Below are positions 1 through 64,000 of a stretch of 64,000 nt of DNA, in pieces (the first letter of the stretch is position 1; each line of letters starts with the position of its first letter). The translations under genes were made by a program, and so were the position numbers. The stretch spans positions 12,845-76,844 of the forward strand of contig JAUYKM010000016.1 of NCBI GenBank assembly GCA_030699125.1. The letters run 5' to 3'. The notes beneath the pieces were generated by a model. That model searched no databases. It was not told the origin of the DNA and was given only the letters and a program-made list of their open reading frames with translations. This stretch comes from Candidatus Daviesbacteria bacterium. Lineage in GTDB: Bacteria > Patescibacteriota > Microgenomatia > Daviesbacterales > UBA10151.

Positions 1-927
1 CAATGATTTTGGCAGTTTTTAGATCCATCATTTTATTTAAAACAATCACCCCTCCAAAAGCAGACACTGGATCAGCTGCAATTGCCCGCTCCAAGGCTTG
101 TTTTGAATCTTTTCCAATGGCGACGCCACAAGGACTGTGGTGTTTAATGACACATGCCACAGGCTCCTTAAACATCCTGACAGTCTCGAGCCCGGCAAAA
201 ACATCTCCCATATTTGTCCCTGATAAATCTCTTCCCCATAAGTGTTTAAGTTTGGCAAAAGGCGAGTTAGTGTTAGGGCTCAGATAAAATGCCCCCTTCT
301 GATGAGGATTTTCGCCGTAGCGCAAAATTTCCACTCTTCTGAAGGGTACTGTCAGCTCAGGTGGAAATAGCTCATCGGAAAAATATTTGCCAATCTGGGA
401 ATCATATACTGAAAGATGATAAAAAGCCTTCGCAGCCAAATGCTTTCTTAATTTAACCCCCAAACTGTTCCTGGCTAAAACATCTGCTATCATCTCATAA
501 TCATTTGGGTCAATTACCACCAAGACAGATTCATAATTTTTGGCAGCAGCTCTTACCATTGTTGGGCCGCCAACATCAATATTTTCCACATTTGGCTTTT
601 TCTCAAATGGGTAAAGATTACATATAACAATATCTATTCCAGGGATTCCCAATCTTTGCGCCTGTTTTACATGATCTGATTTTTTTCTGTCATATAATAT
701 CCCGCCTGCTATTTGGAAGCTGATAGTTTTTATCCTACCGTCAAATAATTCTCTGGGATTTTTGGTAATTTGTTCAATGGGGGTCGCCTTTATTCCATTC
801 TCAATTAAAATTTTATAAGTTCCCCCTGTTGAAATAATTTCATAATTTAAAGACCTTAAAACTTTGGCAAACTTTACTATTCCTTCCTTATTATATACGG
901 AGATGAGAGCAATTTTTTTCGAATTCA
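1..927 (-). CDS. purH: Bifunctional AICAR transformylase / IMP cyclohydrolase PurH, 3'-truncated by window edge
   Basis: Reverse-strand translation from ATG at 925-927 reads MNSKKIALISVYNKEGIVKFAK...(MGS-like domain)...GVDIVICNLYPF...GGPTMVRAAAKN...HHSPCGVAIG and continues to position 1 without a stop. It is absent from the ORF track because no stop lies in the window. It sits next to other pur genes. Confidence 0.85.
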
Positions 928-939
928 TATCCAAAAAAA

Positions 940-2028
940 TTAAGTCAGAATTTTATCCAACTCTCCCTTCTGGAGGGCAAGCTTAATTTCCATTGCTACC
1001 CTTTTCCCCATTGATAAATTCTCCCCATATAAATATCCGCTATATGGGGTGGAAAAAATTCCGGGACTTCCCGGCATTCTGGGAGAAACATCAAAAACAA
1101 TAATTTCTTTTTTAGGTGGCCCGGGAATTATCATAGTCTGCAATCCGAATGGACCAATAACCGGGACCTTCATTCTCTTTGTTGCTTTCATAAATCTTTC
1201 TCCAATTGCAAATGCATCTTCCAGTAATGATTCCAGAATACTAACTGAAATATGACCTGCCTCTTCATATTTAATCCTTCCACCTATGTCATGAAATTCT
1301 TGCTGATATTCCGGAGAAAGTTTGGATAAACCTTCATGATTAGTTTGCCGTCTCGTATCTGTACCAATAAGTTCAAGTCTTTCATTTATTGGACTATAGA
1401 AAAAATTAAAGTTAACTTGAACCCCAACAATAAATTCTTCAATAATCCCATTTTTCAAATTATTTTCTGCAATTTCTCCTTTATCTATTCTTTGTCTTGA
1501 TTTCGCAATATATTCCTTATAACTATTTACTAGAAAGAATGCTCTTTCGAATCCCCTCTCCTTTTCCAAAACTTTAATAATACAAAGTCTATCTATGTCT
1601 TTAGGACTATTAAATTGTTTAGGGTATCTGATTTTTTCGCTATCCAGTAGATCATATTGATTTGGTTTAATTCCCCGCTCTTCATATTTTAATAAAAATC
1701 TATTTCCAAACATGGGCACTTTAAATTTTTTCTCAATGGCATTGTAATCATTTATATAAACTTCAAATGACCTATGCGGAATAAAAATTACATTTCTTTT
1801 TATTAATTCTTTTTGTATCTGAGGTTTTAATATATCTCTAAAGTTATTCAATAAAAGCACTTCATCTACACAACCTAATCCATCTTTTGAGGCGTAATAT
1901 TTTTGATAAGTTTTCTCTCTCCCTTTTTGACAGATCACTAGAGTTTTAAAACCCTCGTCTTTGGCTCCACGGCATACATCTAATGCAGAATGAGAACCCA
2001 AGACAGCAATTGTGCGTTGTTTATCCAT
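940..2028 (-). CDS. purP: Archaeal-type formate-dependent FAICAR synthetase PurP (ATP-grasp, DUF1246/DUF1297), paralog 1
   Basis: 362 aa; N-terminus TIAVLGSHSALDVCRGAKDEGFKTLVIC. Further motifs (IPHRSFEVY, KVPMFGNR, FFYSP, GTD.R.QTN, GPFGLQ, FDVSPRMPGSPG, MGKRVAMEIKLA) match my recollection of Methanocaldococcus PurP (MJ0136). Confidence 0.8.
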   Translation of the reverse strand: MDKQRTIAVLGSHSALDVCRGAKDEGFKTLVICQKGREKTYQKYYASKDGLGCVDEVLLLNNFRDILKPQIQKELIKRNVIFIPHRSFEVYINDYNAIEKKFKVPMFGNRFLLKYEERGIKPNQYDLLDSEKIRYPKQFNSPKDIDRLCIIKVLEKERGFERAFFLVNSYKEYIAKSRQRIDKGEIAENNLKNGIIEEFIVGVQVNFNFFYSPINERLELIGTDTRRQTNHEGLSKLSPEYQQEFHDIGGRIKYEEAGHISVSILESLLEDAFAIGERFMKATKRMKVPVIGPFGLQTMIIPGPPKKEIIVFDVSPRMPGSPGIFSTPYSGYLYGENLSMGKRVAMEIKLALQKGELDKILT

Positions 2029-3044
2029 TAATCTAGAACTTCCTTTAACTTATTTTTTTTGATGGCGTTTTTGATTTCTCTAGCTATACGACGCCCGGTA
2101 GACATTGGCTCATCATAAAGCAAATATGTATATGGCGATCCATCAATGAAACAATTAGTACCGGCCACAATTCTGGCTGATATTTCTATTGTAAAAATTT
2201 CCTCAGTTGAGGTAATAATTGTCTCCAGACAAAATGGACCAAATAATCCTTTGGGTGGCATTAATTTTTGAGATACATTAATCACCCGATCTGCCATTGA
2301 CATTGCCTCAGCCAACATTGACTCCCTAACAGCCATCGGGATATTGGCAACCACTTCAAAAGATGGCTCAATATTTAAACCTTGCTGATTTTTTGCAGGA
2401 ATTCGACCCAAAGAATCAACATTAGTTTCATATCGTTTATCAACACTCATTACTTCTAATTTTTTAGTTAAAGTTGAGTAGAAAAAATGAAAATAAACCG
2501 GAACTCCAATAACATATTCCTGGACGATGAACCGCGCTTCTTCAAAGGTTTTCAGCCGCTCATCAAGTTCCTTCTGGTTTTTAGCAACAAAGTATCCCTT
2601 GCCGCCGGCAGCTCCATATGATTTAACAATCACAGGCTTATCTATTCGATCACCCTTTCTATAACGGTGAGGTAGTTTTACCCCTGCCTCTTCCATCCAA
2701 AGCCTTTGCATTTTTCTATTTTCTTCCCAATCCAAAACTAATTTATTACCAAAATAAGGAACCTTCATTTGTTTGTTTTGATCAAGTCCCAAATAAGCCA
2801 CAAAAGAACCGTGGGGAATAATAATACAATTCTTCTTAAGTAGCTGGATTTCAAGTTTTGGAAAATCATCCCAGGATTCTATTTGAATTATTTCATCAAT
2901 GAATTTATCGTAGTATCTATAAAGTGTGGTTCTATCAGGAGTACAAATTACTAAAGTTTTAAACCCTTCATCTTTGGCGCCTTTTAAAATTTGCAAAGCG
3001 GAGTGAGAACCAAAAGTGGCAATTGTGTAATTTCTAAATCCCAT
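2028..3044 (-). CDS. purP: Archaeal-type FAICAR synthetase PurP, paralog 2
   Basis: 338 aa; IATFGSHSALQILKGAKDEGFKTLVIC, IPHGSFVAY, KVPYFGN, FHFFYS, MSVDKRYETNVD, IPAKNQ, GPFCLE, ISARIVAGTN, STGRRIAREIK. The stop/start codons overlap paralog 1 by one nucleotide (tandem). Confidence 0.8.
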   Translation of the reverse strand: MGFRNYTIATFGSHSALQILKGAKDEGFKTLVICTPDRTTLYRYYDKFIDEIIQIESWDDFPKLEIQLLKKNCIIIPHGSFVAYLGLDQNKQMKVPYFGNKLVLDWEENRKMQRLWMEEAGVKLPHRYRKGDRIDKPVIVKSYGAAGGKGYFVAKNQKELDERLKTFEEARFIVQEYVIGVPVYFHFFYSTLTKKLEVMSVDKRYETNVDSLGRIPAKNQQGLNIEPSFEVVANIPMAVRESMLAEAMSMADRVINVSQKLMPPKGLFGPFCLETIITSTEEIFTIEISARIVAGTNCFIDGSPYTYLLYDEPMSTGRRIAREIKNAIKKNKLKEVLD

Positions 3045-3065
3045 ATCGTATTATATTAAACATGA

Positions 3066-4346
<1,281 letters not shown>

Positions 4347-4361
4347 TAAAATACCTTCTGT

Positions 4362-4811
4362 ATGCAAAGTCATGAAAGACCAATTTTTACAGATCTTGCT
4401 AGTCAAGCATTAAATGCTCGCCCTGCTTTTCGTAATCTACCCCAAACTCTCCAACTAGAGGTAACCGACGGTGTTACTCAATTGATCACAGATTTGGATC
4501 GTATATGTAAAAGTAGTTGGAATAACGTAACCTTCTCAGGATGGAGAATCTTAGTTTTCAGTCATCCTTATGCAGGTGATACTAATTTAGCACAGTCATT
4601 AAGGCAACAAATAAAAGATTGTGGTATGCATCCCAAAACAGCTGCTGCTTTAGTCAATGGTTCTTTAAGAGACTCTGTCATGATGATCCAAAGCCATGTT
4701 ACAACCATGGAAGAGCTAAAACGTATTTTGGGAAAGTTTGAAAGAGGAAAAGCAGGGTCAGAAGGCAGAACTTTTCATAGTAATGAAGTAGGTCCTCCTG
4801 ATACTATTTGA
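4362..4811 (+). CDS. Hypothetical protein (149 aa), no recognisable family
   Basis: Intact ORF between purA and the guaA-3'-end remnant. No motif recognised. Possibly cargo of the adjacent cassette. Confidence 0.4.
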   Translation: MQSHERPIFTDLASQALNARPAFRNLPQTLQLEVTDGVTQLITDLDRICKSSWNNVTFSGWRILVFSHPYAGDTNLAQSLRQQIKDCGMHPKTAAALVNGSLRDSVMMIQSHVTTMEELKRILGKFERGKAGSEGRTFHSNEVGPPDTI

Positions 4812-4846
4812 ACTGGATTACGGAGTGGATATAGTGGGTATTAAAA

Positions 4847-4882
4847 TTATTCCCACTCCATAGTTGCTGGGGGTTTGGTGGT
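4847..4882. repeat. Degenerate duplicate of the guaA 3' terminus (encodes ...TTKPPATMEWE-stop on minus strand)
   Basis: 36 nt at 4847-4882 (TTATTCCCACTCCATAGTTGCTGGGGGTTTGGTGGT) match guaA's last codons plus stop at 5432-5467 (TTACTCCCATTCCATAGTTGCTGGAGGTTTAGTGGT) at 32/36 positions. The two copies flank the DUF4258/zinc-ribbon gene pair. Confidence 0.8.
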
Positions 4883-4886
4883 AAAT

Positions 4887-5120
4887 TTAGAATTGAACTA
4901 CTGGTACATCTATTCTTGTAACAGAGCTTTTTCTTTTTAAAACTTCTTGAATTCTTTGATCAATTTGATGACTAACTTTAGCATCAAAATATCTTTCTCC
5001 ACATTTAGTACAAATTAAACTAGGCACATCATTTAATGCAATCAGTTCCTTTCCCCAATATCGAGCAATATCCACATTTTCTCTTTTTAATTTTCCACCA
5101 CATTGATAGCATTTATTCAT
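4887..5120 (-). CDS. YgiT-type (MqsA-like) zinc-ribbon protein, putative antitoxin
   Basis: 77 aa; CYQCGGKLK...VPSLICTKCGERYFD. Two CxxC pairs with the spacing of YgiT/MqsA N-terminal zinc ribbons. Lies directly downstream of a DUF4258 gene. Confidence 0.65.
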   Translation of the reverse strand: MNKCYQCGGKLKRENVDIARYWGKELIALNDVPSLICTKCGERYFDAKVSHQIDQRIQEVLKRKSSVTRIDVPVVQF

Positions 5121-5123
5121 ATT

Positions 5124-5441
5124 TCACCTCTTTCTAATTGTACCACCAATCCATTCTACTTGGCTAGGTATATAATTGGTAACAATCACAGGTTTACCAA
5201 ATCTTAAACCAATTACTACGTGAACCAATCTACCATCGTTAGTTTTACCAGCAATTAGCCTACTTTCTCCTCTTGGATCATCCAGTCTTTCCTCTATTAC
5301 TCTACCAGATAACACTACTTTTTCCACCTCTTGGGCTGTTAAATTATCTTTGGTTCTTTCTTCATCAGCATGATCAGAAAATAAATAATCTTTTTTCTTT
5401 ATTCGTCTTTGAATTTCTTTAAAAGTCATTGTTACTCCCAT
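5124..5441 (-). CDS. DUF4258-family protein, putative toxin of a type II TA-like pair
   Basis: FSDHADEERTKDN...VLSGRVIEE...GESRLIAGKTNDGRLVHVVIG...PVIVTNY fits the DUF4258 pattern. The likely true start is Met at 5429 (MTFKEIQ...), 2 nt after the guaA stop. The track's longer start at 5441 overlaps guaA. Confidence 0.65.
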   Translation of the reverse strand: MGVTMTFKEIQRRIKKKDYLFSDHADEERTKDNLTAQEVEKVVLSGRVIEERLDDPRGESRLIAGKTNDGRLVHVVIGLRFGKPVIVTNYIPSQVEWIGGTIRKR

Positions 5442-6970
5442 TCCATAGTTGCTGGAGGTTTAGTGGTGATGTCATAAACTACCCTGGAAACTCCCGGGAC
5501 TTCATTGACAATTCTGGAGGAAATTTTTTGCAAAATTTCATAGGGGATTTTGGACCAAACTGTAGTCATCACATCTTTGGACTCAATAATTCTTATTGCC
5601 ATAACTTCCAAGTGAGAGCGCTCATCACCTTTGACTGCCGTACTTTTGGTATCAGTTAAAATGGCAAAACTCATATAAACTTTATCGTAAAGATTGGCTT
5701 TTGTTACTTCCTCAACCACTATTGCATCAGCCTGTTGTTGTCTTTCCAAACGCTCTTTTGTCACTTCCCCAATAATCCGAATGGCTTGTCCAGGTCCTGG
5801 AAAAACTTGCTTGGAGACTACTTCATTTGGTAACCCCAGTTTTTCCCCAATCAATCTCACTTCATCTTTATAAAAATTTCTCAAAGGTTCCAAAAGCACA
5901 AGACTCATCTCATCCGGCAATCCCCCAACATTATGATGAGATTTAATCTTATCTGCCTTTTTGGTTCCCCTACTTTCAATCACATCAGAATAAATTGTTC
6001 CCTGGGCTAAAAACTTTACTCCCTTTAACTTTTTGGCCTCTCTTTCGAATAGTTTAATATAAAGAGCACCAATGGTTTTTCTTTTTTGCTCCGGATCTGT
6101 AATATCTTTGAGGGCAGAGAGAAACTGCTTTTTGGCATCAACAATAATGGGATTTAACCTTAGATGTTTTTGGAAAATTTGTAAAACTTCCTCTTTGGTG
6201 CCAATTCTCATCAACCCGCTTTCAATATAAATAGGATATAAATTTTTACCAATGGCTTGACCAATCAAAGCTGCCGCCACTGTTGAATCCACCCCCCCGG
6301 AAACTGCACAGATAACTTTATTATTTCCCACCTTCTGTTCTATATTTTCAATAATGGCATTAACATTGATTGATTGCTTAACGATTTTTTCTCCACAAAT
6401 ATTTTGGGCAAAGTTAATAAGAATTTTTAAACCAAAGACAGTGTGCATAACTTCCGGATGGAACTGCACCCCAAAAATCTTATTTCTTAAATCTGCCACT
6501 GCTGCTGCTTTAACAGAATCTGTTTCTCCTAAATATGTAAAACCTTTGGGGATGATCACCACGCTGTCTCCGTGACTAACCCAAACAACAGAGTTATTTT
6601 CCACGCCGGAAAGAATACCCCCTTCATTTATTATGATCAGGTTGGCCGGTCCATATTCTTTATGTCCTGAAACTACTTTACCTCCCAAAAGACGGGCTGT
6701 TAGCTGCCAACCGTAACAGATTCCAAGAATTGGAATTCCCAAACTGAAAATTTTTTTATCAATCGTGGGAGCGCCTTTACTGTATACAGATGCCGGACCT
6801 CCTGAAAGAATAATTCCAGCCACTTCATCGTCATTCCCGCGAAGGCGGGAATCCATAATAAACTTAACAGCATCTTCCGGATCAACAATCTTTACCAAAA
6901 CACCATGATCCCGAAGTCTTCTTCCAATTAAATGTGCAGTTTGTGACCCAAAATCAACTAGAGTTATCAT
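5432..6970 (-). CDS. guaA: GMP synthase (glutamine-hydrolysing)
   Basis: 512 aa; GATase GICYGWQ, PP-loop VSGGVDSTV, C-terminal ...PPATMEWE. Carries an in-frame palindromic-repeat insertion encoding MDSRLRGNDDE near the N-terminus. Confidence 0.92.
   Translation of the reverse strand: MITLVDFGSQTAHLIGRRLRDHGVLVKIVDPEDAVKFIMDSRLRGNDDEVAGIILSGGPASVYSKGAPTIDKKIFSLGIPILGICYGWQLTARLLGGKVVSGHKEYGPANLIIINEGGILSGVENNSVVWVSHGDSVVIIPKGFTYLGETDSVKAAAVADLRNKIFGVQFHPEVMHTVFGLKILINFAQNICGEKIVKQSINVNAIIENIEQKVGNNKVICAVSGGVDSTVAAALIGQAIGKNLYPIYIESGLMRIGTKEEVLQIFQKHLRLNPIIVDAKKQFLSALKDITDPEQKRKTIGALYIKLFEREAKKLKGVKFLAQGTIYSDVIESRGTKKADKIKSHHNVGGLPDEMSLVLLEPLRNFYKDEVRLIGEKLGLPNEVVSKQVFPGPGQAIRIIGEVTKERLERQQQADAIVVEEVTKANLYDKVYMSFAILTDTKSTAVKGDERSHLEVMAIRIIESKDVMTTVWSKIPYEILQKISSRIVNEVPGVSRVVYDITTKPPATMEWE
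6830..6854. repeat. GC-rich palindromic hairpin element GTCATTCCCGCGAAGGCGGGAATCC inserted in-frame in guaA
   Basis: 8-bp arms (ATTCCCGC/GCGGGAAT) around a 4-nt loop. Encodes MDSRLRGNDDE at a position where E. coli GuaA has no corresponding residues. Same family as 23340-23363, 43748-43771, 59323-59397. Confidence 0.75.
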
Positions 6971-7776
6971 GAGTTTTCCTTAATATAATTTATCATCTCT
7001 TCAAATATAAATGCGCCATGGGGCTTTATGAGTTTTTCACGACGCCAATTAGGATATTGAGTAATATCCACAAATTTCTCAGGATGCGGCATTAATCCCA
7101 AAATTCTACCTGAAGGATCCGTCACTCCGGCTATTGCATTTAAGGATCCGTTTGGATTTTCAGGATAACTTTGTATAGGATTTCCGTCGCTATCAACATA
7201 CCTAAATACCACTAAGTTCTGTGTTTCTATCTTCTTCAACGTCTCTGCGTTCCCAAGGAATTTTCCTTCCCCATGATTAACAGCAAAATGCCCTACACCG
7301 TAGTCTCCTTTAAGAAATACACATTTGCTTTTTTCATTTTTTAAATCAACCCATCTGCACTCAAAATGTCCGCTATCATTAGGAGCCAGCGTTGCATCCA
7401 TTTTTCCCATATTCCCAAAAGGCAAAAGGCCACATCTTACAAGAACCTGAAATCCATTACAAATGCCAATAATCAGTCCCCCTCTTTTTCTAAAATTTTC
7501 TATCTCATCCCTTAAAAAACTTATCAGCTCAATGGCCCAAATCTTTCCAGATACTACATCATCTCCATAAGAAAATCCTCCCGGTAAAGCCAGGATACGG
7601 AAATCTTTGAGAGTTTTAGGTCTATTTCTTAACTCGTTAATATGAACAAATTGCGGATTTCCTCCGAATTTTTTGAAAGCATAAAAAAGCTCATTATCAC
7701 AATTGGTGCCATCAGATTGTAAAATGCAAACATTGACTTTTTTCATCCAAATACCTCCATCATTGGTCTTGACCAA
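6967..7776 (-). CDS. purQ: Phosphoribosylformylglycinamidine synthase, glutaminase subunit PurQ
   Basis: 269 aa; class I GATase with GICNGFQ catalytic Cys motif. 34-nt overlap with purL. Confidence 0.88.
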   Translation of the reverse strand: MVKTNDGGIWMKKVNVCILQSDGTNCDNELFYAFKKFGGNPQFVHINELRNRPKTLKDFRILALPGGFSYGDDVVSGKIWAIELISFLRDEIENFRKRGGLIIGICNGFQVLVRCGLLPFGNMGKMDATLAPNDSGHFECRWVDLKNEKSKCVFLKGDYGVGHFAVNHGEGKFLGNAETLKKIETQNLVVFRYVDSDGNPIQSYPENPNGSLNAIAGVTDPSGRILGLMPHPEKFVDITQYPNWRREKLIKPHGAFIFEEMINYIKENS

Positions 7777-10385
7777 GCTTTTTGTAACCTATCTATATCA
7801 GTTGTAAACAAATTTTCAACCATCAACTTTTCATCTTTAATAGTTTTTCCTAATATTTCATAGGGAATCCCCTTAAATAATTTTTTGGCAATTTCTTCAT
7901 TTTTCACTTCAACAATAAAACATCCTGCAGTTTCACTTAGCAACTTTTTACCATCGACTTTAATCTTTACTCCACAGTTTCCTCCCACACACATTTCAAA
8001 GATTGTCGTAATTGGCCCCCCTTCACTGACATCATGACACGCTAAAACTTGTCCCTCTTTAATTGCTTTATAAATTTTTTCTAAGACTTTCGGTAAAATT
8101 TTTATATCTATATATGAAATTTCATTTTCCAGATCTTGTTTTCCAACTAATACAATTGTTGAACCAATCTTTTTAAAATCGGATGAAATTGTTTTTTTAG
8201 CATCGGGAATCCTCCCAAAAACTGAAATGCAAAGAGTAGGTGGACTATGTAGAACAAATCCATTTGATCCGCGATACGTTGCAGACAGACTATCTTTTCC
8301 GGAAATAACCGGAATTTTAAGCGCTTTCATAAAATCGCAAACAGCATCAACACATCTGTCTAATTTCCCTAACCATTCCTCATCAGGAAAAGGCCAAATA
8401 TAATTATTAATCAAGGATGCATTTTTATAATCACCCCCAACTGCAACATAGTTTGAGATTGCCTCTGATGCTGCCCAAATACTTCCCCAATATGGATCAC
8501 TCATAGTAAAAGCTGGATTAAGCCCGTGAGAAACAATCAGTCCATAAGGCTTATCTAAAATTGGTTTAATAACTGCGGCATCATTAGGTCCATCCATTCC
8601 AACTCCAGTAAATGGATGCAGGGCATTTGTCCCCTGCACATTATGGTCATACATCCTAAGTATCGGCTCTTTAGAATTTATATTCCCATGACTTAAAATC
8701 TTTTCTAAATGGTTTATCCACCCCTTTTTTGTCTTTGGTATGTTCAGGTGCGACCTTGACCAAGGTGCAACCTTAACATTGGTTGCGTGCATAACACGTT
8801 GTGGCAGTCCTCCGTACAGAAACTTCATCTCCAAATCTCCTACTTTTTCTTTTCCATAAAATACTTGTAGCCTTTTGCTGCCATCAAATTCGCCAATTTC
8901 AGTTGTCTCCACATTATATTTTTTACAGATCTTTACAAATTCTTTAAGGTTTTTTTTAGGAAGAACTATTAACATTCTTTCCTGTGATTCGGATACCCAA
9001 ATTTCCCAAGGTGACAAACCCTGATATTTGAGTGGAGCTTTTTCCAGATGAACTGTTACCCCTACTTTTTCTCCCATTTCTCCAATAGCAGAAGATAAAC
9101 CACCTGCTCCCAAATCCTGTACTGCTCTTATTAAGTCTTTATCTCTTGCCTCAAGTATGGCATCAAAAGTTCTTTTCTCCTCTATAGCATTTCCTATTTG
9201 TACGGCTGTTGCATTAACTTTAACAGTTTTCTCGCTCATGACAGCAGATGAAAATGTAGCACCATGTATCCCGTCTCTTCCTGTTTTTCCTCCAATCACA
9301 ACTGCCAGATCAGCTATTTTGGGTTTACCCTTTTCCGCTTTATTTCTTGGCAAAATCCCATATGATCCAACCAAAACTATTGGCTTGGCTCTAAAATCTT
9401 CGTGAAAATGAAATGAACCGTTATTGGAAGGGATACCGATTCTATTTCCATAATCCCTCACAGCTGCCACCACTCTTTTCAATATATAGTCCGGAGGTAG
9501 CGTGCCGGCAGGTAATTTATTTTTTGGTGTGTTTGGTGGAGCCAAACAAAAGATATCAGTTGATATTAAACATTTTGCTCCCTGGCCTGTTGCCACAATA
9601 TCTCTAAAAACTCCGCCAGATCCGGTCATGGCACCACCATATGGTTCAATAGCTGAGGGAGCATTGTGAGTTTCTGCTTTTCCATTTATTGCCAGTCCAT
9701 CATAAAAATCCATTACTCCTGAATTATCGACAAAAGCTGAAACTATATTTTTTTTGTGTTTATATGCTTCTTTTTTTATTCTCTCAATTAGCGGCATCTT
9801 ATTTTTTCCATCAACGACCAATTTGGCTTTAAAGGTTTTATGGGCACAATGCTCGCTCCAAGTTTGAGCCAAAGTTTCCAGTTCCAAATCTGTGGGATCT
9901 CTTTTTATTTTTTGAAAATAATTTTGAATTGTTTTCATCTCTTCCAAATTTAAGAAAAGCTTATCTTTTGATAATAAAAGTAGTTCCTTATCTTCCATTT
10001 CTCTTATAGGAACAACTGCAGTTTTTCCTACCCTTTCTTTTATTAGAAGTGTTGTTGGTTCTTTTTTTACAATATTTTCTATTAGTGGATTGAAAGCGGG
10101 CGCTTTATTTAAGTATTCCTTTGAGGAATCACAAGCAATAAGATTTACTTTTAAATCTCTGGCAGCTTTAATAATTGAGGCGACCTCCGGATTCATTACC
10201 CCCATCTTATAGGCAATTTCAATTACATTGAAAAAAATCGATTTATTAATAGTATAGGTTTGATTTATGTTTTCACAGAATAGTTTTTCAGCCAAAATTT
10301 TTGCCTGTTTTTCTGTTATTCCCTCCAAACGGTAAACTTTTGCTGTTGGATTTTTATTTGTTCTAACTCTAACAGTCTGAATCAT
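7743..10385 (-). CDS. purL: FGAM synthase PurL with fused N-terminal PurS-like domain (PurS-PurL fusion, glutaminase domain separate)
   Basis: 880 aa. The ~90-aa N-terminal region is PurS-like; the rest is the FGAM synthetase (AIR-synthase-related) core. About 140 aa longer than stand-alone small PurL. Confidence 0.85.
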   Translation of the reverse strand: MIQTVRVRTNKNPTAKVYRLEGITEKQAKILAEKLFCENINQTYTINKSIFFNVIEIAYKMGVMNPEVASIIKAARDLKVNLIACDSSKEYLNKAPAFNPLIENIVKKEPTTLLIKERVGKTAVVPIREMEDKELLLLSKDKLFLNLEEMKTIQNYFQKIKRDPTDLELETLAQTWSEHCAHKTFKAKLVVDGKNKMPLIERIKKEAYKHKKNIVSAFVDNSGVMDFYDGLAINGKAETHNAPSAIEPYGGAMTGSGGVFRDIVATGQGAKCLISTDIFCLAPPNTPKNKLPAGTLPPDYILKRVVAAVRDYGNRIGIPSNNGSFHFHEDFRAKPIVLVGSYGILPRNKAEKGKPKIADLAVVIGGKTGRDGIHGATFSSAVMSEKTVKVNATAVQIGNAIEEKRTFDAILEARDKDLIRAVQDLGAGGLSSAIGEMGEKVGVTVHLEKAPLKYQGLSPWEIWVSESQERMLIVLPKKNLKEFVKICKKYNVETTEIGEFDGSKRLQVFYGKEKVGDLEMKFLYGGLPQRVMHATNVKVAPWSRSHLNIPKTKKGWINHLEKILSHGNINSKEPILRMYDHNVQGTNALHPFTGVGMDGPNDAAVIKPILDKPYGLIVSHGLNPAFTMSDPYWGSIWAASEAISNYVAVGGDYKNASLINNYIWPFPDEEWLGKLDRCVDAVCDFMKALKIPVISGKDSLSATYRGSNGFVLHSPPTLCISVFGRIPDAKKTISSDFKKIGSTIVLVGKQDLENEISYIDIKILPKVLEKIYKAIKEGQVLACHDVSEGGPITTIFEMCVGGNCGVKIKVDGKKLLSETAGCFIVEVKNEEIAKKLFKGIPYEILGKTIKDEKLMVENLFTTDIDRLQKAWSRPMMEVFG

Positions 10386-12280
10386 AATCTTTGAATATCT
10401 CTCCAGCCAATATCTTTTCTATAATGCAAATTATTTCCTTCAATATTTATTAAAGACATTGCATTATATACTTTTTTTTGAGTTTCCAAAACACCTTTGC
10501 CCTCTGCCATTAGATATAACACTCTTCCCCCATTCACTACATAATTTCCATTATTTTCTTTAATACCGGCTCCGAAAATTTTTATTTCAATTTTTTTTAA
10601 CTTTTCTATGCCAAAAATTTTCTTACCTTTAGTACCTGAGTAATCAACCGGGTAACCTCTAGAAGTTGCCGCCACAACAACTCTTACTTTCTCATCAATC
10701 TTTAATCTTAAATCATTAATCTTTCCGTTAAGTATGGCCATCCCCACTTCATAAAAATCATTTTGTATGGATGGAATAATTACTTCTGCTTCTGGATCTC
10801 CCCAGCGGGCATTAAATTCAATTACATAAACCTCGCTCCCAACCACCGTTCCACCTAAATAAAGAACTCCTTTATATGGTCTCTTTTCTTTTTTTAACCC
10901 GTTTATGGTTTTTCTAAAAATTTCTTTTACTTGTTTTTTTATATTTTGATTAACAACCAGGGGATTGGAAACACAACCCATCCCCCCGGTATTTGGACCG
11001 CGGTCTCCATCATTTGCTCTTTTATGATCTTGAGCATACCCCACCACTTTAAAATTTTTTCCATCGCAAAGTGCAAAGGCTGAAAACTCTTCGCCTTCTA
11101 ACCATTCCTCTATTAAATAAGTTCTCCCGCTTTTGCCAAATCTTTTCATCTCCTTTATAGCACTTATTGCTTCATTCAAACTGGTTACCGCTATTGCTCC
11201 TTTTCCCTCTGCAAGCCCTGATGCTTTGATGAACCATCTCTTTCCAGGATTTTTTTTAGCAAAATTTATACCATCTTTTTCATTATCAAATTTATAAAAT
11301 ACAGGAGAGGGAATTTGATACTTTTTCATAAATTTCCTAGCCCAGGCTTTATCCCACTCGATCTGTCCGGCATCTTTGGTGGACCCAACAGATGGAATAC
11401 CAATTTTAGTCAGCTTATTTACCAAACCTGCCTCCACTGCATTATCTTGGGCAACATCCACCAAATCAACTTTCTCCCTCTTACAAATTTCTAGGATTTC
11501 TTTAGTTGAGGTTGTTTTTAAATTGGGATAAATCATAACTTTTTTATTAGTATTAATTTGCATTAAGTCGTTTCCAGGTACTACTAAAATTCTGCCCACA
11601 TATTTACTCTGTCCATATTTATCCACCAGAACTGCCCCTCTTCCTCCGCCATCGATAACCATAATAGTTTTCCCATTTTCTTGACAAAGTCTTACTAAAA
11701 CATCATCATATAATTTATTTTCTTTTTTCTTCAGTCTCACGTAAAGTGATTCAACAGTATCTACTTTCTTGATTCTCTCAAAACATCTTCCCAGAACCTG
11801 ACCAAAATCAAATTCATGAGATAAAAAATTGACAGAGGAACCTGCATATGTTGCTTTAGAATCCAAAAAATTTTGTATAGCTTTTTGAGTAAATTTTCCT
11901 CTGTTCCACAGTCCGTCTGTGCCATCCGGATTTTTAACAACTCCATCCAAACTATCTGGTATTAACCCAGGATGAATATTTAAAATTTTATTTGGGAAAG
12001 TTCTTATCATTTTATCTGGAATAATTTGTTTCCAACCTGCCAGACAAATGTAATCAACACCTAAATTCTGAAGTAATTTTATTAGATTATCTCTCTTTTT
12101 TATGGTTTTGAATGATATATTGGCTTTTTTTGCTCTAATCAAGCCATATGCATTATCTGTATCTGATATTACAGAAATAATTTTGGCATTAATTTTGCCG
12201 AAGGAAATCCCATCTATAATTGCCTGTAGGTTGGTACCACTCCCTTTATTAGAAATTAAAACAACTAACTTTTTCATCAA
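10382..12280 (-). CDS. purD: Fused GAR transformylase (PurN, N-terminal ~195 aa) and GAR synthetase (PurD, C-terminal ~430 aa)
   Basis: N-terminal VLISNKGSGTNLQAII...NIHPGLIP (PurN motifs), then MVIDGGGRGAVLVDKY...ATP-grasp PurD. Single 632-aa ORF without an internal stop. Confidence 0.8.
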   Translation of the reverse strand: MMKKLVVLISNKGSGTNLQAIIDGISFGKINAKIISVISDTDNAYGLIRAKKANISFKTIKKRDNLIKLLQNLGVDYICLAGWKQIIPDKMIRTFPNKILNIHPGLIPDSLDGVVKNPDGTDGLWNRGKFTQKAIQNFLDSKATYAGSSVNFLSHEFDFGQVLGRCFERIKKVDTVESLYVRLKKKENKLYDDVLVRLCQENGKTIMVIDGGGRGAVLVDKYGQSKYVGRILVVPGNDLMQINTNKKVMIYPNLKTTSTKEILEICKREKVDLVDVAQDNAVEAGLVNKLTKIGIPSVGSTKDAGQIEWDKAWARKFMKKYQIPSPVFYKFDNEKDGINFAKKNPGKRWFIKASGLAEGKGAIAVTSLNEAISAIKEMKRFGKSGRTYLIEEWLEGEEFSAFALCDGKNFKVVGYAQDHKRANDGDRGPNTGGMGCVSNPLVVNQNIKKQVKEIFRKTINGLKKEKRPYKGVLYLGGTVVGSEVYVIEFNARWGDPEAEVIIPSIQNDFYEVGMAILNGKINDLRLKIDEKVRVVVAATSRGYPVDYSGTKGKKIFGIEKLKKIEIKIFGAGIKENNGNYVVNGGRVLYLMAEGKGVLETQKKVYNAMSLINIEGNNLHYRKDIGWRDIQRL

Positions 12281-13692
12281 ATTTTTGCATAAGAGGGATG
12301 GAAATTAATTTCCTTACTTCTTTCTCCAATATCGATTGGGTATTTACCTGTAAAACAGGACATGCAGAGTTTGCTCTCCGGAAGTCCAATGGCTTGAATC
12401 AATCCTTTATAGGAAAGATAATGCAGTGAATCAACCCCTATTTCTTTAGCAATAGCTCCATGACTTTTATAGGAAGCAATTAATTCTTTTTGATTTGGAG
12501 TATTAATGCCATAAAAATCCGGAAATCTCACCGGTGGAGAAGAAATCATTAAATGAACCGATTTTGCTCCTCCGTCTCTTACCATCTTAATAATCTGTCT
12601 GCAGGTAGTTCCCCTGACTATTGAGTCATCGACTACAATAATTCTTTTATTTTTCAAAATATGTTTCATCGGATTTAGCTTAAGTTGCACAATTCTATCT
12701 CTAGTATGTTCCTCGGGAGAAATAAAAGTCCTATGAACATAACGGTTTTTGATAATGCCTGGATAATAAGGTATTTGTGACTGGCGAGAAAAGCCAATGG
12801 CAGCAGGAATGGCAGAATCCGGTACAGGTATTACCAAATCTCCTTTTACTGTATGTTCTTTTGCTAATTGCTTACCTAAATTTTGTCTAATCTGATCGAC
12901 ACTTTTTCCTAAAATTATACTATCTGGTCTGGCAAAATAGACAAATTCAAATACATCTAATTTTTGATCTCCTTTTTCTACCTGTATGCTTCTTATACCC
13001 TTCTCATCTACCACCACCATTTCACCTGGTTTTACCTCTCTTAGGAATTTGGCTCCAATAATATCCAGAGCACATGATTCAGATGCAAAAATATACCCGC
13101 TATTTAGTTTTCCGATACACAAAGGTCTGATACCACATCTGTCCCTAGCTGCTACAATTTTTTTCTCATCCATTGCCAGGATACAAAAAGATCCGGTAAA
13201 GTAAGGCCACGATTTTCCTATAGCTTTTTCCAAACTATTATTTCCTTTGACAAAATATGAAATGATTTGAGTCATCATGTCAGAATCATTTAACCCTTTG
13301 GTAGAAATACTTTTTTTATCTAAAAAATTTTTAATTTTTTCAACTGAAGGCAGATTACCATTATGGGCAAGCGCGATAGATTTTTTGTTATTTATTTTTG
13401 CTATGATGGGTTGGGCGTGGGCATCAAAAAAATCTCCAGAGGTGGAATACCTATTTTGACCAATGGCAAGATGACCTGTCAATTTTTTTAGATCTTCTTC
13501 TGAATAGACATGGGCTACCAATCCAGGCCCTTTCTTAAATCTCAATTTTTTGCCATCTGATGCTGCAATACCTGAAGATTCTTGTCCTCTGTGTTGAAGA
13601 GCCCAGAGTCCGGGATGTACTAATCGGGCTGCCTTAAAATCCTTACCAAAGACTGCAAAAATACCGCATTTTTCTCTTAATTTACTTCTCAT
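12277..13692 (-). CDS. purF: Amidophosphoribosyltransferase
   Basis: 471 aa; N-terminal MxxKxREKCGIF (Ntn Cys), PRTase motif VVDDSIVRGTT. Confidence 0.9.
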   Translation of the reverse strand: MRSKLREKCGIFAVFGKDFKAARLVHPGLWALQHRGQESSGIAASDGKKLRFKKGPGLVAHVYSEEDLKKLTGHLAIGQNRYSTSGDFFDAHAQPIIAKINNKKSIALAHNGNLPSVEKIKNFLDKKSISTKGLNDSDMMTQIISYFVKGNNSLEKAIGKSWPYFTGSFCILAMDEKKIVAARDRCGIRPLCIGKLNSGYIFASESCALDIIGAKFLREVKPGEMVVVDEKGIRSIQVEKGDQKLDVFEFVYFARPDSIILGKSVDQIRQNLGKQLAKEHTVKGDLVIPVPDSAIPAAIGFSRQSQIPYYPGIIKNRYVHRTFISPEEHTRDRIVQLKLNPMKHILKNKRIIVVDDSIVRGTTCRQIIKMVRDGGAKSVHLMISSPPVRFPDFYGINTPNQKELIASYKSHGAIAKEIGVDSLHYLSYKGLIQAIGLPESKLCMSCFTGKYPIDIGERSKEINFHPSYAKI

Positions 13693-13708
13693 ATTACAAT
13701 ATAACCTG

Positions 13709-14107
13709 ATGGTATACGCAAGTCAATATCATAAATGGTATACTAAATTAATGGGTGGAAAGCAATTTCGAATTCTTTCGTTTAAGTATGCTTTTGAAGG
13801 GATCTGGTCCGCTTTAAAAAAAGAGCCAAATTTAAAATTTCATTTTATTGTCGGAGTGTTTGTTATTTTACTGGCATCTATCTTAAGAATTTCCCGGGAA
13901 GATTGGGCTATAACGTTACTTTTGATATCATTTGTTTTAGTTTTAGAATTGACTAATACAGCTATTGAAGCAGTAGTCGATGAGTTTACCAATAAGGAAC
14001 ATCCGGGGGCAAAACTGGCTAAAGATATTTCCGCCGGTGCAGTACTAATTGTGGCAATAACTTCTGTTATTATCGGCTTAATTATTTTCCTTCCTTATTT
14101 ATTTTAA
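13709..14107 (+). CDS. dgkA: Diacylglycerol/undecaprenol kinase (DgkA family)
   Basis: 132 aa, 3 TM; ...ELTNTAIEAVVD...AKD.SAGAVL motif of prokaryotic DAGK. Confidence 0.75.
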   Translation: MVYASQYHKWYTKLMGGKQFRILSFKYAFEGIWSALKKEPNLKFHFIVGVFVILLASILRISREDWAITLLLISFVLVLELTNTAIEAVVDEFTNKEHPGAKLAKDISAGAVLIVAITSVIIGLIIFLPYLF

Positions 14108-14108
14108 G

Positions 14109-14633
14109 ATGGGTAATGAATCATTATTTTTTATACTGTTTAGTTTAGGCGGAAAAAACATTTTTCTAGACTGGCTGATGATCTTTGGAGCAGAAGCGAT
14201 AATTTTTTTATCATATATTTTAATATTCATTCTGGCAATTTACGGTAGGGTAAAGGAGCGAAAAGCTTTAGTCTTAGCATTAATATCTTTCCCCATTCTG
14301 ATAATTATTATTAAGATTATTCATCTTTTTATATATAACCCGCGGCCGTTTATAGAATATGATATTGTTCCGCTGATTAACCATTATGCCGATGCTTCTT
14401 TTCCTTCAAGGCACACCACCATTATGTCATCATTTGCATTTTCATATATTTTAACTAAATCAAAGTGGGCCTCTCTATTCATTGTTATGACAATTTGGGT
14501 GGGACTAGGAAGAGTTTTTATAGGAATACATTATCCTGCTGATATTATTGGTGGAGTTCTGGTGGGATTTTTATCCGTGATTTTTGCTTTAAAAATTGCC
14601 AGGATTTTAAAATTCAAATTTTTCTTAAAATGA
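14109..14633 (+). CDS. PAP2-family membrane phosphatase (undecaprenyl-diphosphatase-like)
   Basis: 174 aa, TM-rich; PAP2 motifs NPRP, PSRH, GRVFIGIHYPADI. Confidence 0.7.
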   Translation: MGNESLFFILFSLGGKNIFLDWLMIFGAEAIIFLSYILIFILAIYGRVKERKALVLALISFPILIIIIKIIHLFIYNPRPFIEYDIVPLINHYADASFPSRHTTIMSSFAFSYILTKSKWASLFIVMTIWVGLGRVFIGIHYPADIIGGVLVGFLSVIFALKIARILKFKFFLK

Positions 14634-14636
14634 AAT

Positions 14637-15902
14637 TTAGGAATTGAGAATTTGAGAAAATTTATCAGACGATTTAAAGGGACCGATTATTTGCAGATTA
14701 TATTTATTTTTCTGAAATAATTCCTTGGCCACATTTTGTATTTCTTCTTTAGTCACTGCATCAATTTTTTCTAAATATTCCTCAAACGTTTCTATTTCCC
14801 TATCTAACACAAACTTTGTCCCAAAATATTGAGCTAAGAAATTTGTTGATTCTGAAGCTAGTGCAAGTCTCCCTCTAGCCATTTCTTTGCCTTTCTTAAG
14901 CTCATCATCAGTTACCAATTCTTTAGTAATTCTTTCAAGTTCAGCAATTATCACCTGCAGTCCCTCTTCTATTTTTTCCAATTTTAAACCAGCATAAACT
15001 GCAAAATATCCTGTATCAGCATAAGGGCCAAGATGAGATCCGACATGATATGCAAGTCCTCTTTTTTCCCTAATTTCCAAAAATAATCTGGAAGACATTC
15101 CTTCTCCTAAAATTGTTGCTAAAAGTCTTTCTGCATACCTCCTGTCATCATGTCTGTCAAAACTTTCCATACCTAATATTAAATTTACCTGATCTGTATC
15201 TTTATAAAAAACATTTAATTGGGGAGAGTTTTGTTTTGTTTTTTTATAAGGGGAATGTTTAAATTGTCCCCTTTTCGGTAAATTATTAAAATATTTTAAA
15301 GCTAAACTTTTAATATTTTTTGGGATTTTTCCCACATATACTAAGGTCATATTTTTTGGAGAATATAATGAATCCATATATTTAATAAAATCATCCTGAT
15401 TTAAACTTAAAATAATTTTTTCTTCACCGCCTATATCCCATCCCATAGGTTGATCACCAAACTGTAAGCCTTCATATAAATTCCAGACATATTGTGTAGG
15501 GTTATCCCTATACATTCTAAGCTCCTCAATTATCACTCCCTTTTCTTTTTCAATTTCTTCTTTTGAAAGAAGAGACTCCTTTATCATAGAGGAAAGAAGG
15601 TCTGTTGCAAGCTCTATATGAATTGAGGCAGATTTTATCCAATAAATTGTTACTTCTTTATCTGTGGATGCATTATTTACTGCTCCAATCCCATCAACAA
15701 TAGCGGCAATTTGTTCTGCAGTGGGATATTTCTCGGATCCCTTAAAAAACATGTGTTCCAAAAAGTGCGAAATGCCGTTTATTTTTTTGGTTTCATAACG
15801 GGATCCAGCCCCAACAGCCACAAGTGTGGTAACGGAATCAAGATGGGGTAAATCCACCGTGATTAAAGTCAACCCGTTTTTTAGTGTGGAGATCTTATGC
15901 AT
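14637..15902 (-). CDS. M16-family (pitrilysin-like) zinc peptidase
   Basis: 421 aa; inverted zincin motif HFLEHMFFKGS near N-terminus. Confidence 0.8.
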   Translation of the reverse strand: MHKISTLKNGLTLITVDLPHLDSVTTLVAVGAGSRYETKKINGISHFLEHMFFKGSEKYPTAEQIAAIVDGIGAVNNASTDKEVTIYWIKSASIHIELATDLLSSMIKESLLSKEEIEKEKGVIIEELRMYRDNPTQYVWNLYEGLQFGDQPMGWDIGGEEKIILSLNQDDFIKYMDSLYSPKNMTLVYVGKIPKNIKSLALKYFNNLPKRGQFKHSPYKKTKQNSPQLNVFYKDTDQVNLILGMESFDRHDDRRYAERLLATILGEGMSSRLFLEIREKRGLAYHVGSHLGPYADTGYFAVYAGLKLEKIEEGLQVIIAELERITKELVTDDELKKGKEMARGRLALASESTNFLAQYFGTKFVLDREIETFEEYLEKIDAVTKEEIQNVAKELFQKNKYNLQIIGPFKSSDKFSQILNS

Positions 15903-16557
15903 TCTGAATGTAGTCTAACATTCGATTAACTGTTTCTTCAACATTCAATTCGGTATTATCAATAACAATAGCATCTTCAGGTTTCCTCATGGGAGAAGCC
16001 TCTCTTTCTTGATCATGTCTATCCCTTTCCATCATATCCCTTAAAACATCTTCAAAATTTATGGCAGAATCTTTTTCTTTTAGCTGTTTAAATCTTCTAC
16101 TGGCTCTTTCTTCAACCGATGCAGTCAGCCAAAATTTGAAGCGGGCATCAGGAAAAATTTCCGAGCCAATATCTCTTCCTCCCATCACTACTTTAACCTT
16201 CTTGGCTATTTCTTTCTGGATTCCTCTGGTAACTTTTCTTACTTCCGGTTGGGCAGCAACTTCATGAACCAGCTGAGAGATTTGAGGTGTATGAAGTTTA
16301 TCTGTTACATCTTCTTCATCAAGAAACACTTTCCAGTTATCATTCATTTCAAACCTGATATTAAGATCCTTGTTTATTAGTAAAATTTTATTCAAATCGG
16401 TTGATAAGATACCTGATCTTGTCATTTTTAAACAGATGGCCCGATAGATCATACCCGTATCGATATATTTATAGCCCAATTTTTTGGCCAACAAAAATCC
16501 GACACTGTTTTTGCCGGATGAGGTGGGACCATCAATTGTTATAATATTATCTTCCAC
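15895..16557 (-). CDS. cmk: Cytidylate kinase
   Basis: 220 aa; ITIDGPTSSGKNSV P-loop, YIDTGMIYRA. Confidence 0.85.
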   Translation of the reverse strand: MEDNIITIDGPTSSGKNSVGFLLAKKLGYKYIDTGMIYRAICLKMTRSGILSTDLNKILLINKDLNIRFEMNDNWKVFLDEEDVTDKLHTPQISQLVHEVAAQPEVRKVTRGIQKEIAKKVKVVMGGRDIGSEIFPDARFKFWLTASVEERASRRFKQLKEKDSAINFEDVLRDMMERDRHDQEREASPMRKPEDAIVIDNTELNVEETVNRMLDYIQNA

Positions 16558-16585
16558 AAATATCTAGTTTATCATAATTATGAAC

Positions 16586-18394
16586 TTAGTTGTGATTCAT
16601 CATAATAGAAAGAAGTACAGGTTTCTTTCTAATGTAGGTAATAGTTAGGGGAAGATTCAAATCCCTTATTTCTGGATTTTCATCAAAGCGTACCTGAGGT
16701 CGTTTCCTCCCTTTGGCTTCTCTATTATAACTTTTTATAAATGATCTAACCTCTGAAATTTCATCTTTTTCTAATTTATAATCAGTAAATTGCATTCTTC
16801 CAAATAAAGCAGCTGCGTTCAAAAGAAGATAAAAAACACTTGTATCAAATTCTTCTCCCGCATTATTAATCACTAAATCATTATGACCATTAATTGTTCC
16901 GATTAAGGCTATTTTTTCAACATTAGAGTCCCCACCAATAGTTTTAGAATCAAAAATGCAGCTAACACTATCTCCTTCTTGTTGTATAGCTACCAATCCA
17001 AGACTACCTAATTTAGATAACGTATTACTTGATGGTAGTAGGTCTGGAATAACCACAATTGCTCTGGATCCTTTAGTATTTGTTGCGTATCCGGCAAGTA
17101 CATCCAAGGCTACATCTTGATTAATTCCAGATTCTGCTAACTTTTTATTTAAAACCTTAAGGAGCATTTCTAAATCTTCTCCAACCACTCCAATCTCGCC
17201 CCAAGTTTTGGATTGCAATGTTGTATCTGCAGTAATTCTCGACTCTTCTGGCTGTTTTCCCAAACCCTCTGTTTTTTGCTCTATTTGCTCAACCTTTGAG
17301 GTATATATTATTTTTACTCCCTGTTTTTTTTGTTCTGCAAGGAACTCATCTTTTATTTTGCCGAGGGGGATCAATCTTGCTCTAGCTTCAGCGTTTGAAT
17401 TCATATATAAAACACCTGGCTTAACATCTTTTAATACAGCTTGCTCATCGACAAAAGACTGAGGGGATGCTGATTGGCTAATTAGTTCTTGTAATTTTCC
17501 AGTAATAACTTCCGTAGCTGGATTTTGAGGATATTTAGCCAGAAAAAAACCTGCAGCAACTAACATTCTTCTGATAAATCTATCTTGCTGATTATGACTA
17601 TATCCACTAAATGGAATGGTTTCTAAAAACTCTGCATATCCATCAGCAGCATCAGGATAAGCATCGGGATTGAAGTAAAAGTAGCGGAATAAATTTTCCT
17701 TCTCAGTAACAACCGTTTTCCAAAAATCCATTTGTAATCTAGGATGGTCTAAAAAATATTTAACAAAGTCTTTTGAGGTGTGGGGGTAATTAGCCTTTGT
17801 TTCATTATCCAAATGAGCAGCAAATCCCCAACCAAACGACCAAATATTCATTTCTCTGGTACGACTAATTGCTGCACCAAACTTTCCTTCTAAAAGAAGT
17901 CTTGAAAAGCGGGGATCCTTCCAGATATTATCATCAGTAGCCCAAGTTAGCTTATCATGCCAAGCTCTTGATTGTGGACTGACTACCTCCGCCCAATATG
18001 AAGAATATTCTCTTTCCTGCCTGAGTAAGTTCTGCAGGGAGTAATCCATTTTTATTATAATTTCTGCCTCTTCATCTGTCTGCGGAGTTTTTGTCAAAAC
18101 ATTACCCAGCCATCCTTTAAACTCCTCAGTAGTATTTTTGGCTCCAAGATATGCTGTGTCATCCTCTGCAAGAGCATATGACTCAGTTCTTGCTACCTCA
18201 GCGTATAGTCTTTTCTTACCCCTCGCCAAACGATTCGCTCCCAGGTTGAATACATATCTTTTCTCTATAGGAAGGTTAGTTTGATAAATTAGCGTTTCCG
18301 CCAAAACCAAGGCGCGGAAAGATCTGCTTAGCGCTTCATCTGCAAAAGGACGCTCTGATAAAATTTCTTGTAGCATTTGCCAACCTAAAACCAA
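16586..18394 (-). CDS. Large hypothetical protein (602 aa), no recognisable family
   Basis: Long intact ORF with no TM segment or catalytic motif I can name. W/Y-rich N-terminal half (WGFAAHLD, NPDAYPDAADGY). Confidence 0.5.
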   Translation of the reverse strand: MVLGWQMLQEILSERPFADEALSRSFRALVLAETLIYQTNLPIEKRYVFNLGANRLARGKKRLYAEVARTESYALAEDDTAYLGAKNTTEEFKGWLGNVLTKTPQTDEEAEIIIKMDYSLQNLLRQEREYSSYWAEVVSPQSRAWHDKLTWATDDNIWKDPRFSRLLLEGKFGAAISRTREMNIWSFGWGFAAHLDNETKANYPHTSKDFVKYFLDHPRLQMDFWKTVVTEKENLFRYFYFNPDAYPDAADGYAEFLETIPFSGYSHNQQDRFIRRMLVAAGFFLAKYPQNPATEVITGKLQELISQSASPQSFVDEQAVLKDVKPGVLYMNSNAEARARLIPLGKIKDEFLAEQKKQGVKIIYTSKVEQIEQKTEGLGKQPEESRITADTTLQSKTWGEIGVVGEDLEMLLKVLNKKLAESGINQDVALDVLAGYATNTKGSRAIVVIPDLLPSSNTLSKLGSLGLVAIQQEGDSVSCIFDSKTIGGDSNVEKIALIGTINGHNDLVINNAGEEFDTSVFYLLLNAAALFGRMQFTDYKLEKDEISEVRSFIKSYNREAKGRKRPQVRFDENPEIRDLNLPLTITYIRKKPVLLSIMMNHN

Positions 18395-18660
18395 ATCCTG
18401 ACTTCTTGTTGGAAGTAATGTCTATGAACTAAAGCCCAAGAGTGCTTCTTTTCTATCTGATTCAACTTGTCCGTACAAAATCTTGGATAGAACTGTTTCT
18501 ATGGGTAGTTTTATTGAATCATTTACCGCAGGCGCTAATACAAAACTATTAGAGCGTCTTCTGACAACATCTAATTTGTTTTGTACTCTCTCTGAATTTC
18601 TGTTCATTTAGTAGCAGATTTTAACAAATTGAGGCTCAAAAAACAAATTCAACTTATCAC

Positions 18661-19833
18661 TTACTTTTGTGATTTTGGGATATAGTACTTTTTACCCTTA
18701 AGTTTTTCCGGTAGTAGATCTTCTTTTGTATATTTTTCATATCCTTTTCCATAATCCAACTCTTTCATTAACTTAGTTGGAGCATTTCTTAAATTTAGCG
18801 GAATAGGTAAGTTGCCATACTTTTTAACATCCTCTAAGGCTTTAAAGTACGCATCATACGAGGAGCGGTCTTTTTTCGCATTACAAAGATATATTACACC
18901 ATGAGCCAAATTTATCTGACACTCTGGATAACCTATTGTTTCACAAGCTCTAAATACTTCATTGGCCACGACCAAAGCTGTTGGTTGAGCTTGTCCGATA
19001 TCTTCTGAGGCAAATATCACCATCCTTCTGGCGATAAATAAAGCATCCTCCCCGGCAGATACCATCCGGGCTAAATAATATAAGGCACTATCCACATTTG
19101 AGGCTCTCATGGATTTTATAAAAGCGGAAATTGTATTGTAGTGTTCTTCACCTGCTTTATCATACATTAAAGCTTTTTTTTGAAATGCTTCTTCAACTTC
19201 CTCAACACTAATATTTTCATTTAGACCAGCAGCAATCTCTAAAGTATTCAACAGCACTCTGGCGTCCCCTCCTGAAAGTTCCATTAATAAATCTTTACTT
19301 TTCTTATCTATCTTTACCCCTAATTCTTTTAAACCCCTTTTTATAATTTCCGATAAATCATCTGCGGACAAAGGTTCTAAAACCAAAACCCGAGATCTGG
19401 AAAGCAAAGGCGCAATAATTTCAAATGAGGGATTTTCAGTGGTAGCACCAATCAGGATAATTTGACCTGTTTCAACAAGCGGCAAAAACGCATCCTGTTG
19501 GGCTTTATTAAACCTGTGGATCTCATCTATAAAAACAATTGGTGGTGGCAATAAGTTGTTTTGACGCGAAGTTTTAACATTATCGATGATCTTTTTAATA
19601 TCGGCAATCCCGGTATTTACTGCCGAAAACTCCAGAAATTCTGATTTAGTTTCGAAAGCAATAATCCTGGCAATGGTTGTTTTGCCAACTCCCGGAGGCC
19701 CCCATAAAATCATTGAGAAAATTTTATTATTTTTTAAAGACTGAAAGAGTAATTTATCGCTAGATAATAAATGTCTTTGTCCAACAAAATCTTTTAGAGT
19801 CTTTGGTCTTAACCTATCTGCAAGCGGAATCAT
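18661..19833 (-). CDS. rarA: Replication-associated recombination protein A (AAA+ ATPase)
   Basis: 390 aa; LWGPPGVGKTT Walker A, FIDEIHRFN Walker B, MgsA C-terminal region. Confidence 0.88.
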   Translation of the reverse strand: MIPLADRLRPKTLKDFVGQRHLLSSDKLLFQSLKNNKIFSMILWGPPGVGKTTIARIIAFETKSEFLEFSAVNTGIADIKKIIDNVKTSRQNNLLPPPIVFIDEIHRFNKAQQDAFLPLVETGQIILIGATTENPSFEIIAPLLSRSRVLVLEPLSADDLSEIIKRGLKELGVKIDKKSKDLLMELSGGDARVLLNTLEIAAGLNENISVEEVEEAFQKKALMYDKAGEEHYNTISAFIKSMRASNVDSALYYLARMVSAGEDALFIARRMVIFASEDIGQAQPTALVVANEVFRACETIGYPECQINLAHGVIYLCNAKKDRSSYDAYFKALEDVKKYGNLPIPLNLRNAPTKLMKELDYGKGYEKYTKEDLLPEKLKGKKYYIPKSQK

Positions 19834-19876
19834 ATTAAGTTAATATATCCAAACTTTTTCCGAAGATCAAGATCGT

Positions 19877-20500
19877 TTAACTTTTTCTTACTCGTCTAAG
19901 TACAAACATATCACTACTAGTATGATCATACCCACTCCGGGTAGATAGAGCACCCGAATAATTTTCTGCCACTAAATTTCGCGTGGGGCTATCATAAGCT
20001 CCAAAGGGATAACTAAAAAAGATAACATCCTTCCCGGTAATATCCTGAAGTCTAGTTTTTGATTCCACTATCTCCGCAGCCCAGGCACCAGGGTTACGTA
20101 GCCGCAGATTAACTAAATTAGCATGGTTAACTGTATGGGAAATCACCTCCATTCCAGCCTCACTAAATTCCCTCACGTTACTGTCACTTACATACCTGTG
20201 GGAAGTTCCATCTCCAGTCCAACCCGGCATTACGCAAAAAGCTGCCGGAATACTCCAATCCAACAAAAAGGGGAAAGCATTATTCCTTTGAGATAAGTAA
20301 CCATCATCAAATGTTAAAACAAAAGGCTGTTTTCCATCCGGCCAGCATATTTCTCCAGTCTGCAAGAATTTTGACAAACCTGATAGTGCAATTGGATGCC
20401 CCCCTTTATCCATTAAATCAATGACGTAATCAGGAAAGCTTATAGATACTTCATGCCAAAAGTAAACCGGACAATCTATACTCTCTTGAGAGAATAGCAA
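19877..20500 (-). CDS. Polysaccharide deacetylase (NodB-homology domain)
   Basis: 207 aa; TFDDG motif, HTVNH. The ORF-track start is a TTG, so the true start is uncertain. Confidence 0.7.
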   Translation of the reverse strand: MLFSQESIDCPVYFWHEVSISFPDYVIDLMDKGGHPIALSGLSKFLQTGEICWPDGKQPFVLTFDDGYLSQRNNAFPFLLDWSIPAAFCVMPGWTGDGTSHRYVSDSNVREFSEAGMEVISHTVNHANLVNLRLRNPGAWAAEIVESKTRLQDITGKDVIFFSYPFGAYDSPTRNLVAENYSGALSTRSGYDHTSSDMFVLRRVRKS

Positions 20501-20593
20501 TTTAAATCCATCCTCAAGAAACCGTCGTCTCCCCCCCCTGTTGATCTAAAAAGGATTCTAATCTTTCTGCCCTATGAAAAACTTCTATAAGAT

Positions 20594-21955
20594 TCATATC
20601 CTTTTAACCCTTGGGCCCTCTGGAGTATCTTCAATATCGTATCCTAACTTTTTAATCTTATGTCTTAGTTTATCCGATTTTTTAAAATCTCCTGATTTTC
20701 TAATGGATTCGCGTTCTGTTACTAGTCTACTTACATTTGCCGGCACCTCAATCGGTTTGCCTAAATATTTATCCAACCCAAGTCCCAAAACTTTATCCAT
20801 TTTCAAAAGCGTTTGATACTTACTAGTTGTTGGGGTATTTGAGCGGACCATTTCCCAGACAACCGCAACAGCTTGCGGTATATTAAGGTCATTATTAGCA
20901 ACATCAAGAAACCTCTGCCAGAATTGATCTGTACTACCTTTAGGTTGTTCTGATAGTCCAATCTCTTCATTCCATCCCCTAATTTCTTCTCTTAAATTAT
21001 TTAAAGCATTCTGAGCAGCTTGCAAAGACGCCCAGGTAAAATTTAATCTTTCTCTGTAATGGGCAGTTAAACAAAGGTATCTAAATGCCAATGGATCAAA
21101 GTTCCTCTCTTCTAGATCTTTCAATTTATAAAAATTGCCTGCTGATTTTGCCATTTTTTGTCCGCCAACCAAAAGATGTTCTCCTTCCATAAAGAAATTG
21201 ACGAATTTTTTTCCTGTTTTTCCCTCTGATTGGGCAATCTCATTTTCGTGGTGAGGAAATATTAAATCCACCGCCCCTGCATGAATATCAAAAGTATCTC
21301 CCAAATACTGCTGGCTCATTACAGAACACTCAATATGCCAACCAGGTCTACCTCTTCCCCATGGAGAATTATATCCCACTTCATCTGCCTGAACTGATTT
21401 CCATAAAGCAAAATCCTGCGCATCATCTTTGCTATACTCATCAGATAGGATTCTTGTTCCGCTTTTTAGCTCCCTTTTATCCAGTCCAGATAGTTTTCCA
21501 TACTCAGGAAATTTAGAAATATCAAAGTAAACCGAGCCATCTTTTTCTACATAAGAGAGTTTTTTCCTTATAAGTTCCTCAATATATTTGATCATATGAT
21601 CAACATATTCTGTGGCTTTGGGGAAAATATTAGCATATTTAATATTCAGCTTGGCAAGATCCATCATAAAAGCACGTTCAAAAGGAGCGGAAAATTCACT
21701 AATCCCTATACCTTTTTCCTTTGCTCCTTTTATTATTTTGTCATCAATATCAGTTATATTCATTACCCTTTTTATCTCATATCCACTAATTTCTAGGACC
21801 CGCTGCAAAATATCTTCAAAAATAAAAGTTCTCAAATTCCCAATATGTACAAAGTCATAAGTAGTTGGTCCGCAAGTATACATGCCAACATGAGGTGGAT
21901 TTATGGAAGTAAAATTTTCTACTTTTTTGGATAAGGTGTTATAAAATTTGAGCAT
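20594..21955 (-). CDS. cysS: Cysteinyl-tRNA synthetase
   Basis: 453 aa; MYTCGPTTYDFVHIGNLRT (HIGH-like), KMAKSAGN (KMSKS). Confidence 0.92.
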   Translation of the reverse strand: MLKFYNTLSKKVENFTSINPPHVGMYTCGPTTYDFVHIGNLRTFIFEDILQRVLEISGYEIKRVMNITDIDDKIIKGAKEKGIGISEFSAPFERAFMMDLAKLNIKYANIFPKATEYVDHMIKYIEELIRKKLSYVEKDGSVYFDISKFPEYGKLSGLDKRELKSGTRILSDEYSKDDAQDFALWKSVQADEVGYNSPWGRGRPGWHIECSVMSQQYLGDTFDIHAGAVDLIFPHHENEIAQSEGKTGKKFVNFFMEGEHLLVGGQKMAKSAGNFYKLKDLEERNFDPLAFRYLCLTAHYRERLNFTWASLQAAQNALNNLREEIRGWNEEIGLSEQPKGSTDQFWQRFLDVANNDLNIPQAVAVVWEMVRSNTPTTSKYQTLLKMDKVLGLGLDKYLGKPIEVPANVSRLVTERESIRKSGDFKKSDKLRHKIKKLGYDIEDTPEGPRVKRI

Positions 21956-21969
21956 GAGGATTATTTATA

Positions 21970-22395
21970 TTAGGCAGCCATTTTACTTTTATTTTCAATA
22001 CTAGATGTAGGAGTAGGTGCTAACACAGTTTGCTTTTTCTGTTTTTGTTCAAAAAACTTAAATCTCCCATCCTGTTTTTTATTTTCTGTTTGTTGCAGTC
22101 TTTGTTCCTCTTTTTGTTTCATTTCTTGCCTGACTTTAAGTTGTTCTTCTTGTGTCTTTTTCCAAAAGGCAATTTTTCTTCTGGCTTCTGCTAATTTTTT
22201 CTGATCTTCCAGTTGTTTTTGTTTACCCTGAGTGGAGTCGAAGGGCTGCAGTTGTTGAGCAGTTGGGGTACCGGCTGCAGATTGAGCTGCCTGTTCCAGA
22301 GAACGTCCTACTTCATCTTTTAAATCCTGAGCCACTTCTCCCACTGTCTGGCCCATCTCATCTGTAAATTGCTTAACTCCTCCTGAATCAGCCAT
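21970..22395 (-). CDS. Hypothetical K/E/Q-rich coiled-coil protein
   Basis: 141 aa low-complexity ORF with no family motif. Confidence 0.35.
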   Translation of the reverse strand: MADSGGVKQFTDEMGQTVGEVAQDLKDEVGRSLEQAAQSAAGTPTAQQLQPFDSTQGKQKQLEDQKKLAEARRKIAFWKKTQEEQLKVRQEMKQKEEQRLQQTENKKQDGRFKFFEQKQKKQTVLAPTPTSSIENKSKMAA

Positions 22396-22413
22396 GATTA
22401 AATCATAACATAT

Positions 22414-23010
22414 CTAATATTCTTTTCTGCCCTCCAATGCTCTGGATAATGTTGTTTCATCTGCATACTCTAAATCAGCCCCAACAGGCAAACCTCTGGC
22501 AATTCTGGTTATTTTTATCCCTAGAGAAGAAAGCAATCTTTGAATATACATGGCTGTGGCTTCTCCCTCCATGGTTGGGTTGGTAGCTAGAATTATTTCT
22601 TTAACTGATCCCTCTTTTAGTCGCGGCAGAAGTTCTCTTATATGAAGCTCATCTGGCCCGATATTATCCATTGGTGATATGACTCCATGCAAAACATGAT
22701 ATAGTCCTTTAAAATTGGCTTTCTCCAGAGCAATTACATCTAGAGGATTCTCCACCACCATAATTATAGTTTTATCGCGGGAGTCATCTGAACAAATATT
22801 ACATGGATCTTCTTCTCCAATATTAAAACAAATAGAGCAGATTTTGGTTTTATCTTTCATCTCTAAAGCTGCTTCTGCTAATGCTTTTGATTCCTCTTTT
22901 GGGGCATGCAGAAGATAATAAGTTAATCTTTCCGCAGTTTTGGGACCAATCCCAGGTAATCTTTCAAATGCCTCTATTAAATTTTGTATTGGTTTTGGAA
23001 TAGTTGCCAT
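22414..23010 (-). CDS. recR: Recombination protein RecR
   Basis: 198 aa; LPGIGPKTAERL HhH, C4 zinc finger CxxC...CxxC, Toprim region. Confidence 0.9.
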   Translation of the reverse strand: MATIPKPIQNLIEAFERLPGIGPKTAERLTYYLLHAPKEESKALAEAALEMKDKTKICSICFNIGEEDPCNICSDDSRDKTIIMVVENPLDVIALEKANFKGLYHVLHGVISPMDNIGPDELHIRELLPRLKEGSVKEIILATNPTMEGEATAMYIQRLLSSLGIKITRIARGLPVGADLEYADETTLSRALEGRKEY

Positions 23011-23040
23011 TTCGAAGCTAATTGTAGCACACCAGCGCAG

Positions 23041-23319
23041 TTATGCTCCAGGAAGTCCCATTCCACCCATTAAAGGTCTCATTTCCTCAGCTGCTACTTT
23101 TTGAGACTGCTTAAGCGATTCATTAACAGCTTCTGTTACCTTTTGCGGATCCATATCACCGGAAATAGATACGACTTTTTGATCAGCTGTCATCACCACT
23201 GTTACTCCTTTATGTTCCACTGTGATCTTTATCCCGGCAAGTTTTTTTTGTACTTCCATAGCCTGATCTCTCATTTTTTTAAGATCACCAAGCTGTTTTA
23301 AATTATCCATTAAACCCAT
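23041..23319 (-). CDS. ybaB: Nucleoid-associated protein YbaB/EbfC
   Basis: 92 aa; typical YbaB length and MxxLxKQAQ...MxGMxLPG termini. Confidence 0.85.
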   Translation of the reverse strand: MGLMDNLKQLGDLKKMRDQAMEVQKKLAGIKITVEHKGVTVVMTADQKVVSISGDMDPQKVTEAVNESLKQSQKVAAEEMRPLMGGMGLPGA

Positions 23320-23339
23320 ATGTGGATTATATCTTATTT

Positions 23340-23423
23340 GTCATTCCCGCGAAAGCGGGAATCTATATTTTATGGATCCCGCATCAAGTGCGGGATGACA
23401 GAGATCGTTGAGACGCCTCTGTC
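23340..23423. repeat. Cluster of three GC-rich hairpin repeats (GTCATTCCCGCGAAAGCGGGAATC; GGATCCCGCATCAAGTGCGGGATGAC; GACAGAG-N13-CTCTGTC) between ybaB and folD, overlapping the folD 3' end
   Basis: Perfect stems read directly. The last two units encode the folD C-terminal tail ...VTEASQRSLSSRT and span its stop codon (23384-23386). Confidence 0.75.
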
Positions 23424-24232
23424 ACATTTCTCAAAAGACATGCAATTGTTAAGGGACCAATTCCCCCAATAGTTGGACAATATAATTTGGCTTTTTGGGA
23501 AACTTCCTCTTCATTAATATCCCCATAAATTCTGGGCTGCTCATCTATTATCTCTTTCCCAACTCCAACTCCTATAACATATGCCCCATTTTTTATGTTA
23601 GATCCATTAATAATGTTTTTCTTTCCAGTTGCAGAGATAACAACACCAGCATTCTTGATAATTTTATTAGGATTTTCTGTCTTTGAATCTATCACAGTTA
23701 TACTGATTCCCTTATCTTTTAATAAATTTATTGTCGGCCCTCCTGCAGTTTTTCCTTTTCCCAAGATGACCACTTTTTTCCCTTTTAAAAAGTCTTTAGC
23801 GTTTTTAAAACTTTCATGTACTGCAAATGCTCCAATCATTTCCCACACCGCCAAGGCAGTTGCTCCTTTAAATGGTGAGTTTCCCAAAAATCCATCTACA
23901 TCTTTAGAGATAGTCACTTTTGATGAAATCTCATCAAAATCCCAGCCCTGATAGAGCGGATATTGGACAATGATTCCGTAAACTGATGCATCTCTATTTA
24001 AATTACTAACAGTTTCTAGGCATTTTTTTTCTTGATTAGAAGAAAATTCATAAAGTTTTGCCTTGATACCAATTTTTTCAGCAGTTTTTATTTTATTGTT
24101 CACATAAACTCTCGAGGATGGATTATCACCTGCCAAAATTATGGCTAAAGAGGGTTTTAAATTTTTCTTTTCTATTTCCTCTTTAAGTTTATTTAGTATG
24201 TTATCAGCAACTTCTCTTCCGGAAACTTTCAT
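23384..24232 (-). CDS. folD: Methylene-THF dehydrogenase / methenyl-THF cyclohydrolase
   Basis: 282 aa; KDVDGF motif, Rossmann GxGxxxG. C-terminal ~13 aa encoded by palindromic repeats. Confidence 0.88.
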   Translation of the reverse strand: MKVSGREVADNILNKLKEEIEKKNLKPSLAIILAGDNPSSRVYVNNKIKTAEKIGIKAKLYEFSSNQEKKCLETVSNLNRDASVYGIIVQYPLYQGWDFDEISSKVTISKDVDGFLGNSPFKGATALAVWEMIGAFAVHESFKNAKDFLKGKKVVILGKGKTAGGPTINLLKDKGISITVIDSKTENPNKIIKNAGVVISATGKKNIINGSNIKNGAYVIGVGVGKEIIDEQPRIYGDINEEEVSQKAKLYCPTIGGIGPLTIACLLRNVTEASQRSLSSRT

Positions 24233-24256
24233 GAAGAATACTATATCATAAAGAAA

Positions 24257-25555
24257 CTAATCAATCCCAGGCACTGGAAATCTTCCAGCAAATTTTTCTA
24301 CTTCTCTTCTGATTTGTATTAAATTTTTATTCTGATGTAATTTAATTTTGGCCATTTTTAGAAAATCTTTTCTTTTATCTTGCTCTTTAGGTAAATCCAA
24401 TCCTATTATTTCTTCTAGTGCTCTTTTAATCCAGCTTGCCACCTTAATCATATCCTTTTCATCCATCCCACGGGTAGTAAGAGCTGGTGTTCCCAATCTT
24501 ATTCCCGAGGGATAAAAAGCTGATGCTGGCTCACCAGGAATGGTATTTCTATTAACAGTAATCCCTACCTCCTCTAGGGCATATTGAGCTTGATAACCCA
24601 TTCCATACCCATACCTTATCAAGGATAGAAGTATCAGATGAGTTTCAGAAATTGTTCCTAACTCCTTTGCTAAAAAAGAAGCATTCTTAGCAACTTGCTG
24701 AGCATATTTTTTAAATGAAGGCTTCAATGCTTCTTCTAAACAAACAGCAATAGCTGCTGTTTGATGATTATGTGGTCCACCTTGAGCACCAGGAATAATG
24801 GCTTTTTCTATTTTAGATTTTATGTCCGGATCTTTTTTTAAACCTCTCTCAGTTACCAAAATCATTGCTCCCCTTGGTCCCCTCAAAGTTTTGTGAGTGG
24901 TAGTCATAATAATATCCACATATGGGACAGGTGATTCATGCACTCCTGCTATTATTAGACCAGTTATATGAGAGCAATCCGCAACTAAAGTTGCCTCAAC
25001 TTCATCGGCAATTTTTCTAAATCTTCTGTAATCTAGTTTATATGGGTAAGCTGTTGTCCCTGCCCAGATTAATTTTGGCTTATGAATTTTTGCAAGTTTT
25101 TCCAATTCTTCAAAATCTATTTTCCAATCTTTACCAACATTATAATTAACAGCTTTATAAAAAATTGAAGAAAAACTCAAGTTGGCTCCATGAGTGAGAT
25201 GTCCACCAGATGCTATAGATAATCCCATCACTACATCCCCAGGATTACAAACGGCCATGGTAATAATTAAATTAGCAGGTGACCCTGAATATGGTTGGAC
25301 TAGAGCAACAGGTACCTTGAATAATTTTTTTGCCAAGTCAGAAGCATAATTTTCAATCTTATCTATTACTTCATTACCACCGTAATACCTTCTACCAGGA
25401 AAACCTTCTGAATATTTATTGGTGAGGATTGATCCTAAGGCTTTTAAAACATCTTCCGAGACATAATTTTCCGAAGGAATCATCTCCAGCCCATATTTTT
25501 GTCTGTGAGCCTCTTCTGCAATTAATGGAAAAACCTGTGATGCCATAGAAATCAC
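24257..25555 (-). CDS. glyA: Serine hydroxymethyltransferase
   Basis: 432 aa; PLP-lysine motif TTTHKTLRGPRG. Confidence 0.92.
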   Translation of the reverse strand: MISMASQVFPLIAEEAHRQKYGLEMIPSENYVSEDVLKALGSILTNKYSEGFPGRRYYGGNEVIDKIENYASDLAKKLFKVPVALVQPYSGSPANLIITMAVCNPGDVVMGLSIASGGHLTHGANLSFSSIFYKAVNYNVGKDWKIDFEELEKLAKIHKPKLIWAGTTAYPYKLDYRRFRKIADEVEATLVADCSHITGLIIAGVHESPVPYVDIIMTTTHKTLRGPRGAMILVTERGLKKDPDIKSKIEKAIIPGAQGGPHNHQTAAIAVCLEEALKPSFKKYAQQVAKNASFLAKELGTISETHLILLSLIRYGYGMGYQAQYALEEVGITVNRNTIPGEPASAFYPSGIRLGTPALTTRGMDEKDMIKVASWIKRALEEIIGLDLPKEQDKRKDFLKMAKIKLHQNKNLIQIRREVEKFAGRFPVPGID

Positions 25556-25595
25556 ATGCTACATGGAAAAAGACACAGGTGTCAAGGTACATCAA

Positions 25596-25622
25596 GGTAC
25601 AATCAGTTCACATGATTGTACC
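25596..25622 (-). terminator. Hairpin (GGTACAATC-N9-GATTGTACC) downstream of dnaX stop / upstream of glyA start
   Basis: Perfect 9-bp stem. A T-run on the minus strand appears only ~25 nt later, so function (terminator vs. regulatory) is uncertain. Confidence 0.3.
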
Positions 25623-25631
25623 AAGAAGATA

Positions 25632-27248
25632 TTAATTTACAGTATCAGAGTTAAAAATTTCTGCTGCGGCGCGGATAATTTCATCATCCGCTGCTATCTC
25701 AATATTGGCTACATCCTCACTTCTTGCCGGCCTACTTCCCAAAATAACAGATACTTTAATTGATCTTCCTAAAATATCAGACAAAATTGATTCTAAAAGA
25801 TCTCGATTTTTGGGAGCCTCCATTATTCTCTGATGAAATGAATATGGCACCTCAATTATAACTTGAGAATCCGTACAATCGGAAATACTGATAGATCTAA
25901 GGAGAGCTTCCAATGAAAAATTATAAGGCCTGATAGTTTCCAAAACAAAAGTCCATTTTTCTTTAAGTTTTAATATATCAGGGGAATCAGAATTTGACGG
26001 TGGATGATGGATAGTGGGAGATGGTTCTTTGATGATAGAAGGTTGAGAATGGATTTGCTCTTCTTCTATTTTCGATTCTCTATCTTCTACCACTACCTTC
26101 AACTCTCTAAGATCGTTAGATTGCAGGCTTTGCTTATTTTCTACTGTCTCAATTGACTCTGGACTACAGATCTCCACAACTGCCAATTCTAGCGGTAAGG
26201 AAGGAATGGAGGTGAATTTTGATTTCTCATAAGCCTTCTGTAGAATATCTAGAATTTTTATTAGCGTTTGGTTGGAAAAATTGGCCGATAATTCAACCAA
26301 ACTCTGATAGTTCTCATTGCTTAAGTGTGGCTCAACTAGTAGAGCTCCCAGACCGTTTTTAATCAAGACCAAATATCTTAAGTTTTCCATCAGTAGTAGA
26401 TTCAACTGTTTAAAATCAACACCCTTTTGGGCAAAATTTGACAGAATTGTTAACCCTGCCGTAGTATCTTTTTGTAATAGACAGTTTATCAATTTAAAAA
26501 TCTCACCAAAGCCACTTTCCTGGAAAATATTTTCTATTACTTCTTTGGTAATTTTTTTATCAAGACTGGCTATCTGATCTAATAGCTTAACCCCGTCTCT
26601 AAAACTACCTTCGGCCTTTTTTACCAGAGATTTTATGGCATCTTCTTCTATATCTATTTTTTCCTGCTTGATAATTTTTGATAAAGTCTCTTCTAATTCC
26701 TGGGGCGAGGCCAATTTAAAATCCAGTCTCTGAACTCGCGATAAAATAGTTTTTGGCATTTTGGAAACATCAGTGGTGGCCAAAATAAATAAAGCGTGAG
26801 AGGGAGGTTCTTCCAAAGTTTTCAGTAGAGCATTAAAAGCTTCGGTGGTCAGCATATGTACTTCATCAATAATGTAGACCTTTTTTTTACTACTGGTGGG
26901 AGAAAGCTTAATTTTCTCCCTCAAAGATCTAATGTCTTCAATCCCTCTATTGGAAGCGGCATCTATCTCAATAAGATCTAAGTTACTTCCATCAGTTATA
27001 GATAAACATGTTGTACACCTATTACAAGGAGAGTCCTTTTCTTCACAATTGACCATTTTGGCCAGAATTCTGGCAGTTGAAGTTTTACCAGTTCCCCGAG
27101 GCCCCACGAAGAGATAAGCGTGAGATAATTTATTGGCAGAGTAAGCAGATTGCAGAGTTTTTTTAACAGATTCTTGTCCAACTAGATCTTTAAGTGTCTG
27201 TGGACGATATTTCAAATAGAAAACCCCCATTAAACTTTGTTCTGCCAT
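25632..27248 (-). CDS. dnaX: DNA polymerase III subunit gamma/tau
   Basis: 538 aa; FVGPRGTGKTSTARILAK Walker A, zinc module CEEKDSPCNRCTTC, DEVHML. Confidence 0.92.
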   Translation of the reverse strand: MAEQSLMGVFYLKYRPQTLKDLVGQESVKKTLQSAYSANKLSHAYLFVGPRGTGKTSTARILAKMVNCEEKDSPCNRCTTCLSITDGSNLDLIEIDAASNRGIEDIRSLREKIKLSPTSSKKKVYIIDEVHMLTTEAFNALLKTLEEPPSHALFILATTDVSKMPKTILSRVQRLDFKLASPQELEETLSKIIKQEKIDIEEDAIKSLVKKAEGSFRDGVKLLDQIASLDKKITKEVIENIFQESGFGEIFKLINCLLQKDTTAGLTILSNFAQKGVDFKQLNLLLMENLRYLVLIKNGLGALLVEPHLSNENYQSLVELSANFSNQTLIKILDILQKAYEKSKFTSIPSLPLELAVVEICSPESIETVENKQSLQSNDLRELKVVVEDRESKIEEEQIHSQPSIIKEPSPTIHHPPSNSDSPDILKLKEKWTFVLETIRPYNFSLEALLRSISISDCTDSQVIIEVPYSFHQRIMEAPKNRDLLESILSDILGRSIKVSVILGSRPARSEDVANIEIAADDEIIRAAAEIFNSDTVN

Positions 27249-27271
27249 AATAAAAATTGCAAAGATAAATT

Positions 27272-27688
27272 TTAAGAACTATGATGAACTCCCAAAAGGT
27301 GATTTACCCCGTGTTCCACAAGATTACGGATCTCTTCATCAACTGATATTCCATCAAGTCCGGCATCTTCAATTGCCTGTGGATAGGAGATGAGGATATC
27401 GCCCAACCGCAACCATGAATCCGGAGCTGCCACAAATCCCACCCTGGGAATATGTTGCAGATTGCTGGGAGTTGATTCCTCCAGGGCAAAAGATAGAATA
27501 TCTGTAGTAGAATCAATACCCCTATATCTCTTATTGAGTTCGTGCATTTTCCGATCGCCTACAATATTGACTCCCAGTTCTATTTTTCCCAAAATATGAT
27601 GTCTTTGTAAAGCAGTTAAAACTGCAGCCCTTATGGCTGCTTTGTTGATTCTATATCTTGGGTCAGATGAAACAATTATATTAATCAT
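27272..27688 (-). CDS. ybeY: Endoribonuclease YbeY
   Basis: 138 aa; HGVNHLLGVHH (H3xH5xH) metal motif. Confidence 0.85.
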   Translation of the reverse strand: MINIIVSSDPRYRINKAAIRAAVLTALQRHHILGKIELGVNIVGDRKMHELNKRYRGIDSTTDILSFALEESTPSNLQHIPRVGFVAAPDSWLRLGDILISYPQAIEDAGLDGISVDEEIRNLVEHGVNHLLGVHHSS

Positions 27689-28152
27689 AAATTTTCAATT
27701 TTTAATTTCTCCTTAACGATACTACTTACAATATTCCCATCAACCCGGCCCGCCACTTTACTCATTACCTTCCCTATCACACTCCCCATTTCAGATACAC
27801 TTTTGGCTCCTAATTCATTTATAGTATCTTCTACCACTTTAGTCAATTCCTCAATTTCAAGCTGAGCAGGCAAATAGAAACTAAGTATCTGAGCCTCAGC
27901 TTCTTCCTTTAGAGCCTGATCTTCCCGGTTTCCCTGTCTAAAACCTACTGAGGCTTCTTTTCTTTTCTTAACCTCTTTTTGCATTACACTGACTATTTCC
28001 TCATCCGAGAGCGCCTCACCTTTTACAATCTGCGCATTTTTTATTTCTGATAGAAGCAGTCTTAGAGTGGAGACTTTCACTCCATCGCGAGCCAGTTGAG
28101 CTTGCTTTAAATCTGAATTTAGCTGATCAATCAACATATTCTCAATTGCCAA
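27685..28152 (-). CDS. GatB/YqeY-domain protein
   Basis: 155 aa; typical YqeY length and helical repeat pattern. Confidence 0.7.
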   Translation of the reverse strand: MAIENMLIDQLNSDLKQAQLARDGVKVSTLRLLLSEIKNAQIVKGEALSDEEIVSVMQKEVKKRKEASVGFRQGNREDQALKEEAEAQILSFYLPAQLEIEELTKVVEDTINELGAKSVSEMGSVIGKVMSKVAGRVDGNIVSSIVKEKLKIENL

Positions 28153-28348
28153 ATCTTTTGGCTCTCATAATTTTTCGACGCTTTTCAGCCAGATACTCTT
28201 GCCTTAATTCTGAAGGCTTTCTATAAACAGATCTTTGTCTAATTTCCTGTACATGTCCCTCTTCAACAATCTTTTTCTGGAATTTTCTAATCAAGGAATC
28301 GGAACTATCTCCCGGTCCCGCCTTTACAATTATACTCAAATAAAACAC
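28142..28348 (-). CDS. rpsU: 30S ribosomal protein S21
   Basis: 68 aa; basic tail YRKPSE.RQ...RRK..RAKRFGN. Confidence 0.85.
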   Translation of the reverse strand: MFYLSIIVKAGPGDSSDSLIRKFQKKIVEEGHVQEIRQRSVYRKPSELRQEYLAEKRRKIMRAKRFGN

Positions 28349-28354
28349 CTCCTT

Positions 28355-28687
28355 TTAAACTATTTTCTTCCATTTTCCGCCTAAAAAGTGAAAATGTAAA
28401 TGGGGAATATGTTGTGCTTTACCCCCATTTACTACCACTCTATATAAATTTTCCTTTAAGTTGTTTTCTGAAACCAGTTTATTGACCACCTCATACACAT
28501 GGACCAATAAATCACGATCATCATTTCCAATTTCCTCCATCCCCTTAATATGTTTTTTTGGCACCATAAGAAGATGTATCTCTGCTGAAGGATTGATATC
28601 AGGAAAAACTACCAATGATTCGGTCTCCAGATTAAATTCTTTTGGAATCTCTTTGTTGATTATTTTGCAGAAAAGACAGTCATTCAT
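28355..28687 (-). CDS. HIT-family (Hint-like) protein
   Basis: 110 aa; histidine triad HIPHLHFHFLGG. Confidence 0.85.
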   Translation of the reverse strand: MNDCLFCKIINKEIPKEFNLETESLVVFPDINPSAEIHLLMVPKKHIKGMEEIGNDDRDLLVHVYEVVNKLVSENNLKENLYRVVVNGGKAQHIPHLHFHFLGGKWKKIV

Positions 28688-29823
28688 GACCCTCCCACCA
28701 TCTTTTTCAGAAGATCCAGGGTTCTGGTTTGCCTTAAAGCATGTCTTAACTGAAGCTTAGGCTCTTGAGCACTAAATTGTTGCTTGACTCTTTGGTCTTG
28801 AATTTTATCTATTTCAGCCTGCAATTCTTGATCTGTGATTGAGACATTCTCTTGTCTGGCAATTTCAGCCAAACCTAATTCCATCCTGACATTTTTTTCT
28901 GCTTGTGGCCGCCATTCCGATTTGATTTGTTCCAAAGTTTTTCCCTGGCCCTTTAGATAATCCTCAAGAAGTAGTCCCATATCTGCCACCCTTCTTTGCA
29001 AAGAAACCAGCATTCTATTTAGCTCATCCTGGATTAATACATCAGGAATTTCTACGGTGGTGATTTTTTCCACTTCCTGTAAAATGGCTTCTTCGAAGTC
29101 AAGTTCATTATTGTATGAAACATTTGATTCTAGATCTTTTCTGACCTTACCGAGTAGATCCATCAAGTTATTGGCCCCCATGGCTTTGGCAAAAGTATCA
29201 TCCGGTCCTTCTGTTTTACCGTTAGTAGGAGCAGCTTGTGTTTGTCCTCCTTGAAAATTTATTGATCCGGTTTGTGATTGCTGACCCGCTGATCCACCGA
29301 CTTGCTGACCTACTGAACTTGGCTGTCTGCTTTTCCACCTTTTAAAAAGATCATCAATTACTTTATTGACATCTTCATCTGTGACAGTTTTAGGAGTAGG
29401 TCTTGCGGCCTTAATTGTTTTGTAATTTCCCACGCTGACCTGTGGTCTGTTGGTGATCGCGGCCTTAAATTGTAATTGTTGCCCTTTGACAAAAGAGATT
29501 AGATCATATTTTGGGTAGTCAATTGGCACAATATCAGATCCTTGCAGAGCCTGAATTAAAAAATTGGGCATGGCCTGCTTTAAAACTTCATCCTGGAGTT
29601 TAGTTCCTAAATTTTGCTCCACCATCAGAGTGGGGGCTGCCCCTTTTCTAAATCCCGGCAGTTCCAGATCCTGGGCCATTTTCTGCAATGTCTGATCCCA
29701 CAGGGCTTGCATATCTGCCCATGGCACAGTTATAGTCACCTCAACCGAAGATTTAGGTAATTTGTTAATTGTTTTAGAAATCATGCTGGGAAGTATTGTA
29801 TTAGAAATGAGCCTTAAAATCAA
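28684..29823 (-). CDS. tig: Trigger factor, with Q/G-rich low-complexity segment in place of the PPIase region
   Basis: 379 aa; N-terminal ribosome-binding signature LPGFRKGAAP. Central ~60 aa SVGQQVGGSAGQQSQTGSINFQGGQTQAAPTNG is low complexity. Confidence 0.75.
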   Translation of the reverse strand: MILRLISNTILPSMISKTINKLPKSSVEVTITVPWADMQALWDQTLQKMAQDLELPGFRKGAAPTLMVEQNLGTKLQDEVLKQAMPNFLIQALQGSDIVPIDYPKYDLISFVKGQQLQFKAAITNRPQVSVGNYKTIKAARPTPKTVTDEDVNKVIDDLFKRWKSRQPSSVGQQVGGSAGQQSQTGSINFQGGQTQAAPTNGKTEGPDDTFAKAMGANNLMDLLGKVRKDLESNVSYNNELDFEEAILQEVEKITTVEIPDVLIQDELNRMLVSLQRRVADMGLLLEDYLKGQGKTLEQIKSEWRPQAEKNVRMELGLAEIARQENVSITDQELQAEIDKIQDQRVKQQFSAQEPKLQLRHALRQTRTLDLLKKMVGGS

Positions 29824-31073
29824 TTAGAAGCTGTAATTTTTATTAATTCAGGGAGAGTAATGAACTTAATTTCTTTCTCTGATCTTTTTTTAATTTCTAA
29901 TTTATCTTCAGTTTTTTTGGAAATTACTACTCTGTATGGAATTCCAATTAAATCACAATCCGCAAATTTTTCACCTGCTGAGGTATTTTCTCTATCATCA
30001 AATAACACTTCAATTTTTTCTTTTTGAAGCTCAGCATAGACTTTTTCAGCGTGATCCTTTACATCAGGATTTTCCAAATCCAATCCCACCAGATGAACTT
30101 GGAATGGTGCTACAGACTCAGGCCAAATAATCCCGCGCTCGTCATGGTGTACTTCCACAATGGTACCCATTAGTCTACTGATCCCAATCCCATAACAACC
30201 CATTACTACCAATTGATCCTTGCCATTTTTATCTTTGAAAGTCAGATCAAAAGCCTCTGAGAAACGGGTCTTCAAGGGAAAAATATTCCCCACCTCTATT
30301 ACTTTGACTTTTTTTAAGGGGCCGTGACCTAAGTCACACTCTTTTCCTTCTTTAACTTCAGTTATTTCCACATTCTCACTAAAATCTCCTCCCGGACAAT
30401 AGATAATTTCATCTTCACCAGCCTCAGCTATGACTTGATATTCGTGAGAAAATTTGGAAAAACTACCTCCTCCTGCTTTTGTTTCTATAGCATCAAGACC
30501 GCACCTTTTAAAAACTTCCCGGTAAGTTTTTTTCATAACCTTATAATATTTATCAAAGTCTCCTTCATCGCTGTGGAATGAGTAGAGATCTTTCATCAAA
30601 AACTCCCGTCCTCTTAAGATGCCGGATTTGGCCCTTGGTTCATCTCGGAATTTGGTCTGGATTTGATAAAGAGATAAGGGTAAGTCTTTATAAGAACTTA
30701 TTAGTTGTTTTACCAAGGGCACCAAAACTTCTTCATGTGTAGGACCTAGGGCATATTCTGCCTCATATCTGGACTCCACCTTAAAAAGTGCATCAAATGA
30801 ATCCCATCTTCCGGTCTTCTGCCAGTTTGATTTATTTTGCAAAGCAGTCAAAAGTATCTCCTGTCCTCCGGCATTATTCATTTCCTCTCTAACAATATTT
30901 GCTATTTTAGTCAGTACAATTAGGCCCAGCGGCAAAAAATTATAAACCCCTGCTACCTCTTTTCTGATAAACCCACCGCGCATCAACAGTTTGGCATTTA
31001 CTGACACTTCATCTTTAGGATCTGTTTTAGAAGTTTTTCCAAAAAGTTTAGAATATTTCATTAATGATCCCAT
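29820..31073 (-). CDS. proS: Prolyl-tRNA synthetase (short form)
   Basis: 417 aa; class II motifs LGPTHEEV, FRDEPRAKSGILRGREFLMKDLYSF. Confidence 0.8.
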   Translation of the reverse strand: MGSLMKYSKLFGKTSKTDPKDEVSVNAKLLMRGGFIRKEVAGVYNFLPLGLIVLTKIANIVREEMNNAGGQEILLTALQNKSNWQKTGRWDSFDALFKVESRYEAEYALGPTHEEVLVPLVKQLISSYKDLPLSLYQIQTKFRDEPRAKSGILRGREFLMKDLYSFHSDEGDFDKYYKVMKKTYREVFKRCGLDAIETKAGGGSFSKFSHEYQVIAEAGEDEIIYCPGGDFSENVEITEVKEGKECDLGHGPLKKVKVIEVGNIFPLKTRFSEAFDLTFKDKNGKDQLVVMGCYGIGISRLMGTIVEVHHDERGIIWPESVAPFQVHLVGLDLENPDVKDHAEKVYAELQKEKIEVLFDDRENTSAGEKFADCDLIGIPYRVVISKKTEDKLEIKKRSEKEIKFITLPELIKITASN

Positions 31074-31103
31074 TGTACTTTTTTTAAGAAAATTTGTGAA
31101 GAG

Positions 31104-32186
31104 TCAGGGGATGATTTTTTTGATATCTGAGAAAGCTACCAGAATTGACAAACCAATTAAAATAACAAAACCAACTGTATGAATAATTCTTTCTATTTCC
31201 GGATGAACTTTTCTTCTAGTTACTGCCTCTATAATAAGGAAGAAAAGTCTGCCTCCATCTAAGGCCGGAATGGGCAATACATTAAAAATTGCCAAAGTTA
31301 AAGATATTACTCCGGTAAACCAAATGTATGGCAGAACTGCTCCCACACTAATAAAGCTATCTGTGATTCTCGCCAAACCAACTGGTCCTGCCACCTGCTG
31401 GGAGGCTTTTTCCACATTACCTGAGGCAACATCACCTATCAATCTTCCTAAGCCCGTGAAAGTTATTCTGGTTAAATCATAAGAATAACTAATTCCGGAA
31501 AAAATTTTCTCCGGTAGAGTTTGATAGATTTTAATGCCGATGGGAGAAAAAACAACCCCGATTAATTTTTCTCCATCTTCTGTTTCTTGAGGGCTAACTG
31601 TCACTTCTCTCTTGAAATTTCCATCCAGATCAGCAATCTGCAAGGTTAGTGGTTGTCCATCCTTTTCCTTAATGACGGAAACAGCCTGTTCAATATCTTC
31701 CATTTTCTTTCCATCAATTGATAAAATCCGATCTCCAACTAGTATACCTGCACCTTGAGCCGGGAATCCTTCTTCTACTCTGGCAATGGATACAATCGGA
31801 TCAGGTGTGGGATAAATAATTCTAAAATTTTGATTAATGATAACTGTATAAAATAAGACCCAGGAAAGAACCAAATTCATGACTACTCCTGTTACAACCA
31901 CTATCATTCTTTTATTAACATGGGCCCTGGCAAAAGACCTCGAATCATTTAATTTATCTTTATCTGTCTCATCCTCACCTGTGAGTTTGACAAAACCTCC
32001 CAGAGGTAACCAGTTTAAAGACCAGACAGTTTCTCCTATTTTTTTGCCAAAAATTCTCGGGGGGATGCCAAAACCGAATTCTTCTACTCTAATGCCAAAT
32101 CTTTTGGCCATGATAAAATGACCAAATTCATGGATAACAACAAGAATTAAGAGGGTTATTATAAAAATTATAACGCTGATAACCAT
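31104..32186 (-). CDS. rseP: Site-2 protease RseP (M50 family)
   Basis: 360 aa; HEFGHFIMAKRFGI (HExxH) in TM1, PDZ domain, LPIPALDGGR. Confidence 0.88.
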   Translation of the reverse strand: MVISVIIFIITLLILVVIHEFGHFIMAKRFGIRVEEFGFGIPPRIFGKKIGETVWSLNWLPLGGFVKLTGEDETDKDKLNDSRSFARAHVNKRMIVVVTGVVMNLVLSWVLFYTVIINQNFRIIYPTPDPIVSIARVEEGFPAQGAGILVGDRILSIDGKKMEDIEQAVSVIKEKDGQPLTLQIADLDGNFKREVTVSPQETEDGEKLIGVVFSPIGIKIYQTLPEKIFSGISYSYDLTRITFTGLGRLIGDVASGNVEKASQQVAGPVGLARITDSFISVGAVLPYIWFTGVISLTLAIFNVLPIPALDGGRLFFLIIEAVTRRKVHPEIERIIHTVGFVILIGLSILVAFSDIKKIIP

Positions 32187-32740
32187 TATATTTGTGTTAA
32201 TTCCTCTTCCTTTGCTTTCCCCAAACTTTCTATTTCCACTATGGCTTTATCTACCAATTCCTGCAGGAGTTTTTCCCTTCTGAAAAACTCGTCTTCACTA
32301 AACTCTCCGTCTTCTTGTGAAGCTTTCCATAAATTTCTAAAATCCTGCCTGACTTGTCTTATTTCAACTCTTGCCTCTTCTATTTTTTGATGCAAAATTT
32401 TAGTAAACTCTTCCCTTCTTTCTGCAGTTAAAGGCGGTATAGGGAGTCTAATTAAAGTCCCTTCATTAGATGGATTCAATCCTAGGTTTGCTTCCTGAAT
32501 AGCTTTTATGACATTTTGTAAAATGGCTGCATCCCAAATTTGGATTGTTAAAAGAGAAGGCTGCGGAGCAGAAATATTCCCTAACTCGATCAGTTTCATT
32601 TTCCCTCCATATGCTTCAACTGCAACATTTTCAATTAAACCTGGATTTGCTCTACCGGCCCTGATAGATGCAATTTCCATTTTATAATGATGTAAAGCAG
32701 CCTCTATTTTTTGGTTTGGTGCAGTCAGCACTGGTTCCAT
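32186..32740 (-). CDS. frr: Ribosome recycling factor
   Basis: 184 aa; RIPIPPLTAERR motif. Confidence 0.9.
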   Translation of the reverse strand: MEPVLTAPNQKIEAALHHYKMEIASIRAGRANPGLIENVAVEAYGGKMKLIELGNISAPQPSLLTIQIWDAAILQNVIKAIQEANLGLNPSNEGTLIRLPIPPLTAERREEFTKILHQKIEEARVEIRQVRQDFRNLWKASQEDGEFSEDEFFRREKLLQELVDKAIVEIESLGKAKEEELTQI

Positions 32741-32743
32741 GAT

Positions 32744-33193
32744 TTATTCTCCCAATGCAATTCTTTCAAATCTGCCTACCTGGATATTTTCTCCCAATTT
32801 GCCACTAATTGATCTAACCAACTGATCCACAGTCTGAGAATTATCTCTAATATATTCTTGTTTAAGTAGCTCTTCAACAGATGATGGATTCATAGAGGCA
32901 ATTTGTAAGGCCAGCTCATGAGCTAAATTTTTAAAATCCTCTAGTCTCGCTACAAAATCTGTTTCACACAAGACTTCTACCAAAACGCCCACTTTCCCAT
33001 TATGTGAGTAAACATCCACCATTCCCGTCCTTACTTCTCTGTCTCCTTTTTTGGCTCCCTTTTCAAACCCTTTTTTCTTTAAATACTCCTTGGCTTTTTC
33101 CATATCTCCAACAGATTCAGAGAGGGCCTCCTTACAATCAGCAATGCCGGCCCCTGTCTGTTCACGCAGTTGTTTTACGAATTGAATATCCAT
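32744..33193 (-). CDS. tsf: Elongation factor Ts (short form)
   Basis: 149 aa; N-terminal LREQTGAGIADCKEAL UBA-like. Confidence 0.85.
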   Translation of the reverse strand: MDIQFVKQLREQTGAGIADCKEALSESVGDMEKAKEYLKKKGFEKGAKKGDREVRTGMVDVYSHNGKVGVLVEVLCETDFVARLEDFKNLAHELALQIASMNPSSVEELLKQEYIRDNSQTVDQLVRSISGKLGENIQVGRFERIALGE

Positions 33194-33252
33194 ATATTTC
33201 TACCGTGTTTCTACTGTATATACTACCAAGATATTCATTGCTTCAAAACTTT

Positions 33253-34092
33253 TTATTCTATAATCCTTTCTGCTTCTTTAACAGCTTCCTTCTCCACCTT
33301 TTCTTCTGCTGCTTCTACTTCTGCTGCTATTTCTCCCTTAACCTCCATCTCATCCTTAACTCTCTGCTTTTCTTCTTTTTTCTCTGCTGCTAATTTTATT
33401 TTACCAGCTTCTTTTTTACCTTCTCCATAAGCAGATGAAATTGTGTCAACCAAAATTTTAATTGATTTAATGGCATCATCATTGCCGGGAATTGGATAAT
33501 CAATTTCCACTGGGTTGGAGTTGGAATCAGCAATGGAGACCACTGTAATTCCCATTCTTCTTGCTTCTCTTATGGCAATATTATCTGAAACTGCATCTAC
33601 TACAAATAGAACATCCGGTAAAGTCTCAAAATCGACTACCCCTTTATAATCTCTTTCTAAATTGGCAATTTTTCTATCAATCAACAGTTGTTCTTTTTTA
33701 GTATATTTTTTAAGTTCTCCCTTTTCTTTTTGCTGCTTTAAATCTTTTAATTTTTTGATATTTTTTAAGACTTCATCAAAATTGGTCAAATATCCTCCCA
33801 CCCATCTTTCAGTAAAGTATGGGACTTCTAGTGATTCGGCTGCTTCCTCTACAATACTTCTGGCCTGTTTTTTAGTTCCCACAAAAAGCAGACTTTTGCC
33901 CATCTTTCCCAGGTTATAAACAAAGTCACAAGCCTCTTTTAAAAATTGGTCAGATTTGGTTAGATCAATAATGTGGACCCCATCCCTGGCACCATAAATA
34001 TATGGCTTCATCCTAGGATGGCCGCGTCTAACCTGGTGTCCAAAATGAACACCAGCTTCTAACAATTCCTGTAAGGTAGGAGTTTTCAACAT
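33253..34092 (-). CDS. rpsB: 30S ribosomal protein S2 with K/E-rich C-terminal extension
   Basis: 279 aa; LLEAGVHFGHQVRR... Confidence 0.92.
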   Translation of the reverse strand: MLKTPTLQELLEAGVHFGHQVRRGHPRMKPYIYGARDGVHIIDLTKSDQFLKEACDFVYNLGKMGKSLLFVGTKKQARSIVEEAAESLEVPYFTERWVGGYLTNFDEVLKNIKKLKDLKQQKEKGELKKYTKKEQLLIDRKIANLERDYKGVVDFETLPDVLFVVDAVSDNIAIREARRMGITVVSIADSNSNPVEIDYPIPGNDDAIKSIKILVDTISSAYGEGKKEAGKIKLAAEKKEEKQRVKDEMEVKGEIAAEVEAAEEKVEKEAVKEAERIIE

Positions 34093-34247
34093 AGTCTCTT
34101 ATCCTCCTCATAGCCAATATGGCTTGCCCCGTACCGAATGGTACTGGGGTCAGAGACTAAAAAGCTATGAGTGTGTAATAGAATATATTCTACAAATTAC
34201 ACTCTTAAAAGTCAATTTAATTGCAAATTGGCCACAAACAACTTATC
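34093..34247 (-). promoter_or_regulatory. Structured rpsB 5' leader (candidate S2 autoregulatory element)
   Basis: 155-nt untranslated region upstream of rpsB. It contains the imperfect hairpin GCCCCGTACC-GAAT-GGTACTGGGGTC and a longer inverted pair GTCTCTTATCC...GGTCAGAGAC. Confidence 0.45.
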
Positions 34248-34688
34248 TTATCTCTTTATTTTAAAGATAATACTATCTAGATGGTCAATCGCTCTCAAGT
34301 ATCCTTCTCTTAATTCTTTTGGTGTTTGACCGTTTAACTCGGTAAGGCTATCCTGAAACATCATCAGTAGTCTTAAAAATTGTCGCTCCTGCATGTCTCT
34401 TATTTGTGGATCAGGGCTTTTTGGATAATCATATGCAATATAATCGGATAATCCGATAAGACCCTGTTGCCTATATCTACTTAGCTTCATCCTGTCCACT
34501 AATTGGTGATCTCTTATACATAGACGAGCAAAATTTTCCTGACTCTTTACGATTGTTGATAAAACTAATCTATGATCTTTACCAGTTTTAACAGGAATAA
34601 TATGATCTCTAGTTAGGGGATTACTCGTATAATCAGTATTTTCCGGGCAGACTAGACATCTTTCAATGCTTCCTAAAAATATTTCCAT
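34248..34688 (-). CDS. HNH-endonuclease-like protein
   Basis: 146 aa; CLVCPE...LTRDHIIPVKTG...N...LCIRDH is a CxxC / DH-I-x-P / N / C..DH HNH-type arrangement. The C-terminal half is unassigned. Sits between rpsB and folA, interrupting the housekeeping context. Confidence 0.5.
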   Translation of the reverse strand: MEIFLGSIERCLVCPENTDYTSNPLTRDHIIPVKTGKDHRLVLSTIVKSQENFARLCIRDHQLVDRMKLSRYRQQGLIGLSDYIAYDYPKSPDPQIRDMQERQFLRLLMMFQDSLTELNGQTPKELREGYLRAIDHLDSIIFKIKR

Positions 34689-34692
34689 GCTT

Positions 34693-35184
34693 TTATCGCT
34701 CCAAATCTAAAAATTTATATTTCAATCCGTCACTTTCATGTTTTTCTTCAAACACCACTTTTTTAAAATCAGAATAATCCGGGAAAAAGGTGTCTGCCTG
34801 GGGATTTCCTTTCACAATAGTTAAGTACAATTTATTAGCTCTTTTAATTGCCTGCTGATAAATCTGGCCCCCACCGATGATGAACACTTCTCCGCCGGCT
34901 GGCGGCTTCTCTTTTTCTTTGACCATCTTCATTGCCTCATCTAAAGAATGTACTGCTAGTACCCCCTCCACATAATAATCTAGATCTCTGGTAATAATAA
35001 TGTTCGTTCTATTTGGTAAAGGATGTCCGATGGATTCAAAAGTTTTTCTGCCCATGATAATCACATGACCCTCTGTTAACTTTCTAAATCTTTTTAAATC
35101 ATCCGGAATACGATAAATTAGTTTATTATTTTTCCCAAGTGCTTTATTGCCAGAGGCAATCACCGCAATCAAGGATATTTTCAT
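34693..35184 (-). CDS. folA: Dihydrofolate reductase
   Basis: 163 aa; IAVIASGNKALGKNN.LIYRIPDDLKRFR..T.GH.IIMGRKTFESIG. Confidence 0.9.
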   Translation of the reverse strand: MKISLIAVIASGNKALGKNNKLIYRIPDDLKRFRKLTEGHVIIMGRKTFESIGHPLPNRTNIIITRDLDYYVEGVLAVHSLDEAMKMVKEKEKPPAGGEVFIIGGGQIYQQAIKRANKLYLTIVKGNPQADTFFPDYSDFKKVVFEEKHESDGLKYKFLDLER

Positions 35185-36143
35185 TAAAAACCTCCAACAA
35201 CAGTCACTTCACCCTTGATGGGTGGGTAGGGATCATATCCTTCCAAAGTAAAATCCTCAAATTTGAAATCATCAATATTTTTAACTTTAGGATTTATCTT
35301 CATTTTTGGAAAAGGTCTTGGCTTCCTTTTCAATTGCTCTTTAACCTGGTTAAAATGGTTACTATAAATATGCACATCACCGAAGGTAAGAATAAACTCT
35401 CCGATTTTTAATCCCACAATTTGAGCAATCATCATTGTAAAGAGTGCATATGAGGCAATATTGAATGGTACCCCCAAGAATAAATCTGCGCTTCTCATAT
35501 AAAGCTGTAAAGATAATCTATTTTTCCGAGTATTTAACTGATAAATAGTATGACAGGGAGGCAGAGCCATTGATTTTCCGGGAGCTGCCATCTCATATAT
35601 AAATTCCGGATTCCAGGCAGAAACGACAATTGATTTTCGAAAAGGCGTGGTTTTCAATTCATCAAGAGCCCAGGCCAATTGATCTATCACCCTGCCATCC
35701 GAAGTTTTCCATCTCCTCCACTGAACCCCATAAACATTTCCCAAATCCCCCCACTTTTTAACAAAAGGATGATTAACTGGCAATTCTTTCATTTTCTGTA
35801 TGAATTCTTCATGTGTTAAACTTTTCACTTTTCCCTTCGCACTTTGCACTTTATATGATTTATAAGCCCACTCATCCCAGATATGTACATCCTGATCCAC
35901 CAAGTATTTAATGTTTGATTCCCCTTTTAAAAACCAAAGTAGTTCATGAATAATCCCTCTTAAAAAGACTTTTTTGGTGGTTAAAAGCGGAAAACCTTTT
36001 GACAAATCAAATCTAAATTGCCTTCCAAAAACAGATCTAATATGTACACCTGGATTATTAAAAACCGGTTTGTTAGTACCATTTTTTAAGATGTCTTTTA
36101 AAAGATCCAAATATTGGTATTCTTCGTGTCTTTGTTTTGCCAT
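35184..36143 (-). CDS. thyA: Thymidylate synthase
   Basis: 319 aa; active-site PPCH (LPPCHTIYQ), [18 protein letters not shown]. Confidence 0.9.
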
Positions 36144-36144
36144 A

Positions 36145-36729
36145 TCAAACCTGCCTTTCTACTTTTTTTGGGGAAACCCTTCCACCCTGATGTTGTCCTC
36201 TGTATCTAGTAGTTTTTCCCTCTATCTTATGGAAGATTATATTACAAATTCTGGCTCCAAGTTGTAATTTTACAGGAAAAGGTGAAAGATTGGTAAGCCC
36301 CATTGTCAGTTTTCCTACATACCCGGGGTCTGTTTTGGAATTTAGGAGCAGTAACCCGGATCTAAAAAGTGAAGTCCTTGGGTGCAAGATAGGCATCAGG
36401 TCAGAAGGTGTATTTACTTCCTCAAAGGTTTGCACCAAGTAGTATTCTCCTGGTTTTATAGTAACCCAAACTTGATCTTCATTTTCCTCATCAAACTTAG
36501 CAACCTCTTTTGTCTCCACTCCTTTCCTTTTACCATAGCCTGCTTGTCCTGAGCTTGTCGAAGGGTCCACTTCTATATAAGCCCCGCCTTTGATAATTTT
36601 ATGTATTGATCCAAGTCTTAAATCTATACCCACCCCTTCCGGGTTTTTAAGTTCTCTCTTACCTAAATTTTTAATAAGAGAATGCTTCTTTATTCTTTTA
36701 TGAATTTCGTTTATTCCTAGAACGGACAT
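36145..36729 (-). CDS. dCTP deaminase / dUTPase-family paralog (second copy)
   Basis: [32 protein letters not shown]. The ORF-track start (36867) overlaps the upstream dcd by 170 nt. Internal Met at 36729 ([10 protein letters not shown]...) gives a ~195-aa protein of normal size. Contains an in-frame half-element GTCCTGAGCTTGTCGAAGGGTCC (36546-36568) encoding STSSGQAG. Confidence 0.65.
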
Positions 36730-37357
36730 TTTTTCTTTTCCCCCTGATATTTGATACTTCCGGTAATCTGGAACCACCATATCTATTGTTGGGTGAATTT
36801 TTGTATGACCTTTCAACAGAAGAAGATAATTTTTCAAATGAAAAAGCACAGATTGGGGATCCTTCATAAATAACCAATTTTTTTCCCTTTAGAAAAGTGC
36901 CAAATTCCAAAACCGGATGTCCATCCCAACCAGGGTCAAACCTGGCTGCAGTGGAGTGCACTACCACTCCCAGTCTGGCCAGAGAAGATTTTCCATGCAG
37001 ATGTCCTACAATATCATTTGGCAAAGTTAATCTTTCTTTGGTGGTGGCTATCACAAAATCGTGTTCTGTTAAAATAAATGGTTGGCCCATCTTTAGTTCC
37101 ACTAGTCTCATCATTGATTCCATATCTTCTTTGGTGGCAAATTTAGTATCAATGGTATTTAAACCTTCATCTGTAAAAACTCTTAATTTATTTCCCAAAT
37201 GAAAATCTATAGTAACTTCATCAACCTGACTTTCCCAATTCTTGGGAAGGGGATCAATTTTTATCAGTCCTTTCTTGATATGTTCTCTAATTGACCAATC
37301 AGGAAGAGTTCCTGAAATATCGGCAGTATTTTTTTTAGAGGTTTTTTTCCTTGCCAT
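36698..37357 (-). CDS. dcd: dCTP deaminase
   Basis: DWSIREHIKKG...IDP, TIDFHLG, GKSSLARLGVVVHSTAARFDPGW, C-terminal ...NNRYGG resemble E. coli Dcd. N-terminal ~20 aa of the track ORF may be an over-extension. Confidence 0.75.
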   Translation of the reverse strand: MARKKTSKKNTADISGTLPDWSIREHIKKGLIKIDPLPKNWESQVDEVTIDFHLGNKLRVFTDEGLNTIDTKFATKEDMESMMRLVELKMGQPFILTEHDFVIATTKERLTLPNDIVGHLHGKSSLARLGVVVHSTAARFDPGWDGHPVLEFGTFLKGKKLVIYEGSPICAFSFEKLSSSVERSYKNSPNNRYGGSRLPEVSNIRGKRKNVRSRNKRNS

Positions 37358-37399
37358 AATTTTTATGCTTACCCAATTTAACGATTTGAGTTATTTTTT

Positions 37400-38056
37400 T
37401 CAAGAGGGCAGTTTTTTTGATATGACTTTTATCAATTCTCGAAAAATATCATTTTTATTTCTCAAGTTACCATCTCTCATACAATTTATTACTTCCCAAT
37501 TTTTTTCATCTTGAGATAATTTAAGATAAATTTTTGCAGCTTTTCCTTCATGAACAAGATTTTCTTCATGGATATCTTTCAGATGATCCTTTATGGCATT
37601 TTGCTGACCTACTTTCGCGTCAAGTTTTAAGAGAATTGTTAAATTTGGTTTTGGCATTCCATTTGTCTGATATTCCAGTTCCTCTAACCACTTAAGGAAA
37701 TTTTCTCTTTCTTTATCAACTAAATTGGCTCCCTGGTGAGCCTTATTAGAAGAAATATACCTATTGGCAATCACCAATTTCCCCTGATCTAACCACCCTC
37801 TAATAAGATCTCTAGCCGTTAATCTATCATTGGCATAAAGTTTGGCAATTGAGTATGGATCCAAATCTTCAGTCAGACCCATTTTTCCTTCTAAATATCT
37901 TTTAATTTGTACAGTATATTTATTTTTACCATACTGAGGAAAAGAAATAATTTCAAAAGGAATATTTTTTTGTTTTAAATATTGGGAAAGCAAGTCAATT
38001 TGGGTGGTCTTACCAGACCCATCTATCCCATCTATAACAATCAGCTTACCTTTCAT
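37400..38056 (-). CDS. tmk: Thymidylate kinase
   Basis: 218 aa; LIVIDGIDGSGKTTQ P-loop. Confidence 0.9.
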   Translation of the reverse strand: MKGKLIVIDGIDGSGKTTQIDLLSQYLKQKNIPFEIISFPQYGKNKYTVQIKRYLEGKMGLTEDLDPYSIAKLYANDRLTARDLIRGWLDQGKLVIANRYISSNKAHQGANLVDKERENFLKWLEELEYQTNGMPKPNLTILLKLDAKVGQQNAIKDHLKDIHEENLVHEGKAAKIYLKLSQDEKNWEVINCMRDGNLRNKNDIFRELIKVISKKLPS

Positions 38057-39663
38057 AACTTCACTTTTGATGCAGCTTTGACAAAGCCTACGAATAATGG
38101 GTGAGGCGCGAGAGGTCTGGATTTTAATTCCGGATGAAATTGAGTGCCTATAAAAAACGGGTGATTTTTAAGCTCAATCACTTCCACTAATTTTCCATCA
38201 GGAGTTGTTCCCGAAACCATAAATCCTTTTTTCTCCAACTCATCTTTGAATTTATTATTAAACTCATATCTGTGTCGGTGTCTCTCGGAAATATCTTTTT
38301 TCCCATAAAGAGAGCAAGCTATACTTCCCTCCTTTAATACACAATCCCATGCCCCGAGTCTCATTGTAGCTCCATAGTTTCTCTCCAACAGCTTTTTCTC
38401 CTGATCCGGCATAATATGGATCACTGGATAGGCAGTTTTGGGATCGATCTCTGTGGTGTTGGCATCTTTGTATCCTAAAACATTTCTGGCAAATTCCACC
38501 GTGGCAAGCTGCATGCCGTAACATAAACCAAAATAAGGAATCTGATTTTCTCTGCAATATTTTATGGTAACAATTTTTCCTTCAATATCACGCGATCCAA
38601 AACCACCCGGTACTATAATCCCCTGAAAACCTTTTAGGATACTACCATCTTTCAAAACTTTCCCTGCATCAACCCAGTGGATCTCCGGCTTTAACCCTTG
38701 CGTCCAGGAAGCATGTTTAATTGCCTCAATTACTGATACGTATGCATCAGCCAGGGTATAATCCCCTGTTGCAAAATATTTACCAACAATGCCAATTTTT
38801 ACCACTTTCTTTGAATTATCAATTTTGGCAACGAAATCTTTCCAATCTTTTAGATCCTTTTGACTTTTCTTTAATTTTAATTTGCCTAAAATTTTCTGAA
38901 CTAAATTTTGCTCTTCATATCCTAAGGGAACTTTATAAATGCTGTCTACATCCGGGGCTGAAATTATGTATTCAGGATCCAAACCGGAGGAAACAGCCAA
39001 TTTTTTGCGTCTGAATTCATCTATTGGTTTTTCAGCTCGGGCTAAAATAATATCCGGTTGAATCCCTACCGCATTTAAATCTCTAACAGACATCTGAGCC
39101 GGCTTTGATTTTAATTCTCCAATTGAGGGAGGCACTGGTAAATAAGTTATATGAACATGAATCACATCATCGTGTTTTTTAAGTTTTAAAAGCCTGTTTG
39201 CCTCTAAAAATAACATATTTTGATACTCGCCTGCTGTTCCCCCAATCTCTACTAATACAACATCTGCATTCCTCATCTTTCCGGCTTGATGAATCCTTTC
39301 TATTATCTCCTCAGTCACATGATTAATATCCACAAATTCTCCGTCATATTCCAAATTTCTTTCTTTTTGTAAAACTGTCAGATAAATTGAACCTTGAGTA
39401 GCAATATTATTTTTATCCAAAGATTCATTTAGGAATCTTTCATAATGACCCAAGTCCTGGTCTGTTTCTATACCATCATCCAAGACAAACACCTCACCGT
39501 GTTCTATTGGGTTCATAGTGCCGGCATCAACATTTAAGTAGGGATCCATTTTTAAGGGAGAGACTTTAAATCCTGCTGATTTTAAAAGAAGGGCAATTGA
39601 GGCAGTAGCAATACCTTTACCAATTCCACTAATAACACCACCACTGACAAATATGTATTTCAT
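38053..39663 (-). CDS. pyrG: CTP synthase
   Basis: 536 aa; N-terminal IFVSGGVISGIGKGI, GATase GLCYGMQ. Confidence 0.92.
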   Translation of the reverse strand: MKYIFVSGGVISGIGKGIATASIALLLKSAGFKVSPLKMDPYLNVDAGTMNPIEHGEVFVLDDGIETDQDLGHYERFLNESLDKNNIATQGSIYLTVLQKERNLEYDGEFVDINHVTEEIIERIHQAGKMRNADVVLVEIGGTAGEYQNMLFLEANRLLKLKKHDDVIHVHITYLPVPPSIGELKSKPAQMSVRDLNAVGIQPDIILARAEKPIDEFRRKKLAVSSGLDPEYIISAPDVDSIYKVPLGYEEQNLVQKILGKLKLKKSQKDLKDWKDFVAKIDNSKKVVKIGIVGKYFATGDYTLADAYVSVIEAIKHASWTQGLKPEIHWVDAGKVLKDGSILKGFQGIIVPGGFGSRDIEGKIVTIKYCRENQIPYFGLCYGMQLATVEFARNVLGYKDANTTEIDPKTAYPVIHIMPDQEKKLLERNYGATMRLGAWDCVLKEGSIACSLYGKKDISERHRHRYEFNNKFKDELEKKGFMVSGTTPDGKLVEVIELKNHPFFIGTQFHPELKSRPLAPHPLFVGFVKAASKVKL

Positions 39664-39727
39664 TTATTTTGGGGAATCCGTCTAAATATGAGGTATTTTC
39701 GAGGCCCTCAATATAATACTAAATTCC

Positions 39728-39749
39728 GTTGATACTTGCAAGTATCAAC
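39728..39749. promoter_or_regulatory. Perfect 22-bp palindrome GTTGATACTTG|CAAGTATCAAC upstream of pyrG
   Basis: Read directly. Lies 65-86 nt upstream of the pyrG start codon and 14 nt downstream of the preceding gene's stop. Candidate operator or terminator hairpin. Confidence 0.45.
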
Positions 39750-39762
39750 TCCAGGTTACAGT

Positions 39763-40140
39763 TTAAATTTCATAACCAATCTTATTTCCCTCTAAGTGAT
39801 CTCTCAATGCTAATTCTCTTCCTGATCTAACGAAACTGGTACGAACTTCAAATGGTAGCCCAAATCCTGCTACTTCTTCTCTTAATTCTCTAGCGTATTG
39901 ACTAACCTTCCGAAGAGTGGGTTTTTCTAAGCCTTCTTCACTGGCTTCCTCAGTAAGTACACTCCATACAAAAACCCCAAAGGTTCCTTCTTTTTTTCCT
40001 CTTATAAAACCTTCGCTTATATATGTCTTCCGCGCTATTCCTAAATCTTCAACTTTCAATCCGTATGCTGATGTAGCTATTAAAAGACTCCATCCTGTTT
40101 TTGGTGGGTCTTCTCTTGCAGCTTCTAAATTAATTCCCAT
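39763..40140 (-). CDS. Hypothetical protein (125 aa)
   Basis: Intact ORF, no family recognised. Adjacent to the topA-3'-end remnant; possible cassette cargo. Confidence 0.4.
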   Translation of the reverse strand: MGINLEAAREDPPKTGWSLLIATSAYGLKVEDLGIARKTYISEGFIRGKKEGTFGVFVWSVLTEEASEEGLEKPTLRKVSQYARELREEVAGFGLPFEVRTSFVRSGRELALRDHLEGNKIGYEI

Positions 40141-40164
40141 AATTGCATTATATCACACTTCTTT

Positions 40165-40264
40165 AAAGTTGCGTACCCACACCCGGTGTGTGGTAGGTAG
40201 ACACCTCAGGTACAGTTACACCTTTAGGTTTCGTCCAGGAAGCAAATTTGCAGGTTGGCCTGTT
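40165..40264 (-). pseudogene. Remnant/duplicate of the topA 3' region (zinc-ribbon segment)
   Basis: 40224-40264 is about 85% identical (35/41) to topA 40851-40891. Minus-strand reading gives ...NRPTCKFASWTKPKG... versus TopA ...NWPVCKFASWTKPKS.... Also contains hairpin CCACAC-CCGG-TGTGTGG. Confidence 0.7.
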
Positions 40265-40544
40265 AACGAATTCTGTGAGAAATGGTAACTGATTGAACAG
40301 ACTCACCAGTTCTTCTTACACCTAATTTAGAGCCTAAAACCTGAGAGGCATTAAAAATTTCTATCCCTAAAAGTTCTCCCTTTTCGCCAAGCTCTAAACT
40401 AATATCAGGAGTAATCCCTCTGTGTTCCTCCTCAACACCACTTTTAATATTAAGCCACAAAATATCATGTTTTTTATCGTAATATACTTTTTGCTTAGTC
40501 TTCTTCATTTTTTGCCCACCTTCCTCTTTTAAGTTTATTTTCAA
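40263..40544 (-). CDS. DUF2283-family protein, putative antitoxin partner of DUF4258
   Basis: 93 aa; DILWLNIK...ELGEKGELLGIEIFNAS matches the DUF2283 signature. Confidence 0.6.
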   Translation of the reverse strand: MKINLKEEGGQKMKKTKQKVYYDKKHDILWLNIKSGVEEEHRGITPDISLELGEKGELLGIEIFNASQVLGSKLGVRRTGESVQSVTISHRIR

Positions 40545-40785
40545 TCTCTTGCCTGGAAGTAGGATAAATAGTAACAGCTTGAATCTCTAACTCCATTATA
40601 GCATAGGCCACAACCATTGGACGAAGCTTTCCATTATATTCCATGTTTTTTACAACAATATCATAACCAGTATCCAGATCTTTATATTTTTCTTCAGAAT
40701 TCTGAATAATAACTTTAGGATAACTTTGTGGGATTTTTCTTTCTTTAAGACGAATTTTAAGATGAGGTATTAAAACAATTTTCAT
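40495..40785 (-). CDS. DUF4258-family protein, putative toxin (second locus)
   Basis: Likely start at internal Met 40785 (MKIVLIPHLKIRLKERKI...), 13 nt after the topA stop. The track's longer ORF (to 40872) overlaps topA. H..R...R.I ... VV pattern of DUF4258. Overlaps the DUF2283 gene by 50 nt. Confidence 0.55.
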   Translation of the reverse strand: MKIVLIPHLKIRLKERKIPQSYPKVIIQNSEEKYKDLDTGYDIVVKNMEYNGKLRPMVVAYAIMELEIQAVTIYPTSRQEIENKLKRGRWAKNEED

Positions 40786-40798
40786 TTTATTAATGAGG

Positions 40799-42943
40799 TT
40801 ACTTCTCCCCTCCGGGGCTCGCAATGACAAGTTCTTCTGGTTTATCAGACTTAGGCTTTGTCCAAGAAGCAAACTTGCAGACTGGCCAGTTTTTGCAGCC
40901 GTAAAAAGTTTTACCCCTTCTGGTATGTCTGACTACAATATCCCCACCATCTTGCGGACACTTAACATCAATTATTTCCTCTAAAGCTTCTGTATGACGG
41001 CATTTGGGAAAAGTGGAACAGGCCAGAAATTTACCAAACTTCCCTATCCTTATCACTAATTCATTACCACACTCCGGACATTTTTTACCAGCCAGTTGGG
41101 GTTCTATTTTCATTTTTTCTGCTTCTTTAAATGTTAACTCCAATTTTTTCTCAAATGGCTGGTAAAATTGTCTAACGGTGGGACGCCACTGTCTTTCCCC
41201 ATTGGCTATCTCATCCAGTTCATCCTCCATCTGGGCAGTAAAAGAATAATCAACAATATCCGGAAAATATTCCACTATAAAATCATTAACAGTAAAACCT
41301 AATTCTGTTGGAATAAATCTTCTTTCCATTCGCTCAACATAAAATCTTTCTTGAATGGTAGAAATAATGGGAGCATAGGTGGAAGGCCTACCAATTCCCA
41401 ACTCTTCTAATTTTTTAATAAGTGATGCTTCATTATACCGGGGTAGTGGTTCGGTAAAATGTTGATCAGGTAAAAGTTGAATTAAATTTAGAGAATCATT
41501 TTCCAAAAGTTTTGGCAATATTTTTTGACCGGTATCTTTCTCTCCCGCTTCGCCCACGCCTTCAGCGTCGCTCTGCGCGAAGCGAGGCGAGTCATCTTCC
41601 AGTTTTTCTTTTTCATAAAGTTTTAGCCAACCATTAAATTTGATTACTGAACCAGTTGCTCGAAGAAGATAACTATCAGCAGTCACGTCAATTGTGGTTT
41701 GGTCTAAAATTGCCTCATTCATTTGACAGGCCACAAATCTTTTCCAAATTAATTCATATAACCTGATATGATCCTTATTAAATCCATTTCTGGTCCTTAG
41801 ATCCTCACTCCTGACTCCAACATCAGTCACCCTGATTGCCTCATGTGCTTCTTGAGCATTTTTGGATTTTGATTTATAAATCCTGGGTTTGGTAGGTAAA
41901 TATGATCGGCCCAAAAAATCTGCAATGAATTTGCGGACAGCAAGAATGGCCGAGGAAGATAAATTAACTGAATCAGTTCTCATATAAGTTATCAGTCCTT
42001 GTTCATATAAATTTTGCGCCACCATCATGGTTTTTTTAGCAGACATACCCAATCTGTTGGAAGCAGCTTGTTGCAGGGTAGAGGTAATAAAAGGCGGATA
42101 AGGGAAACGGCGAACTTCTTTCTGAGTGATTTTGGAAACCACATACTGAGCTTTTTCCAGATTTTTAACATGCCCATCTACCTCCTCCTTATTCTTAATT
42201 TCCAGCTTCTTGCTATTTTGTTCTATTAGGATAGCAACAAAGTGATTTTTGTCATTCTGAGGCGAAGCCGAAGAATCTCTCAACTTGTTTGAGTCTCGCA
42301 TTCGCGAGAGATCCTTCACTTCGTTCAGGATGACACTTTGTGTCAATTCCGCCTCAATACTCCAATACTCTTGCGCTTTAAAAGCCTTAACTTCCCTTTC
42401 TCTTTCCACAATCAACCGCAAAGCCACTGACTGAACCCTACCAGCAGAAAGTCCTTTTTTAATTTTTTGCCAAAGCAGGGGGGATAATTTATAACCAACT
42501 AACCGATCCAAAACTCTTCTGGCCACCTGGGCATCCACTAATTTCAGATCTATTTGACGGGGTTGATTAAAGGCCTCTCTTATAGCTTCTTCGGTAATCT
42601 CATGAAAAACAACACGCTTTATGTCTTCACTTTTCACTTTTCCCTTATCACTTATCACTTGTTCCAAATGCCAGGCAATTGCCTCACCTTCCCGGTCAGG
42701 GTCGGTGGCAAGCCACAATGTATCTGCACCCTCCATCTCTTTTTTCATCTCATTAACTCTTTTTCTTTTATCTCTGGGGATAACATATTGGGGTTCAAAA
42801 TCATGCTCTATATCTACCCCAAGCTCTGATTTTGGCAAATCCCTCACATGTCCCATTGAGGCCTCAATAGTGTATTTATCCCCCAAAAATTTTTGCAAGG
42901 TCCTGGCTTTGGTAGGTGATTCCACGATTACTAAATTATTCAT
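40799..42943 (-). CDS. topA: DNA topoisomerase I
   Basis: Toprim VIVESPTKARTLQKFLG, catalytic and C-terminal CxxC zinc ribbons. The true start is probably Met at 42943 (MNNLVIVESP...). The track ORF starts at a TTG (43000) and reads through an upstream palindromic repeat (ILRYTQNDREK). Two in-frame repeat insertions at 42251-42334 and 41540-41593. Confidence 0.9.
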   Translation of the reverse strand: MNNLVIVESPTKARTLQKFLGDKYTIEASMGHVRDLPKSELGVDIEHDFEPQYVIPRDKRKRVNEMKKEMEGADTLWLATDPDREGEAIAWHLEQVISDKGKVKSEDIKRVVFHEITEEAIREAFNQPRQIDLKLVDAQVARRVLDRLVGYKLSPLLWQKIKKGLSAGRVQSVALRLIVEREREVKAFKAQEYWSIEAELTQSVILNEVKDLSRMRDSNKLRDSSASPQNDKNHFVAILIEQNSKKLEIKNKEEVDGHVKNLEKAQYVVSKITQKEVRRFPYPPFITSTLQQAASNRLGMSAKKTMMVAQNLYEQGLITYMRTDSVNLSSSAILAVRKFIADFLGRSYLPTKPRIYKSKSKNAQEAHEAIRVTDVGVRSEDLRTRNGFNKDHIRLYELIWKRFVACQMNEAILDQTTIDVTADSYLLRATGSVIKFNGWLKLYEKEKLEDDSPRFAQSDAEGVGEAGEKDTGQKILPKLLENDSLNLIQLLPDQHFTEPLPRYNEASLIKKLEELGIGRPSTYAPIISTIQERFYVERMERRFIPTELGFTVNDFIVEYFPDIVDYSFTAQMEDELDEIANGERQWRPTVRQFYQPFEKKLELTFKEAEKMKIEPQLAGKKCPECGNELVIRIGKFGKFLACSTFPKCRHTEALEEIIDVKCPQDGGDIVVRHTRRGKTFYGCKNWPVCKFASWTKPKSDKPEELVIASPGGEK
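41540..41593. repeat. GC-rich imperfect hairpin inserted in-frame in topA (encodes DDSPRFAQSDAEGVGEAGEKDTG)
   Basis: CTCTCCCGCTTCGC...GCGAAGCGAGGCGAGTC. Local GC far above the AT-rich flanks; arms CGCTTCGC/GCGAAGCG. Confidence 0.55.
42251..42334. repeat. Composite ~84-nt long-arm palindromic element inserted in-frame in topA
   Basis: Left arm GTCATTCTGAGGCGAAGCCGAAGAATCTC pairs with the reverse complement of right arm GAGATCCTTCACTTCGTTCAGGATGAC. Central small palindrome TCTCGC-ATTC-GCGAGA. 28 codons encoding ...SVILNEVKDLSRMRDSNKLRDSSASPQNDKNH. Confidence 0.75.
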
Positions 42944-42961
42944 ATTAATTATCTTTTCTCT

Positions 42962-43005
42962 GTCATTCTGAGTGTAACGAAGAATCTCTTGCGAATGCAA
43001 GAATC
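42962..43005. repeat. Half-copy of the long-arm element plus small palindrome (GTCATTCTGAGTGTAACGAAGAATCTC TTGCGAATGCAAGAATC) in the topA 5' region
   Basis: Sequence similarity to the 42251 element left arm; TTGC-GAAT-GCAA hairpin. Confidence 0.65.
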
Positions 43006-43033
43006 ATTATACAGAAGAAGTCAAATTTTTTAG

Positions 43034-43288
43034 TCATTCAAAATCCGAATCCAAAACCTGGGGATTAACTTTTTCTAACTCTTGCTTTAAATCAGTTGAT
43101 GAGTCAAACTGAAAAGTTTTGGGAGCATTCGGGGTGGGGATTGGCGTAGGATTAGAATTTATTTCACTTTGATTATTTGAAGAACTTTCAGGACTAACTA
43201 ATTGTTTAGCTTGATTTCGCAAAGGCCCAAATACAACTAACCCTATTCCTACTATTATTATAATACTTATAATTATTATCTTTTTCAT
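43034..43288 (-). CDS. Hypothetical small membrane-anchored protein
   Basis: 84 aa; N-terminal hydrophobic helix (IIIISIIIIVGIGLVVF) then S/N/P-rich tail. Confidence 0.4.
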   Translation of the reverse strand: MKKIIIISIIIIVGIGLVVFGPLRNQAKQLVSPESSSNNQSEINSNPTPIPTPNAPKTFQFDSSTDLKQELEKVNPQVLDSDFE

Positions 43289-43310
43289 CCTTAATCTTAG
43301 CTCCTAGTTC

Positions 43311-43679
43311 CTAGTTCTCCAATGCTTTTTCCACTTCCCCTTTAGCTCTTAACACTTTTCCCTTTAAAACTACCAAACTATTTCTTAATTTATTTTCAGA
43401 AGAAAAATTTTGCGCCCGCTGGAAGGCAATTGCCTCAGCAGTATAGGTGATCCAATAATCAGCAGTTTCAATAGTTGTATCCACGTTGCCAAAAGCCACC
43501 CTAGTTTCCTGTATTCCCTGCCTTGTTCTTAATTCCTCCATTATTGCAGCCATCCGGGAAACATCCTCCTCAAACCTAGTGCAAATCTTCTGATTCACCT
43601 CACCTAAAGATGGTACCGCATAAACCGTAATAGGGAAAAATACCGCTAATAAAGAAAGTGCAAAAATTAAACCTCTCAT
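43311..43679 (-). CDS. Hypothetical secreted protein
   Basis: 122 aa; signal-peptide-like N-terminus MRGLIFALSLLAVFFPITVYA. Confidence 0.4.
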   Translation of the reverse strand: MRGLIFALSLLAVFFPITVYAVPSLGEVNQKICTRFEEDVSRMAAIMEELRTRQGIQETRVAFGNVDTTIETADYWITYTAEAIAFQRAQNFSSENKLRNSLVVLKGKVLRAKGEVEKALEN

Positions 43680-43724
43680 TATTAAAACTTTACCACAATT
43701 GACTGACTGACATTACCACACTTT

Positions 43725-43771
43725 GTCATCCCGACGATTGATAATTAGATTCCTGCATTTGCAGGAATGAC
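43725..43771. repeat. Palindromic repeat pair (degenerate GTCATCCCGACGATTGATAAT + GATTCCTGCATTTGCAGGAATGAC) in the intergenic region downstream of the clp-like gene
   Basis: Second unit is a perfect hairpin (ATTCCTGC / GCAGGAAT). Same family as 59373-59397. Confidence 0.7.
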
Positions 43772-43773
43772 GT

Positions 43774-46284
43774 TTATGAAACTACCAACTCCACCCCAAC
43801 TTTAAATGTCTGACCTTTAACTAATTTATTTTCCAAAATCATCCTAGAAAGATTGGCTTCTAAAGTATCTTGAATCAATCTTCGAAGAGGTCTTGCTCCA
43901 AGTACTGGGTCAAAACCTCTTTTTGCCAATTCTCCCACCAACTCAGGAGAAAATTCCATCAAATATCCTTTTTCTTTCATCTGATTTTGCAATTGATTCA
44001 GTTTCAGTCTGACAATTTTTTGCAAATCTTCTTGTGAAAGCGGTTTAAACAACACCACATCATCAAAGCGATTTATCAGTTCCGGTTTGAAAACTTGCAA
44101 TATCTCATCATTTACCTGTTTATCCAAACTTTCTAAGGTTTGTCCTGTTTCCAAACCTTTGGCAATTGTTAAAGAAGCCGCATTAGAGGTGGCAATAATA
44201 ATGGTATTGGTAAAATCAATTGTCCTACCTGCCCCATCAGTTAATCTGCCATCTTCCAAAACTTGTAAAAATAAAGTTAAAATTTTAGGGTCTGCTTTCT
44301 CAAACTCATCCAAAAGAAGCAATGCATATGGTTTACTTCTAATGGCCTCCGTTAATAATCCACCTCCTTCCGATCCACCGATTAACCGACTCACCGACTC
44401 ACTGGATTGATATTCCGACATATCAAAACGGATAAAAGCTCCTTCTGTTTTAAAGTAAACTTCGGATAATGCTTTAGCTACCTCAGTTTTCCCTACACCG
44501 GTTGGACCCACAAATAAAAATGACCCGATTGGTCTTTTTTCTTCCCTTAATCCTGTGGCTGATCTTCTTAAACTATCAGAAATAACTTTAACTGCCTGCT
44601 CCTGATCTATAATCTTTTGATGTAAATCCTGCTCCAAATTAAGCAGTTTGCTATTATCCGCATTACCTATTTCTACAATGGGCACTTTGACCCGCTCAGA
44701 AATAATTTTAGTCACCACCTTTTTTGTGATCCAGCCATTTTGAGCTTGAGTCTGAGCCTCTTTTAAAATGCTCATAGCTGAATCAGGCAGAACTCGATCA
44801 TGGACCATTTTGGCGGATAGTTCAGCTACACTTTTTATGGCAAGGTATGTGGTTTTGATCTTACTATTCTTAGCAAAATTAATCGATCTGGATTCCAAAA
44901 TATTAATGGTATCATCTATTGATGCAGGAGATAATTCAACTTTAATAAATAGTCTGGCAAAAGCCCCATTTTTTTCCAAAATTTTGCTGTAGTTTTCCGG
45001 CTCAGTGGTGCCAATAAATTGAAATTTGTCGGATTCCAGATATGGAAGAATTAATGAGTAAAGATTTAAGCTTAATCCTGCTTCTCCCATCCCTAAATTG
45101 TGAATTTCCTCCACAGCCAGGATGACATTTTGAGCAAACTCCACCTCCTCAAAAATATCTTTAATCTTTTCAGCCAATTCTCCCTGAGTTTTAATACCGG
45201 ATAAGAGTTTGGTTAAATCCAAAAGCATTAACCTTTTAATAGCTAGAGCCTCCGGCGCATCCCCTCTGACAATTAGTCTGGCCAGGTGTCTCACCAGGGC
45301 GGATTTACCTGCTCCAGGTTCTGCCACCACCACTACATTTTTACCAGTTTGTTGAGATAAGATATTTACAATGTGTTCCACCACCCCATTGGTTCTGATG
45401 AAATTGATACTTCCTTGAGTGGCAGCGGTTTTGGTCAAATCTTCCCCAGACCTATCCAAATTGGGAGTTGGTGTTCCCAACCAACCTCGATTAATACCTT
45501 TGAGATGATGTATGAAGAAATCATCATTCCAAATCCACACCTTTTTCCATTGATTTCTTTTTTTCTCCAGATAAAAGAGAGTTTGGCGGAAATCCTCCAA
45601 GGCAAGATTATATTTTATTAACTCATTTTCAATATGAGGAATATTAAAAAGCGCTGCCACAAAAAAATGTGAAGCCCTGATATATTCACTTCCTCCATCC
45701 TTAGCCAACTGATATGCCAGATACCCCACCCCTTGCCAATCCTCAATATCAGAATTCGAGATCATTTCTGGTTTTATTTCCAGAAAAGTTAAGAAATAAT
45801 TAATCTGAGAACTTTTTAAAAGTTTATTAAAATTTAGATCCTTTTTTTTAATTTCCGCACATTGCCAAAATTCCTCTCTTGACTTTATTTGCCAGACTTT
45901 TTTGTGAGGATGTAAAGAAACATGGAGAATAAATAACCCCACTCCTGCCAAAAATAAAACAGCACTAACAATAAACGGAATATTTATAATTGCTAGGATT
46001 GGTAGCAAAAACCAGTAAATGGATATCGCCAAAATCAGCACAGTTGCCAAAAGATAAGCAAATAGCCCAATGATAATTCTTGTGAACCTAAACAGAAAAC
46101 TTAAAATTCTTCCCACAATTGAGGAGTCATGAAAAAGAGGAGTAAATATCAATCTCCACATCAGTCCTACGGTCAAATCTTCCTCCAAAAGCAGGATGAG
46201 ATTCCTCCAAGTTCTGATAAAAGTATCCAAGCCCTCTATATACCAGAAACGTACAAGGTGAATTGGCAGGTATAAGTATTTCAT
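43774..46284 (-). CDS. Membrane-anchored Hsp100/Clp-family double AAA+ ATPase (ClpB/ClpC-like lacking the usual N-domain)
   Basis: 836 aa. First ~125 aa contain about 4 hydrophobic helices. D1 VVVVAEPGAGKSALVRHLARLIVRGDAPEAL; D2 FLFVGPTGVGKTEVAKAL...LLLDEFEKA...GARPLRRLIQ. No long coiled-coil M-domain and no clear IGF loop seen. Confidence 0.75.
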   Translation of the reverse strand: MKYLYLPIHLVRFWYIEGLDTFIRTWRNLILLLEEDLTVGLMWRLIFTPLFHDSSIVGRILSFLFRFTRIIIGLFAYLLATVLILAISIYWFLLPILAIINIPFIVSAVLFLAGVGLFILHVSLHPHKKVWQIKSREEFWQCAEIKKKDLNFNKLLKSSQINYFLTFLEIKPEMISNSDIEDWQGVGYLAYQLAKDGGSEYIRASHFFVAALFNIPHIENELIKYNLALEDFRQTLFYLEKKRNQWKKVWIWNDDFFIHHLKGINRGWLGTPTPNLDRSGEDLTKTAATQGSINFIRTNGVVEHIVNILSQQTGKNVVVVAEPGAGKSALVRHLARLIVRGDAPEALAIKRLMLLDLTKLLSGIKTQGELAEKIKDIFEEVEFAQNVILAVEEIHNLGMGEAGLSLNLYSLILPYLESDKFQFIGTTEPENYSKILEKNGAFARLFIKVELSPASIDDTINILESRSINFAKNSKIKTTYLAIKSVAELSAKMVHDRVLPDSAMSILKEAQTQAQNGWITKKVVTKIISERVKVPIVEIGNADNSKLLNLEQDLHQKIIDQEQAVKVISDSLRRSATGLREEKRPIGSFLFVGPTGVGKTEVAKALSEVYFKTEGAFIRFDMSEYQSSESVSRLIGGSEGGGLLTEAIRSKPYALLLLDEFEKADPKILTLFLQVLEDGRLTDGAGRTIDFTNTIIIATSNAASLTIAKGLETGQTLESLDKQVNDEILQVFKPELINRFDDVVLFKPLSQEDLQKIVRLKLNQLQNQMKEKGYLMEFSPELVGELAKRGFDPVLGARPLRRLIQDTLEANLSRMILENKLVKGQTFKVGVELVVS

Positions 46285-46345
46285 GTTAGTCGTCAGCTGT
46301 CAGCTTTCAGTCGTCAGACAATTTATAATTTTTCTTATAGCTGAT
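46285..46345. promoter_or_regulatory. Direct/inverted repeat cluster (GTCGTCAGC TGTCAGC ... GTCGTCAGAC ... AGCTGATGACTGATAGCT) immediately upstream of the clp-like gene start
   Basis: Reiterated CTGACGAC/CTGACAGC units on the minus strand within 40 nt of the ATG. Candidate operator; identity unknown. Confidence 0.35.
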
Positions 46346-46354
46346 GACTGATAG

Positions 46355-46753
46355 CTATCTCACTCTTACTAAATTTCCATTCAGGTCTAATTCAACAAAA
46401 TGTTCAGCTCTGCCTTCTCGAAAAGCCGCGCACTGATTTTGATCTAAATCATCTATGTCCTGACGAGGCTCGTGGACCATATCCACCACCCAGTCTGGCA
46501 TCAGAGCATTTGTTAAGCAAGGTCCCTCAGAAAAATTTAGCCCTTCTTCTTTTCTTAGTTGATATAAATACCTGGCCTGATTTACGGCCGTACTAATTTC
46601 ATCTTTGGTAATATAGTCTTTTTGAAAATCTACATTAAGTATTAAGGTTAAGGCTGCCACGAGTATTACAAAGGTTAAGGTTAAGATTAAAAACACAAAT
46701 TTGGGAATTGTCTTCATCATAAACATTATCTCATCAATCCTCACACTCGACAA
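46355..46753 (-). CDS. Hypothetical membrane-anchored protein
   Basis: 132 aa; one N-terminal TM helix (FVFLILTLTFVILVAALTLIL). Confidence 0.4.
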   Translation of the reverse strand: MSSVRIDEIMFMMKTIPKFVFLILTLTFVILVAALTLILNVDFQKDYITKDEISTAVNQARYLYQLRKEEGLNFSEGPCLTNALMPDWVVDMVHEPRQDIDDLDQNQCAAFREGRAEHFVELDLNGNLVRVR

Positions 46754-47820
46754 TAGTTGCCGCTACCCAAGTTTTGGACCAGACCGAAGATCTCCATTTT
46801 CAGGAGGTTGGCAGAGATTGTGGCTGCCGACAGATTTAGCATTCTTGAAATTTCATCAATATGCAACGTTTCATTTTCCAAACATTCCAAGATTCTTTTT
46901 TCTTCTTCTGTTATTTCCCTTAATTCTTGATTCTTAATTCTTAATTCTTTCTTTAATCCCATCTCATCCAAAATCTCACCGGCATCAAAAACCGCCTTTG
47001 CCCCTGTTTTTATTAAATCTATCGGCCCTCTTGATAAACTAGAGGTAACCGGGCCAGGCACGGCAAAAACTTCCTTGCCCCCCTCAACTGCTAATCTGGC
47101 AGTGATTAATGATCCTGAATCGGAGGCTGCCTCGGTGACCAGAATTGCCTTCGATAAACCGGCGATAATTCTATTCCTGGAGGGAAAATTACCCGGGAGG
47201 GAGGGGTAAGAAGGAGGAAATTCAGACATCACTGCCCCAAAACCTTCACTGATTTTTCTGGCCAAATCACGATTTTCCGGAGGAAAAATGTTGTTTAACC
47301 CCCCTCCTAAAACTGCCAGAGTCCTGCCACGATTTTCAATGGCAGTCTGGTGTGCCATTCCATCTACGCCTCTGGCCAGACCTGATACAATTGTTAATCC
47401 GGCTGAGACCAAATCTTGAACAAATTGTTTGGTCACGGCCCGACCATAACCGGTAATCTTTCTGGTTCCCACCACCCCGATGGCATTTTCATCTTGGGGT
47501 TTAATCTCTCCTTTGTAATATAAAACAATTGGCGGATCGTAAATCTCTTTTAAAAGTCTAGGGTAGCTTTCATCATAAATGGTCAGCCATTTAATACCTG
47601 ATTTTTGGATTGAATCTGCATAAGTTTCCAGGTCTAATTTCTGACGCGTTTGAACCAACAATTCCGCCACATTTTGGGGAATCCCAATCTTTCTTATTTC
47701 CCCAATATCCGCTTCCCAAGCCAATTTTGGATCTTTAAAATAATCCAAAATTGCTTTTAGCCTAATCGGCCCCAGGCCATCGATGCTATGTAAAGCCATC
47801 AGGTATGGAATATTATTCAT
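46741..47820 (-). CDS. dprA: DNA processing protein DprA (SMF family)
   Basis: 359 aa; Rossmann-like DprA core GVVGTRKITGYGR..., GLARGVDGMAHQ, C-terminal wHTH. Confidence 0.88.
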   Translation of the reverse strand: MNNIPYLMALHSIDGLGPIRLKAILDYFKDPKLAWEADIGEIRKIGIPQNVAELLVQTRQKLDLETYADSIQKSGIKWLTIYDESYPRLLKEIYDPPIVLYYKGEIKPQDENAIGVVGTRKITGYGRAVTKQFVQDLVSAGLTIVSGLARGVDGMAHQTAIENRGRTLAVLGGGLNNIFPPENRDLARKISEGFGAVMSEFPPSYPSLPGNFPSRNRIIAGLSKAILVTEAASDSGSLITARLAVEGGKEVFAVPGPVTSSLSRGPIDLIKTGAKAVFDAGEILDEMGLKKELRIKNQELREITEEEKRILECLENETLHIDEISRMLNLSAATISANLLKMEIFGLVQNLGSGNYCRV

Positions 47821-49703
47821 TCTCCTAAAGTCCTCCCTGAATCTGTGGCTGGGGTATAAACATCCTTTATTAAATTATTTTTATCTTCAGAAAAATACCA
47901 CCTGAAAGCTTCTTTCACTATTGGAGCTGCCACAGAGGACCCTTCTCCTCCGCCCTCTATTAAAACTGTCATAGCAATTTTCGGATTGTCTGAAGGTCCA
48001 TAAGCTGTATACCAGGCATGAGTTTTATCATCAGGATCTCCATATTCTGCAGTTCCTGTTTTACCTGCTGTGGCAATTGGAAAAGTGAAAAAGGGCCAGG
48101 CAGTACCGCCTGAGGCTGGTACTTGCTCCAATCCTTCTTGAATAGTTTTAATGTGATTTTCTGAAATTAATTTGGACGTCAAAATTTGCGGGTCAAAATC
48201 TCTGGCTAAGAAGTCTCTACTTTCAATTTTATCAAGCAGTTGGGGTTTATAAAGCTCACCATTGGCAGCGATATATGATGTTATTCCCAAAATCTGCAGC
48301 GGGGTACTCAAGACAAAACCCTGTCCAATTGCCATATGCAGGGTATCTCCTGGATACCAGATAGTATCAAAAGTTTTTATTTTCCACTCCTCATCCGGCA
48401 CCAATCCTTCTACCTCTGTCGGCAAATCTATTCCCAATTTCTTTCCCAAATATAATTTTTTGGCCCAATCTATAATTGGCTCTTTACCAATCTTTATGCT
48501 GGCTTCATAAAAATAAATGTCGTTAGAGCGCCTTAGTGCCTTAACCAAATTAACTGCTCCCTCGGTCCTACCGTACTGATTAAAATACCAATTGGAAAAT
48601 TTAAAGGTTCCTAAATATAATACTCCGTTATCCAAAAATGTGGTCTCCGGTGTAATTTTGCCTGAATCCAGTGCTGCCAATGAAGAGACAATCTTAAAAG
48701 TAGATCCGGGCGGATAGGTACCGCCAGTGACTCTATTTAGAATGGGAAAATTTGGGTCACTCAGAACTCCGGCAATCTTATCTTCATATTCAGACTTTGT
48801 AAAAAAATTGGGATTGAAAGAGGGAAATGAAGCCAAAGCCAGAATCTGACCGCTATTGGGATCAGAAACTACAACCGCACCACAACAGCCCCCTGATTCT
48901 TTTAAATAATTATCCATCAGCTCATAAATTTTTTTTTGCAAATCGCTATCAATTGTGAGGTAAATATTTTGACCGGGGATGGGAGAATTTTTCCTCAAGG
49001 TTCTCACCTTTTTCCCTGTTGAATCAACTTCAATAATTTCGCCGCCATCTTTGCCTCTTAGGTATCTCTCGTACTGTGCTTCAATGCCCTCCTGCCCAAC
49101 TCTGTCTCCCAATCGATAATCTGAATAACTTTCACTTAATAGCTGCTGGGGAGAAATTTCTCCCACATAGCCTATGACATGGGCCATCATCTCACTCATC
49201 GGATATGTTCTGACATTATCTACCTCCAAATGCTGAGCTCTGGGATCATTTTTGACTTCCAACTCCAAAGCTTGCTCCCTGGAAATTAATCTTGATTTTT
49301 TTCCGTCGGCGGGCGGATCCTCATCAATCAATCTAAAGGCAGGTGAGGCGGCTGCCAGAATTTTGCCATTTCGATCAAAAATCACCCCCCTGGGAGCATG
49401 GGTAATTTTAATTTGAATTCTATTACCATCTGCCAATTCTTTATTTATTTTGCCAGAAACTATTTGCAGATGAAAAATTCTCACAAAAAGCATAAAGAAA
49501 ATAACAAGCAATACAGTCTGAACTGTGGTAATTTTCCAGGGATTGATTTCTGAACCTTCCTGAGAATGCTCGGAATCAAAATTGGGAATTAACTGCTCTT
49601 TCCAGTCATCTTCCTGATCGTTCTTATAAGATTTAGTTTTTAGATTAATCTTTTGGACTGAATCAGAAAAAACAAATCCCAAAGATCTTTTTTTTCTTTT
49701 CAT
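47817..49703 (-). CDS. mrdA: Penicillin-binding protein 2 (elongasome transpeptidase)
   Basis: 628 aa; N-terminal TM anchor, STFK (SxxK), SND-like and KTGTA motifs. Immediately follows mreC-mreD. Confidence 0.85.
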   Translation of the reverse strand: MKRKKRSLGFVFSDSVQKINLKTKSYKNDQEDDWKEQLIPNFDSEHSQEGSEINPWKITTVQTVLLVIFFMLFVRIFHLQIVSGKINKELADGNRIQIKITHAPRGVIFDRNGKILAAASPAFRLIDEDPPADGKKSRLISREQALELEVKNDPRAQHLEVDNVRTYPMSEMMAHVIGYVGEISPQQLLSESYSDYRLGDRVGQEGIEAQYERYLRGKDGGEIIEVDSTGKKVRTLRKNSPIPGQNIYLTIDSDLQKKIYELMDNYLKESGGCCGAVVVSDPNSGQILALASFPSFNPNFFTKSEYEDKIAGVLSDPNFPILNRVTGGTYPPGSTFKIVSSLAALDSGKITPETTFLDNGVLYLGTFKFSNWYFNQYGRTEGAVNLVKALRRSNDIYFYEASIKIGKEPIIDWAKKLYLGKKLGIDLPTEVEGLVPDEEWKIKTFDTIWYPGDTLHMAIGQGFVLSTPLQILGITSYIAANGELYKPQLLDKIESRDFLARDFDPQILTSKLISENHIKTIQEGLEQVPASGGTAWPFFTFPIATAGKTGTAEYGDPDDKTHAWYTAYGPSDNPKIAMTVLIEGGGEGSSVAAPIVKEAFRWYFSEDKNNLIKDVYTPATDSGRTLGE

Positions 49704-50152
49704 GGATTAATTTTAAGCTTAATTTCTTTTTTAACTATAAATCTTTCTTCCCATATTCTTAAAACAAAATAAACAGGTAAGGTAACGGCAGTTTCTATAA
49801 TAATTATCCATGATAGAGAAATTGCCTTATTAGTAATTAGGGAGATTAATATCTGCTCAAATAAAAGCATCGTCAAAGTTAAGGGAATGATTAATAAAAA
49901 ATGTTTGGCTAATCGGCTGTGAGATAGCAAATGAACCAATTCAATAATGACTAAATAAACAATACTCAAAAGCCCCAATGGCAAAAGGCTCAAGTGAGAA
50001 ATCAATAAACCAAAGATAAATCCTAAATAGAGATTATTTCTCTCCTCTTTTATAAAAGCCCTGGCAATCAGTATTATTAGAACTAGGTTAAACGGCACAA
50101 TTGTTGTTTGCAAAAACGATAAGAATAATAAAACACTTACTAAAATTTTCAT
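49700..50152 (-). CDS. mreD: Rod shape-determining protein MreD
   Basis: 150 aa polytopic membrane protein positioned between mreC and mrdA. Confidence 0.6.
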   Translation of the reverse strand: MKILVSVLLFLSFLQTTIVPFNLVLIILIARAFIKEERNNLYLGFIFGLLISHLSLLPLGLLSIVYLVIIELVHLLSHSRLAKHFLLIIPLTLTMLLFEQILISLITNKAISLSWIIIIETAVTLPVYFVLRIWEERFIVKKEIKLKINP

Positions 50153-50154
50153 CT

Positions 50155-50979
50155 TTATTGATTAATTACAAAAACCAACTCCAGATCTCCGATGTCAAAA
50201 ACATACTTCACCTTAGCTTGTTTAAAAACTTCATTTTCGTTTTCCAAAATTTGGGTCACCTGGCCCAAAATTAACCCTCTGGGAATAAAACTTTCTGTCC
50301 CTTCCGAATAAACCAGGTCACCTATTTTAACTGGTTCTTCATGTAAAATTTTATCCAAAATAAGCTCTGTACCAAATTGTCCCAATAAGACCCCTTTAGC
50401 TTTTCCTTCCAAGCTTTGGGTAAAGGCTGCTACTTTGGAATCCGGGTCGGATAGAAGCTCTATATTTGAGCTATTTTGATTAATCTGAATAATTTTACCA
50501 ATATAATTATCTTTAAAAATAACTGGTTGTCCTAAATTTAGTCCGGCATTTAATCCCTGATCTATTTTAAGATATCTACCTAATCCAATGGGTCTGGCAG
50601 GCAGAAGATTATAAGTTCTACGATCAATACTTTCCTGCTGAGTTAGAAGCGCTTTGGATTCTGCCAATTCTTTTCTAAGAGATGCATTTTCTGAAAGTAG
50701 TTGTCCAATTTGTTCTTTAAGGGCCAAATTTTGCTGTCCTGCTTCTCTGGCAGAGAAAATAAAATAAAATTGCCTGTCAATATTCTGATAACTCCTATAA
50801 ATCCCAAATGAAATGGGATTGGTTACAAAAGATACCATTCTTTGAGGGATAGCAAATAATCTGAAGGAGTCCAAAAGAAGAATTACCAGGGAAAACAATA
50901 CTAAAATCAGGAAAAGCTGTAAATGAGGAGTGGACTTTATCATCCGCACCAATATATCATAGGATTCAGTTATTGACAA
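50155..50979 (-). CDS. mreC: Rod shape-determining protein MreC
   Basis: 274 aa; N-terminal TM, coiled-coil (LKEQIGQLLSENASLRKELAESK), beta-rich C-terminal domain. Confidence 0.75.
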   Translation of the reverse strand: MSITESYDILVRMIKSTPHLQLFLILVLFSLVILLLDSFRLFAIPQRMVSFVTNPISFGIYRSYQNIDRQFYFIFSAREAGQQNLALKEQIGQLLSENASLRKELAESKALLTQQESIDRRTYNLLPARPIGLGRYLKIDQGLNAGLNLGQPVIFKDNYIGKIIQINQNSSNIELLSDPDSKVAAFTQSLEGKAKGVLLGQFGTELILDKILHEEPVKIGDLVYSEGTESFIPRGLILGQVTQILENENEVFKQAKVKYVFDIGDLELVFVINQ

Positions 50980-51012
50980 AGATTTGAATAGGGATTATAT
51001 TCTTAGGAAATT

Positions 51013-51993
51013 GTGCCCAAAAAGAAAATGCCGGAAAGACCACCATTTATAGAACAACTCAAGGCCAAATGGGATGAGGGAAAATTCGTCTGCGTGGGTC
51101 TTGATGCTGATTATGAAAAAATACCCCAACATATAGTTGCAAAGTCACGAGAGACTCTTTATAGCCGCGAGCAGATAGAAGTTTTTTCGCGGGTCACCTT
51201 TTTGAAAGAGATTGTGAATGCCACAGGAGATTTAGTCAGCGCATTTAAACCAAACAGTGCTTTTTTTGAAGATAGTCCTGAAGGGGAGGAGGCTTTAGCT
51301 GAAATTATCGAACATATCCATTTGCGTTTTCCAGGAGTACCAGTAATTGGTGATGTTAAAAGAGCAGATATTGGCGATAGTAATAGAGGTTATGCCAAAA
51401 TGGCTTTTGAAAGATATGAATTTGATGCCGTCACCACCAACCCATATTTCGGCCATGATACATATGAACCATTTTTAAAATATCCTGGTAGAGGTTTACT
51501 TATACTTTGTAAAACCACCAATAGAGATGCCGGCATGTATCAAGATGCACCAGTTAATCTCCCAGATTATCAAGAAACAGAAAAACTCAATGGTATCCCT
51601 CTTTCAGATGAGGAATATGAGTTGGCCCGCCAGGTTGCTAAAAGAGATATCGTACTCCCTCTATACTATTTGGTGGCCTTAAGGACTGCCACGCTGGCAA
51701 AGGAAAACCCCAATATTGGACTGGTGGTCGGGGCAACTCATCCGGAGGCTTTTGCACCGGTGAGAAAATTAGCACCTGATTTACCCTTCTTAATTCCGGG
51801 TATTGGGAAACAAGGGGGAGATCTGGAAAAGACCTTAAAATATGCTCCGGACAGCAAAGGTCAAGGGGTGATTATCAACTCAGGTAGCGCTATTATCTAC
51901 GCCTCATCTGGTGAAGATTTTGCGGAAGCAGCCAGAGCAGCTACTTTAAAACTCCATAATCAGATTACAGAGCTTCGTGCTAAAAATGGATAA
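51013..51993 (+). CDS. pyrF: Orotidine-5'-phosphate decarboxylase, type 2 (long form)
   Basis: 326 aa; VGLDADYEKIP, GDVKRADIGDSN (DxKRxDIG motif). Confidence 0.8.
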   Translation: MPKKKMPERPPFIEQLKAKWDEGKFVCVGLDADYEKIPQHIVAKSRETLYSREQIEVFSRVTFLKEIVNATGDLVSAFKPNSAFFEDSPEGEEALAEIIEHIHLRFPGVPVIGDVKRADIGDSNRGYAKMAFERYEFDAVTTNPYFGHDTYEPFLKYPGRGLLILCKTTNRDAGMYQDAPVNLPDYQETEKLNGIPLSDEEYELARQVAKRDIVLPLYYLVALRTATLAKENPNIGLVVGATHPEAFAPVRKLAPDLPFLIPGIGKQGGDLEKTLKYAPDSKGQGVIINSGSAIIYASSGEDFAEAARAATLKLHNQITELRAKNG

Positions 51994-52630
51994 AACATCT
52001 CAGAAAGTAGCTAAAATTTTACTTTCTATAAAAGCAGTTTCTTTAAGCCCCAAAAAACCATTTAAATATTCATCCGGTATTTTGTCCCCTGTTTATACAG
52101 ATTGTAGAATTTTGATGGCATATCCTAAAGAAAGAAAAATTATCAGGGATTTATATATCAAAGAAATTGCAAAATTGGGCAGTATAGACCTTATTGCCGC
52201 CACCGCCACAGCCGGTATTCCCCATGCTGCTTGGATTGCGGATAAACTCAACCTGCCCATGGTTTATGTCAGAGGCTCTGCCAAAGATCACGGGAAGGGA
52301 AATCAAATAGAGGGAATTGTCAAAAAAGGACAGAAAGCAGTTGTGGTAGAAGATCTCATTTCCACTGGAGAAAGCGCAGCAACCACGGCTAACGCCACCA
52401 GGGGTGCCGGCGCAAAAATTTCCCACATTATTGCCATTATTACTTATGGCATGAAAAAATCACAAAATAATTTTACAGCCAATAAACTCAAATTAATTAC
52501 TTTGACCACTTTTCAGGATGTAGTGGAAGTGGCCCAGAAAATGGGTTATATAAATAAGGAAGAAATGCCCATTATTTTAGAATGGACCAAAGACCCGCCT
52601 ACCTGGGGTAAAAATCAGGGATTTGAATGA
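51977..52630 (+). CDS. pyrE: Orotate phosphoribosyltransferase
   Basis: 217 aa; PRTase motif VVVEDLISTGESA. Confidence 0.85.
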   Translation: MLKMDKTSQKVAKILLSIKAVSLSPKKPFKYSSGILSPVYTDCRILMAYPKERKIIRDLYIKEIAKLGSIDLIAATATAGIPHAAWIADKLNLPMVYVRGSAKDHGKGNQIEGIVKKGQKAVVVEDLISTGESAATTANATRGAGAKISHIIAIITYGMKKSQNNFTANKLKLITLTTFQDVVEVAQKMGYINKEEMPIILEWTKDPPTWGKNQGFE

Positions 52631-53739
52631 TTACACTTCCAGGTTTAATTGATACCCATGTCCATTTAAGAGAACCTGGGGCAACTCAAAAGGAGGATTT
52701 TGAAACAGGGACTAAGGCTGCTATTGCCGGAGGATATACTTGCATTTTGGATATGCCTAACAACCCTGAGCCTACTATAACACCTGAAGCACTCGATAAA
52801 AAAATCTCGTTGGCAGAGGAAAGAATTTATTGTGACGTTGGATTTCATTTTGGGGCTACTTTAGATTCCACTCAACATTTTAAACAGGCTAAGGATAAGC
52901 AAAGCTTGTCGCTTCGCGATAAAATTTTTGGATTAAAAGTTTATATGAACCATACCACTGGTACCTTACTCCAAGAAGATCCGCAAATTTTGCAGACTAT
53001 CTTTGAGTCTTGGCCCAAAGATAAAGTATTAATGGTTCACGCAGAAGGACCAACTTTAGAAAAGGCTATCCAACTTGCTAAGAATAACGGTAATAGGCTT
53101 CATGTTTGTCATGTCAGCTTGGCCCAAGAAGTAACCATGATTAAAAAGGCAAAATCAGATGGTTTACCTATTACCTGTGAGGTTACCTGTCATCATCTTT
53201 TTTTAACAGATGAGGATGCAAAAAAATTGGGCCCATTCGGAATGATGAGACCACCATTACCTAACAAAGAAGATCAGCAAGCTTTGTGGAATGGAATTTC
53301 AGATGGCACAGTGGATACAATTGCCTCTGATCATGCTCCCCATACCAAAGAAGAAAAAAATCCGCCAGCAGGCGGATCAATCCCAAATGGTATTCCTGGT
53401 TTGGAAACTACTCTTCCATTATTATTAACAGCTGTTAATGAAGGGAAAATAACTGTCGAAAAAGTAATTGAATTAACCAACACCAACGTAAGAAAAATTT
53501 TTAATGTCCCTCAGCAATTTGATACTGTAGTGGAAGTTGACCCAACTAAACACTATACACTAGACGCTAGACGCTTATATACTAAATGCGGCTGGACCCC
53601 ATTTGAAGAAATGAAAGTTACAGGAAAAATTAAAAGGGTTGTCTTAAGGGGACAAGTAGTTTTTGAAAATACGGAAATTGTTAATCCCCCTAAGGGTAAT
53701 GTCATCTATCCTGAAAAAATTAAACAGCAGCCGGACTAA
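52627..53739 (+). CDS. pyrC: Dihydroorotase
   Basis: 370 aa; LIDTHVHLREPG, DHAPH metal ligands. Confidence 0.85.
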   Translation: MITLPGLIDTHVHLREPGATQKEDFETGTKAAIAGGYTCILDMPNNPEPTITPEALDKKISLAEERIYCDVGFHFGATLDSTQHFKQAKDKQSLSLRDKIFGLKVYMNHTTGTLLQEDPQILQTIFESWPKDKVLMVHAEGPTLEKAIQLAKNNGNRLHVCHVSLAQEVTMIKKAKSDGLPITCEVTCHHLFLTDEDAKKLGPFGMMRPPLPNKEDQQALWNGISDGTVDTIASDHAPHTKEEKNPPAGGSIPNGIPGLETTLPLLLTAVNEGKITVEKVIELTNTNVRKIFNVPQQFDTVVEVDPTKHYTLDARRLYTKCGWTPFEEMKVTGKIKRVVLRGQVVFENTEIVNPPKGNVIYPEKIKQQPD

Positions 53740-54859
53740 ATTGAGATATGATTTCTTCTTTGGTTTTTTCCTTTTGTCTAATCTGTTGCGCAAGTTTAGG
53801 ATTCCACATTGCTCCTGTTGCTGATTGGACCACATCAGCACCTGCTGCCCTATACTCCAGATAATCTTCCACATCCATTACTCCGCCTACTCCAATTATG
53901 GCAAAATCAGCATTAAGTTTTTTCTTAATTTGTTTTAACCTTTTAACCATATCCAGTCCTGCCCATTTTATAGATGCTCCACAAATTCCTGCAGTTAGCC
54001 TGCCTTCTCCCGGCAAAGCCTGATTACCATCCGCATCTAAAACTTTAGCAGGAATGGTGTTTATGGCAGAAATACCGGAAATGTAGGGCAAAATACTTTT
54101 GATAATGCCCTCCAGAAGTTCTTGTTGTTCTTTTGAAAAGTAACCAATCTTGATTAAAAGCGGTATCTCACCTATCTTCTCTTTTGTTTTTTTACAAATA
54201 TTTAAAACTGCACCCGGGGAATAACAGACAATTCCCTCATTTGCCACATTTGGACAAGACAAATTTAACTCAATTACCTTTGCTCCAGCTTCCATAGCAA
54301 ATTGTGCTGTTTTAGCAAAATCTTTATGATAATCATCATCTCTAAATCCTGCCTGGATAGTTCCTACCACAGAGGCAATCAGAAGTTGACCATTGCCTGC
54401 TGACTCGATGGCCTTTTTCATATCTTCCATCCAAACTTGCGCTTGGGGTGAGGGATTACCAAACGAGTTAGTGATACTAAAATCCTTAGCATCCTTTTCA
54501 GTATTTTTACTGGCTATTAAAGGTTTTTTTGCTCTTTGCAAAGTTAGATCTCCCTCCACATCAACAAATAAAACATTGGGGTGTTTATTGGAAGGAAACT
54601 CTATTGATCTTCTGGTTTTATAGTGGATTACATCAAAACCTTTTTCAAAGGCAGCTTTACAAAATTTGGAGTTAAGTAGCGGTCCGGATGGGATGCCAAA
54701 AGGAGTATTAATTTTAAATCCCAAAAAATTATATTTAGGCCTGTCCTGAGCGTAGTCGAAGGACTCTCTTAAATCCACTCCATCTGCCAAATCACCAAAA
54801 GGACCTTGTTCATAATTTTCATCATAACTTTTTTCAGGATCATAAAAAGGCTTATTCAT
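53720..54859 (-). CDS. pyrD: Dihydroorotate dehydrogenase (class 1-like) with N-terminal extension
   Basis: 379 aa; ELNLSCPN, GVGGV. N-terminal ~50 aa carry an in-frame half-element GTCCTGAGCGTAGTCGAAGGACTCTC (54743-54768) encoding RESFDYAQDRP. Confidence 0.8.
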   Translation of the reverse strand: MNKPFYDPEKSYDENYEQGPFGDLADGVDLRESFDYAQDRPKYNFLGFKINTPFGIPSGPLLNSKFCKAAFEKGFDVIHYKTRRSIEFPSNKHPNVLFVDVEGDLTLQRAKKPLIASKNTEKDAKDFSITNSFGNPSPQAQVWMEDMKKAIESAGNGQLLIASVVGTIQAGFRDDDYHKDFAKTAQFAMEAGAKVIELNLSCPNVANEGIVCYSPGAVLNICKKTKEKIGEIPLLIKIGYFSKEQQELLEGIIKSILPYISGISAINTIPAKVLDADGNQALPGEGRLTAGICGASIKWAGLDMVKRLKQIKKKLNADFAIIGVGGVMDVEDYLEYRAAGADVVQSATGAMWNPKLAQQIRQKEKTKEEIISQFSPAAV

Positions 54860-54877
54860 GACAGATATTTTAACATA

Positions 54878-55948
54878 TTATCGTAACCCTCCTGTCACTT
54901 TTACTTTTCCTAATAAATCCAAATTTTCCAATACCTCCCCACAGCCTCTGACCACTGTGGTGAGCGGATCATCTGAGATATAAACCGGAATTTTAGTTTC
55001 TTCCGCAATCTTTCTATCCAGGCCCCGAATCAAACTACCACCCCCTGCCAAATAAATACCTCTTTCTACAATATCTGTTAAAAGCTCCGGTGGAGTTTCT
55101 TCTAATACTTCATGAATAACATTAATTATTTCTGAAATCGTAGGTGATATAGCTTCTCTAATTTCCGCTGTAGTCACTTTTAGAGACTTAGGTAATCCGG
55201 TTGATAAATCCCTTCCTCTAACTACTGTGGCTAGATTATCCTCCTTACCTTCACCTAAGGGAAAGGCTGATCCGATTTCAATTTTGACATCCTCGGCAGT
55301 TTTTTCTCCAATAAGCATGCCATATCTCATCCTCATATAAGAGATAACTGCCTCATCTAACTCATCCCCTGCCACCCTTAAAGATTTATTAATCACCATA
55401 CCCCCCAGTGATATAACTGCAATCTCAGTTGTCCCTCCGCCTATATCAACTACCATTACTCCTTCCGGATCCTCAATGGGCAGTTTTGCTCCAATCGCGG
55501 CAGCCATTGGCTCTTCAATAAGATAAGCTTCCCTTGCTCCTGCTGAAATGCAGGCATCCTGGACAGCCCGTCTTTCCACCTCAGTCACTCCGGAGGGAAT
55601 CCCTATCACAATTCTGGGTCGGGGGATTTTTGGTAAGGAAAAGGTTCCCTGGGAAGGAGTCTCGTGAACTTTATGGATAAAGTAGCGAAGCATGGCCTCG
55701 GTGGTTTCAAAATCAGAGATGACCCCATCTCTTAGGGGTCTGACAGCCTCAATAGCCGCAGGGGTTCTTCCTATCATCCTTTTGGCCTCAGTTCCAATTG
55801 CCAGAATTTGTCTGGTTTTTTTATGAAGAGCTACAACAGTGGGTTCCCTAATTAAAATCCCTTTACCTTTGACTAGGACCAGAGTGTTAACAGTACCTAA
55901 ATCTATACCAATATCATGAGAGAATATTTGCCAGAGCTTTCCAAACAT
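54878..55948 (-). CDS. mreB: Rod shape-determining protein MreB
   Basis: 356 aa; actin-fold IGIDLGTVNT, VVDIGGGTTE. Confidence 0.92.
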   Translation of the reverse strand: MFGKLWQIFSHDIGIDLGTVNTLVLVKGKGILIREPTVVALHKKTRQILAIGTEAKRMIGRTPAAIEAVRPLRDGVISDFETTEAMLRYFIHKVHETPSQGTFSLPKIPRPRIVIGIPSGVTEVERRAVQDACISAGAREAYLIEEPMAAAIGAKLPIEDPEGVMVVDIGGGTTEIAVISLGGMVINKSLRVAGDELDEAVISYMRMRYGMLIGEKTAEDVKIEIGSAFPLGEGKEDNLATVVRGRDLSTGLPKSLKVTTAEIREAISPTISEIINVIHEVLEETPPELLTDIVERGIYLAGGGSLIRGLDRKIAEETKIPVYISDDPLTTVVRGCGEVLENLDLLGKVKVTGGLR

Positions 55949-56003
55949 GATGGGAGTTTAACATACTCTTGATTTAAAATTAAGATAAGAGTATAAACAA
56001 AAT

Positions 56004-56462
56004 ATGACAAACGGATTAGAAACAGCAAGAAATTATTTAGGTTCAGTTGTAGAAAGAACTGTAGGGTGGGCTGGCTATCAAAGAGAGCATCATTTAGAAT
56101 CTATTTCTCATCCCATTACCAATCAATCATCCCCAGTAGAGATAAAGCACAATCAAAGTCAAGCTGTGCTTACAGGTTTAACTGTAGGTTTCTTGACTCA
56201 GATTTCAGCACCTATAACTTATGAAGGCTTTAAACGATTTGCTAATATGGACACTCTACCTCTTGTGCTTATGGGTACAGGTGCAGTTGATACTTTGTCA
56301 ACAATTCCTGCTGTTATTTTTTTGAGCTATGGTCATCCAGCTGAAGCTATTCTTGTAAAACTTGCTGCCAACGCTGCAATTCATGTGGGTTTGGATCTTA
56401 TAAGAGCTGCCGCCCGTAGAATAAAAACCTTCAGACCCCCTGCAGATATTTTAGCTGTATAA
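56004..56462 (+). CDS. Hypothetical protein (152 aa)
   Basis: Intact ORF, A/G/L-rich C-terminal half, no family recognised. Confidence 0.35.
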   Translation: MTNGLETARNYLGSVVERTVGWAGYQREHHLESISHPITNQSSPVEIKHNQSQAVLTGLTVGFLTQISAPITYEGFKRFANMDTLPLVLMGTGAVDTLSTIPAVIFLSYGHPAEAILVKLAANAAIHVGLDLIRAAARRIKTFRPPADILAV

Positions 56463-56565
56463 ATTGCCGTCTAAATTTTTGCAATCCTTTTGCAATCCCC
56501 ATGTATATAAACTCCATACCTCTATACAATTTGCCTACGGCCGTTATATTTTTGTATACTAACTT

Positions 56566-57060
56566 CTATCTTCCTAAATTTTCTGATTCCAAAACTATCA
56601 CCCAATCCTCTATCCCTACGCTTTTAATAAAATTCCTTAAAGATTCTACGCAATCTTTTTTGGTGGCCCAAACGCTTTGCTGCCAAGGGACAAAACCCCA
56701 ATTTTTAAGACTTGCCCTTAGTAAATTCCTAAGCACTCTTCTTTTTTCCGGAACATCAAAAACAACCACCCTCCATTTTCCATCCCATTTTTTGTTATCT
56801 AACTTGATACTCTCCCAAACCGCTTTCTGTCTTCCTTTGTCAGTTAATCTGTATGCTAATCTTTTATCATCTACAAAATCAATTAAACCTCTTTCCCTAA
56901 GTCTTTTTAAGGTTTGAGATAAAGATGATTTTTTAAGATCCGGATAACCATAATGGTAACGATAATGATGATAAGCAAAATCTTCAAATCTAACATATCC
57001 ATCTACACTTTTTTCTAAGGCTAAAAGGATAAAATTCCCTATACTCTTTTTTGTCCTCAT
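56566..57060 (-). CDS. Putative transcriptional regulator: N-terminal wHTH plus Cas2-like/PaaX-C-like domain
   Basis: 164 aa; N-terminal helical DNA-binding-like region. C-terminal WRVVVFDVPEKRRVLRNLLRASLKNWGFVPWQQSVWA resembles the Cas2 / PaaX C-terminal fold signature. Confidence 0.55.
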   Translation of the reverse strand: MRTKKSIGNFILLALEKSVDGYVRFEDFAYHHYRYHYGYPDLKKSSLSQTLKRLRERGLIDFVDDKRLAYRLTDKGRQKAVWESIKLDNKKWDGKWRVVVFDVPEKRRVLRNLLRASLKNWGFVPWQQSVWATKKDCVESLRNFIKSVGIEDWVIVLESENLGR

Positions 57061-57063
57061 ATA

Positions 57064-57095
57064 GACATTTTTACTACGGCCGTAGTAAAAATGTC
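57064..57095. promoter_or_regulatory. Perfect 32-bp palindrome GACATTTTTACTACGG|CCGTAGTAAAAATGTC abutting the regulator start codon
   Basis: Read directly. 3 nt from the ATG (57058-57060) of the regulator gene. Core CTACGGCCGT recurs at 56535-56544 just downstream of the same gene. Confidence 0.6.
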
Positions 57096-57144
57096 AATTG
57101 GCCTAATCAGGCTTTTCTGTGTAAACTTAACCCTAACCACGACA

Positions 57145-57173
57145 CTTGTAAATCAGCTTAACTGTTAATATAA
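57145..57173 (+). promoter_or_regulatory. Sigma70-like promoter (TTGTAA-17-TATAAT) for the 57182 gene, implying a near-leaderless mRNA
   Basis: -35 TTGTAA at 57145-57150, 17-nt spacer, -10 TATAAT at 57168-57173. The ATG at 57182 is only ~8 nt past the -10. Confidence 0.5.
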
Positions 57174-57181
57174 TCCACCCT

Positions 57182-58552
57182 ATGACTAGTAACCAAAATC
57201 CTGAATCATTACAACTTACCCCTTTAACTTCTTTATCAGAATTTATGACTGCTAATCTGCAGATTGATGAAGAAAAAAGAGAAGGAATCAGCCCGGTTGG
57301 TATTATTCTTTATGCTGACAAAAGTAAAATGGTACTAATTGGTTCCCGCACTAATGAAAAGTTTAAGGGAGCTTTAGTTTGTAGCTATCAAGACACCCCT
57401 GAAGGATTTGATCCAAGTCTGGTAATTGATGGAAAAAACAGAATTATAGATTTGAGTGATTACCATGAATTAAAAGTAGCACAAGTCACTTTTGGTGGTG
57501 CTGATATAAATACCTATCGATCAATTCGTACCCTACCCTCAGTGATAGTCAGAATGCATACCCAAAATCCCATGACTAATCAGGAAGAAATTGTTAATGT
57601 AGATGAGGAAGAATTATTAAGAATTTTTACAGGTGAGGCAGGTGGAATTGCTGTTTTTTCCGGAGCCAGTTTAACAGAAGAAAATGCTTTGGTGGTTGAC
57701 AAAGATACACAGGATAAAAAATCGGGTTTAGTTTTTTTTATGCATCCTGATACTGACCCTACTACAGGATTTGATTCTGTGGCAGGATTATATTCTTTTC
57801 TTAGAAACTTAAACAAAGAATTTATTGATACCCCTCGATATCCTTTGCAAGCGCAATCTTTACATGCTTTTGATTTTGGTTTGAAAGATGGTTTGTATGA
57901 TTTTGGCGGCATAGAAGTCAGGGAAGAGCTTTTTAGGACCCAAGTTATTGCCAATACCAGGCTGGCTGCCAGATTGCACCAACCGCGATATCAGGAATTT
58001 TTAAATTCACATTTGCCGGATGTGAATACACCTGCTTGGGCCAGCTTTGTCAGAAGAATTTTAATGATAATTGGTATAAAAGATACGGATTTTAAACAAC
58101 TAGCTAACAGGTCAATTGATAGACTAATCTTAGGAGAGGACGTTCCAGATGAAACTTTACTTCTCCCTGAACCAAAGCAACAAAAAGATAATAATTTTTT
58201 CCTAAAACTTAGAACTACTAAAGCTAGGGATATCTGGCAACAAATAGGTGATAAATATACCAATTATTGGTATAGTCGGAGTTTTATTGCAAATTTAGTC
58301 GATTTGATTGCTGAAGCTGAATCCTTATATGAAATTGAGGATGGAATAATTTCTTTACAAAGATTAGGGGATTCAAGCTTTAAAAATATTAATTTTGGAT
58401 ATAAATTAGATATACACGCAAAGGAAAAAAGAATTAAATGGAGTGACGCTTATTCTAATGAACATAAAGGTGAAGAACTACTCCAATACCTAATGGCAGA
58501 GGCTTTGGAAAAGAAAAAACAAATTGAAGCGTCAATTCCAATGACATTCTGA
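57182..58552 (+). CDS. Hypothetical soluble protein (456 aa), no recognisable family
   Basis: Long intact ORF divergent from the regulator. No TM segment, no nucleotide-binding or catalytic motif recognised. Confidence 0.5.
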   Translation: MTSNQNPESLQLTPLTSLSEFMTANLQIDEEKREGISPVGIILYADKSKMVLIGSRTNEKFKGALVCSYQDTPEGFDPSLVIDGKNRIIDLSDYHELKVAQVTFGGADINTYRSIRTLPSVIVRMHTQNPMTNQEEIVNVDEEELLRIFTGEAGGIAVFSGASLTEENALVVDKDTQDKKSGLVFFMHPDTDPTTGFDSVAGLYSFLRNLNKEFIDTPRYPLQAQSLHAFDFGLKDGLYDFGGIEVREELFRTQVIANTRLAARLHQPRYQEFLNSHLPDVNTPAWASFVRRILMIIGIKDTDFKQLANRSIDRLILGEDVPDETLLLPEPKQQKDNNFFLKLRTTKARDIWQQIGDKYTNYWYSRSFIANLVDLIAEAESLYEIEDGIISLQRLGDSSFKNINFGYKLDIHAKEKRIKWSDAYSNEHKGEELLQYLMAEALEKKKQIEASIPMTF

Positions 58553-58595
58553 CCTATACAATATCTTTTCCCCAATGTTAAAATAAGAACAACTT

Positions 58596-60641
58596 ATGCT
58601 TGAGAGAATTATTCCTTACTGCTTTTATGTCCTATTTTTTCTGACCCCTCTTTTTTGGACTTCGAAAAATTATGAACTTTTTGAGTTTAATAAAATGCTT
58701 TTGGTTTATAGTTTTACGGTAATAATTGTGGGTGTATGGATTCTCAAAATGATCCAGCAAAAATCCTTTATTTTTAAAAGAACTCCCCTGGATCTTCCTC
58801 TGCTTTTATTTTTATTAGCGAACATTTTAGCAACTATTTTTTCCATTGATAAACATGTCTCAATTTGGGGCTATTATTCCAGATTAAACGGCGGACTCAT
58901 ATCCATCATTTCCTACCTATTATTATACTGGGCCTATTGTTCCAATTTTGATGGCAAAAATATCAAAAAATTATTTTATTTTGCTTTTGCCTCCGGTACC
59001 ATCATTTCCCTCTGGGGAATTTTGGAGCATTTTGGTGTCTCCCCTTCCTGTATTATTTTAAGAGGAGAACTCAATGCCTCCTGTTGGGTGCAAGATGTTC
59101 AAGCAAGAGTTTTTGCCACCTTAGGTCAACCCAATTGGATGGCTGGATATTTAGCCATGCTAATCTTCCCTGCTCTGTACTTTTTGCTCACTGCCAAAAC
59201 TAAGGTTCAACAAGTTAGCAGTTACTTGTTACTTGTTACTTTCTATCTGGCTTTCACCTTCACCTACTCCCGGGGTCCCACATTGGGTCTGATTGGAGGA
59301 TTTATTGTTTTTATTCTACTGTCATCCCCGCGTAGGCGGGGATCCAATTCCGAATCTAGCTACTTTAATTGGATTCCTGCATTCGCAGGAATGACAAAAG
59401 GGATAATAGTTATTTTGTTATCCTTTCTAGCCATAAATCTCCTTTTTGGTTCTGCCCTCACAAACTTCAAATTGGTCTCCCAGTTTGCAGCACCCACAAG
59501 ACCCACTATCTCTTTACCACCATCTTCCGTAACTCAGCTGGAACAAGGAGGCACAGAATCAGGACAAATTAGATTTATTGTCTGGCGGGGAGCTTTGGAT
59601 ATTTTCCGCCATTACCCCATCTTTGGCTCAGGATTAGAAACCTTTGCCTATGCTTACTACCAGTTTAGACCGGTTGAGCATAACCTAACTTCGGAGTGGG
59701 ATTTTCTTTATAACAAAGCTCATAATGAGTATTTAAATTACTTGGCTACTACTGGTTTAATAGGATTTTTGACTTACATGGGAGTAATCGGAACTTTTGT
59801 AATATGGTGTGTTAAGGGAATAATGAATAAAGAATTAAGAATTAAGCTTAATTCATCATTCTTAATTCTTACCGCTCTATTTGCCTCCTACATCTCCTAC
59901 CTAATTTACAACTTCTTCCTTTTTTCCGTTGTCATTATTGCTCTCTTTTTCTATATTTTTCCTGCCATTGCTTTTGTGGCAACTGATTCCACAAAACAAC
60001 TGAAGTTTCCAAAAAAACTTTTCACTTCTTTTATATACCGTCGTCCTGCCTATACAAAAGCAACTCAAGTTATTATTGTCGTTTCCATCTTCTATCTTCT
60101 ATTCTCCATCTTCCAACTTTGGTATACAGATACCTTATTTGCCCAAGGACAAAGAGCCTCTGATGCCGGCAATCCTGGTAGGGCATATAATCTTCTCACC
60201 ACTGCTCATGAGATAAGAGGTGATGAGCCTTTTTATCAATCTGAACTTAGCCTTGCTGCTGCTTCGGCTGCCGTGGCTTTAGCCGAAATAGGTGATGCTT
60301 CCTCCTCAGCCACATTAAAAAATGAAGCTATTTCTACTATTGAACATGTTCTAAAAAACAATCCTAATAATGTCTCATATATGCGAGCTGGTATTAGAAC
60401 CTATTTTGAGCTCTCAAGCATAGATGAAAGTTTTATTGATGATACACTTACGGTCATCGACCAGGCGATTCAGCTTGCTCCCACTGATCCAAAGCTTTAT
60501 TACAATAAGGCCTTGATCTTACAGCTGAATGGAAAGGATGCAGAGGCCATTGAGACTTTACAGAAAGCCATTGAGCTTAAACCAAATTATGTCCAGGCTA
60601 TTGATCAACTAAATGAAGCCACTGCCTCAGCCAGACCATGA
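58596..60641 (+). CDS. O-antigen-ligase-like (Wzy_C) polytopic membrane protein with C-terminal TPR repeats
   Basis: 681 aa, about 12 TM; YNKAHNEYLNYLATTGLIGF (O-antigen ligase motif); C-terminal TPR-like NPNNVSYMRAG...YYNKALILQLNGKDAEAIETLQKAIELKPNY. Two in-frame palindromic repeats at 59323-59397. Confidence 0.75.
   Translation: MLERIIPYCFYVLFFLTPLFWTSKNYELFEFNKMLLVYSFTVIIVGVWILKMIQQKSFIFKRTPLDLPLLLFLLANILATIFSIDKHVSIWGYYSRLNGGLISIISYLLLYWAYCSNFDGKNIKKLFYFAFASGTIISLWGILEHFGVSPSCIILRGELNASCWVQDVQARVFATLGQPNWMAGYLAMLIFPALYFLLTAKTKVQQVSSYLLLVTFYLAFTFTYSRGPTLGLIGGFIVFILLSSPRRRGSNSESSYFNWIPAFAGMTKGIIVILLSFLAINLLFGSALTNFKLVSQFAAPTRPTISLPPSSVTQLEQGGTESGQIRFIVWRGALDIFRHYPIFGSGLETFAYAYYQFRPVEHNLTSEWDFLYNKAHNEYLNYLATTGLIGFLTYMGVIGTFVIWCVKGIMNKELRIKLNSSFLILTALFASYISYLIYNFFLFSVVIIALFFYIFPAIAFVATDSTKQLKFPKKLFTSFIYRRPAYTKATQVIIVVSIFYLLFSIFQLWYTDTLFAQGQRASDAGNPGRAYNLLTTAHEIRGDEPFYQSELSLAAASAAVALAEIGDASSSATLKNEAISTIEHVLKNNPNNVSYMRAGIRTYFELSSIDESFIDDTLTVIDQAIQLAPTDPKLYYNKALILQLNGKDAEAIETLQKAIELKPNYVQAIDQLNEATASARP
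59323..59397. repeat. Two palindromic hairpin elements (GTCATCCCCGCGTAGGCGGGGATCC and GGATTCCTGCATTCGCAGGAATGAC) inserted in-frame in the O-antigen-ligase-like gene
   Basis: Perfect 8-9 bp arms. Encode SSPRRRGSNSESSYFNWIPAFAGMTKG within a loop region. Confidence 0.75.
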
Positions 60642-60904
60642 AGAAAATTGGCAAAATCATTGCCGAGACTCACTTTAAGGACCGTCCTAAAAATATTGCT
60701 TATGAGTTTCAAGAGTTTGGAGTCTTTTTAGCAGAAAGCTTGAATGATACCAAACGTTATAGTCTCTACATTAAAATGGCCAAGGAATTGCCCAGGCCAA
60801 TACTGGAAGAAGCCTTAAACTTCACCAAAGGTTATTATGGAGCCAAAAATAAAGCCAAAGTATTTATGTGGAAGCTTAAGGAATTAAGATTGCAAAAGTT
60901 GTAA
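60638..60904 (+). CDS. Hypothetical protein (88 aa)
   Basis: Intact ORF overlapping the upstream stop by 4 nt; no family recognised. Confidence 0.35.
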   Translation: MKKIGKIIAETHFKDRPKNIAYEFQEFGVFLAESLNDTKRYSLYIKMAKELPRPILEEALNFTKGYYGAKNKAKVFMWKLKELRLQKL

Positions 60905-60915
60905 AATATAGGGGG

Positions 60916-61254
60916 ATGGATAATACTGAAATCGAAGGAACAATATTTGCCGAGGCTTCTCATAAATTGGATTCATTCCTAGAAGAATTAAACTCGCCGG
61001 AAACACCAGATTATATTCGACCAAATTGGATCATGAAACGTCTTCCCTACATAAGTAGGTATGATCTTTATAAATGGGTAAAAAGCGGTTTTATCCCTGA
61101 CGAAATGATTCAGAAAAAGAACAAACGATCTTTTTTTGCCCATGATGGAGCGGAATTAGCTGGTTATATTGGTTTTTTTAGAGTAGAGGGTGCCCCATTA
61201 GAAAAGTCAGTATCAATGGCACAAAGACATTTAAAAGGTGAGCGACCTTTTTAA
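60916..61254 (+). CDS. Hypothetical protein (112 aa)
   Basis: Intact ORF; no family recognised. Confidence 0.35.
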   Translation: MDNTEIEGTIFAEASHKLDSFLEELNSPETPDYIRPNWIMKRLPYISRYDLYKWVKSGFIPDEMIQKKNKRSFFAHDGAELAGYIGFFRVEGAPLEKSVSMAQRHLKGERPF

Positions 61255-61289
61255 TTGCTCCAATTTAGCCTAAATGCTACAATTCCCCT

Positions 61290-61823
61290 ATGCAAATAGT
61301 TTATGCACCTGATCCCAGGCTGAGAATTCAAGCTAAAAAAGTTAAAAAAATTACCCCTGCCCTTTTGCAAACTTTAAAAGAGATGATTAAACTTACCAAA
61401 ACCTTTCATGATCCTGAAGGAGTGGGTTTAGCCTCCACTCAAATAGGAATGGATGCGGCCTTTTTTGTAGCCAAAAATGTGAATGCCAAAGGAAGATCTG
61501 GGGGATTTCTCTCTGTAATAAATCCCAAAATCCTAAAATGGGGAAAAAGAACCAAAAAATATTTTGAGGGTTGTTTGTCTACCCCCAATATTTGGGGTGA
61601 GGTCAAAAGATATACTAACATTAGGATTTTATACCAAGATATAAACGGCAAAACTATCAACAAATCCTTAAAAGGGGTTTCTGCCTGGATATTTCAACAC
61701 GAAGTTGATCATCTTAATGGTATTCTCTTCCAGGATCGGGTTTTGGAACAAAAGGGTAAGTTTTATAAATATACTGGTAAAGATAAAGCAGGAACGGATA
61801 TATTTGAGGAGGTGACCATTTAA
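61290..61823 (+). CDS. def: Peptide deformylase
   Basis: 177 aa; GVGLASTQIG, EGCLS, HEVDHLNG metal motifs. Confidence 0.9.
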   Translation: MQIVYAPDPRLRIQAKKVKKITPALLQTLKEMIKLTKTFHDPEGVGLASTQIGMDAAFFVAKNVNAKGRSGGFLSVINPKILKWGKRTKKYFEGCLSTPNIWGEVKRYTNIRILYQDINGKTINKSLKGVSAWIFQHEVDHLNGILFQDRVLEQKGKFYKYTGKDKAGTDIFEEVTI

Positions 61824-61835
61824 GGTCATGACATT

Positions 61836-62543
61836 ATGAAGAAATTAAAAGTTGCTTTCTTGGGCACACCATTATTCGTTCAGCCAATTAAAAAAGAATT
61901 GGCAAAATACTTTACCTCAGCAGAATCATTAAACGAAGCAGATCTGGCAGTAGTTGCAGCCTATGGCAAGATTTTAACCAAAGATGAGCTGGAAACCCCA
62001 AAATTTGGCTGTATTAATGTTCATCCATCGCTCTTACCCAAATATAGAGGCCCTTCACCTATCCAGCAAACCATTTTAAATGGAGATAAAGTAACCGGCA
62101 TTACCATTATCAAAATGGATGATAGAGTAGATCACGGACCCATTATTTATCAAGAGCAATTAGAGCTTGCTGACATTGATAATTTTGCTACTTTGAGTAA
62201 GAAAGTGTTTCAACGTTCAGCTGAGATTTTACCCAAAATTATTGAGGATTTTAGTACAGGAAGGATAAAAACCATACCACAAAATCACAATCAAGCTACA
62301 TATTGTGACAAACTAACCAGGGAAAGCGGCTATTTTGCTATTGATCATCCCCCGTCCACGGATAAATTGGAGAAAATGATCAGAGCCTACTATCCTTGGC
62401 CGGGAGTTTGGACTAAATGGAACGGGAAAATAGTCAAATTCCTCCCAGAAGATAGAATCCAAATGGAAGGCAAAAGGCCAATATCCAAAAAGGACTTCTT
62501 AAACGGCTATCCTAATTTCCCTATGAATAATACTCATAATTGA
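61836..62543 (+). CDS. fmt: Methionyl-tRNA formyltransferase (short form)
   Basis: 235 aa; INVHPSLLPKYRGPSPIQ formyltransferase motif. The C-terminal domain is shorter than in canonical ~310-aa Fmt. Confidence 0.8.
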   Translation: MKKLKVAFLGTPLFVQPIKKELAKYFTSAESLNEADLAVVAAYGKILTKDELETPKFGCINVHPSLLPKYRGPSPIQQTILNGDKVTGITIIKMDDRVDHGPIIYQEQLELADIDNFATLSKKVFQRSAEILPKIIEDFSTGRIKTIPQNHNQATYCDKLTRESGYFAIDHPPSTDKLEKMIRAYYPWPGVWTKWNGKIVKFLPEDRIQMEGKRPISKKDFLNGYPNFPMNNTHN

Positions 62544-62547
62544 ATTT

Positions 62548-62928
62548 TTGCAATTAAATTGTATAATCCTAACTTATATTATGTCTGGTCATCCTGAATC
62601 AACGCAATCAATGGATTTTAGAGATAAATTTAAACAGCTTCGTCAAAGAGTAGGAGTTGAACAAAAAACCATAGCCAAGGTAATCGACATACGCCGTGAA
62701 ACCTATAATAGGTGGGAGCGAGGAAAAGGAGATTCTTTAGTAAACGAGAAAATTATACTTTTGGCCGGTTTTATTCTCACTAAACTACAAACAGAGCCAG
62801 ACAGAGAAATACTTATTCAGGCAATTAAAGATGAAATACCCCGACCGCAAGTCCTTCAACTAAGAAAATCTTTACGAGGCAACTTATCCTTAATCAACCA
62901 ATTAAATAATAAATTATCTCATACTTAA
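62548..62928 (+). CDS. XRE-family HTH protein
   Basis: QKTIAKVIDIRRETYNRWERGK helix-turn-helix. The true start may be the internal Met at 62581. Confidence 0.5.
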   Translation: MQLNCIILTYIMSGHPESTQSMDFRDKFKQLRQRVGVEQKTIAKVIDIRRETYNRWERGKGDSLVNEKIILLAGFILTKLQTEPDREILIQAIKDEIPRPQVLQLRKSLRGNLSLINQLNNKLSHT

Positions 62929-62935
62929 ACCGATT

Positions 62936-63211
62936 CTACGATTTTCCATTATCTTCTGACATACCCAGCTGATCCAACCTGAAAATTTTTGACCTACCAT
63001 CTACATTTACTATACCTTGATAACCCATTGGCTGCCTTCTCTTTCTTGTTGAAGGACCAGACAAATAGTACGGTAGTAGTCTCGTAGTTTCCTCCTCAGA
63101 TAAAACTTGTAAGATAGGTTCTATGTCTCTAAAAATATGGCCGTCGGGAAGGATTTTTATAAATCCCGATTTATCTCCGTTGGTATTCCTAGTTTCTAAT
63201 CTATCAACCAT
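62936..63211 (-). CDS. Hypothetical protein (91 aa)
   Basis: Intact ORF convergent with the HTH gene; no family recognised. Confidence 0.3.
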   Translation of the reverse strand: MVDRLETRNTNGDKSGFIKILPDGHIFRDIEPILQVLSEEETTRLLPYYLSGPSTRKRRQPMGYQGIVNVDGRSKIFRLDQLGMSEDNGKS

Positions 63212-63326
63212 TTCGTTGTTATTCTATACCAGATAGAGGCTTAATTTCAATCTTAAACTTCCTAACCGGCTACCCCAATTTTCCTTTGATTTCTCTTTCC
63301 TAATAAAATTTATTATAATTTAAATC

Positions 63327-64000
63327 ATGCAAGCTGAACAAAAACCAAATTTTTTAGAAAGAGTAGCGGTTAAAGGGCTATTATTTTTAGAAGACCATCT
63401 TGAGAAGAAACCTTCTCCCCCAGTTGACTGGGCAGAAAGAAGACAACTTTTACAGGAAGTGGGTGGAAGTTTCTTGCTAGTCGGAACAGCAGCCATTGCT
63501 GGAACAGCTTTAAGATTTATATGGGAGCATTATCAGAATGAACAAATTGCCCGAAAAAGAGATGCTTACTTACAAGCATTAAAAGAAAGGGAAGATTATT
63601 ATGGAATCAGTTGGCAAAGTTCTCCTGATGTACAACTGGCTATAAAAAAGGCGAACGAGGATCCCAACCTAAAAGTATTAGGATTAAATAAACTTGGTAT
63701 TCGTATTTATTCACAAGGTAATACCTTCTTCTATCAATCATCTAATATGGCTGTGTTGGCAGTTGATAAAAAAGCTTTAGATAGTTTTTTACGAGAGAAT
63801 GAAAAAACAAAAGAAACACTTGCTTTTATCATAAGTGATCAGCAGACTCCAGCACCAAATATCTCAGGTATTAATAACTTTAGATTGGAACTCAAAATCG
63901 AAAAGCAACCACCTACTATAACTCTGAATACTTCCCCTAAGCAAATTGTAGGAATAAATCTTTCTTCCAATGTTGCTGCCATTTATGAATCTTATCAAAA
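63327..64000 (+). CDS. Hypothetical protein, 3'-truncated by window edge
   Basis: ATG at 63327. I translated it through to position 64000 without a stop (MQAEQKPNFLERVAVKGLLFLEDHLEKK...). One predicted TM segment (SFLLVGTAAIAGTAL). Confidence 0.45.
   Translation, partial: MQAEQKPNFLERVAVKGLLFLEDHLEKKPSPPVDWAERRQLLQEVGGSFLLVGTAAIAGTALRFIWEHYQNEQIARKRDAYLQALKEREDYYGISWQSSPDVQLAIKKANEDPNLKVLGLNKLGIRIYSQGNTFFYQSSNMAVLAVDKKALDSFLRENEKTKETLAFIISDQQTPAPNISGINNFRLELKIEKQPPTITLNTSPKQIVGINLSSNVAAIYESYQ

Follow-up and report, generated by a model that had tools for sequence, protein, structure and literature searches.

A toxin-antitoxin-like gene pair inserted at the 3' end of topA in a Daviesbacteria genome, with a displaced duplicate of the gene end

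Introduction

How does a pair of small genes come to lie between a housekeeping gene and a second copy of that gene's own 3' end, at a site where no integrase or transposase is encoded within about 5 kb? The question is raised by the topA locus in a stretch of 64,000 nucleotides from a Candidatus Daviesbacteria bacterium (contig JAUYKM010000016.1, positions 12,845 to 76,844), to which we refer as the window. A sequence-only reading of this DNA had proposed a mobile, toxin-antitoxin (TA)-like module that recurs at the 3' ends of conserved genes, displaces the original C-terminus and relies on machinery that is not encoded in cis.

[quoted passage not shown] In these cases the repeats exceed 30 bp and occur only once at the empty site; one of 46 bp overlaps a gene 3' end in H. 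influenzae. Repeat length varies, the hosts are mostly transformable, and a life cycle via the repeats has been proposed (PMC2853133). The mechanism by which small addictive units with long, variable target duplications enter a genome has been open since 2000. The locus described here, together with its relatives, provides many independent and datable examples within one bacterial group.

Results

Organization of the topA locus

The topA gene, which encodes DNA topoisomerase I, lies on the minus strand (40799..43000) in a neighborhood that also holds a clpB-like gene, pyrG and tmk; topA-pyrG synteny is seen in about 42 Daviesbacteria-like genomes. The protein, with Pfam matches to Toprim, Topoisom_bac and two copies of Zn_ribbon_Top1, is 733 aa long as listed, its true start is probably the Met of MNNLVIVESP, and an in-frame palindromic repeat insert is present within the gene. 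The coordinates that had been read from the sequence all hold. The topA stop codon (40801-40799) is separated by 13 nt from the ATG of gene 1 at 40785. Gene 1 (96 aa, 40495..40785, minus strand) ends at 40495 and overlaps gene 2 (81 aa, 40263..40508, minus strand), whose ATG is at 40508, by 14 nt.

The proximal, functional copy of the repeated topA segment (T, 40851..40891, minus strand) encodes NWPVCKFASWTKPK of the last zinc ribbon. The distal copy (T', 40224..40264, minus strand; NRPTCKFASWTKPK) has its first base inside the stop codon of gene 2. T and T' are 627 nt apart, with only the two cassette genes between them. Beyond T', the frame runs on for 19 codons (GVTVPEVSTYHTPGVGTQL) to a stop at 40163, in line with the roughly 20 codons noticed earlier, and this segment (40163..40223, minus strand), in frame with T', is the displaced native tail of TopA. 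It is not alignable between lineages and weakly resembles the native tails of the relatives L121 and L049. The distal border of the insertion is marked by a native, lineage-specific ORF of 125 aa with its own GTGATATAAT box (39763..40140, minus strand); an exact look-up of this ORF returned one identical Logan contig and nothing else.

The tail that TopA now carries (SDKPEELVIASPGGEK and stop; 40799..40850, minus strand) travels with the cassette. It is alignable among cassette carriers, including L002 and L005, and is similar to the native tail of the cassette-less L043. One half of a MITE-like palindromic repeat (GTCATTGCGAGC...) lies within it; the palindromic repeat of the L002 type was searched for in the window and had 0 copies at up to 3 mismatches. 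No inverted repeats were seen at the cassette ends. A promoter and terminator scan found none between topA and the cassette or on the cassette strand, and an Rfam scan of 39500-41200 returned only a spurious, sub-threshold plant miRNA match inside topA. The cassette is probably promoterless and co-transcribed with topA.

The repeat and its decay

We assessed the similarity between T' and T by alignment. The 41-nt segments 40224-40264 and 40851-40891 match at 34/41 positions (83%, against the earlier estimate of about 85%), and the local-alignment score of 23.5 lies above those of shuffled sequences, which average about 9.5 and reach at most 14 (z about 12). The encoded peptides, NRPTCKFASWTKPKG and NWPVCKFASWTKPKS, find each other by tblastn within 5 kb at E=6e-6. 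The repeat is short and the genome is assembled from a metagenome, and one could therefore think of chance similarity or an assembly artefact. This explanation is effectively refuted by the shuffling result and by the recurrence of the structure, with diverged copies, in independent assemblies from different samples and assemblers.

Decayed remnants of the duplicate are found in relatives, with 34 nt at 88% in L002 and 30-37 nt at 76% in L009; the remnant is decayed or lost in L009 and L005. A derived TGG>AGG change and the junction between gene 2 and T' are common to the window and L002. Between these two, T' agrees at 35/42 positions, while the sequence directly distal to T' is unalignable. 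These alignments indicate that T' is linked to the cassette and that the distal tails are host-specific. A protein-motif search for decayed topA remnants in the other occupied topA-pyrG spacers added only the doubtful L062 and L074. Identity of T between lineages is 75-90%, and its coding motif is so conserved that a T/T' identity matrix of 15 sequences did not distinguish gene conversion from common ancestry. Microhomology at the cassette/T' junctions, inspected by eye, was inconsistent between loci.

A putative toxin-antitoxin pair

The two genes had been named DUF4258 and DUF2283. The second name is borne out, as gene 2 matches the full Pfam DUF2283 profile (PF10049) at 41.4 bits (E=1.7e-10; cut-off 23). 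Gene 1, however, gave no match at all to Pfam DUF4258 (PF14076; gathering threshold 25 bits), and its assignment is indirect: 13 of 25 relatives have sub-threshold DUF4258 matches (best E=0.004), and a paralogue in L121, 40% identical, reaches 19.1 bits over profile positions 1-68 of 71. An AlphaFold (AF2) model of gene 1 (pLDDT 94.5) found as its best Foldseek matches in the PDB toxins of the RelE superfamily, namely 7vd7_A, HigB2, YoeB, MqsR and Cami1, with TM values of 0.42-0.52 and E values of at least 0.03. Gene 1 is a putative toxin, probably of the RelE/BECR fold, and a divergent relative of DUF4258, and gene 2, always paired with it, a putative antitoxin.

Gene 2 adjoins gene 1 in every locus long enough to show the pair. 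Exact-sequence look-ups of both genes returned nothing, because gene calls use other starts. The layout is that of type II TA modules, with small, adjacent, co-oriented and co-occurring genes, and we infer from sequence and model that the pair may act as toxin and antitoxin.

Further loci in the window

An equivalent architecture had been claimed for guaA, and the layout is indeed repeated there (4847..5467, minus strand). T (5432-5467) includes the guaA stop, T' lies at 4847-4882, and the two match at 32/36 positions over 36 nt (89%). They flank a DUF4258 gene (5429(5441)..5124, minus strand) and a gene for a YgiT/MqsA-type zinc finger (5120..4887, minus strand). BLASTP detected no similarity between gene 1 and the DUF4258 protein of the guaA locus, and the two belong to different cassette families. 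A third locus was found downstream of fmt (62494..63289, plus strand), where T (62494-62526) and T' (63257-63289; FLTGYPNFPL...) are 82% identical over 33 nt and enclose an HTH_3 gene (62581..62928, plus strand) and a 91-aa gene (63211..62936, minus strand).

Related cassettes, arrays and empty sites

In other CPR genomes, the two cassette families occur 3' of topA, ftsH, uvrB and dnaJ with gene-end duplicates of 22-80 nt, sometimes in arrays. The gene 1/gene 2 pair itself is present in at least four unrelated contexts, most of them with a local duplicate: topA of the Daviesbacteria type, topA of the Levybacteria type, ftsH in reversed orientation, and an intergenic site. The flanking duplicates measure 34-52 nt at topA in the two lineages, 34-49 nt at ftsH, where the cassette is inverted, and 46 nt (96% identical) at the intergenic site in L013. 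For the DUF4258-YgiT pair of the guaA type they are 36 nt at guaA, 74 nt at uvrB (inverted) and 22 nt at dnaJ. In arrays at ftsH, the gene end occurs three times, with vapBC, higBA-like and gene 1/gene 2 cassettes set apart by the copies. About half of the gene 1/gene 2 contexts have no flanking repeat at all. The duplicated segments at topA, guaA, fmt, ftsH, uvrB and dnaJ have no common motif or core, and no integrase or transposase was found within about 5 kb of the loci, as had been supposed. When 358 ORF ends were scanned across 381 kb of topA-containing CPR loci, gene-end duplicates were detected only at topA.

Empty sites are available for comparison. L040, L045, L046 and L061 each have only one copy of T, and 60 nt separate topA from pyrG; the site that is filled in L068 is empty in L075. 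Homologues of the 125-aa ORF were used to look for an unoccupied site in a very close relative of the window genome, and none was found. At this position the close relative L121 carries a variant cassette that lacks T'. L068 carries a different cassette at topA. Its T and T' agree throughout their first 23 nt, after which about 5 of 11 positions differ; its cassette boundary is 14 nt from that of the gene 1/gene 2 cassette at topA, and one T' boundary codon is used by two topA lineages. The sequence-only reading had named topA remnants without any cassette in relatives as evidence that would count against it. We observed this once, in L073, where two copies of the topA end are 6 nt apart with no cassette, a single weak case.

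Silent-site divergence

We compared identity at fourfold sites among the window, L002, L005 and L009. Values were 0.39-0.47 for topA and 0.35-0.50 for pyrG, as against 0.57-0.88 for gene 1 and 0.61-0.79 for gene 2, the cassette samples being small at 19-34 sites per gene pair. For the window and L002, pooled identity was 38/60 in the cassette and 86/221 in the flanking genes (Fisher p=0.001), with chance identity of 0.27 and 0.33, respectively. The silent sites thus indicate that the cassette is younger than its host genes and has been exchanged horizontally, which agrees, along with the several contexts, with the earlier proposal of a mobile two-gene module at conserved gene ends. A sliding-window search of the topA codons upstream of T detected no gradient of lowered silent divergence, and the left crossover must therefore lie within or very near T.

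These data bear on the possibility that the cassette-bearing Daviesbacteria owe the arrangement to one insertion in a distant ancestor and have since passed it on by vertical descent only, with the remnant as a slowly decaying fossil. Homologues that are 80-85% identical are all at the one topA-pyrG site with the same junction, and decay or loss of the remnant in L009 and L005 would also be expected. This history is nevertheless very improbable. Silent divergence is far lower in the cassette than in topA and pyrG, the window and L002 share 83% identity in T' next to neutral sequence that cannot be aligned, more distant homologues occur in other contexts with other duplicates, and most Daviesbacteria species representatives lack the cassette.

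Discussion

A cassette has been inserted at the end of topA, the native end of the gene has been displaced, and the same arrangement recurs at several genes. We propose, as a reading with an even chance of being correct, that a recombinase-free cassette enters by recombination in the conserved gene end and that the duplicate is a portable homology arm. The incoming DNA would have carried a topA end of its own, made up of T and a new tail, together with the two genes and another copy of T (T'). A crossover inside the last zinc-ribbon codons of topA would have brought the cassette into the chromosome, pushing the resident tail downstream, where it would survive as T' and the 19-codon remnant. 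A unit of T, tail, gene 1, gene 2 and T' would not need a recombinase of its own. Both copies of T match the same conserved end in every related genome, and the host's own homologous recombination, acting on DNA acquired by transformation, could therefore knock the cassette in and recreate the structure, either by a double crossover with T' as the right arm or, equally, by single-crossover integration of a T-cassette circle. Repeated events would give arrays of the form T-cassette-T-cassette-T, and the TA pair would discourage loss by deletion between T and T'. The first T/T' pair at a new gene would most likely arise through an illegitimate, homology-facilitated joint inside the gene end.

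RecA and transformation are the machinery that we infer. All of the repeat lengths are at or above the minimum that RecA can use. Variable repeat length (22-80 nt), the lack of terminal inverted repeats and the lack of a common motif argue against a transposase or integrase; a transposon, IS or MITE was rejected on the first two grounds. The mosaic in L068, identical and then mismatched, is what a crossover between diverged gene ends should produce, and not a simple fill-in duplication. Com genes are conserved across CPR bacteria, and Saccharibacteria have been shown to undergo natural transformation with homology arms (PMC10633639). Against our proposal, a T of such short length, with only 75-90% identity from lineage to lineage, should seldom support RecA-dependent exchange. 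Neither a circular or linear intermediate nor a population polymorphic for empty and filled sites was seen. The proposal does not explain the origin of new T/T' pairs at new genes, nor the lack of long duplicates, for which instability of long repeats is an assumption; and the repeat-less contexts and the L121 variant do not have the expected structure.

Alternatively, the repeats could be true long target-site duplications, formed by break and fill-in (through a pair of nicks spaced by 20-80 nt, for instance, or through template switching in repair) with ligation of a linear cassette. One cassette family with duplicates of unrelated targets, the near-perfect 46-nt intergenic duplicate in L013, the resemblance of L073 to an excision footprint and the precedent in restriction-modification units (PMC2853133) fit this explanation. 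We consider it unlikely, as the topA insert has a foreign topA-type tail between T and gene 1, the continuations of the two copies are unrelated, the mismatches in L068 cluster at one end of the repeat, and T' is cassette-linked across lineages. The foreign tail, the unrelated continuations, the clustered mismatches and the linked T' are signatures of recombination between diverged homologues, not of one target copied twice.

Islands driven by integrases typically insert at the 3' ends of genes for tRNAs and proteins, among them guaA, and element DNA restores the gene end. The cassettes could accordingly be non-autonomous integrative elements (CIMEs or satellites) served in trans by a tyrosine or serine integrase, with the duplicated ends as attL and attR; repeats of 20-80 nt would fit att identity blocks, as would the one T' boundary codon in two topA lineages. 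Yet no integrase lies in the loci or within about 5 kb of them, and the repeats of six genes, being without a common core, would call for at least six specificities. The L068 boundary is displaced by 14 nt at the same gene, and the cassette ends have neither inverted repeats nor arm-type sites, leaving this explanation quite improbable. Of the recurrent, site-directed module that had been postulated, the recurrence is upheld, and for the choice of site carried homology is a better explanation than a targeting enzyme, the duplicates having no common motif.

If the proposed entry by homology arms is correct, accessory genes could spread among ultrasmall, transformable CPR bacteria without a dedicated mobility enzyme, and the 3' ends of essential genes would be natural landing pads. 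Somewhat short of even confidence, we further suggest a new class of recombinase-free mobile cassettes in CPR bacteria, which use a copy of a housekeeping 3' end as homology arm and form integron-like arrays; such a class would also account for how insertion with long target duplication comes about, for which a mechanism has been missing. The examples show the distal duplicate as part of the mobile unit, copies of different origin, exchange between lineages, and insertion always at the same conserved end. On the proposed model, a second copy of a conserved gene's end lying 3' of that gene would be a simple genomic signature for recently acquired cassettes in metagenomes.

Several known systems invite comparison. 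Type II TA modules with a RelE/BECR toxin (DUF4258 with a DUF2283 or YgiT/MqsA-like partner) likewise consist of two small overlapping genes, toxin first, and gene 1 may have their RelE-like fold; the putative toxin at topA differs in scoring below the DUF4258 Pfam threshold and is known here from sequence and model. Integron cassettes are also compact, apparently promoterless ORF units arrayed from a fixed point, commonly with TA cargo, but the present loci have no IntI, attI or attC, and the repeat between cassettes is a locus-specific host gene end. An integron cassette was rejected, given the ends without inverted repeats and the clpB-like, topA, pyrG and tmk neighbors. In integrase islands and cis-mobilisable elements, too, direct repeats duplicate the target 3' end and element DNA restores the gene end; here, in contrast, the insert is about 0.6 kb, its boundary is variable, and an integrase in cis or a common att core was rejected for want of either within about 5 kb or among the unrelated repeats of the six genes.

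The likeness to restriction-modification units with long target duplication is closer: a small 'addictive' unit, no mobility gene, and direct repeats of variable length. With regard to the features used by Furuta, Abe & Kobayashi (2010), the topA repeats exceed 30 bp (41 nt), the insert without a mobility gene is below 20 kb (the repeats are 627 nt apart), and the repeat is single-copy at the empty sites L040, L045, L046 and L061, and in L075 for L068. Restriction-modification cargo was rejected, the cargo being a TA-like pair, or in one case HIT and cytidylyltransferase genes. Unlike those units, the targets here are conserved coding 3' ends of housekeeping genes whose C-terminus is displaced, the continuations of the two copies differ, the distal copy travels with the cassette, arrays are formed, and the host is a CPR bacterium.

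C-terminal displacement with orphan modules is known from Rhs/CdiA and T6SS effector-immunity loci (Jackson et al., 2009; Kirchberger et al., 2017, PMC5361080). There, the variable part is the gene's own toxin domain with its immunity gene, whereas here the host gene is a housekeeping enzyme of unchanged function and the cargo is an unrelated cassette. As is proposed here, incoming DNA at those loci is anchored by homology to a conserved stretch of the host gene, the old 3' end with a short conserved piece is displaced downstream, and arrays grow by successive events; at topA, T' and a lineage-specific tail lie distal to the cassette, and a tail of the donor type lies proximal to it.

Results

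Proteins identical to those of the window carry source names that place it in a metagenome-assembled genome of Candidatus Daviesbacteria (CPR/Patescibacteria). The topA gene lies on the minus strand of the window (43000..40799; G+C of the window, 37%) and encodes a protein with Toprim, Topoisom_bac and two Zn_ribbon_Top1 domains. As a first, sequence-only reading of this DNA had claimed, a 13-nt spacer separates it from gene 1 (40785..40495, minus strand, 96 aa), which encodes a putative RelE/BECR-fold, DUF4258-like toxin and overlaps by 14 nt with gene 2 (40508..40263, minus strand, 81 aa), encoding a DUF2283 putative antitoxin. Beyond this cassette, a distal copy of the topA end, T' (40264..40224, minus strand, 41 nt), begins within the stop codon of gene 2 and is identical at 34 of 41 positions to T, its counterpart inside topA (40891..40851). 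The local alignment of T and T' scored 23.5, whereas shuffled sequences averaged 9.5 and reached 14 at most, which bears out the proposed duplicate of ~41 nt and ~85% identity. In the topA frame T' reads NRPTCKFASWTKPK, the TopA counterpart being NWPVCKFASWTKPK, and is followed on the same strand by 19 further codons in that frame up to 40163 (GVTVPEVSTYHTPGVGTQL, then stop). Past this displaced tail lie a lineage-specific 125-aa ORF (40140..39763, minus strand) and then, on the minus strand, pyrG, tmk and dcd.

A 16-nt inverted repeat is present in the zinc-ribbon region of topA (41083-41098 and 41152-41167, within 41067-41180); an Rfam match of 41067-41180 to a plant miRNA family was below threshold and almost certainly spurious. 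Palindromic MITE-like repeats (GTCAT[TC]C[TC]GA... with ...TCAG[AG]ATGAC) occur at 42251-42334, 42962-43000, 23340-23399, ~6830 and 40800-40828. One sits in frame inside topA (VILNEVKDL...SPQNDK), another at the listed topA N-terminus, and guaA contains one as well (SRLRGNDD). The present TopA tail is itself a half-element of this kind, and the TopA proteins of several relatives end in related 'VIASEAKQS' tails.

The cassette had been described as a DUF4258 and DUF2283 pair. Gene 2 indeed encodes a clear DUF2283 protein (Pfam, E=1.7e-10), whereas gene 1 itself matched no Pfam or NCBIfam family; it also showed no BLASTP similarity to the DUF4258 protein of the guaA locus. The gene 1 family comprised 28 proteins in a large database, and an alignment that took in 25 of them revealed ten invariant residues (H8, R12, R16, Y22, D36, Y50, K53, R55, R89 and W90). 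Sub-threshold DUF4258 matches were obtained for 13 of these 25 and matches to the BECR nuclease family PBECR2 for six, and a 40% identical paralogue at L121, a locus in a close relative, matched the whole DUF4258 profile at 19.1 bits. The AlphaFold model of gene 1 (pLDDT 94.5) had RelE-superfamily toxins as its best PDB matches (7vd7_A, HigB2, YoeB, MqsR and Cami1), with TM-scores of 0.42-0.52 and weak E-values. Taken together, the family, L121 and model matches make it reasonable to regard gene 1 as a divergent DUF4258/RelE-fold toxin that falls outside formal DUF4258 membership, and genes 1 and 2 would act as toxin and antitoxin. Neither a sigma-70-like promoter nor an intrinsic terminator was found on the coding strand from topA to the end of gene 2, and co-transcription of the cassette with topA is therefore plausible.

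The same layout, as had been noted, is seen behind guaA (6970..5432, minus strand). Here a true DUF4258 gene (Pfam, 1.3e-16) precedes one for a YgiT/MqsA-type zinc finger (TIGR03831, 3e-11); 4 nt past the stop codon of the latter lies a 36-nt T' (4882..4847, 89%) that copies the last 36 nt of guaA including the stop codon. A third case, at fmt (61836..62543), emerged when every ORF end across the window was scanned sensitively; it has an HTH_3 gene (62581..62928), a 91-aa gene of no family on the opposite strand (63211..62936) and a 33-nt T' (63257-63289). The latter is an 82% copy of fmt 62494-62526, reads FLTGYPNFPL against FLNGYPNFPM in Fmt, and continues as a displaced Fmt C-terminus.

We then considered the same site in other genomes. 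Gene 1 homologues at 80-85% identity were all located between topA and pyrG, adjoining a DUF2283 gene; among these loci the topA remnant is kept in L002 (34 nt at 88%, VNRSVCKFASWTKPKSNKHEPVI...), decayed in L009 (30-37 nt at 76%) and absent from L005. Searching species-representative genomes with the C-terminus of TopA gave ~42 Daviesbacteria-like loci with topA-pyrG synteny, of which only one species representative carried the cassette. Empty sites (L040, L045, L046 and L061) have 60 nt from topA to pyrG and a single T. Across the Daviesbacteria-like genomes (L036-L076, L087) this spacer ranged from 60 to 2243 nt and exceeded 150 nt in more than half. The site is thus a hotspot at which small inserts of various kinds are found, and in most of them no topA remnant can be recognised. 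Daviesbacteria-type topA-pyrG loci are also carried by many 'binchicken' MAGs whose record title is 'uncultured Gammaproteobacteria bacterium' (L038, L039, L041 and others), and these titles look mislabelled.

Cargo other than toxin-antitoxin genes was present at L068 (4115-5184), where HIT-like and cytidylyltransferase-like genes stand behind topA, followed by KFASWTKPKK and a stop codon; L075 (4110-4476) is its empty-site counterpart. The 125-aa ORF recurs in L121 (1-700), where the topA stop codon overlaps the ATG of a variant cassette that has no T' remnant. Besides the 40% identical toxin L121 encodes a mosaic antitoxin, 79% identical over the C-terminal 34 aa and ~30% over the remainder, and its native TopA tail (TVTSSTQ, then stop) weakly resembles the displaced tail of the window. 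At L073 (4127-4189) the last 29 nt of topA are copied in tandem 6 nt past the stop codon with no cassette between; either a scar left by excision or slippage of unrelated origin could account for this. L073 is a relative with a topA remnant and no cassette, the finding that the sequence-only reading had named as evidence against itself, and it is a lone, weak case.

Distant gene 1 homologues (50-63% identity) always had a DUF2283 partner. The cassette was found behind a Levybacteria-type topA whose extreme 3' end is duplicated over 52 nt at 77% (L026), separating a 94-aa gene from an NmeDI-like gene and bounded by 46-nt repeats (96%) that duplicate sequence just upstream of the start codons (L013 and L017), and inverted downstream of ftsH (L030, 49 nt, 92%; L032, 34 nt, 91%). 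No flanking repeat was detectable in five gene 1 homologue contexts. The guaA-type DUF4258 and YgiT pair, with 164 homologues at E<=1e-10, occurred inverted downstream of uvrB, with a 74-nt, 88% duplicate of the uvrB end (80 nt including the stop codon), and behind dnaJ, with a 22-nt duplicate including the stop codon. Three copies of the ftsH end each in L030 (1959-3760) and L032 (1477-3800) separate cassettes in arrays that hold vapBC (PIN and MazE-type), a Gp49/HigB-like and HTH pair and the gene 1/gene 2 pair; the C-terminus of the L030 VapC (EFEKIVGKKKVS, then stop) is a fused ftsH remnant. The distal junction was tight in every case, with 0-23 nt separating the cassette ORF boundary from the point where the distal copy starts. 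L013 (5509-5652) has a 111-nt segment between the DUF2283 stop codon and the distal repeat; duplication of 15 nt from the 3' end of the gene itself (CACAGGATTAAATAA) brackets this segment and points to a small secondary insertion. The 94-aa gene upstream likewise ends in CCACAGGATTAA.

Fourfold-degenerate sites were compared among the window, L002, L005 and L009. Identity at these sites was 0.39-0.47 for topA (~200 sites) and 0.35-0.50 for pyrG, against 0.57-0.88 for gene 1 and 0.61-0.79 for gene 2 (19-34 sites per gene pair). Between the window and L002, 38 of 60 pooled cassette sites were identical, compared to 86 of 221 in topA (Fisher p=0.001), the identity expected from composition alone being 0.33 and 0.27, respectively. 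This excess over topA and pyrG, beyond composition, indicates that the cassette postdates the divergence of its hosts, and still it is always at the same site.

The window and L002 have in common the gene 2/T' junction sequence (cgtTAAcagg) as well as a derived TGG>AGG change; between their T' copies, 35 of 42 positions agree. The sequence directly past T' could not be aligned among the window, L002 and L009, and in L002 it holds a complete palindromic repeat element. From T to gene 1, conversely, the short tail was alignable among the window, L005 and L002; it carries one arm of the L002 palindromic repeat (GTCATTGCGAGC...) and is similar to the native tail of TopA in L043, which has no cassette. 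Since T' and the proximal tail align among carriers and the distal sequence does not, the unit that travels comprises the tail, both genes and T', and the distal tail belongs to the recipient: it is the displaced original TopA C-terminus that had been proposed. T and T' of L068 agree over their first 23 nt and mismatch at ~five of the 11 that follow, a mosaic as expected from a crossover between diverged gene ends. In L026, T' is bounded at the Asn codon of N-[WY]-P-x-C that also bounds it in the window, and the T' body is of the local type. Refreshment of T' by each recipient's T fits this picture, and a site preference at the Asn codon is possible.

Discussion

The flanking repeats are of variable length (22-80 nt) and unrelated in sequence between targets, the cassette has no terminal inverted repeats, and no integrase or transposase was found within ~5 kb of the loci. 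These features argue against a transposase, or an integrase of single specificity. The sequence-only reading of a recurrent, site-directed module at gene 3' ends, mobilised by machinery not encoded in cis, stands for its recurrence at several gene ends and its lack of mobility genes in cis; its site-directed character is better accounted for by homology that the element carries than by a targeting enzyme.

Entry by recombination within T is the best-supported model, with about an even chance of being correct. The unit of T, tail, cassette and T' matches the same conserved gene end on both sides, so that host homologous recombination acting on transforming DNA could insert it behind that gene in any related genome, regenerating the structure. 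This may proceed by a double crossover in which T' serves as the right arm, or by integration of a circle arising from T x T' recombination; repeated events would produce arrays, and the toxin-antitoxin cargo would make loss by T x T' deletion costly. The first T/T' pair at a new gene would need an illegitimate step, most likely homology-facilitated illegitimate recombination whose joint falls within the end of the gene, a route put forward for the displacement arrays of Rhs and T6SS loci (PMC5361080). The com genes are conserved across CPR, and homology-arm transformation works in Saccharibacteria (PMC10633639). Weak points of recombination within T are that T is short and diverged between lineages, that topA codons upstream of T show no reduced silent divergence, that half of the contexts have no repeats, and that the L121 cassette lacks T' and the L073 copies lack a cassette; no intermediate was observed.

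The closest known phenomenon is the "insertion with long target duplication" of restriction-modification units (Nobusato et al. 2000; Furuta et al. 2010, PMC2853133). These units have no mobility gene, and their repeats exceed 30 bp and are single-copy at the empty site; some repeats overlap gene 3' ends, the hosts are mostly transformable, and the mechanism is unknown (PMC2853133). We found no report, in open-access text, of toxin-antitoxin cassettes lying between duplicated ends of housekeeping genes, whether in CPR bacteria or elsewhere. The comparative evidence is unusually informative and the proposed mechanism testable. The observation of the first reading is confirmed and its interpretation supported. 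The displaced-end logic matches the C-terminal displacement of Rhs/CdiA and T6SS loci, and the arrays are similar to integrons but without intI and attC. Every operational criterion of insertion with long target duplication applies here except the cargo, and the feature is a variant of a known and mechanistically unexplained kind of gene mobility.

Follow-up and report, generated by a model that had tools for sequence, protein, structure and literature searches.

How an essential gene comes to carry a long palindrome within its coding sequence is the question raised by topA in the DNA analysed here, a stretch of 64,000 nucleotides from Candidatus Daviesbacteria bacterium (in the following, the window). 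A first-pass annotation had described an 84-nt nested palindrome with arms of about 29 nt at 42251-42334 in the topA coding sequence, and the sequence proved to be as reported.

Structure of the palindrome in topA

The palindrome can be resolved into four hairpins, with two terminal units enclosing two inner hairpins:

42251..42334, minus strand: complete four-hairpin element in topA, in frame, VILNEVKDLSRMRDSNKLRDSSASPQND, supported by sequence, fold, indel and family membership
42310..42334, minus strand: left terminal hairpin unit in gene orientation, GTCATCCTGAACGAAGTGAAGGATC, found by the unit detector
42294..42309, minus strand: inner hairpin 1, TCTCGCGAATGCGAGA on the sense strand, with a 6-bp stem and a 4-nt loop, in the DNA and RNA folds
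42279..42293, minus strand: inner hairpin 2, CTCAAACAAGTTGAG on the sense strand, in the DNA and RNA folds
42251..42277, plus strand: right terminal hairpin unit, GTCATTCTGAGGCGAAGCCGAAGAATC, read on the plus strand, found by the unit detector

The smaller perfect hairpin TCTCGC-ATTC-GCGAGA that had been noticed before is present at 42294-42309 and represents inner hairpin 1, and a further hairpin, CTCAAC-TTGTT-TGAG at 42279-42293 (inner hairpin 2), had not been mentioned. The first-pass annotation had also suggested a folding check, and the element folds better than shuffled sequence both as DNA and as RNA. The minimum free energy of the DNA was -20.9 kcal/mol compared to -11.0 +/- 2.2 for the shuffles (z = -4.62), with none of 200 shuffles being as good, and the sense strand as RNA reached -38.8 compared to -22.3 +/- 3.5 (z = -4.77). 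A search with Rfam 15 over 40500-44000 found no family at the gathering threshold, and its two sub-threshold chance matches did not fall on the element.

The insertion in the TopA protein

The 84 nt correspond to residues 204-231 of TopA and appear as an indel in protein alignments; hence, the earlier statement of an insertion of exactly 28 codons holds. An alignment with E. coli TopA, which had been proposed as well, is broken at the element, where query residues 201-239 stand against E. coli residues 229-240. The insertion site is the tip of a beta-hairpin, which we take to belong to domain D2 of TopA and which comprises about 10 residues in the E. coli enzyme and in most of 120 TopA homologues; no insert of at least 8 aa was found at this loop (around residue 205) in 94 of these 120 close homologues. 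The AlphaFold2 model gives a pLDDT below 50 for residues 205-231, which lie between the strands 192-202 and 234-242. The same 84-nt insertion is seen in three independent assemblies, exactly this site is occupied by a different repeat family in the closest relative, and unrelated sequences occupy the loop in different lineages. An intein or intron was set aside as explanation, the segment being 28 aa long and its peptide containing neither a nuclease nor a splicing domain.

Only one of the six reading frames is open across the element, which explains why the topA copy is in frame. Between topA orthologues, identity at the third-codon positions of the element is 89-96%, compared to 89-94% at all element positions and 51-61% in the remaining topA. 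Conservation of third-codon positions as strong as that of all positions points to the DNA, and not the protein, as the level of constraint.

Other structured elements in and around topA

Two further copies in and around topA had been proposed in the first-pass annotation, and another one was found at the 3' end of the gene:

41540..41593, minus strand: second in-frame GC-rich insertion, aa 451-468, DSPRFAQSDAEGVGEAGE, missing in the closest homologue P0002
42962..43005, plus strand: half element in the topA leader, with a terminal unit at 42962-42986 and a variant of inner hairpin 1 at 42987-43002
40797..40828, minus strand: decayed terminal unit, GTCATTGCGAGCCCCGGAGGGGAGAAGTAAC, encoding the C-terminal tail of TopA, VIASPGGEK, with the stop codon

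The segment 41540-41593, initially regarded as a GC-rich hairpin insertion, is indeed an indel: its 18 codons fall into low-occupancy alignment columns, and 16 of the 18 are missing in P0002. It lies within a region of pLDDT below 50 (TopA 437-472). The hairpin folds weakly (z = -2.24, with 7 of 200 shuffles equally stable), the tie to the 84-nt family could not be upheld, and no relatives were found in about 1.6 Mb of related DNA. The half-copy reported upstream of the topA start is real and consists of one terminal hairpin plus an inner hairpin, TCTTGCGAATGCAAGA. It is near-identical at the same place in three related loci (L016, L031, L010) and missing in five others (L001, L002, L006, L009, L081). 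Upstream of topA, the scan found no canonical sigma-70 promoter; a conserved TTGACW-N7-TAYAAT is present there, with a spacer shorter than a standard promoter requires.

The claim that the 84-nt palindrome is one of several related structures within and beside topA holds, the leader half copy being one and the decayed unit of the 3' tail a newly found one. The further suggestion of a hotspot with three copies is right in that topA is a recurrent host. Among 120 Daviesbacteria-type TopA proteins, four loops have repeatedly received inserts, many of them carrying repeat-type peptides (around aa 102 in 37 proteins, around 205 in 26, around 422-424 in 24, and around 443-451 in about 17). The count was too low, since a decayed hairpin unit makes up the 3' tail as well, and the special status of topA was overstated, because in the window the hairpin family also occurs in guaA, in a Wzy-like gene and in spacers between genes.

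Hairpins elsewhere in the window

Ssn GIY-YIG nucleases bind NTS/SRM hairpins in single-stranded DNA, which they cleave a few bases 5' of GTCAT (Chenal 2025, PMC11893778). Hairpins of this type and related pairs were found at the following places in the window:

6829..6856, plus strand: single NTS-type hairpin in guaA, reading DSRLRGND on the minus strand, match to the SRM pattern
23340..23399, no strand assigned: two NTS-type hairpins, inverted relative to each other, at the 3' end of a folD-like gene
43725..43771, no strand assigned: intergenic element just 3' of a ClpB-like gene, with an intact unit at 43748-43771 (minus) and a decayed other unit
59321..59395, no strand assigned: 75-nt inverted pair, 25 codons in frame, SSPRRRGSNSESSYFNWIPAFAGMT, in a Wzy/O-antigen-ligase-like membrane protein

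The guaA hairpin differs from the Neisseria NTS 28-mer by one mismatch and adds about 7 residues relative to solved GuaA structures. The published degenerate SRM pattern, HGTCWYN(0-2)YYVSBRHN(0-5)WNVSBRGN(0-2)RNCYNB, has three matches in the window (6829, 23339, 23372) compared to 0.06 expected. Oriented units consisting of GTC, a palindrome starting with AT and a final C were found 11 times compared to 1.16 expected, and both topA arms as well as the leader half copy fit this form. A six-frame motif search revealed no GIY-YIG gene in the window, and none was found in the approximately 3.6 kb past its right end that could be added from a second assembly; the protein at the left edge has no database record. 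The small open reading frames beside the window elements encode a YbaB-like protein and proteins without family match, and no nucleases.

A repeat family across metagenomes

The element is a member of a large repeat family. Matches to the 24-nt module GAAGRATCTCTYGCGRATGCRAGA were found in at least 120 metagenome contigs, with inner hairpin 1 matching exactly, several contigs bear more than one copy, and 91 distinct complete elements with the four-hairpin layout were collected. These are 84-105 nt long and combine two terminal units in inverted orientation, GTCATYCTGA-(variable stem-loop)-GAAGRATC, with the inner hairpins TCTCGC-GAAT-GCGAGA and CTSAAAC-AAG-TTSAG. Copies occur in either orientation, in spacers as well as within many unrelated genes. 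Copies in unrelated genes are 93-96.5% identical to the topA element, compared to only about 90% for orthologous topA copies, and an arm identical to the right terminal unit occurs in the non-orthologous copies L084, L113, L130 and L121. Of the complete elements sampled, 18% lie in long open frames, a status that for most metagenome copies means stop-free frames and not gene calls. In-frame copies with the same peptide were found in a class I tRNA synthetase, DnaJ/HolB-like and TatD-like proteins, UvrA and others, ten host proteins being inspected and named by eye from the translations without family search.

All four hairpins are conserved through compensatory changes. A closing stem of at least 2 bp is formed in 80% of 122 distinct apical segments compared to 15% of shuffles, 100 of 104 copies have a Watson-Crick combination at the variable pair of inner hairpin 1 (C-G 83, T-A 17, other 4), and inner hairpin 2 shows many compensatory variants across the family. 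No target-site duplication was found in 64 of 72 copies; the base before the element is T in 86% and the base after it A in 85% of copies. A first, broad degenerate arm pattern had no matches because stem lengths vary. Viral contigs scanned with the element module gave no match, hence, nothing points to carriage by phages. Literature searches for the characteristic peptides and for MITEs or palindromes of CPR bacteria (candidate phyla radiation, to which Daviesbacteria belong) found no description of the family beyond the Ssn paper.

Association with GIY-YIG nuclease genes

In four related CPR loci (L196, L179, L127, L150), the left end and inner hairpin 1 are followed by a GIY-YIG reading frame and then by inner hairpin 2 and the right end. 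The cassette gene in CPR loci encodes a single-domain GIY-YIG nuclease of about 92 aa. Inverted units of the same type flank GIY-YIG genes in L002, L010 and L049, whose proteins match PF01541 with E values of about 1e-18, and the unit type of the left terminal hairpin in topA also flanks such genes in L049, L150 and L196. In L002, an intact counterpart of the topA 3' unit is followed by the GIY-YIG gene directly downstream of topA. The CPR proteins comprise 76-100 aa, and many of their genes are situated on very short contigs. By residue count, the catalytic Tyr/Tyr/Glu of the L049 protein are at 7/18/65, a spacing identical to that of SsnA with 6/17/64 (PMC11893778). The Ssn subfamily corresponds to CDD cd10448 (GIY-YIG_unchar_3), and the CPR proteins are placed at the level of PF01541; among solved structures, the nearest to the CPR nuclease were only distant UPF0213 proteins. 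Because the same ends flank a GIY-YIG gene in related CPR loci, the topA element is the nuclease cassette minus its gene, i.e. a MITE-like non-autonomous derivative.

Origin and persistence of the topA element

Since its ends match the hairpins flanking small GIY-YIG genes, the topA palindrome is probably selfish DNA tolerated in a surface loop and not part of the enzyme. We regard a gene-less GIY-YIG cassette or MITE-like repeat, which spread via the nuclease and is tolerated in topA, as the best explanation of the locus, with a probability of roughly 70%. Copies would spread via a single-stranded hairpin intermediate that is handled by the associated nuclease, and such a nuclease may have mobilised the topA element. 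The suggestion in the first-pass annotation that the elements travel via structured DNA fits this picture, because their ends are the hairpins that flank GIY-YIG genes of a kind whose products, in other bacteria, cleave single-stranded DNA with hairpins. The topA copy might persist by virtue of its sole open frame of six and its position at the disordered tip of the D2 beta-hairpin, a loop at which 28 additional hydrophilic residues would be harmless. The preference for topA could mainly reflect the existence of a few permissive loops, to which the cassette next to topA in some lineages perhaps adds. To our knowledge, GIY-YIG nucleases do not catalyse transposition, and we know of no mechanism of insertion. 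As counter-points, neither the window nor the roughly 3.6 kb past its right end revealed a GIY-YIG gene, the topA arms fail the published SRM pattern, the CPR nucleases could be placed in PF01541 but not in the Ssn subfamily, and the high DNA conservation of orthologous copies can also mean a host function.

Such a host function would be exerted if the hairpins were host-selected cis elements, acting in SsnA-target uptake control, as leader or terminator, or as supercoiling-sensitive cruciforms tuning topA. The element DNA is indeed far more conserved than topA synonymous sites, and the leader half copy is near-identical in four lineages although their TopA is only about 66-70% identical to that of the window. 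Moreover, intergenic copies lie directly 3' of genes, inner hairpin 1 together with a T-rich run has a terminator-like score, and NTS repeats lower transformation in Neisseria (PMC11893778). However, the same element is spread, in either orientation, over numerous unrelated genes and spacers, the closest relative has another repeat family at the site, most TopA homologues have nothing there, and five related loci lack the leader copy; a recognition constraint of a mobile family, or gene conversion, explains the conservation equally well. We therefore consider selection of the hairpins by the host as unlikely, albeit worth keeping in mind. The copies at the same topA site could also result from repeated site-specific homing, in which a nuclease cuts the site and repair uses an element-bearing allele that was taken up, instead of one old insertion. 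Homing endonucleases are found among the GIY-YIG enzymes, CPR bacteria are presumed to take up DNA, and the element is much less diverged than topA. The flanks beside it are, however, as diverged as the rest of the gene, hence there is no co-conversion tract, and the family is found at very many sites, unlike site-specific homing elements, which makes homing very improbable.

It is equally hard to see the 28 residues as an adaptive, lineage-specific D2 extension selected at the protein level, with the palindrome being incidental. The insert is in frame in three diverged genomes and extra residues are common at the loop in the clade, but the same DNA and peptide exist in unrelated proteins and outside genes, third-codon positions are as conserved as all positions, the segment is predicted to be disordered, and unrelated sequences fill the loop in different lineages. 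We give this possibility hardly any weight. Finally, a chance palindrome or an assembly artefact, for which one could only put forward that short inverted repeats are generally common in AT-rich genomes, is refuted by the 200 shuffles, the occurrence of the same insertion in three independent assemblies and the at least 120 related copies elsewhere.

The gene-less cassette joins three threads, the hairpin-specific Ssn single-strand nucleases (2025), the long-known in-frame palindromes of Rickettsia, for which a mechanism is lacking, and the odd gene insertions of CPR bacteria. If the nuclease link is true, cassette and miniature would form a testable model for repeat movement without target duplication and show how repeats seed new peptide segments in essential proteins. 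A wider idea, which we put forward tentatively and at somewhat below even odds, is that Ssn-like GIY-YIG cassettes and their miniatures in CPR bacteria write a peptide of about 28 residues into TopA, tRNA synthetases and UvrA via single-stranded DNA hairpins, representing the first coding palindromes with an identifiable enzyme partner. If so, the mechanism of spread would be directly testable and might extend to the Rickettsia palindromic elements (RPEs). On the practical side, repeats inflate and fragment gene calls and assemblies of CPR bacteria, and peptides derived from them can be taken for genuine protein features.

Comparison with known repeat systems

From their sequence, the terminal hairpins of the topA element are best classified as variants of the NTS/SRM hairpins. 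Their units start with GTCAT and have a C directly after the palindrome, inverted unit pairs flank a single-domain GIY-YIG gene of 76-100 aa in CPR loci, the NTS 28-mer itself occurs in guaA with one mismatch, and the Tyr/Tyr/Glu positions of the CPR protein and SsnA correspond. In contrast, the topA arms contain an internal loop (GA/AG), their apical stem is hypervariable, and they do not match the published SRM pattern; the CPR units are arranged in a fixed four-hairpin miniature element. Moreover, 18% of the CPR elements lie in long open frames compared to 2% of NTS inside genes in N. meningitidis (PMC11893778), and the host is a CPR bacterium, in which the candidate enzyme would, by analogy, cleave the CPR hairpins. 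In Neisseria, incoming single-stranded DNA becomes a target of SsnA through its NTS repeats, which thereby shape recombination at particular genes, and Rickettsia is among the SRM-rich genomes (PMC11893778).

RPEs of Rickettsia are palindromes of about 150 bp (Ogata et al. 2000, 2002, as summarised in PMC10969869). As far as that summary describes them, they share with the CPR elements the in-frame position in unrelated housekeeping genes, the recurring peptide and the fold-compatible sites (PMC10969869), the CPR hosts being TopA, a class I tRNA synthetase, UvrA, a TatD-like protein and others. By this description, the CPR elements differ from RPEs in their length of 84-105 nt and the phylum of their host, and in that the GIY-YIG cassette can be recognised as a candidate autonomous partner. 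As MITEs and NIME/Correia elements, they are small, non-coding, multi-copy, dispersed and bordered by terminal inverted repeats, and share their ends with a longer gene-bearing unit (the cassettes in L196, L179, L127 and L150). They deviate from MITEs by the missing target-site duplication in 64 of 72 copies and by having a nuclease gene instead of a DDE transposase as partner. The REP/BIME-RAYT systems are similar in that hairpin repeats are tied to an enzyme for single-stranded DNA hairpins, flank its gene and lack target duplications; however, the partner is GIY-YIG instead of HUH/Y1 (IS200/IS605-type), and the repeats start with GTCAT instead of GTAG.

An Ssn-type hairpin repeat in topA

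An 84-nt nested palindrome had been reported by the first-pass annotation in topA, and its sequence, coordinates and length of 28 codons were confirmed in a window with a G+C content of 37%:

42943..40799, minus strand: topA, 714 aa
42251-42334: topA element, 84 nt, topA codons 204-231

The encoded TopA is 100% identical to an NCBI protein entry from Candidatus Daviesbacteria (Microgenomates, CPR). In gene orientation the element reads, in successive segments, GTCATCCTGAACGAAGTGAAGGATC, TCTCGCGAATGCGAGA, CTCAAACAAGTTGAG, A and GATTCTTCGGCTTCGCCTCAGAATGAC. It folds better than shuffled sequence both as single-stranded DNA (-20.9 kcal/mol vs -11.0 +/- 2.2, z = -4.62) and as sense-strand RNA (-38.8 kcal/mol vs -22.3 +/- 3.5, z = -4.77), and no shuffle equalled the fold in either form. 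The phmmer alignment with E. coli TopA breaks at query residues 201-239, corresponding to E. coli 229-240, and therefore about 27 extra residues exist in the window protein. The expected indel is also seen among the 120 best TopA homologues, in 94 of which the loop between EAEL and F-ATLIE is short. Two further assemblies, L081 and L082, share the insertion at TopA identities of 76% and 72%, respectively. The AlphaFold2 model (mean pLDDT 69, below 50 at residues 205-231) places residues 205-231 at the predicted tip of a beta hairpin flanked by strands 192-202 and 234-242. In the E. coli enzyme, domain D2 comprises residues 216-278 and 405-472 and is distant from the catalytic tyrosine.

Repeat family and nuclease cassette

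The 24-nt module GAAGRATCTCTYGCGRATGCRAGA, which links the left arm to inner hairpin 1, matches at least 120 metagenome contigs, some of them carrying two or three family copies. Among the matches listed, 91 distinct complete copies have one layout in common, with terminal units in inverted orientation, the left one starting GTCATYCTGA, and inner hairpins 1 and 2 between them in that order, at lengths of 83-185 nt and modes at 88 and 94. The orthologous topA copies are about 90% identical to the window copy and are not its nearest relatives among the matches listed; these are non-topA copies, namely those of L084, L113 and L130 in a membrane protein gene (96.5% identity), followed by L121 (94%) and L183 (93%) in other genes. 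Long stop-free frames contain 16 of the 91 complete copies among the matches listed. The same peptide, VILSETKDLLRMRDSNKLRDSSAKPQND, is encoded in a class I tRNA synthetase named from its translation, and UvrA, a TatD-like protein and others are further in-frame hosts (names from translations, no family search). Only one of the six reading frames of the window copy is open, hence surviving intragenic copies must have that frame and orientation. Target-site duplications were absent in 64 of the 72 copies compared; the preceding base is T in 86% of copies and the following base A in 85%.

Related loci hold small ORFs with a GIY-YIG motif (PF01541, E ~1e-18), each bracketed on both sides by inverted units of the element's type. 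The order left unit, inner hairpin 1, ORF of ~92 aa, inner hairpin 2, right unit was found in L196, L179, L127 and L150; judged by this layout, the topA element is a GIY-YIG cassette minus its ORF. In L002 topA is followed directly by the cassette, and the terminal topA codons are themselves a unit; the end of the window topA is a decayed counterpart encoding VIASPGGEK and the stop codon. The nearest solved structures to the CPR GIY-YIG proteins are distant. The small CPR GIY-YIG genes (proteins P0121-P0240) lie mostly on very short contigs of 0.4-4 kb, as would be expected of multi-copy cassettes that break assemblies.

A comparable system is known from Neisseria, where the hairpin repeat NTS, CGTCATTCCCGCGMAVGCGGGAATCYRG, includes the shorter dRS3 repeat (Chenal et al. 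2025, PMC11893778). The 94-aa GIY-YIG protein SsnA requires NTS to be single-stranded DNA for binding and cleaves a few bases upstream of it, NTS-ssnA-NTS is a common gene arrangement, Ssn homologues and the Ssn-related motifs (SRM) are widespread, and intragenic NTS make up only 2% of the total in N. meningitidis (PMC11893778). The catalytic Tyr/Tyr/Glu are residues 7/18/65 by residue count in the L049 protein and 6/17/64 in SsnA (PMC11893778). The published SRM pattern has three sites in the window compared with 0.06 expected; the topA arms do not match it and are a variant distinguished by a GA/AG internal loop. On these sequence comparisons, the topA element is a CPR variant of the Ssn-type hairpin repeats and a miniature derivative of the GIY-YIG cassette. 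Its in-frame retention within a tolerant loop resembles the behaviour of the Rickettsia palindromic elements (RPE; PMC10969869). The earlier view of structured, travelling elements was largely right; that the associated GIY-YIG enzyme would spread the element is what we infer.

Further copies were found in the window, where a detector for GTCAT, a 5-nt stem, its reverse complement and C returned 11 units compared with 1.16 expected:

6830-6853: single hairpin in guaA; the NTS 28-mer matches 6829-6856 with one mismatch
23340-23399: two inverted units at the 3' end of a folD-like gene
42962-43005: half copy of the element, located in the topA leader
43725-43771: pair in partial decay, immediately downstream of a ClpB-like gene
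59321-59395: pair adding 25 codons in frame to a gene for a Wzy-like membrane protein

The guaA hairpin reads DSRLRGND and adds ~7 residues relative to solved GuaA. The leader half copy is near-identical and identically placed in L016, L031 and L010 and missing in five other relatives.

Two abundant subfamilies among the metagenome loci (for example L090, L098, L106 and L125; also L108, L110, L128 and L155) have the GTCAT...ATGAC core enclosed in an additional outer inverted repeat, ACGAATTTCGCAGTT ... AGGAAGTGCGAAACTCGT or CAGGACTTACGCACCCAATT ... ACTGCGTAACTCCTGA, which suggests nested or composite elements.

Maintenance of the hairpins

Identity among the three orthologous topA copies is 89-94% overall and 89-96% at third-codon positions, compared with 51-61% third-position identity in topA outside the element, and the adjoining flanks diverged as much as the remaining gene. 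Such a pattern does not fit protein-level selection alone, and is consistent with constraint on the DNA/RNA hairpins or homogenisation among copies. Across the family, the constant GTCATYCTGA and GAAGRATC enclose 122 different apical segments; two or more closing base pairs are retained in 80% of these compared with 15% of shuffles. The one pair of inner hairpin 1 left free in the search pattern is C-G in 83, T-A in 17, a wobble in 2 and a mismatch in 2 of the matches listed, and inner hairpin 2 varies as CTCAAAC/GTTGAG, CTGAAAC/GTTCAG, CGCAAAC/GTTGCG, CTCAGAC/GCTGAG and others. These data indicate that compensatory change maintains all four hairpins; because the pair and stem counts over all four ignore shared ancestry, selection on hairpin structure is indicated, short of proof.

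topA as a possible insertion hotspot

Inserts of at least 8 aa in the 120 best TopA homologues cluster at four loops, near aa ~102 (37), ~205 (26), ~422-424 (24) and ~443-451 (~17), and repeat-type peptides are present in many of them (for example VIASEAKQS...PRND, HLRGE...HLGG and CHPERSEGS). The element found in the aa ~205 loop differs by lineage. In the topA-centred loci ~20 of 55 units lie inside topA, which makes up ~17% of the sequence; this enrichment is suggestive only, because the sample was centred on topA and units are paired. Permissive loops are most simply the explanation of the insert pattern, while a neighbouring cassette or a DNA target preference may contribute. A second hairpin insertion had been proposed at 41540-41593 (TopA residues 451-468). 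These GC-rich residues are indeed extra compared with the closest homologue and predicted to be disordered; the fold is weak (z = -2.24) and a search for relatives across ~1.6 Mb of related DNA found none.

In L001, the closest TopA relative, exactly the loop of the 84-nt element is occupied at 6598-6690 by a different short repeat family, GGTCTTCGAC...GAGTCTCAGACC, which has relatives in L159 (1688-1741) and L025 (10460-10483). Palindromic inserts of unrelated sequence occupy the same loop in L002, L009 and L034; they include CACCTCCGAGGTG twice, encoding HLRGE...HLGG, and a 165-nt palindrome in L009. Moreover, a 32-nt repeat with AAGTGAW-like heptads occurs at 42629-42660 (topA aa ~97-106) and 35820-35851 (ORF 35184..36143, minus strand); the two copies are 88% identical to each other and in frame, giving VISDKGKVKSED and an 11-residue peptide. 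Its site in topA is the most often expanded TopA loop, with peptides like VKSQKSKVKS in 37 of 120 homologues.

Immediately upstream of topA, the motif TTGACW-N7-TAYAAT is conserved, being present at 43006-43024 on the minus strand and also in L001, L002, L006, L009, L010, L016, L031 and L081; its 7-nt spacer is shorter than a standard sigma-70 promoter requires. The 64-kb window contains no other match to it (0.13 expected by chance; at least one in 12 of 100 shuffles). Finally, long ORFs switch from the minus strand (up to ~50 kb) to the plus strand (from ~51 kb), and the GC skew turns less negative at ~50-51 kb, which may be a replication origin region.

Follow-up and report, generated by a model that had tools for sequence, protein, structure and literature searches.

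In the tiny genomes of the CPR bacteria, or Patescibacteria, very few transcription factors can be recognised, and to our knowledge almost nothing is known about gene regulation in these organisms. Looping repressors with paired operators (lambda CI, whose OR and OL flank cI-rexAB, lac with O1 and O2, and DeoR) have one operator overlapping the promoter and an auxiliary one hundreds of base pairs off. In insertion sequences (IS) and REP/RAYT units a gene is enclosed by its cognate repeats, terminal or palindromic, the left end containing the promoter and the right end the stop codon. The phenylacetyl-CoA-responsive repressor PaaX of E. coli and Pseudomonas (PDB 8A39; TIGR02277) binds TGATTC-N27-GAATCA, represses its own Px promoter through steric hindrance of RNA polymerase, and has a Cas2-like domain that serves as a dimerisation module (PMC9493321).

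We analysed 64 kb of a Candidatus Daviesbacteria (CPR) genome (the window; coordinates count from its start), in which the gene of a truncated PaaX-like protein, here called REG, lies between two copies of one palindromic site. The features of the locus are as follows.

56004 to 56462, plus strand: gene for a 152-aa protein, convergent with REG and divergent from mreB
56523 to 56558, no strand: site 2, TATACAATTTGCCTACGGCCGTTATATTTTTGTATA, a degenerate copy of the full site, 8 nt beyond the REG stop codon
56566 to 57060, minus strand: REG, a 164-aa truncated PaaX-like protein, winged helix (wHTH) plus Cas2-like ferredoxin-fold domain
57064 to 57095, no strand: site 1, the perfect 32-bp palindrome GACATTTTTACTACGGCCGTAGTAAAAATGTC, putative operator in the REG core promoter
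57068 to 57073, minus strand: candidate REG -10, TAAAAA, with an 18-nt spacer, in the inner arm of the palindrome and 7 nt before the ATG
57092 to 57097, minus strand: REG promoter -35, TTGACA, overlapping the outer 4 nt of the palindrome
57146 to 57174, plus strand: promoter of the 456-aa gene, TTGTAA-17-TATAAT, its -10 ending 7 nt before the ATG
57182 to 58552, plus strand: gene for a 456-aa protein of a small Daviesbacteria family, a neighbour of the REG cassette and not part of it

The initial annotation had read REG as a wHTH protein with a Cas2/PaaX-like C-terminus, and both profile and structure searches agree. Pfam PaaX_M (PF20803) matches residues 90-162 (E = 2.5e-21, 76 bits against a cut-off of 24) and is found in all 32 family members scanned, and the AF2 model (pLDDT 81.5), with an N-terminal H-H-H-beta-beta arrangement, has E. 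coli PaaX (8a39) as its best PDB match in Foldseek (E = 4.8e-5, 162 aligned columns). The wHTH spans approximately residues 7-75, with weak Pfam matches over residues 37-80 (HTH_27, MarR_2, PadR, HxlR), and the Cas2-like domain approximately residues 90-162, where Cas2 chains align with residues ~96-159 at TM-scores of 0.49-0.63, normalised to the Cas2 chain. PaaX_C was matched in none of the 32 members, the protein stopping at residue 164, after the Cas2-like domain. A PDB sequence profile search with the REG alignment gave no match at E <= 0.01, PADLOC returned sub-threshold Cas2 and wHTH matches only, and no transposase, recombinase or HUH Pfam domain was found in the 32 members. Asp102, in an FDVPE motif, is invariant across the family and may correspond to the metal-binding Asp of Cas2. 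Some homologues carry the NCBI name Cas2 (P0057, P0109), very probably a mis-annotation. A link to CRISPR was dismissed on the sub-threshold Cas2 scores and the lack of arrays: no direct repeats of at least 22 nt lie within 150 nt of each other in the 64-kb window, and no cas1-like or other cas-like protein occurs in the 20 recurrent neighbour clusters read from 36 loci.

Site 1, a CGGCCG core between two 13-nt arms, was correctly described at the outset as a perfect 32-bp palindrome ending 3 nt short of the REG ATG (57060-57058, minus strand). It is the longest palindrome of the window, the runner-up being 22 bp, and its like was obtained in none of 100 dinucleotide-preserving shuffles. The -10 hexamer of the window REG is weak (4/6 consensus matches); at the equivalent position, the hexamers of orthologues and paralogues are TACAAT, TATAAT or of the TATTAA type. 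Among the 35 scorable of 36 Daviesbacteria/Microgenomates loci, the outer left edge of the upstream site is a perfect TTGACA in 27 and matches it at 5/6 or better in 31, and the core of the site stands 20-22 nt from the ATG in 29; the conserved outer ACA and TGT of the palindrome are ~24-26 bp apart. With 7 nt between the -10 and the ATG, the REG transcript is probably leaderless, its start being placed from promoter geometry. The palindrome had been expected to occlude the ribosome-binding region of REG. We dismissed this idea, as the TTGACA-18-TAAAAA-7-ATG geometry leaves no leader to occlude, and the palindrome fills the core promoter, with the same geometry in most of the 35 loci. It would appear to be a DNA-level promoter/operator sequence and not a 5' UTR structure.

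Site 2 occupies the gap towards which REG and the 152-aa gene converge. The recurrence of the site 1 core CTACGGCCGT at 56535-56544, on which the idea of a bracketed gene had been founded, is confirmed and proves larger than claimed: a whole degenerate site is present, with CGGCCG at 56538-56543, which has 18/22 bases in common with site 1 over 56523-56544 and 21/32 over the full site, at a centre-to-centre distance of ~534-539 bp. The 64 kb hold six CGRYCG cores, two of which bracket REG; as the total equals the dinucleotide expectation (5.0 +/- 2.3 in shuffles), avoidance of the core as a restriction site was dismissed. No third site was found in the 64-kb window, and one candidate, ACGGCCGT at 46584, was rejected as it is intragenic and its arms do not match.

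The bracketing of the regulator gene is borne out more strongly than had been claimed, being conserved family-wide. Of the 36 related loci, 34 have a second site 2-33 nt past the stop codon or overlapping it. The two sites of one locus agree at 22.6/32 positions, against 16.0/32 for non-cognate pairs, with the cognate site as the top-ranked match in 12 of 31 loci and 30/32 positions in agreement in locus L012. Their relation is direct: positions at which site 1 is asymmetric are matched by site 2 at 50% in direct register versus 28% in inverted register, and direct similarity exceeds inverted similarity in 20 loci, the reverse holding in 4 (p = 3e-4). Site 2 has no TTGACA and is more symmetric than site 1 at that edge; on its sequence it does not seem to be a promoter. 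The distance between the sites (516-558 bp in Daviesbacteria, 610-637 bp in remote homologues) follows no helical phasing (Rayleigh p 0.1-0.8).

The family has at least 609 members, and the site-gene-site unit was found at ~50 loci across CPR phyla: the 36 Daviesbacteria/Microgenomates loci and most of 19 remote homologues, these in Paceibacterota, Curtissbacteria, Zambryskibacteria, Saccharibacteria and Nealsonbacteria, with differing palindromes. Both flanking palindromes have an identical perfect core in L049 (30 bp) and L055 (38 bp). Among orthologues, site 1 identity is 0.67-0.87, versus 0.25-0.30 for the next 38 nt, in groups A, B, C and F, and 0.61 versus 0.40 in group D; site 2 identity is 0.65-0.81 in groups A and B versus 0.30-0.34 for the flanks. 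This excess over the flanks, seen at both sites in groups A and B, points to purifying selection on the sites. The homologous loci form syntenic groups with 43% to 75% identity to the window REG, and ~10 paralogue lineages keep synteny and orientation fixed across species at 54-81% protein identity; at least four REG loci occur in one assembly. Related DNA totalling 570 kb contains 45 distinct sites of the strict pattern, 42 of them flanking a REG gene, and the three distinct solo sites without REG each lie beside a homologue of the 456-aa gene. Two solo sites that differ in paralogue type adjoin each other in locus L007, and one in L001 is exactly at the place of REG in the window. No REG homologue was found in viral contigs, nor was such a layout or family found described in the literature searched, which covered PaaX, PaaX-like and Cas2-like proteins in CPR, Patescibacteria or Saccharibacteria.

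The divergent 456-aa gene had been said to encode a protein with no recognisable domains, and this is upheld for the protein and its family: the window protein has no match in Pfam, NCBIfam, PADLOC or PHROGs, 53 family members have none in Pfam, NCBIfam or PADLOC, profile search assigns it to no housekeeping family, and neither the PDB sequence profile search nor Foldseek against PDB and BFVD gave a significant match. In the AF2 model (pLDDT 71) the N-terminal half (36-190) is rich in beta structure and the C-terminal half is helical. SSB, OB-fold and DUF669 proteins come up repeatedly as weak matches (probability <= 0.3), which are no more than a lead. Eight close homologues were found, 80 clusters came up when 1.84 billion representatives were searched with a profile, and a metagenome scan gave three loci, two of them duplicating L001 and the third resembling L065; the family is one of Daviesbacteria, with one named Beckwithbacteria member. 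Its leaderless-type promoter is as first described, with TTGTAA at 57146-57151, TATAAT at 57169-57174 (10/12 consensus matches together) and the ATG at 57182, and the TATAAT-7 nt-ATG arrangement is kept upstream of the homologues in L001, L007, L063/64, L065 and L069. The layout is not, however, special to this gene. A strict -10 hexamer stands 5-9 nt before the ATG in 9 of the 27 first or standalone genes of the window and an SD-like motif precedes 1 of the 27, none being found upstream of REG or the 456-aa gene, so that leaderless promoters appear to be the normal habit of this genome.

We consider it probable (about 60%) that REG is a truncated, or 'mini', PaaX-type autorepressor with two flanking operators. 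A REG dimer would bind the ~32-bp palindrome, the two winged helices touching the outer ACA...TGT arms ~24-26 bp apart. As site 1 covers the -35, spacer and -10 of a sigma-70-type promoter whose transcript would start at or beside the ATG, bound REG would exclude RNA polymerase and so repress its own gene. Site 2, in direct orientation past the stop codon, would be bound too, and might either cooperate with site 1, with the REG gene inside a DNA loop, or act as a roadblock or insulator at its 3' end. Looping would need a REG tetramer or higher. No output is obvious for a repressor with detectable sites only around its own gene. The three solo sites beside 456-aa homologues are not predicted by a model of pure autoregulation.

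The initial annotation had taken REG and the 456-aa gene for a self-contained two-gene module, in which REG would control its neighbour through the palindrome. The two genes are indeed divergent with 121 bp between them, and REG-type sites adjoin 456-aa homologues in 5 of 9 lineages examined: three sites lie ~90-103 nt upstream of the 456-aa ATG (the window, L069, and L001, which has no REG), two lie just 3' of the homologue (L007, L063), and the distinct solo sites of the 570 kb are all in such positions. The pairing is nevertheless not conserved in other genomes. The nearest REG orthologue (L070, P0009, 88% identical) has the order Wzy_C gene, site-REG-site, 152-aa-like gene, mreB, and the same Wzy-REG-mreB synteny without the 456-aa gene is found in L008, L012 and L016. 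In L071 it is VIT1 that is paired with REG in place of the 456-aa gene. The conserved right-hand neighbour in this orthologue group is the 152-aa gene (tblastn 31% identity, E = 2e-13 in L070, and E = 6e-9 in L071, at the equivalent position), and different REG paralogues stand alongside unrelated housekeeping genes (mreB, the Wzy_C/TPR gene, carAB, pyrEF, mreCD, argS, dprA and similar). Conversely, 456-aa homologues have no adjacent REG in L001-5, L006, L007, L063, L065/66, L072 and L073, and neither REG nor site in L006, L065/66, L072 and L073. Finally, the centre of site 1 is ~103 bp upstream of the 456-aa start, clear of its -35. The 456-aa gene is thus not a conserved partner of REG, and control of it by REG is distinctly unlikely; the two are found together because both occupy one variable slot, bordered by mreB and the Wzy_C gene. 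With REG as an autorepressor, the 456-aa gene would be a separate leaderless transcription unit in that slot, beside site 1.

One might also see in the unit an excisable or mobile single-gene cassette, present or former, whose palindromes would be att-like direct repeats between which recombination deletes or inserts the gene, and for which REG might be the site-recognition factor. The direct repeats (20 loci versus 4) and the near-identity of the sites in some loci (L012, and the identical perfect palindromes of L049 and L055) would fit such a cassette, as would the 13-6-13 layout of the site, which resembles recombinase core sites. The solo sites look like footprints (two paralogue types in L007, the window position of REG in L001), the position of REG and its site relative to the 456-aa gene varies by lineage, several paralogues occur per genome, at least four in one assembly, and the units lie among unrelated housekeeping genes and beside TA modules. 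We judge this reading unlikely, in view of the fixed synteny and orientation of the ~10 paralogue lineages, the lack of near-identical dispersed copies (the sole duplicate, L049, belongs to a 3.2-kb repeat) and the absence of target-site duplications, the longest k-mers common to the outer flanks being distributed as in cross-locus controls. REG has no recombinase or transposase domain, no homologue of it was found in viral contigs, and 30-bp direct repeats can delete without dedicated machinery. Site 2 might instead act as RNA, forming at the 3' end of a leaderless REG mRNA a hairpin that serves for termination or for transcript stability and that the Cas2-like domain might bind or cut. On the presumed leaderless start, site 2 is transcribed and site 1 is not, the hairpin is long and perfect in some loci (42 nt in L055, 32 nt in L049), Asp102 is invariant, and ribonucleases are described among Cas2 and VapD relatives (PMC3351183). 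We find this very unlikely: the RNA of window site 2 is no stabler than shuffles (-8.7 kcal/mol, z = -0.95) and no T-run follows site 2 consistently across loci, leaving a hairpin or terminator there unsupported, and the need for a hairpin would by itself explain neither the resemblance of site 2 to site 1 nor the shared register of its asymmetric positions. It is highly improbable that REG is a single-polypeptide TA-like or addiction element, a Cas2/VapD-type nuclease fused to an autorepressing winged helix, even though REG occupies slots that elsewhere hold HicAB and Phd/PIN modules, its presumed autoregulation is tight and embedded in the promoter, like that of TA operons, and its Cas2-like fold has a conserved acidic residue. 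Type II TA systems consist of two adjacent co-transcribed genes, whereas here one gene is bounded by two sites and the flanking genes differ by paralogue group; the PADLOC Cas2 and wHTH matches are sub-threshold, the paralogues are stably inherited, and the same domain serves dimerisation in PaaX (PMC9493321).

More speculatively, the palindrome-gene-palindrome unit could be a distinct, self-contained element found CPR-wide, a mini-PaaX with no cognate sites other than the two around its own gene. It would be present in each reduced genome as numerous paralogues of diverged specificity, and would serve a purpose other than ordinary regulon control. Such an element could be an excision-prone or addiction-type cassette that leaves solo-site footprints (L001, L007, L063), or an insulator or roadblock made of protein and DNA, dividing up transcription in genomes whose promoters are leaderless and whose terminators are few. 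We regard this proposal as doubtful, if less so than the readings of the preceding paragraph.

With its 609 or more homologues, some of them now labelled 'hypothetical' or, wrongly, 'Cas2', the REG family may rank among the larger DNA-binding families of the CPR. The site-gene-site layout provides ready-made, predicted pairs of cognate protein and operator with naturally diverged specificities, which may be of use as orthogonal repressor/operator parts, and it raises the question of why the only visible sites of a repressor should bracket its own gene across whole phyla. The data also add sequence evidence for leaderless promoters as the default in this Daviesbacteria genome, with a bearing on gene calling and start-codon assignment in CPR MAGs.

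Compared with known systems, REG is closest in domain order to PaaX, with the same succession of winged helix and PaaX_M, and its sites are likewise widely spaced inverted repeats overlapping its own promoter, with binding predicted from sequence. It is however only 164 aa long, versus ~305 aa, without the C-terminal helical effector-response domain (PaaX_C), and scores 33.7 bits against TIGR02277, below the cut-off of 264.55; paa genes, with which PaaX is associated, are absent from its vicinity, CPR bacteria carry many REG paralogues per genome, and flanking of the gene by two sites is not mentioned for PaaX in the review PMC9493321. The ferredoxin-like fold is that of Cas2, but the Cas2 profile matches are weak and below their cut-offs (PF09827, 17.0 versus 23.8; TIGR01573, 20.2 versus 24.5), and Cas2 has no N-terminal wHTH, unlike REG. 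With IS and REP/RAYT units the cassette shares a small single gene, a promoter inside the left repeat, a stop at or inside the right one, repeats that co-vary with the protein and several copies per genome. It differs in that its repeats are direct and not inverted, that no transposase or HUH domain is present, that its copies are old syntenic paralogues and not recent transpositions, and in that no dispersed repeat family was found beyond the three distinct solo sites in 570 kb; an IS-like element was dismissed on repeat orientation, the target-site duplication test and protein domains. Finally, as with the looping repressors, one putative REG operator overlaps the promoter and the other is hundreds of base pairs distant, and in lambda the operator regions bracket the gene of the repressor itself, as do the REG sites. 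In comparison with lambda CI, lac and DeoR looping, the REG sites show no helical phasing, and their bracket is tight, enclosing one gene, set at its start and stop codons, and conserved across phyla.

All the sequence features listed in the initial annotation (the palindrome, the recurrence of its core, a promoter and both ORFs) were confirmed, and the motif does bracket REG, the gene of a 164-aa PaaX-like protein. The recurrence proved bigger than had been claimed, a full degenerate site extending beyond the core:

57064-57095: site 1, a perfect 32-bp palindrome, GACATTTTTACTACGGCCGTAGTAAAAATGTC
56566-57060, minus strand: REG ORF, 164 aa, its ATG 3 nt from the palindrome end
57097-57092 and 57073-57068, minus strand: REG promoter, TTGACA, 18 nt, TAAAAA, then 7 nt to the ATG
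56535-56544: second occurrence of the core CTACGGCCGT, past the REG stop
56523-56558: site 2, a degenerate copy of the entire site 1, TATACAATTTGCCTACGGCCGTTATATTTTTGTATA
57146-57174: promoter of the 456-aa gene, TTGTAA-17-TATAAT, ending 7 nt 5' of the ATG

The window is from a contig of Candidatus Daviesbacteria (CPR/Microgenomates) and has a GC content of 37%; NCBI has an entry under that name with which the 456-aa protein shares 100% identity. Site 1 is the longest palindrome of the window, and none such occurs in shuffled sequences. There are only six CGRYCG cores, matching the shuffle prediction, and two of them bracket REG, 539 bp apart. The second longest palindrome, GTTGATACTTGCAAGTATCAAC (perfect, 22 bp, 39728-39749), is a further possible operator, located in the gap that separates the minus-strand genes 39763-40140 and 38053-39663. 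The gap between two other minus-strand genes, 24257-25546 and 25632-27248, contains a hairpin with a 10-bp stem, GGTACAATCAGTTCACATGATTGTACC (25596-25622). Nearer to REG, in the interval from the 152-aa gene's stop (56462) to site 2, an 11-mer, TTTTGCAATCC, is exactly duplicated in tandem (56477-56498). The plus-strand sequence that separates site 1 from the promoter of the 456-aa gene includes a short hairpin resembling a terminator, GGCCTAATCAGGCT and then TTTCTGTGT (57100-57113); such motifs are no more numerous than expected by chance.

The palindrome had been thought to occlude the ribosome-binding site of REG, which the promoter geometry does not bear out. It spans the REG promoter from the -35 to just beyond the -10 element, and is a predicted operator within the core promoter rather than a structure over a ribosome-binding site. 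Of 55 related loci fetched, from one genome per species, the 35 closest were analysed together with the window. The CGRYCG core lies 20-22 nt 5' of the ATG in 29 of the 35 loci with a scorable upstream site, the outer edge of this site is a perfect TTGACA in 27 of 35, and its inner arm contains a TACAAT, TATAAT or TATTAA-type hexamer. From this geometry, in the window and the related loci, the REG mRNA is most likely leaderless.

The interesting part of the original observation is the bracket around REG. In 34 of the 36 loci a second site was registered, whose core is the same and whose arms co-vary; it lies 2-33 nt past the REG stop or overlaps the stop codon (for example ATACCATTTCG-TGA-TGCGATCGTACAAG...GGTAT), at a centre-to-centre distance from site 1 of 516-558 bp (mean about 534). 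The two sites of one locus have 22.6 of 32 positions in common, versus 16.0 for non-cognate pairs, and are in direct register, asymmetric positions matching at 50% directly versus 28% when inverted (p 3e-4). For both sites, in REG orthologue groups A and B, site identity among orthologues is 65-87%, and that of the adjoining 38 nt is at chance level (25-34%). On these sequence comparisons the bracket is a selected, family-wide feature. Site-REG-site units with different palindromes are also found in remote homologues from Paceibacterota, Curtissbacteria, Zambryskibacteria, Saccharibacteria and Nealsonbacteria, where the upstream site again overlaps a promoter element; an identical perfect core is common to both flanking palindromes in L049 (30 bp) and L055 (38 bp). 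The Saccharibacteria contig L049 (3596-7776) carries two such cassettes 3208 bp apart within a larger near-identical direct repeat, along with four copies of an 82-nt repeat and three of a 40-nt hairpin-like repeat. L023 and L025 each have two different REG paralogues about 3 kb apart, both equipped with sites of their own, and the three genes that they flank (clusters c42, c16 and c17) are the same in the two species.

Residues 90-162 of REG match PF20803, the central Cas2-like domain of PaaX (Pfam, E 2.5e-21), and residues 37-80 give weak winged-helix matches. PF20803 is matched by all 32 aligned family members and the PaaX C-terminal domain by none. In the AlphaFold model (pLDDT 81.5) a winged helix precedes a beta-alpha-beta-beta-alpha-beta domain; the top-ranking PDB match is PaaX of E. 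coli (8a39, E 4.8e-5), the PaaX-like structures 3l09 and 3kfw rank next, and Cas2 chains align with the C-terminal domain only. REG is a truncated PaaX-like protein, since it falls short of the PaaX equivalog model (33.7 vs 264.55 bits) and scores below both cut-offs for Cas2. NCBI calls some homologues 'CRISPR-associated endonuclease Cas2', very probably in error; array-like repeats are absent from the window, and no cas gene was seen among the recurrent neighbours read at REG loci. An unusual His/Tyr-rich motif in the winged-helix domain, AYHHYRYHY (residues 29-37, 56950-56976), in which H31, Y33 and Y35 are nearly invariant among 32 homologues, could be a metal or ligand site.

We infer, with a probability of about 0.6, that REG is a dimeric mini-PaaX autorepressor: the dimer would bind site 1 inside its own leaderless promoter, repressing its transcription, and would also bind site 2 at the 3' end of its gene. 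PaaX recognises inverted repeats with a wide spacing (TGATTC-N27-GAATCA) and, through RNA polymerase exclusion, acts as a repressor of its own promoter (PMC9493321); by analogy, REG would act in the same way. Site 2 has no TTGACA and greater symmetry at that edge, which suggests that it serves for binding alone and is not a promoter. It might contribute through DNA looping, but the distances between the sites show no helical phasing; it may also be a roadblock or insulator, or an att-like repeat. The site-2 RNA of the window is not a significant hairpin.

The 456-aa gene had been proposed to form a two-gene module with REG, a pairing that is not conserved. In the REG orthologue group of the window, one flank carries mreB and a 152-aa-like gene, the opposite flank a Wzy_C/TPR gene. 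L070, with the closest orthologue (P0009, 88% identical), reads Wzy, site 1-REG-site 2, 152-like, mreB, with a REG-Wzy gap of only 88 nt and no 456-aa gene; L008, L012 and L016 have the same order, again without it, and in L071 VIT1 occupies that side of REG. In turn, 456-aa homologues are found with no REG beside them in L001-5 (HicAB, VIT1 and Phd/PIN occupying the slot instead), L006, L007, L063/64, L065/66 and, more distantly, L072 and L073. The centre of site 1 lies about 103 bp 5' of the 456-aa start, with no overlap with the 456-aa promoter. The slot between mreB and the Wzy_C gene, about 55950-58595 in the window, corresponds to 1077-8161 of the related Daviesbacteria locus L001; there it contains HicA/HicB, Phd/PIN and VIT1, together with a radical-SAM-like fragment of 68 aa (CNRACSHC), which marks it as a variable hot spot with many TA modules. 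One distant member of the 456-aa family (L073, 5181-6749) stands two genes from a large serine recombinase with Resolvase, Recombinase and Zn_ribbon_recom domains, and this copy may be on a mobile element.

A search of 570 kb with the strict pattern ACA-N9-10-CGRYCG-N9-10-TGT gave 42 REG-flanking sites versus only three distinct solo sites, all adjoining 456-aa homologues without an adjacent REG gene:

L001, 5891-5922: solo site 94 nt upstream of the 456-aa homologue, exactly REG's place in the window
L007, 1673-1703: solo site 9 nt past the stop of the 456-aa homologue
L007, about 1716-1753: second site, of a different paralogue type, core decayed (ACAGCCGT)
L063, 1933-1964: solo site 58 nt past the stop of the 456-aa homologue

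A site also lies about 90 nt upstream of the nearest 456-aa homologue (L069, 81% identical), at a contig end. The simplest reading is that solo sites are footprints of REG cassettes deleted between direct repeats, in a slot common to both features; they could also serve in trans as operators, or mark places where cassettes were excised and inserted. That the cassette is a recently mobile element was rejected. Flanking-gene clustering separates about ten REG paralogue lineages, at least four paralogues occurring in one assembly, each lineage with conserved synteny and fixed orientation across species (neighbours include carAB, pyrEF, mreCD, argS, dprA, a comEC-like gene and a sortase). We found no target-site duplications at the cassettes, no inverted-end geometry in the register analysis, no transposase or recombinase domain in the family and no viral-contig homologue in our scan.

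The leaderless start proposed for the 456-aa gene is well supported, because TATAAT-7 nt-ATG is kept in five other lineages; the layout is not special to that gene. In the window, a strict -10 hexamer lies 5-9 nt 5' of the ATG in 9 of 27 first or standalone genes (background about 0.3 per offset), and SD-like motifs precede 1 of these 27 vs 9 of 33 genes internal to operons; promoters of the leaderless type seem to be the norm here. The 456-aa family is small, with 8 close homologues and, in a search of 1.84 billion representatives, 80 clusters; its only named distant member is from Candidatus Beckwithbacteria. As initially noted, the protein has no recognisable domain, and a check for housekeeping families found no match: 53 members gave none in Pfam, NCBIfam or PADLOC, the window protein none in PHROGs, and the family none in a PDB sequence profile search. 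For the AF2 model (pLDDT 71), beta-rich in its N-terminal half and helical in its C-terminal half, Foldseek gave no significant match in either PDB or BFVD; recurrent weak SSB/OB-like matches are only a lead.

In the literature searched, four aspects appear to be undescribed: (i) the truncated REG architecture, (ii) the expansion of the family in CPR, (iii) the operator-gene-operator bracket strictly conserved across phyla and (iv) the near-absence of sites other than REG-flanking ones. The fold and the logic of autorepression are already known from PaaX; REG shares the fold and, presumably, the autorepression.
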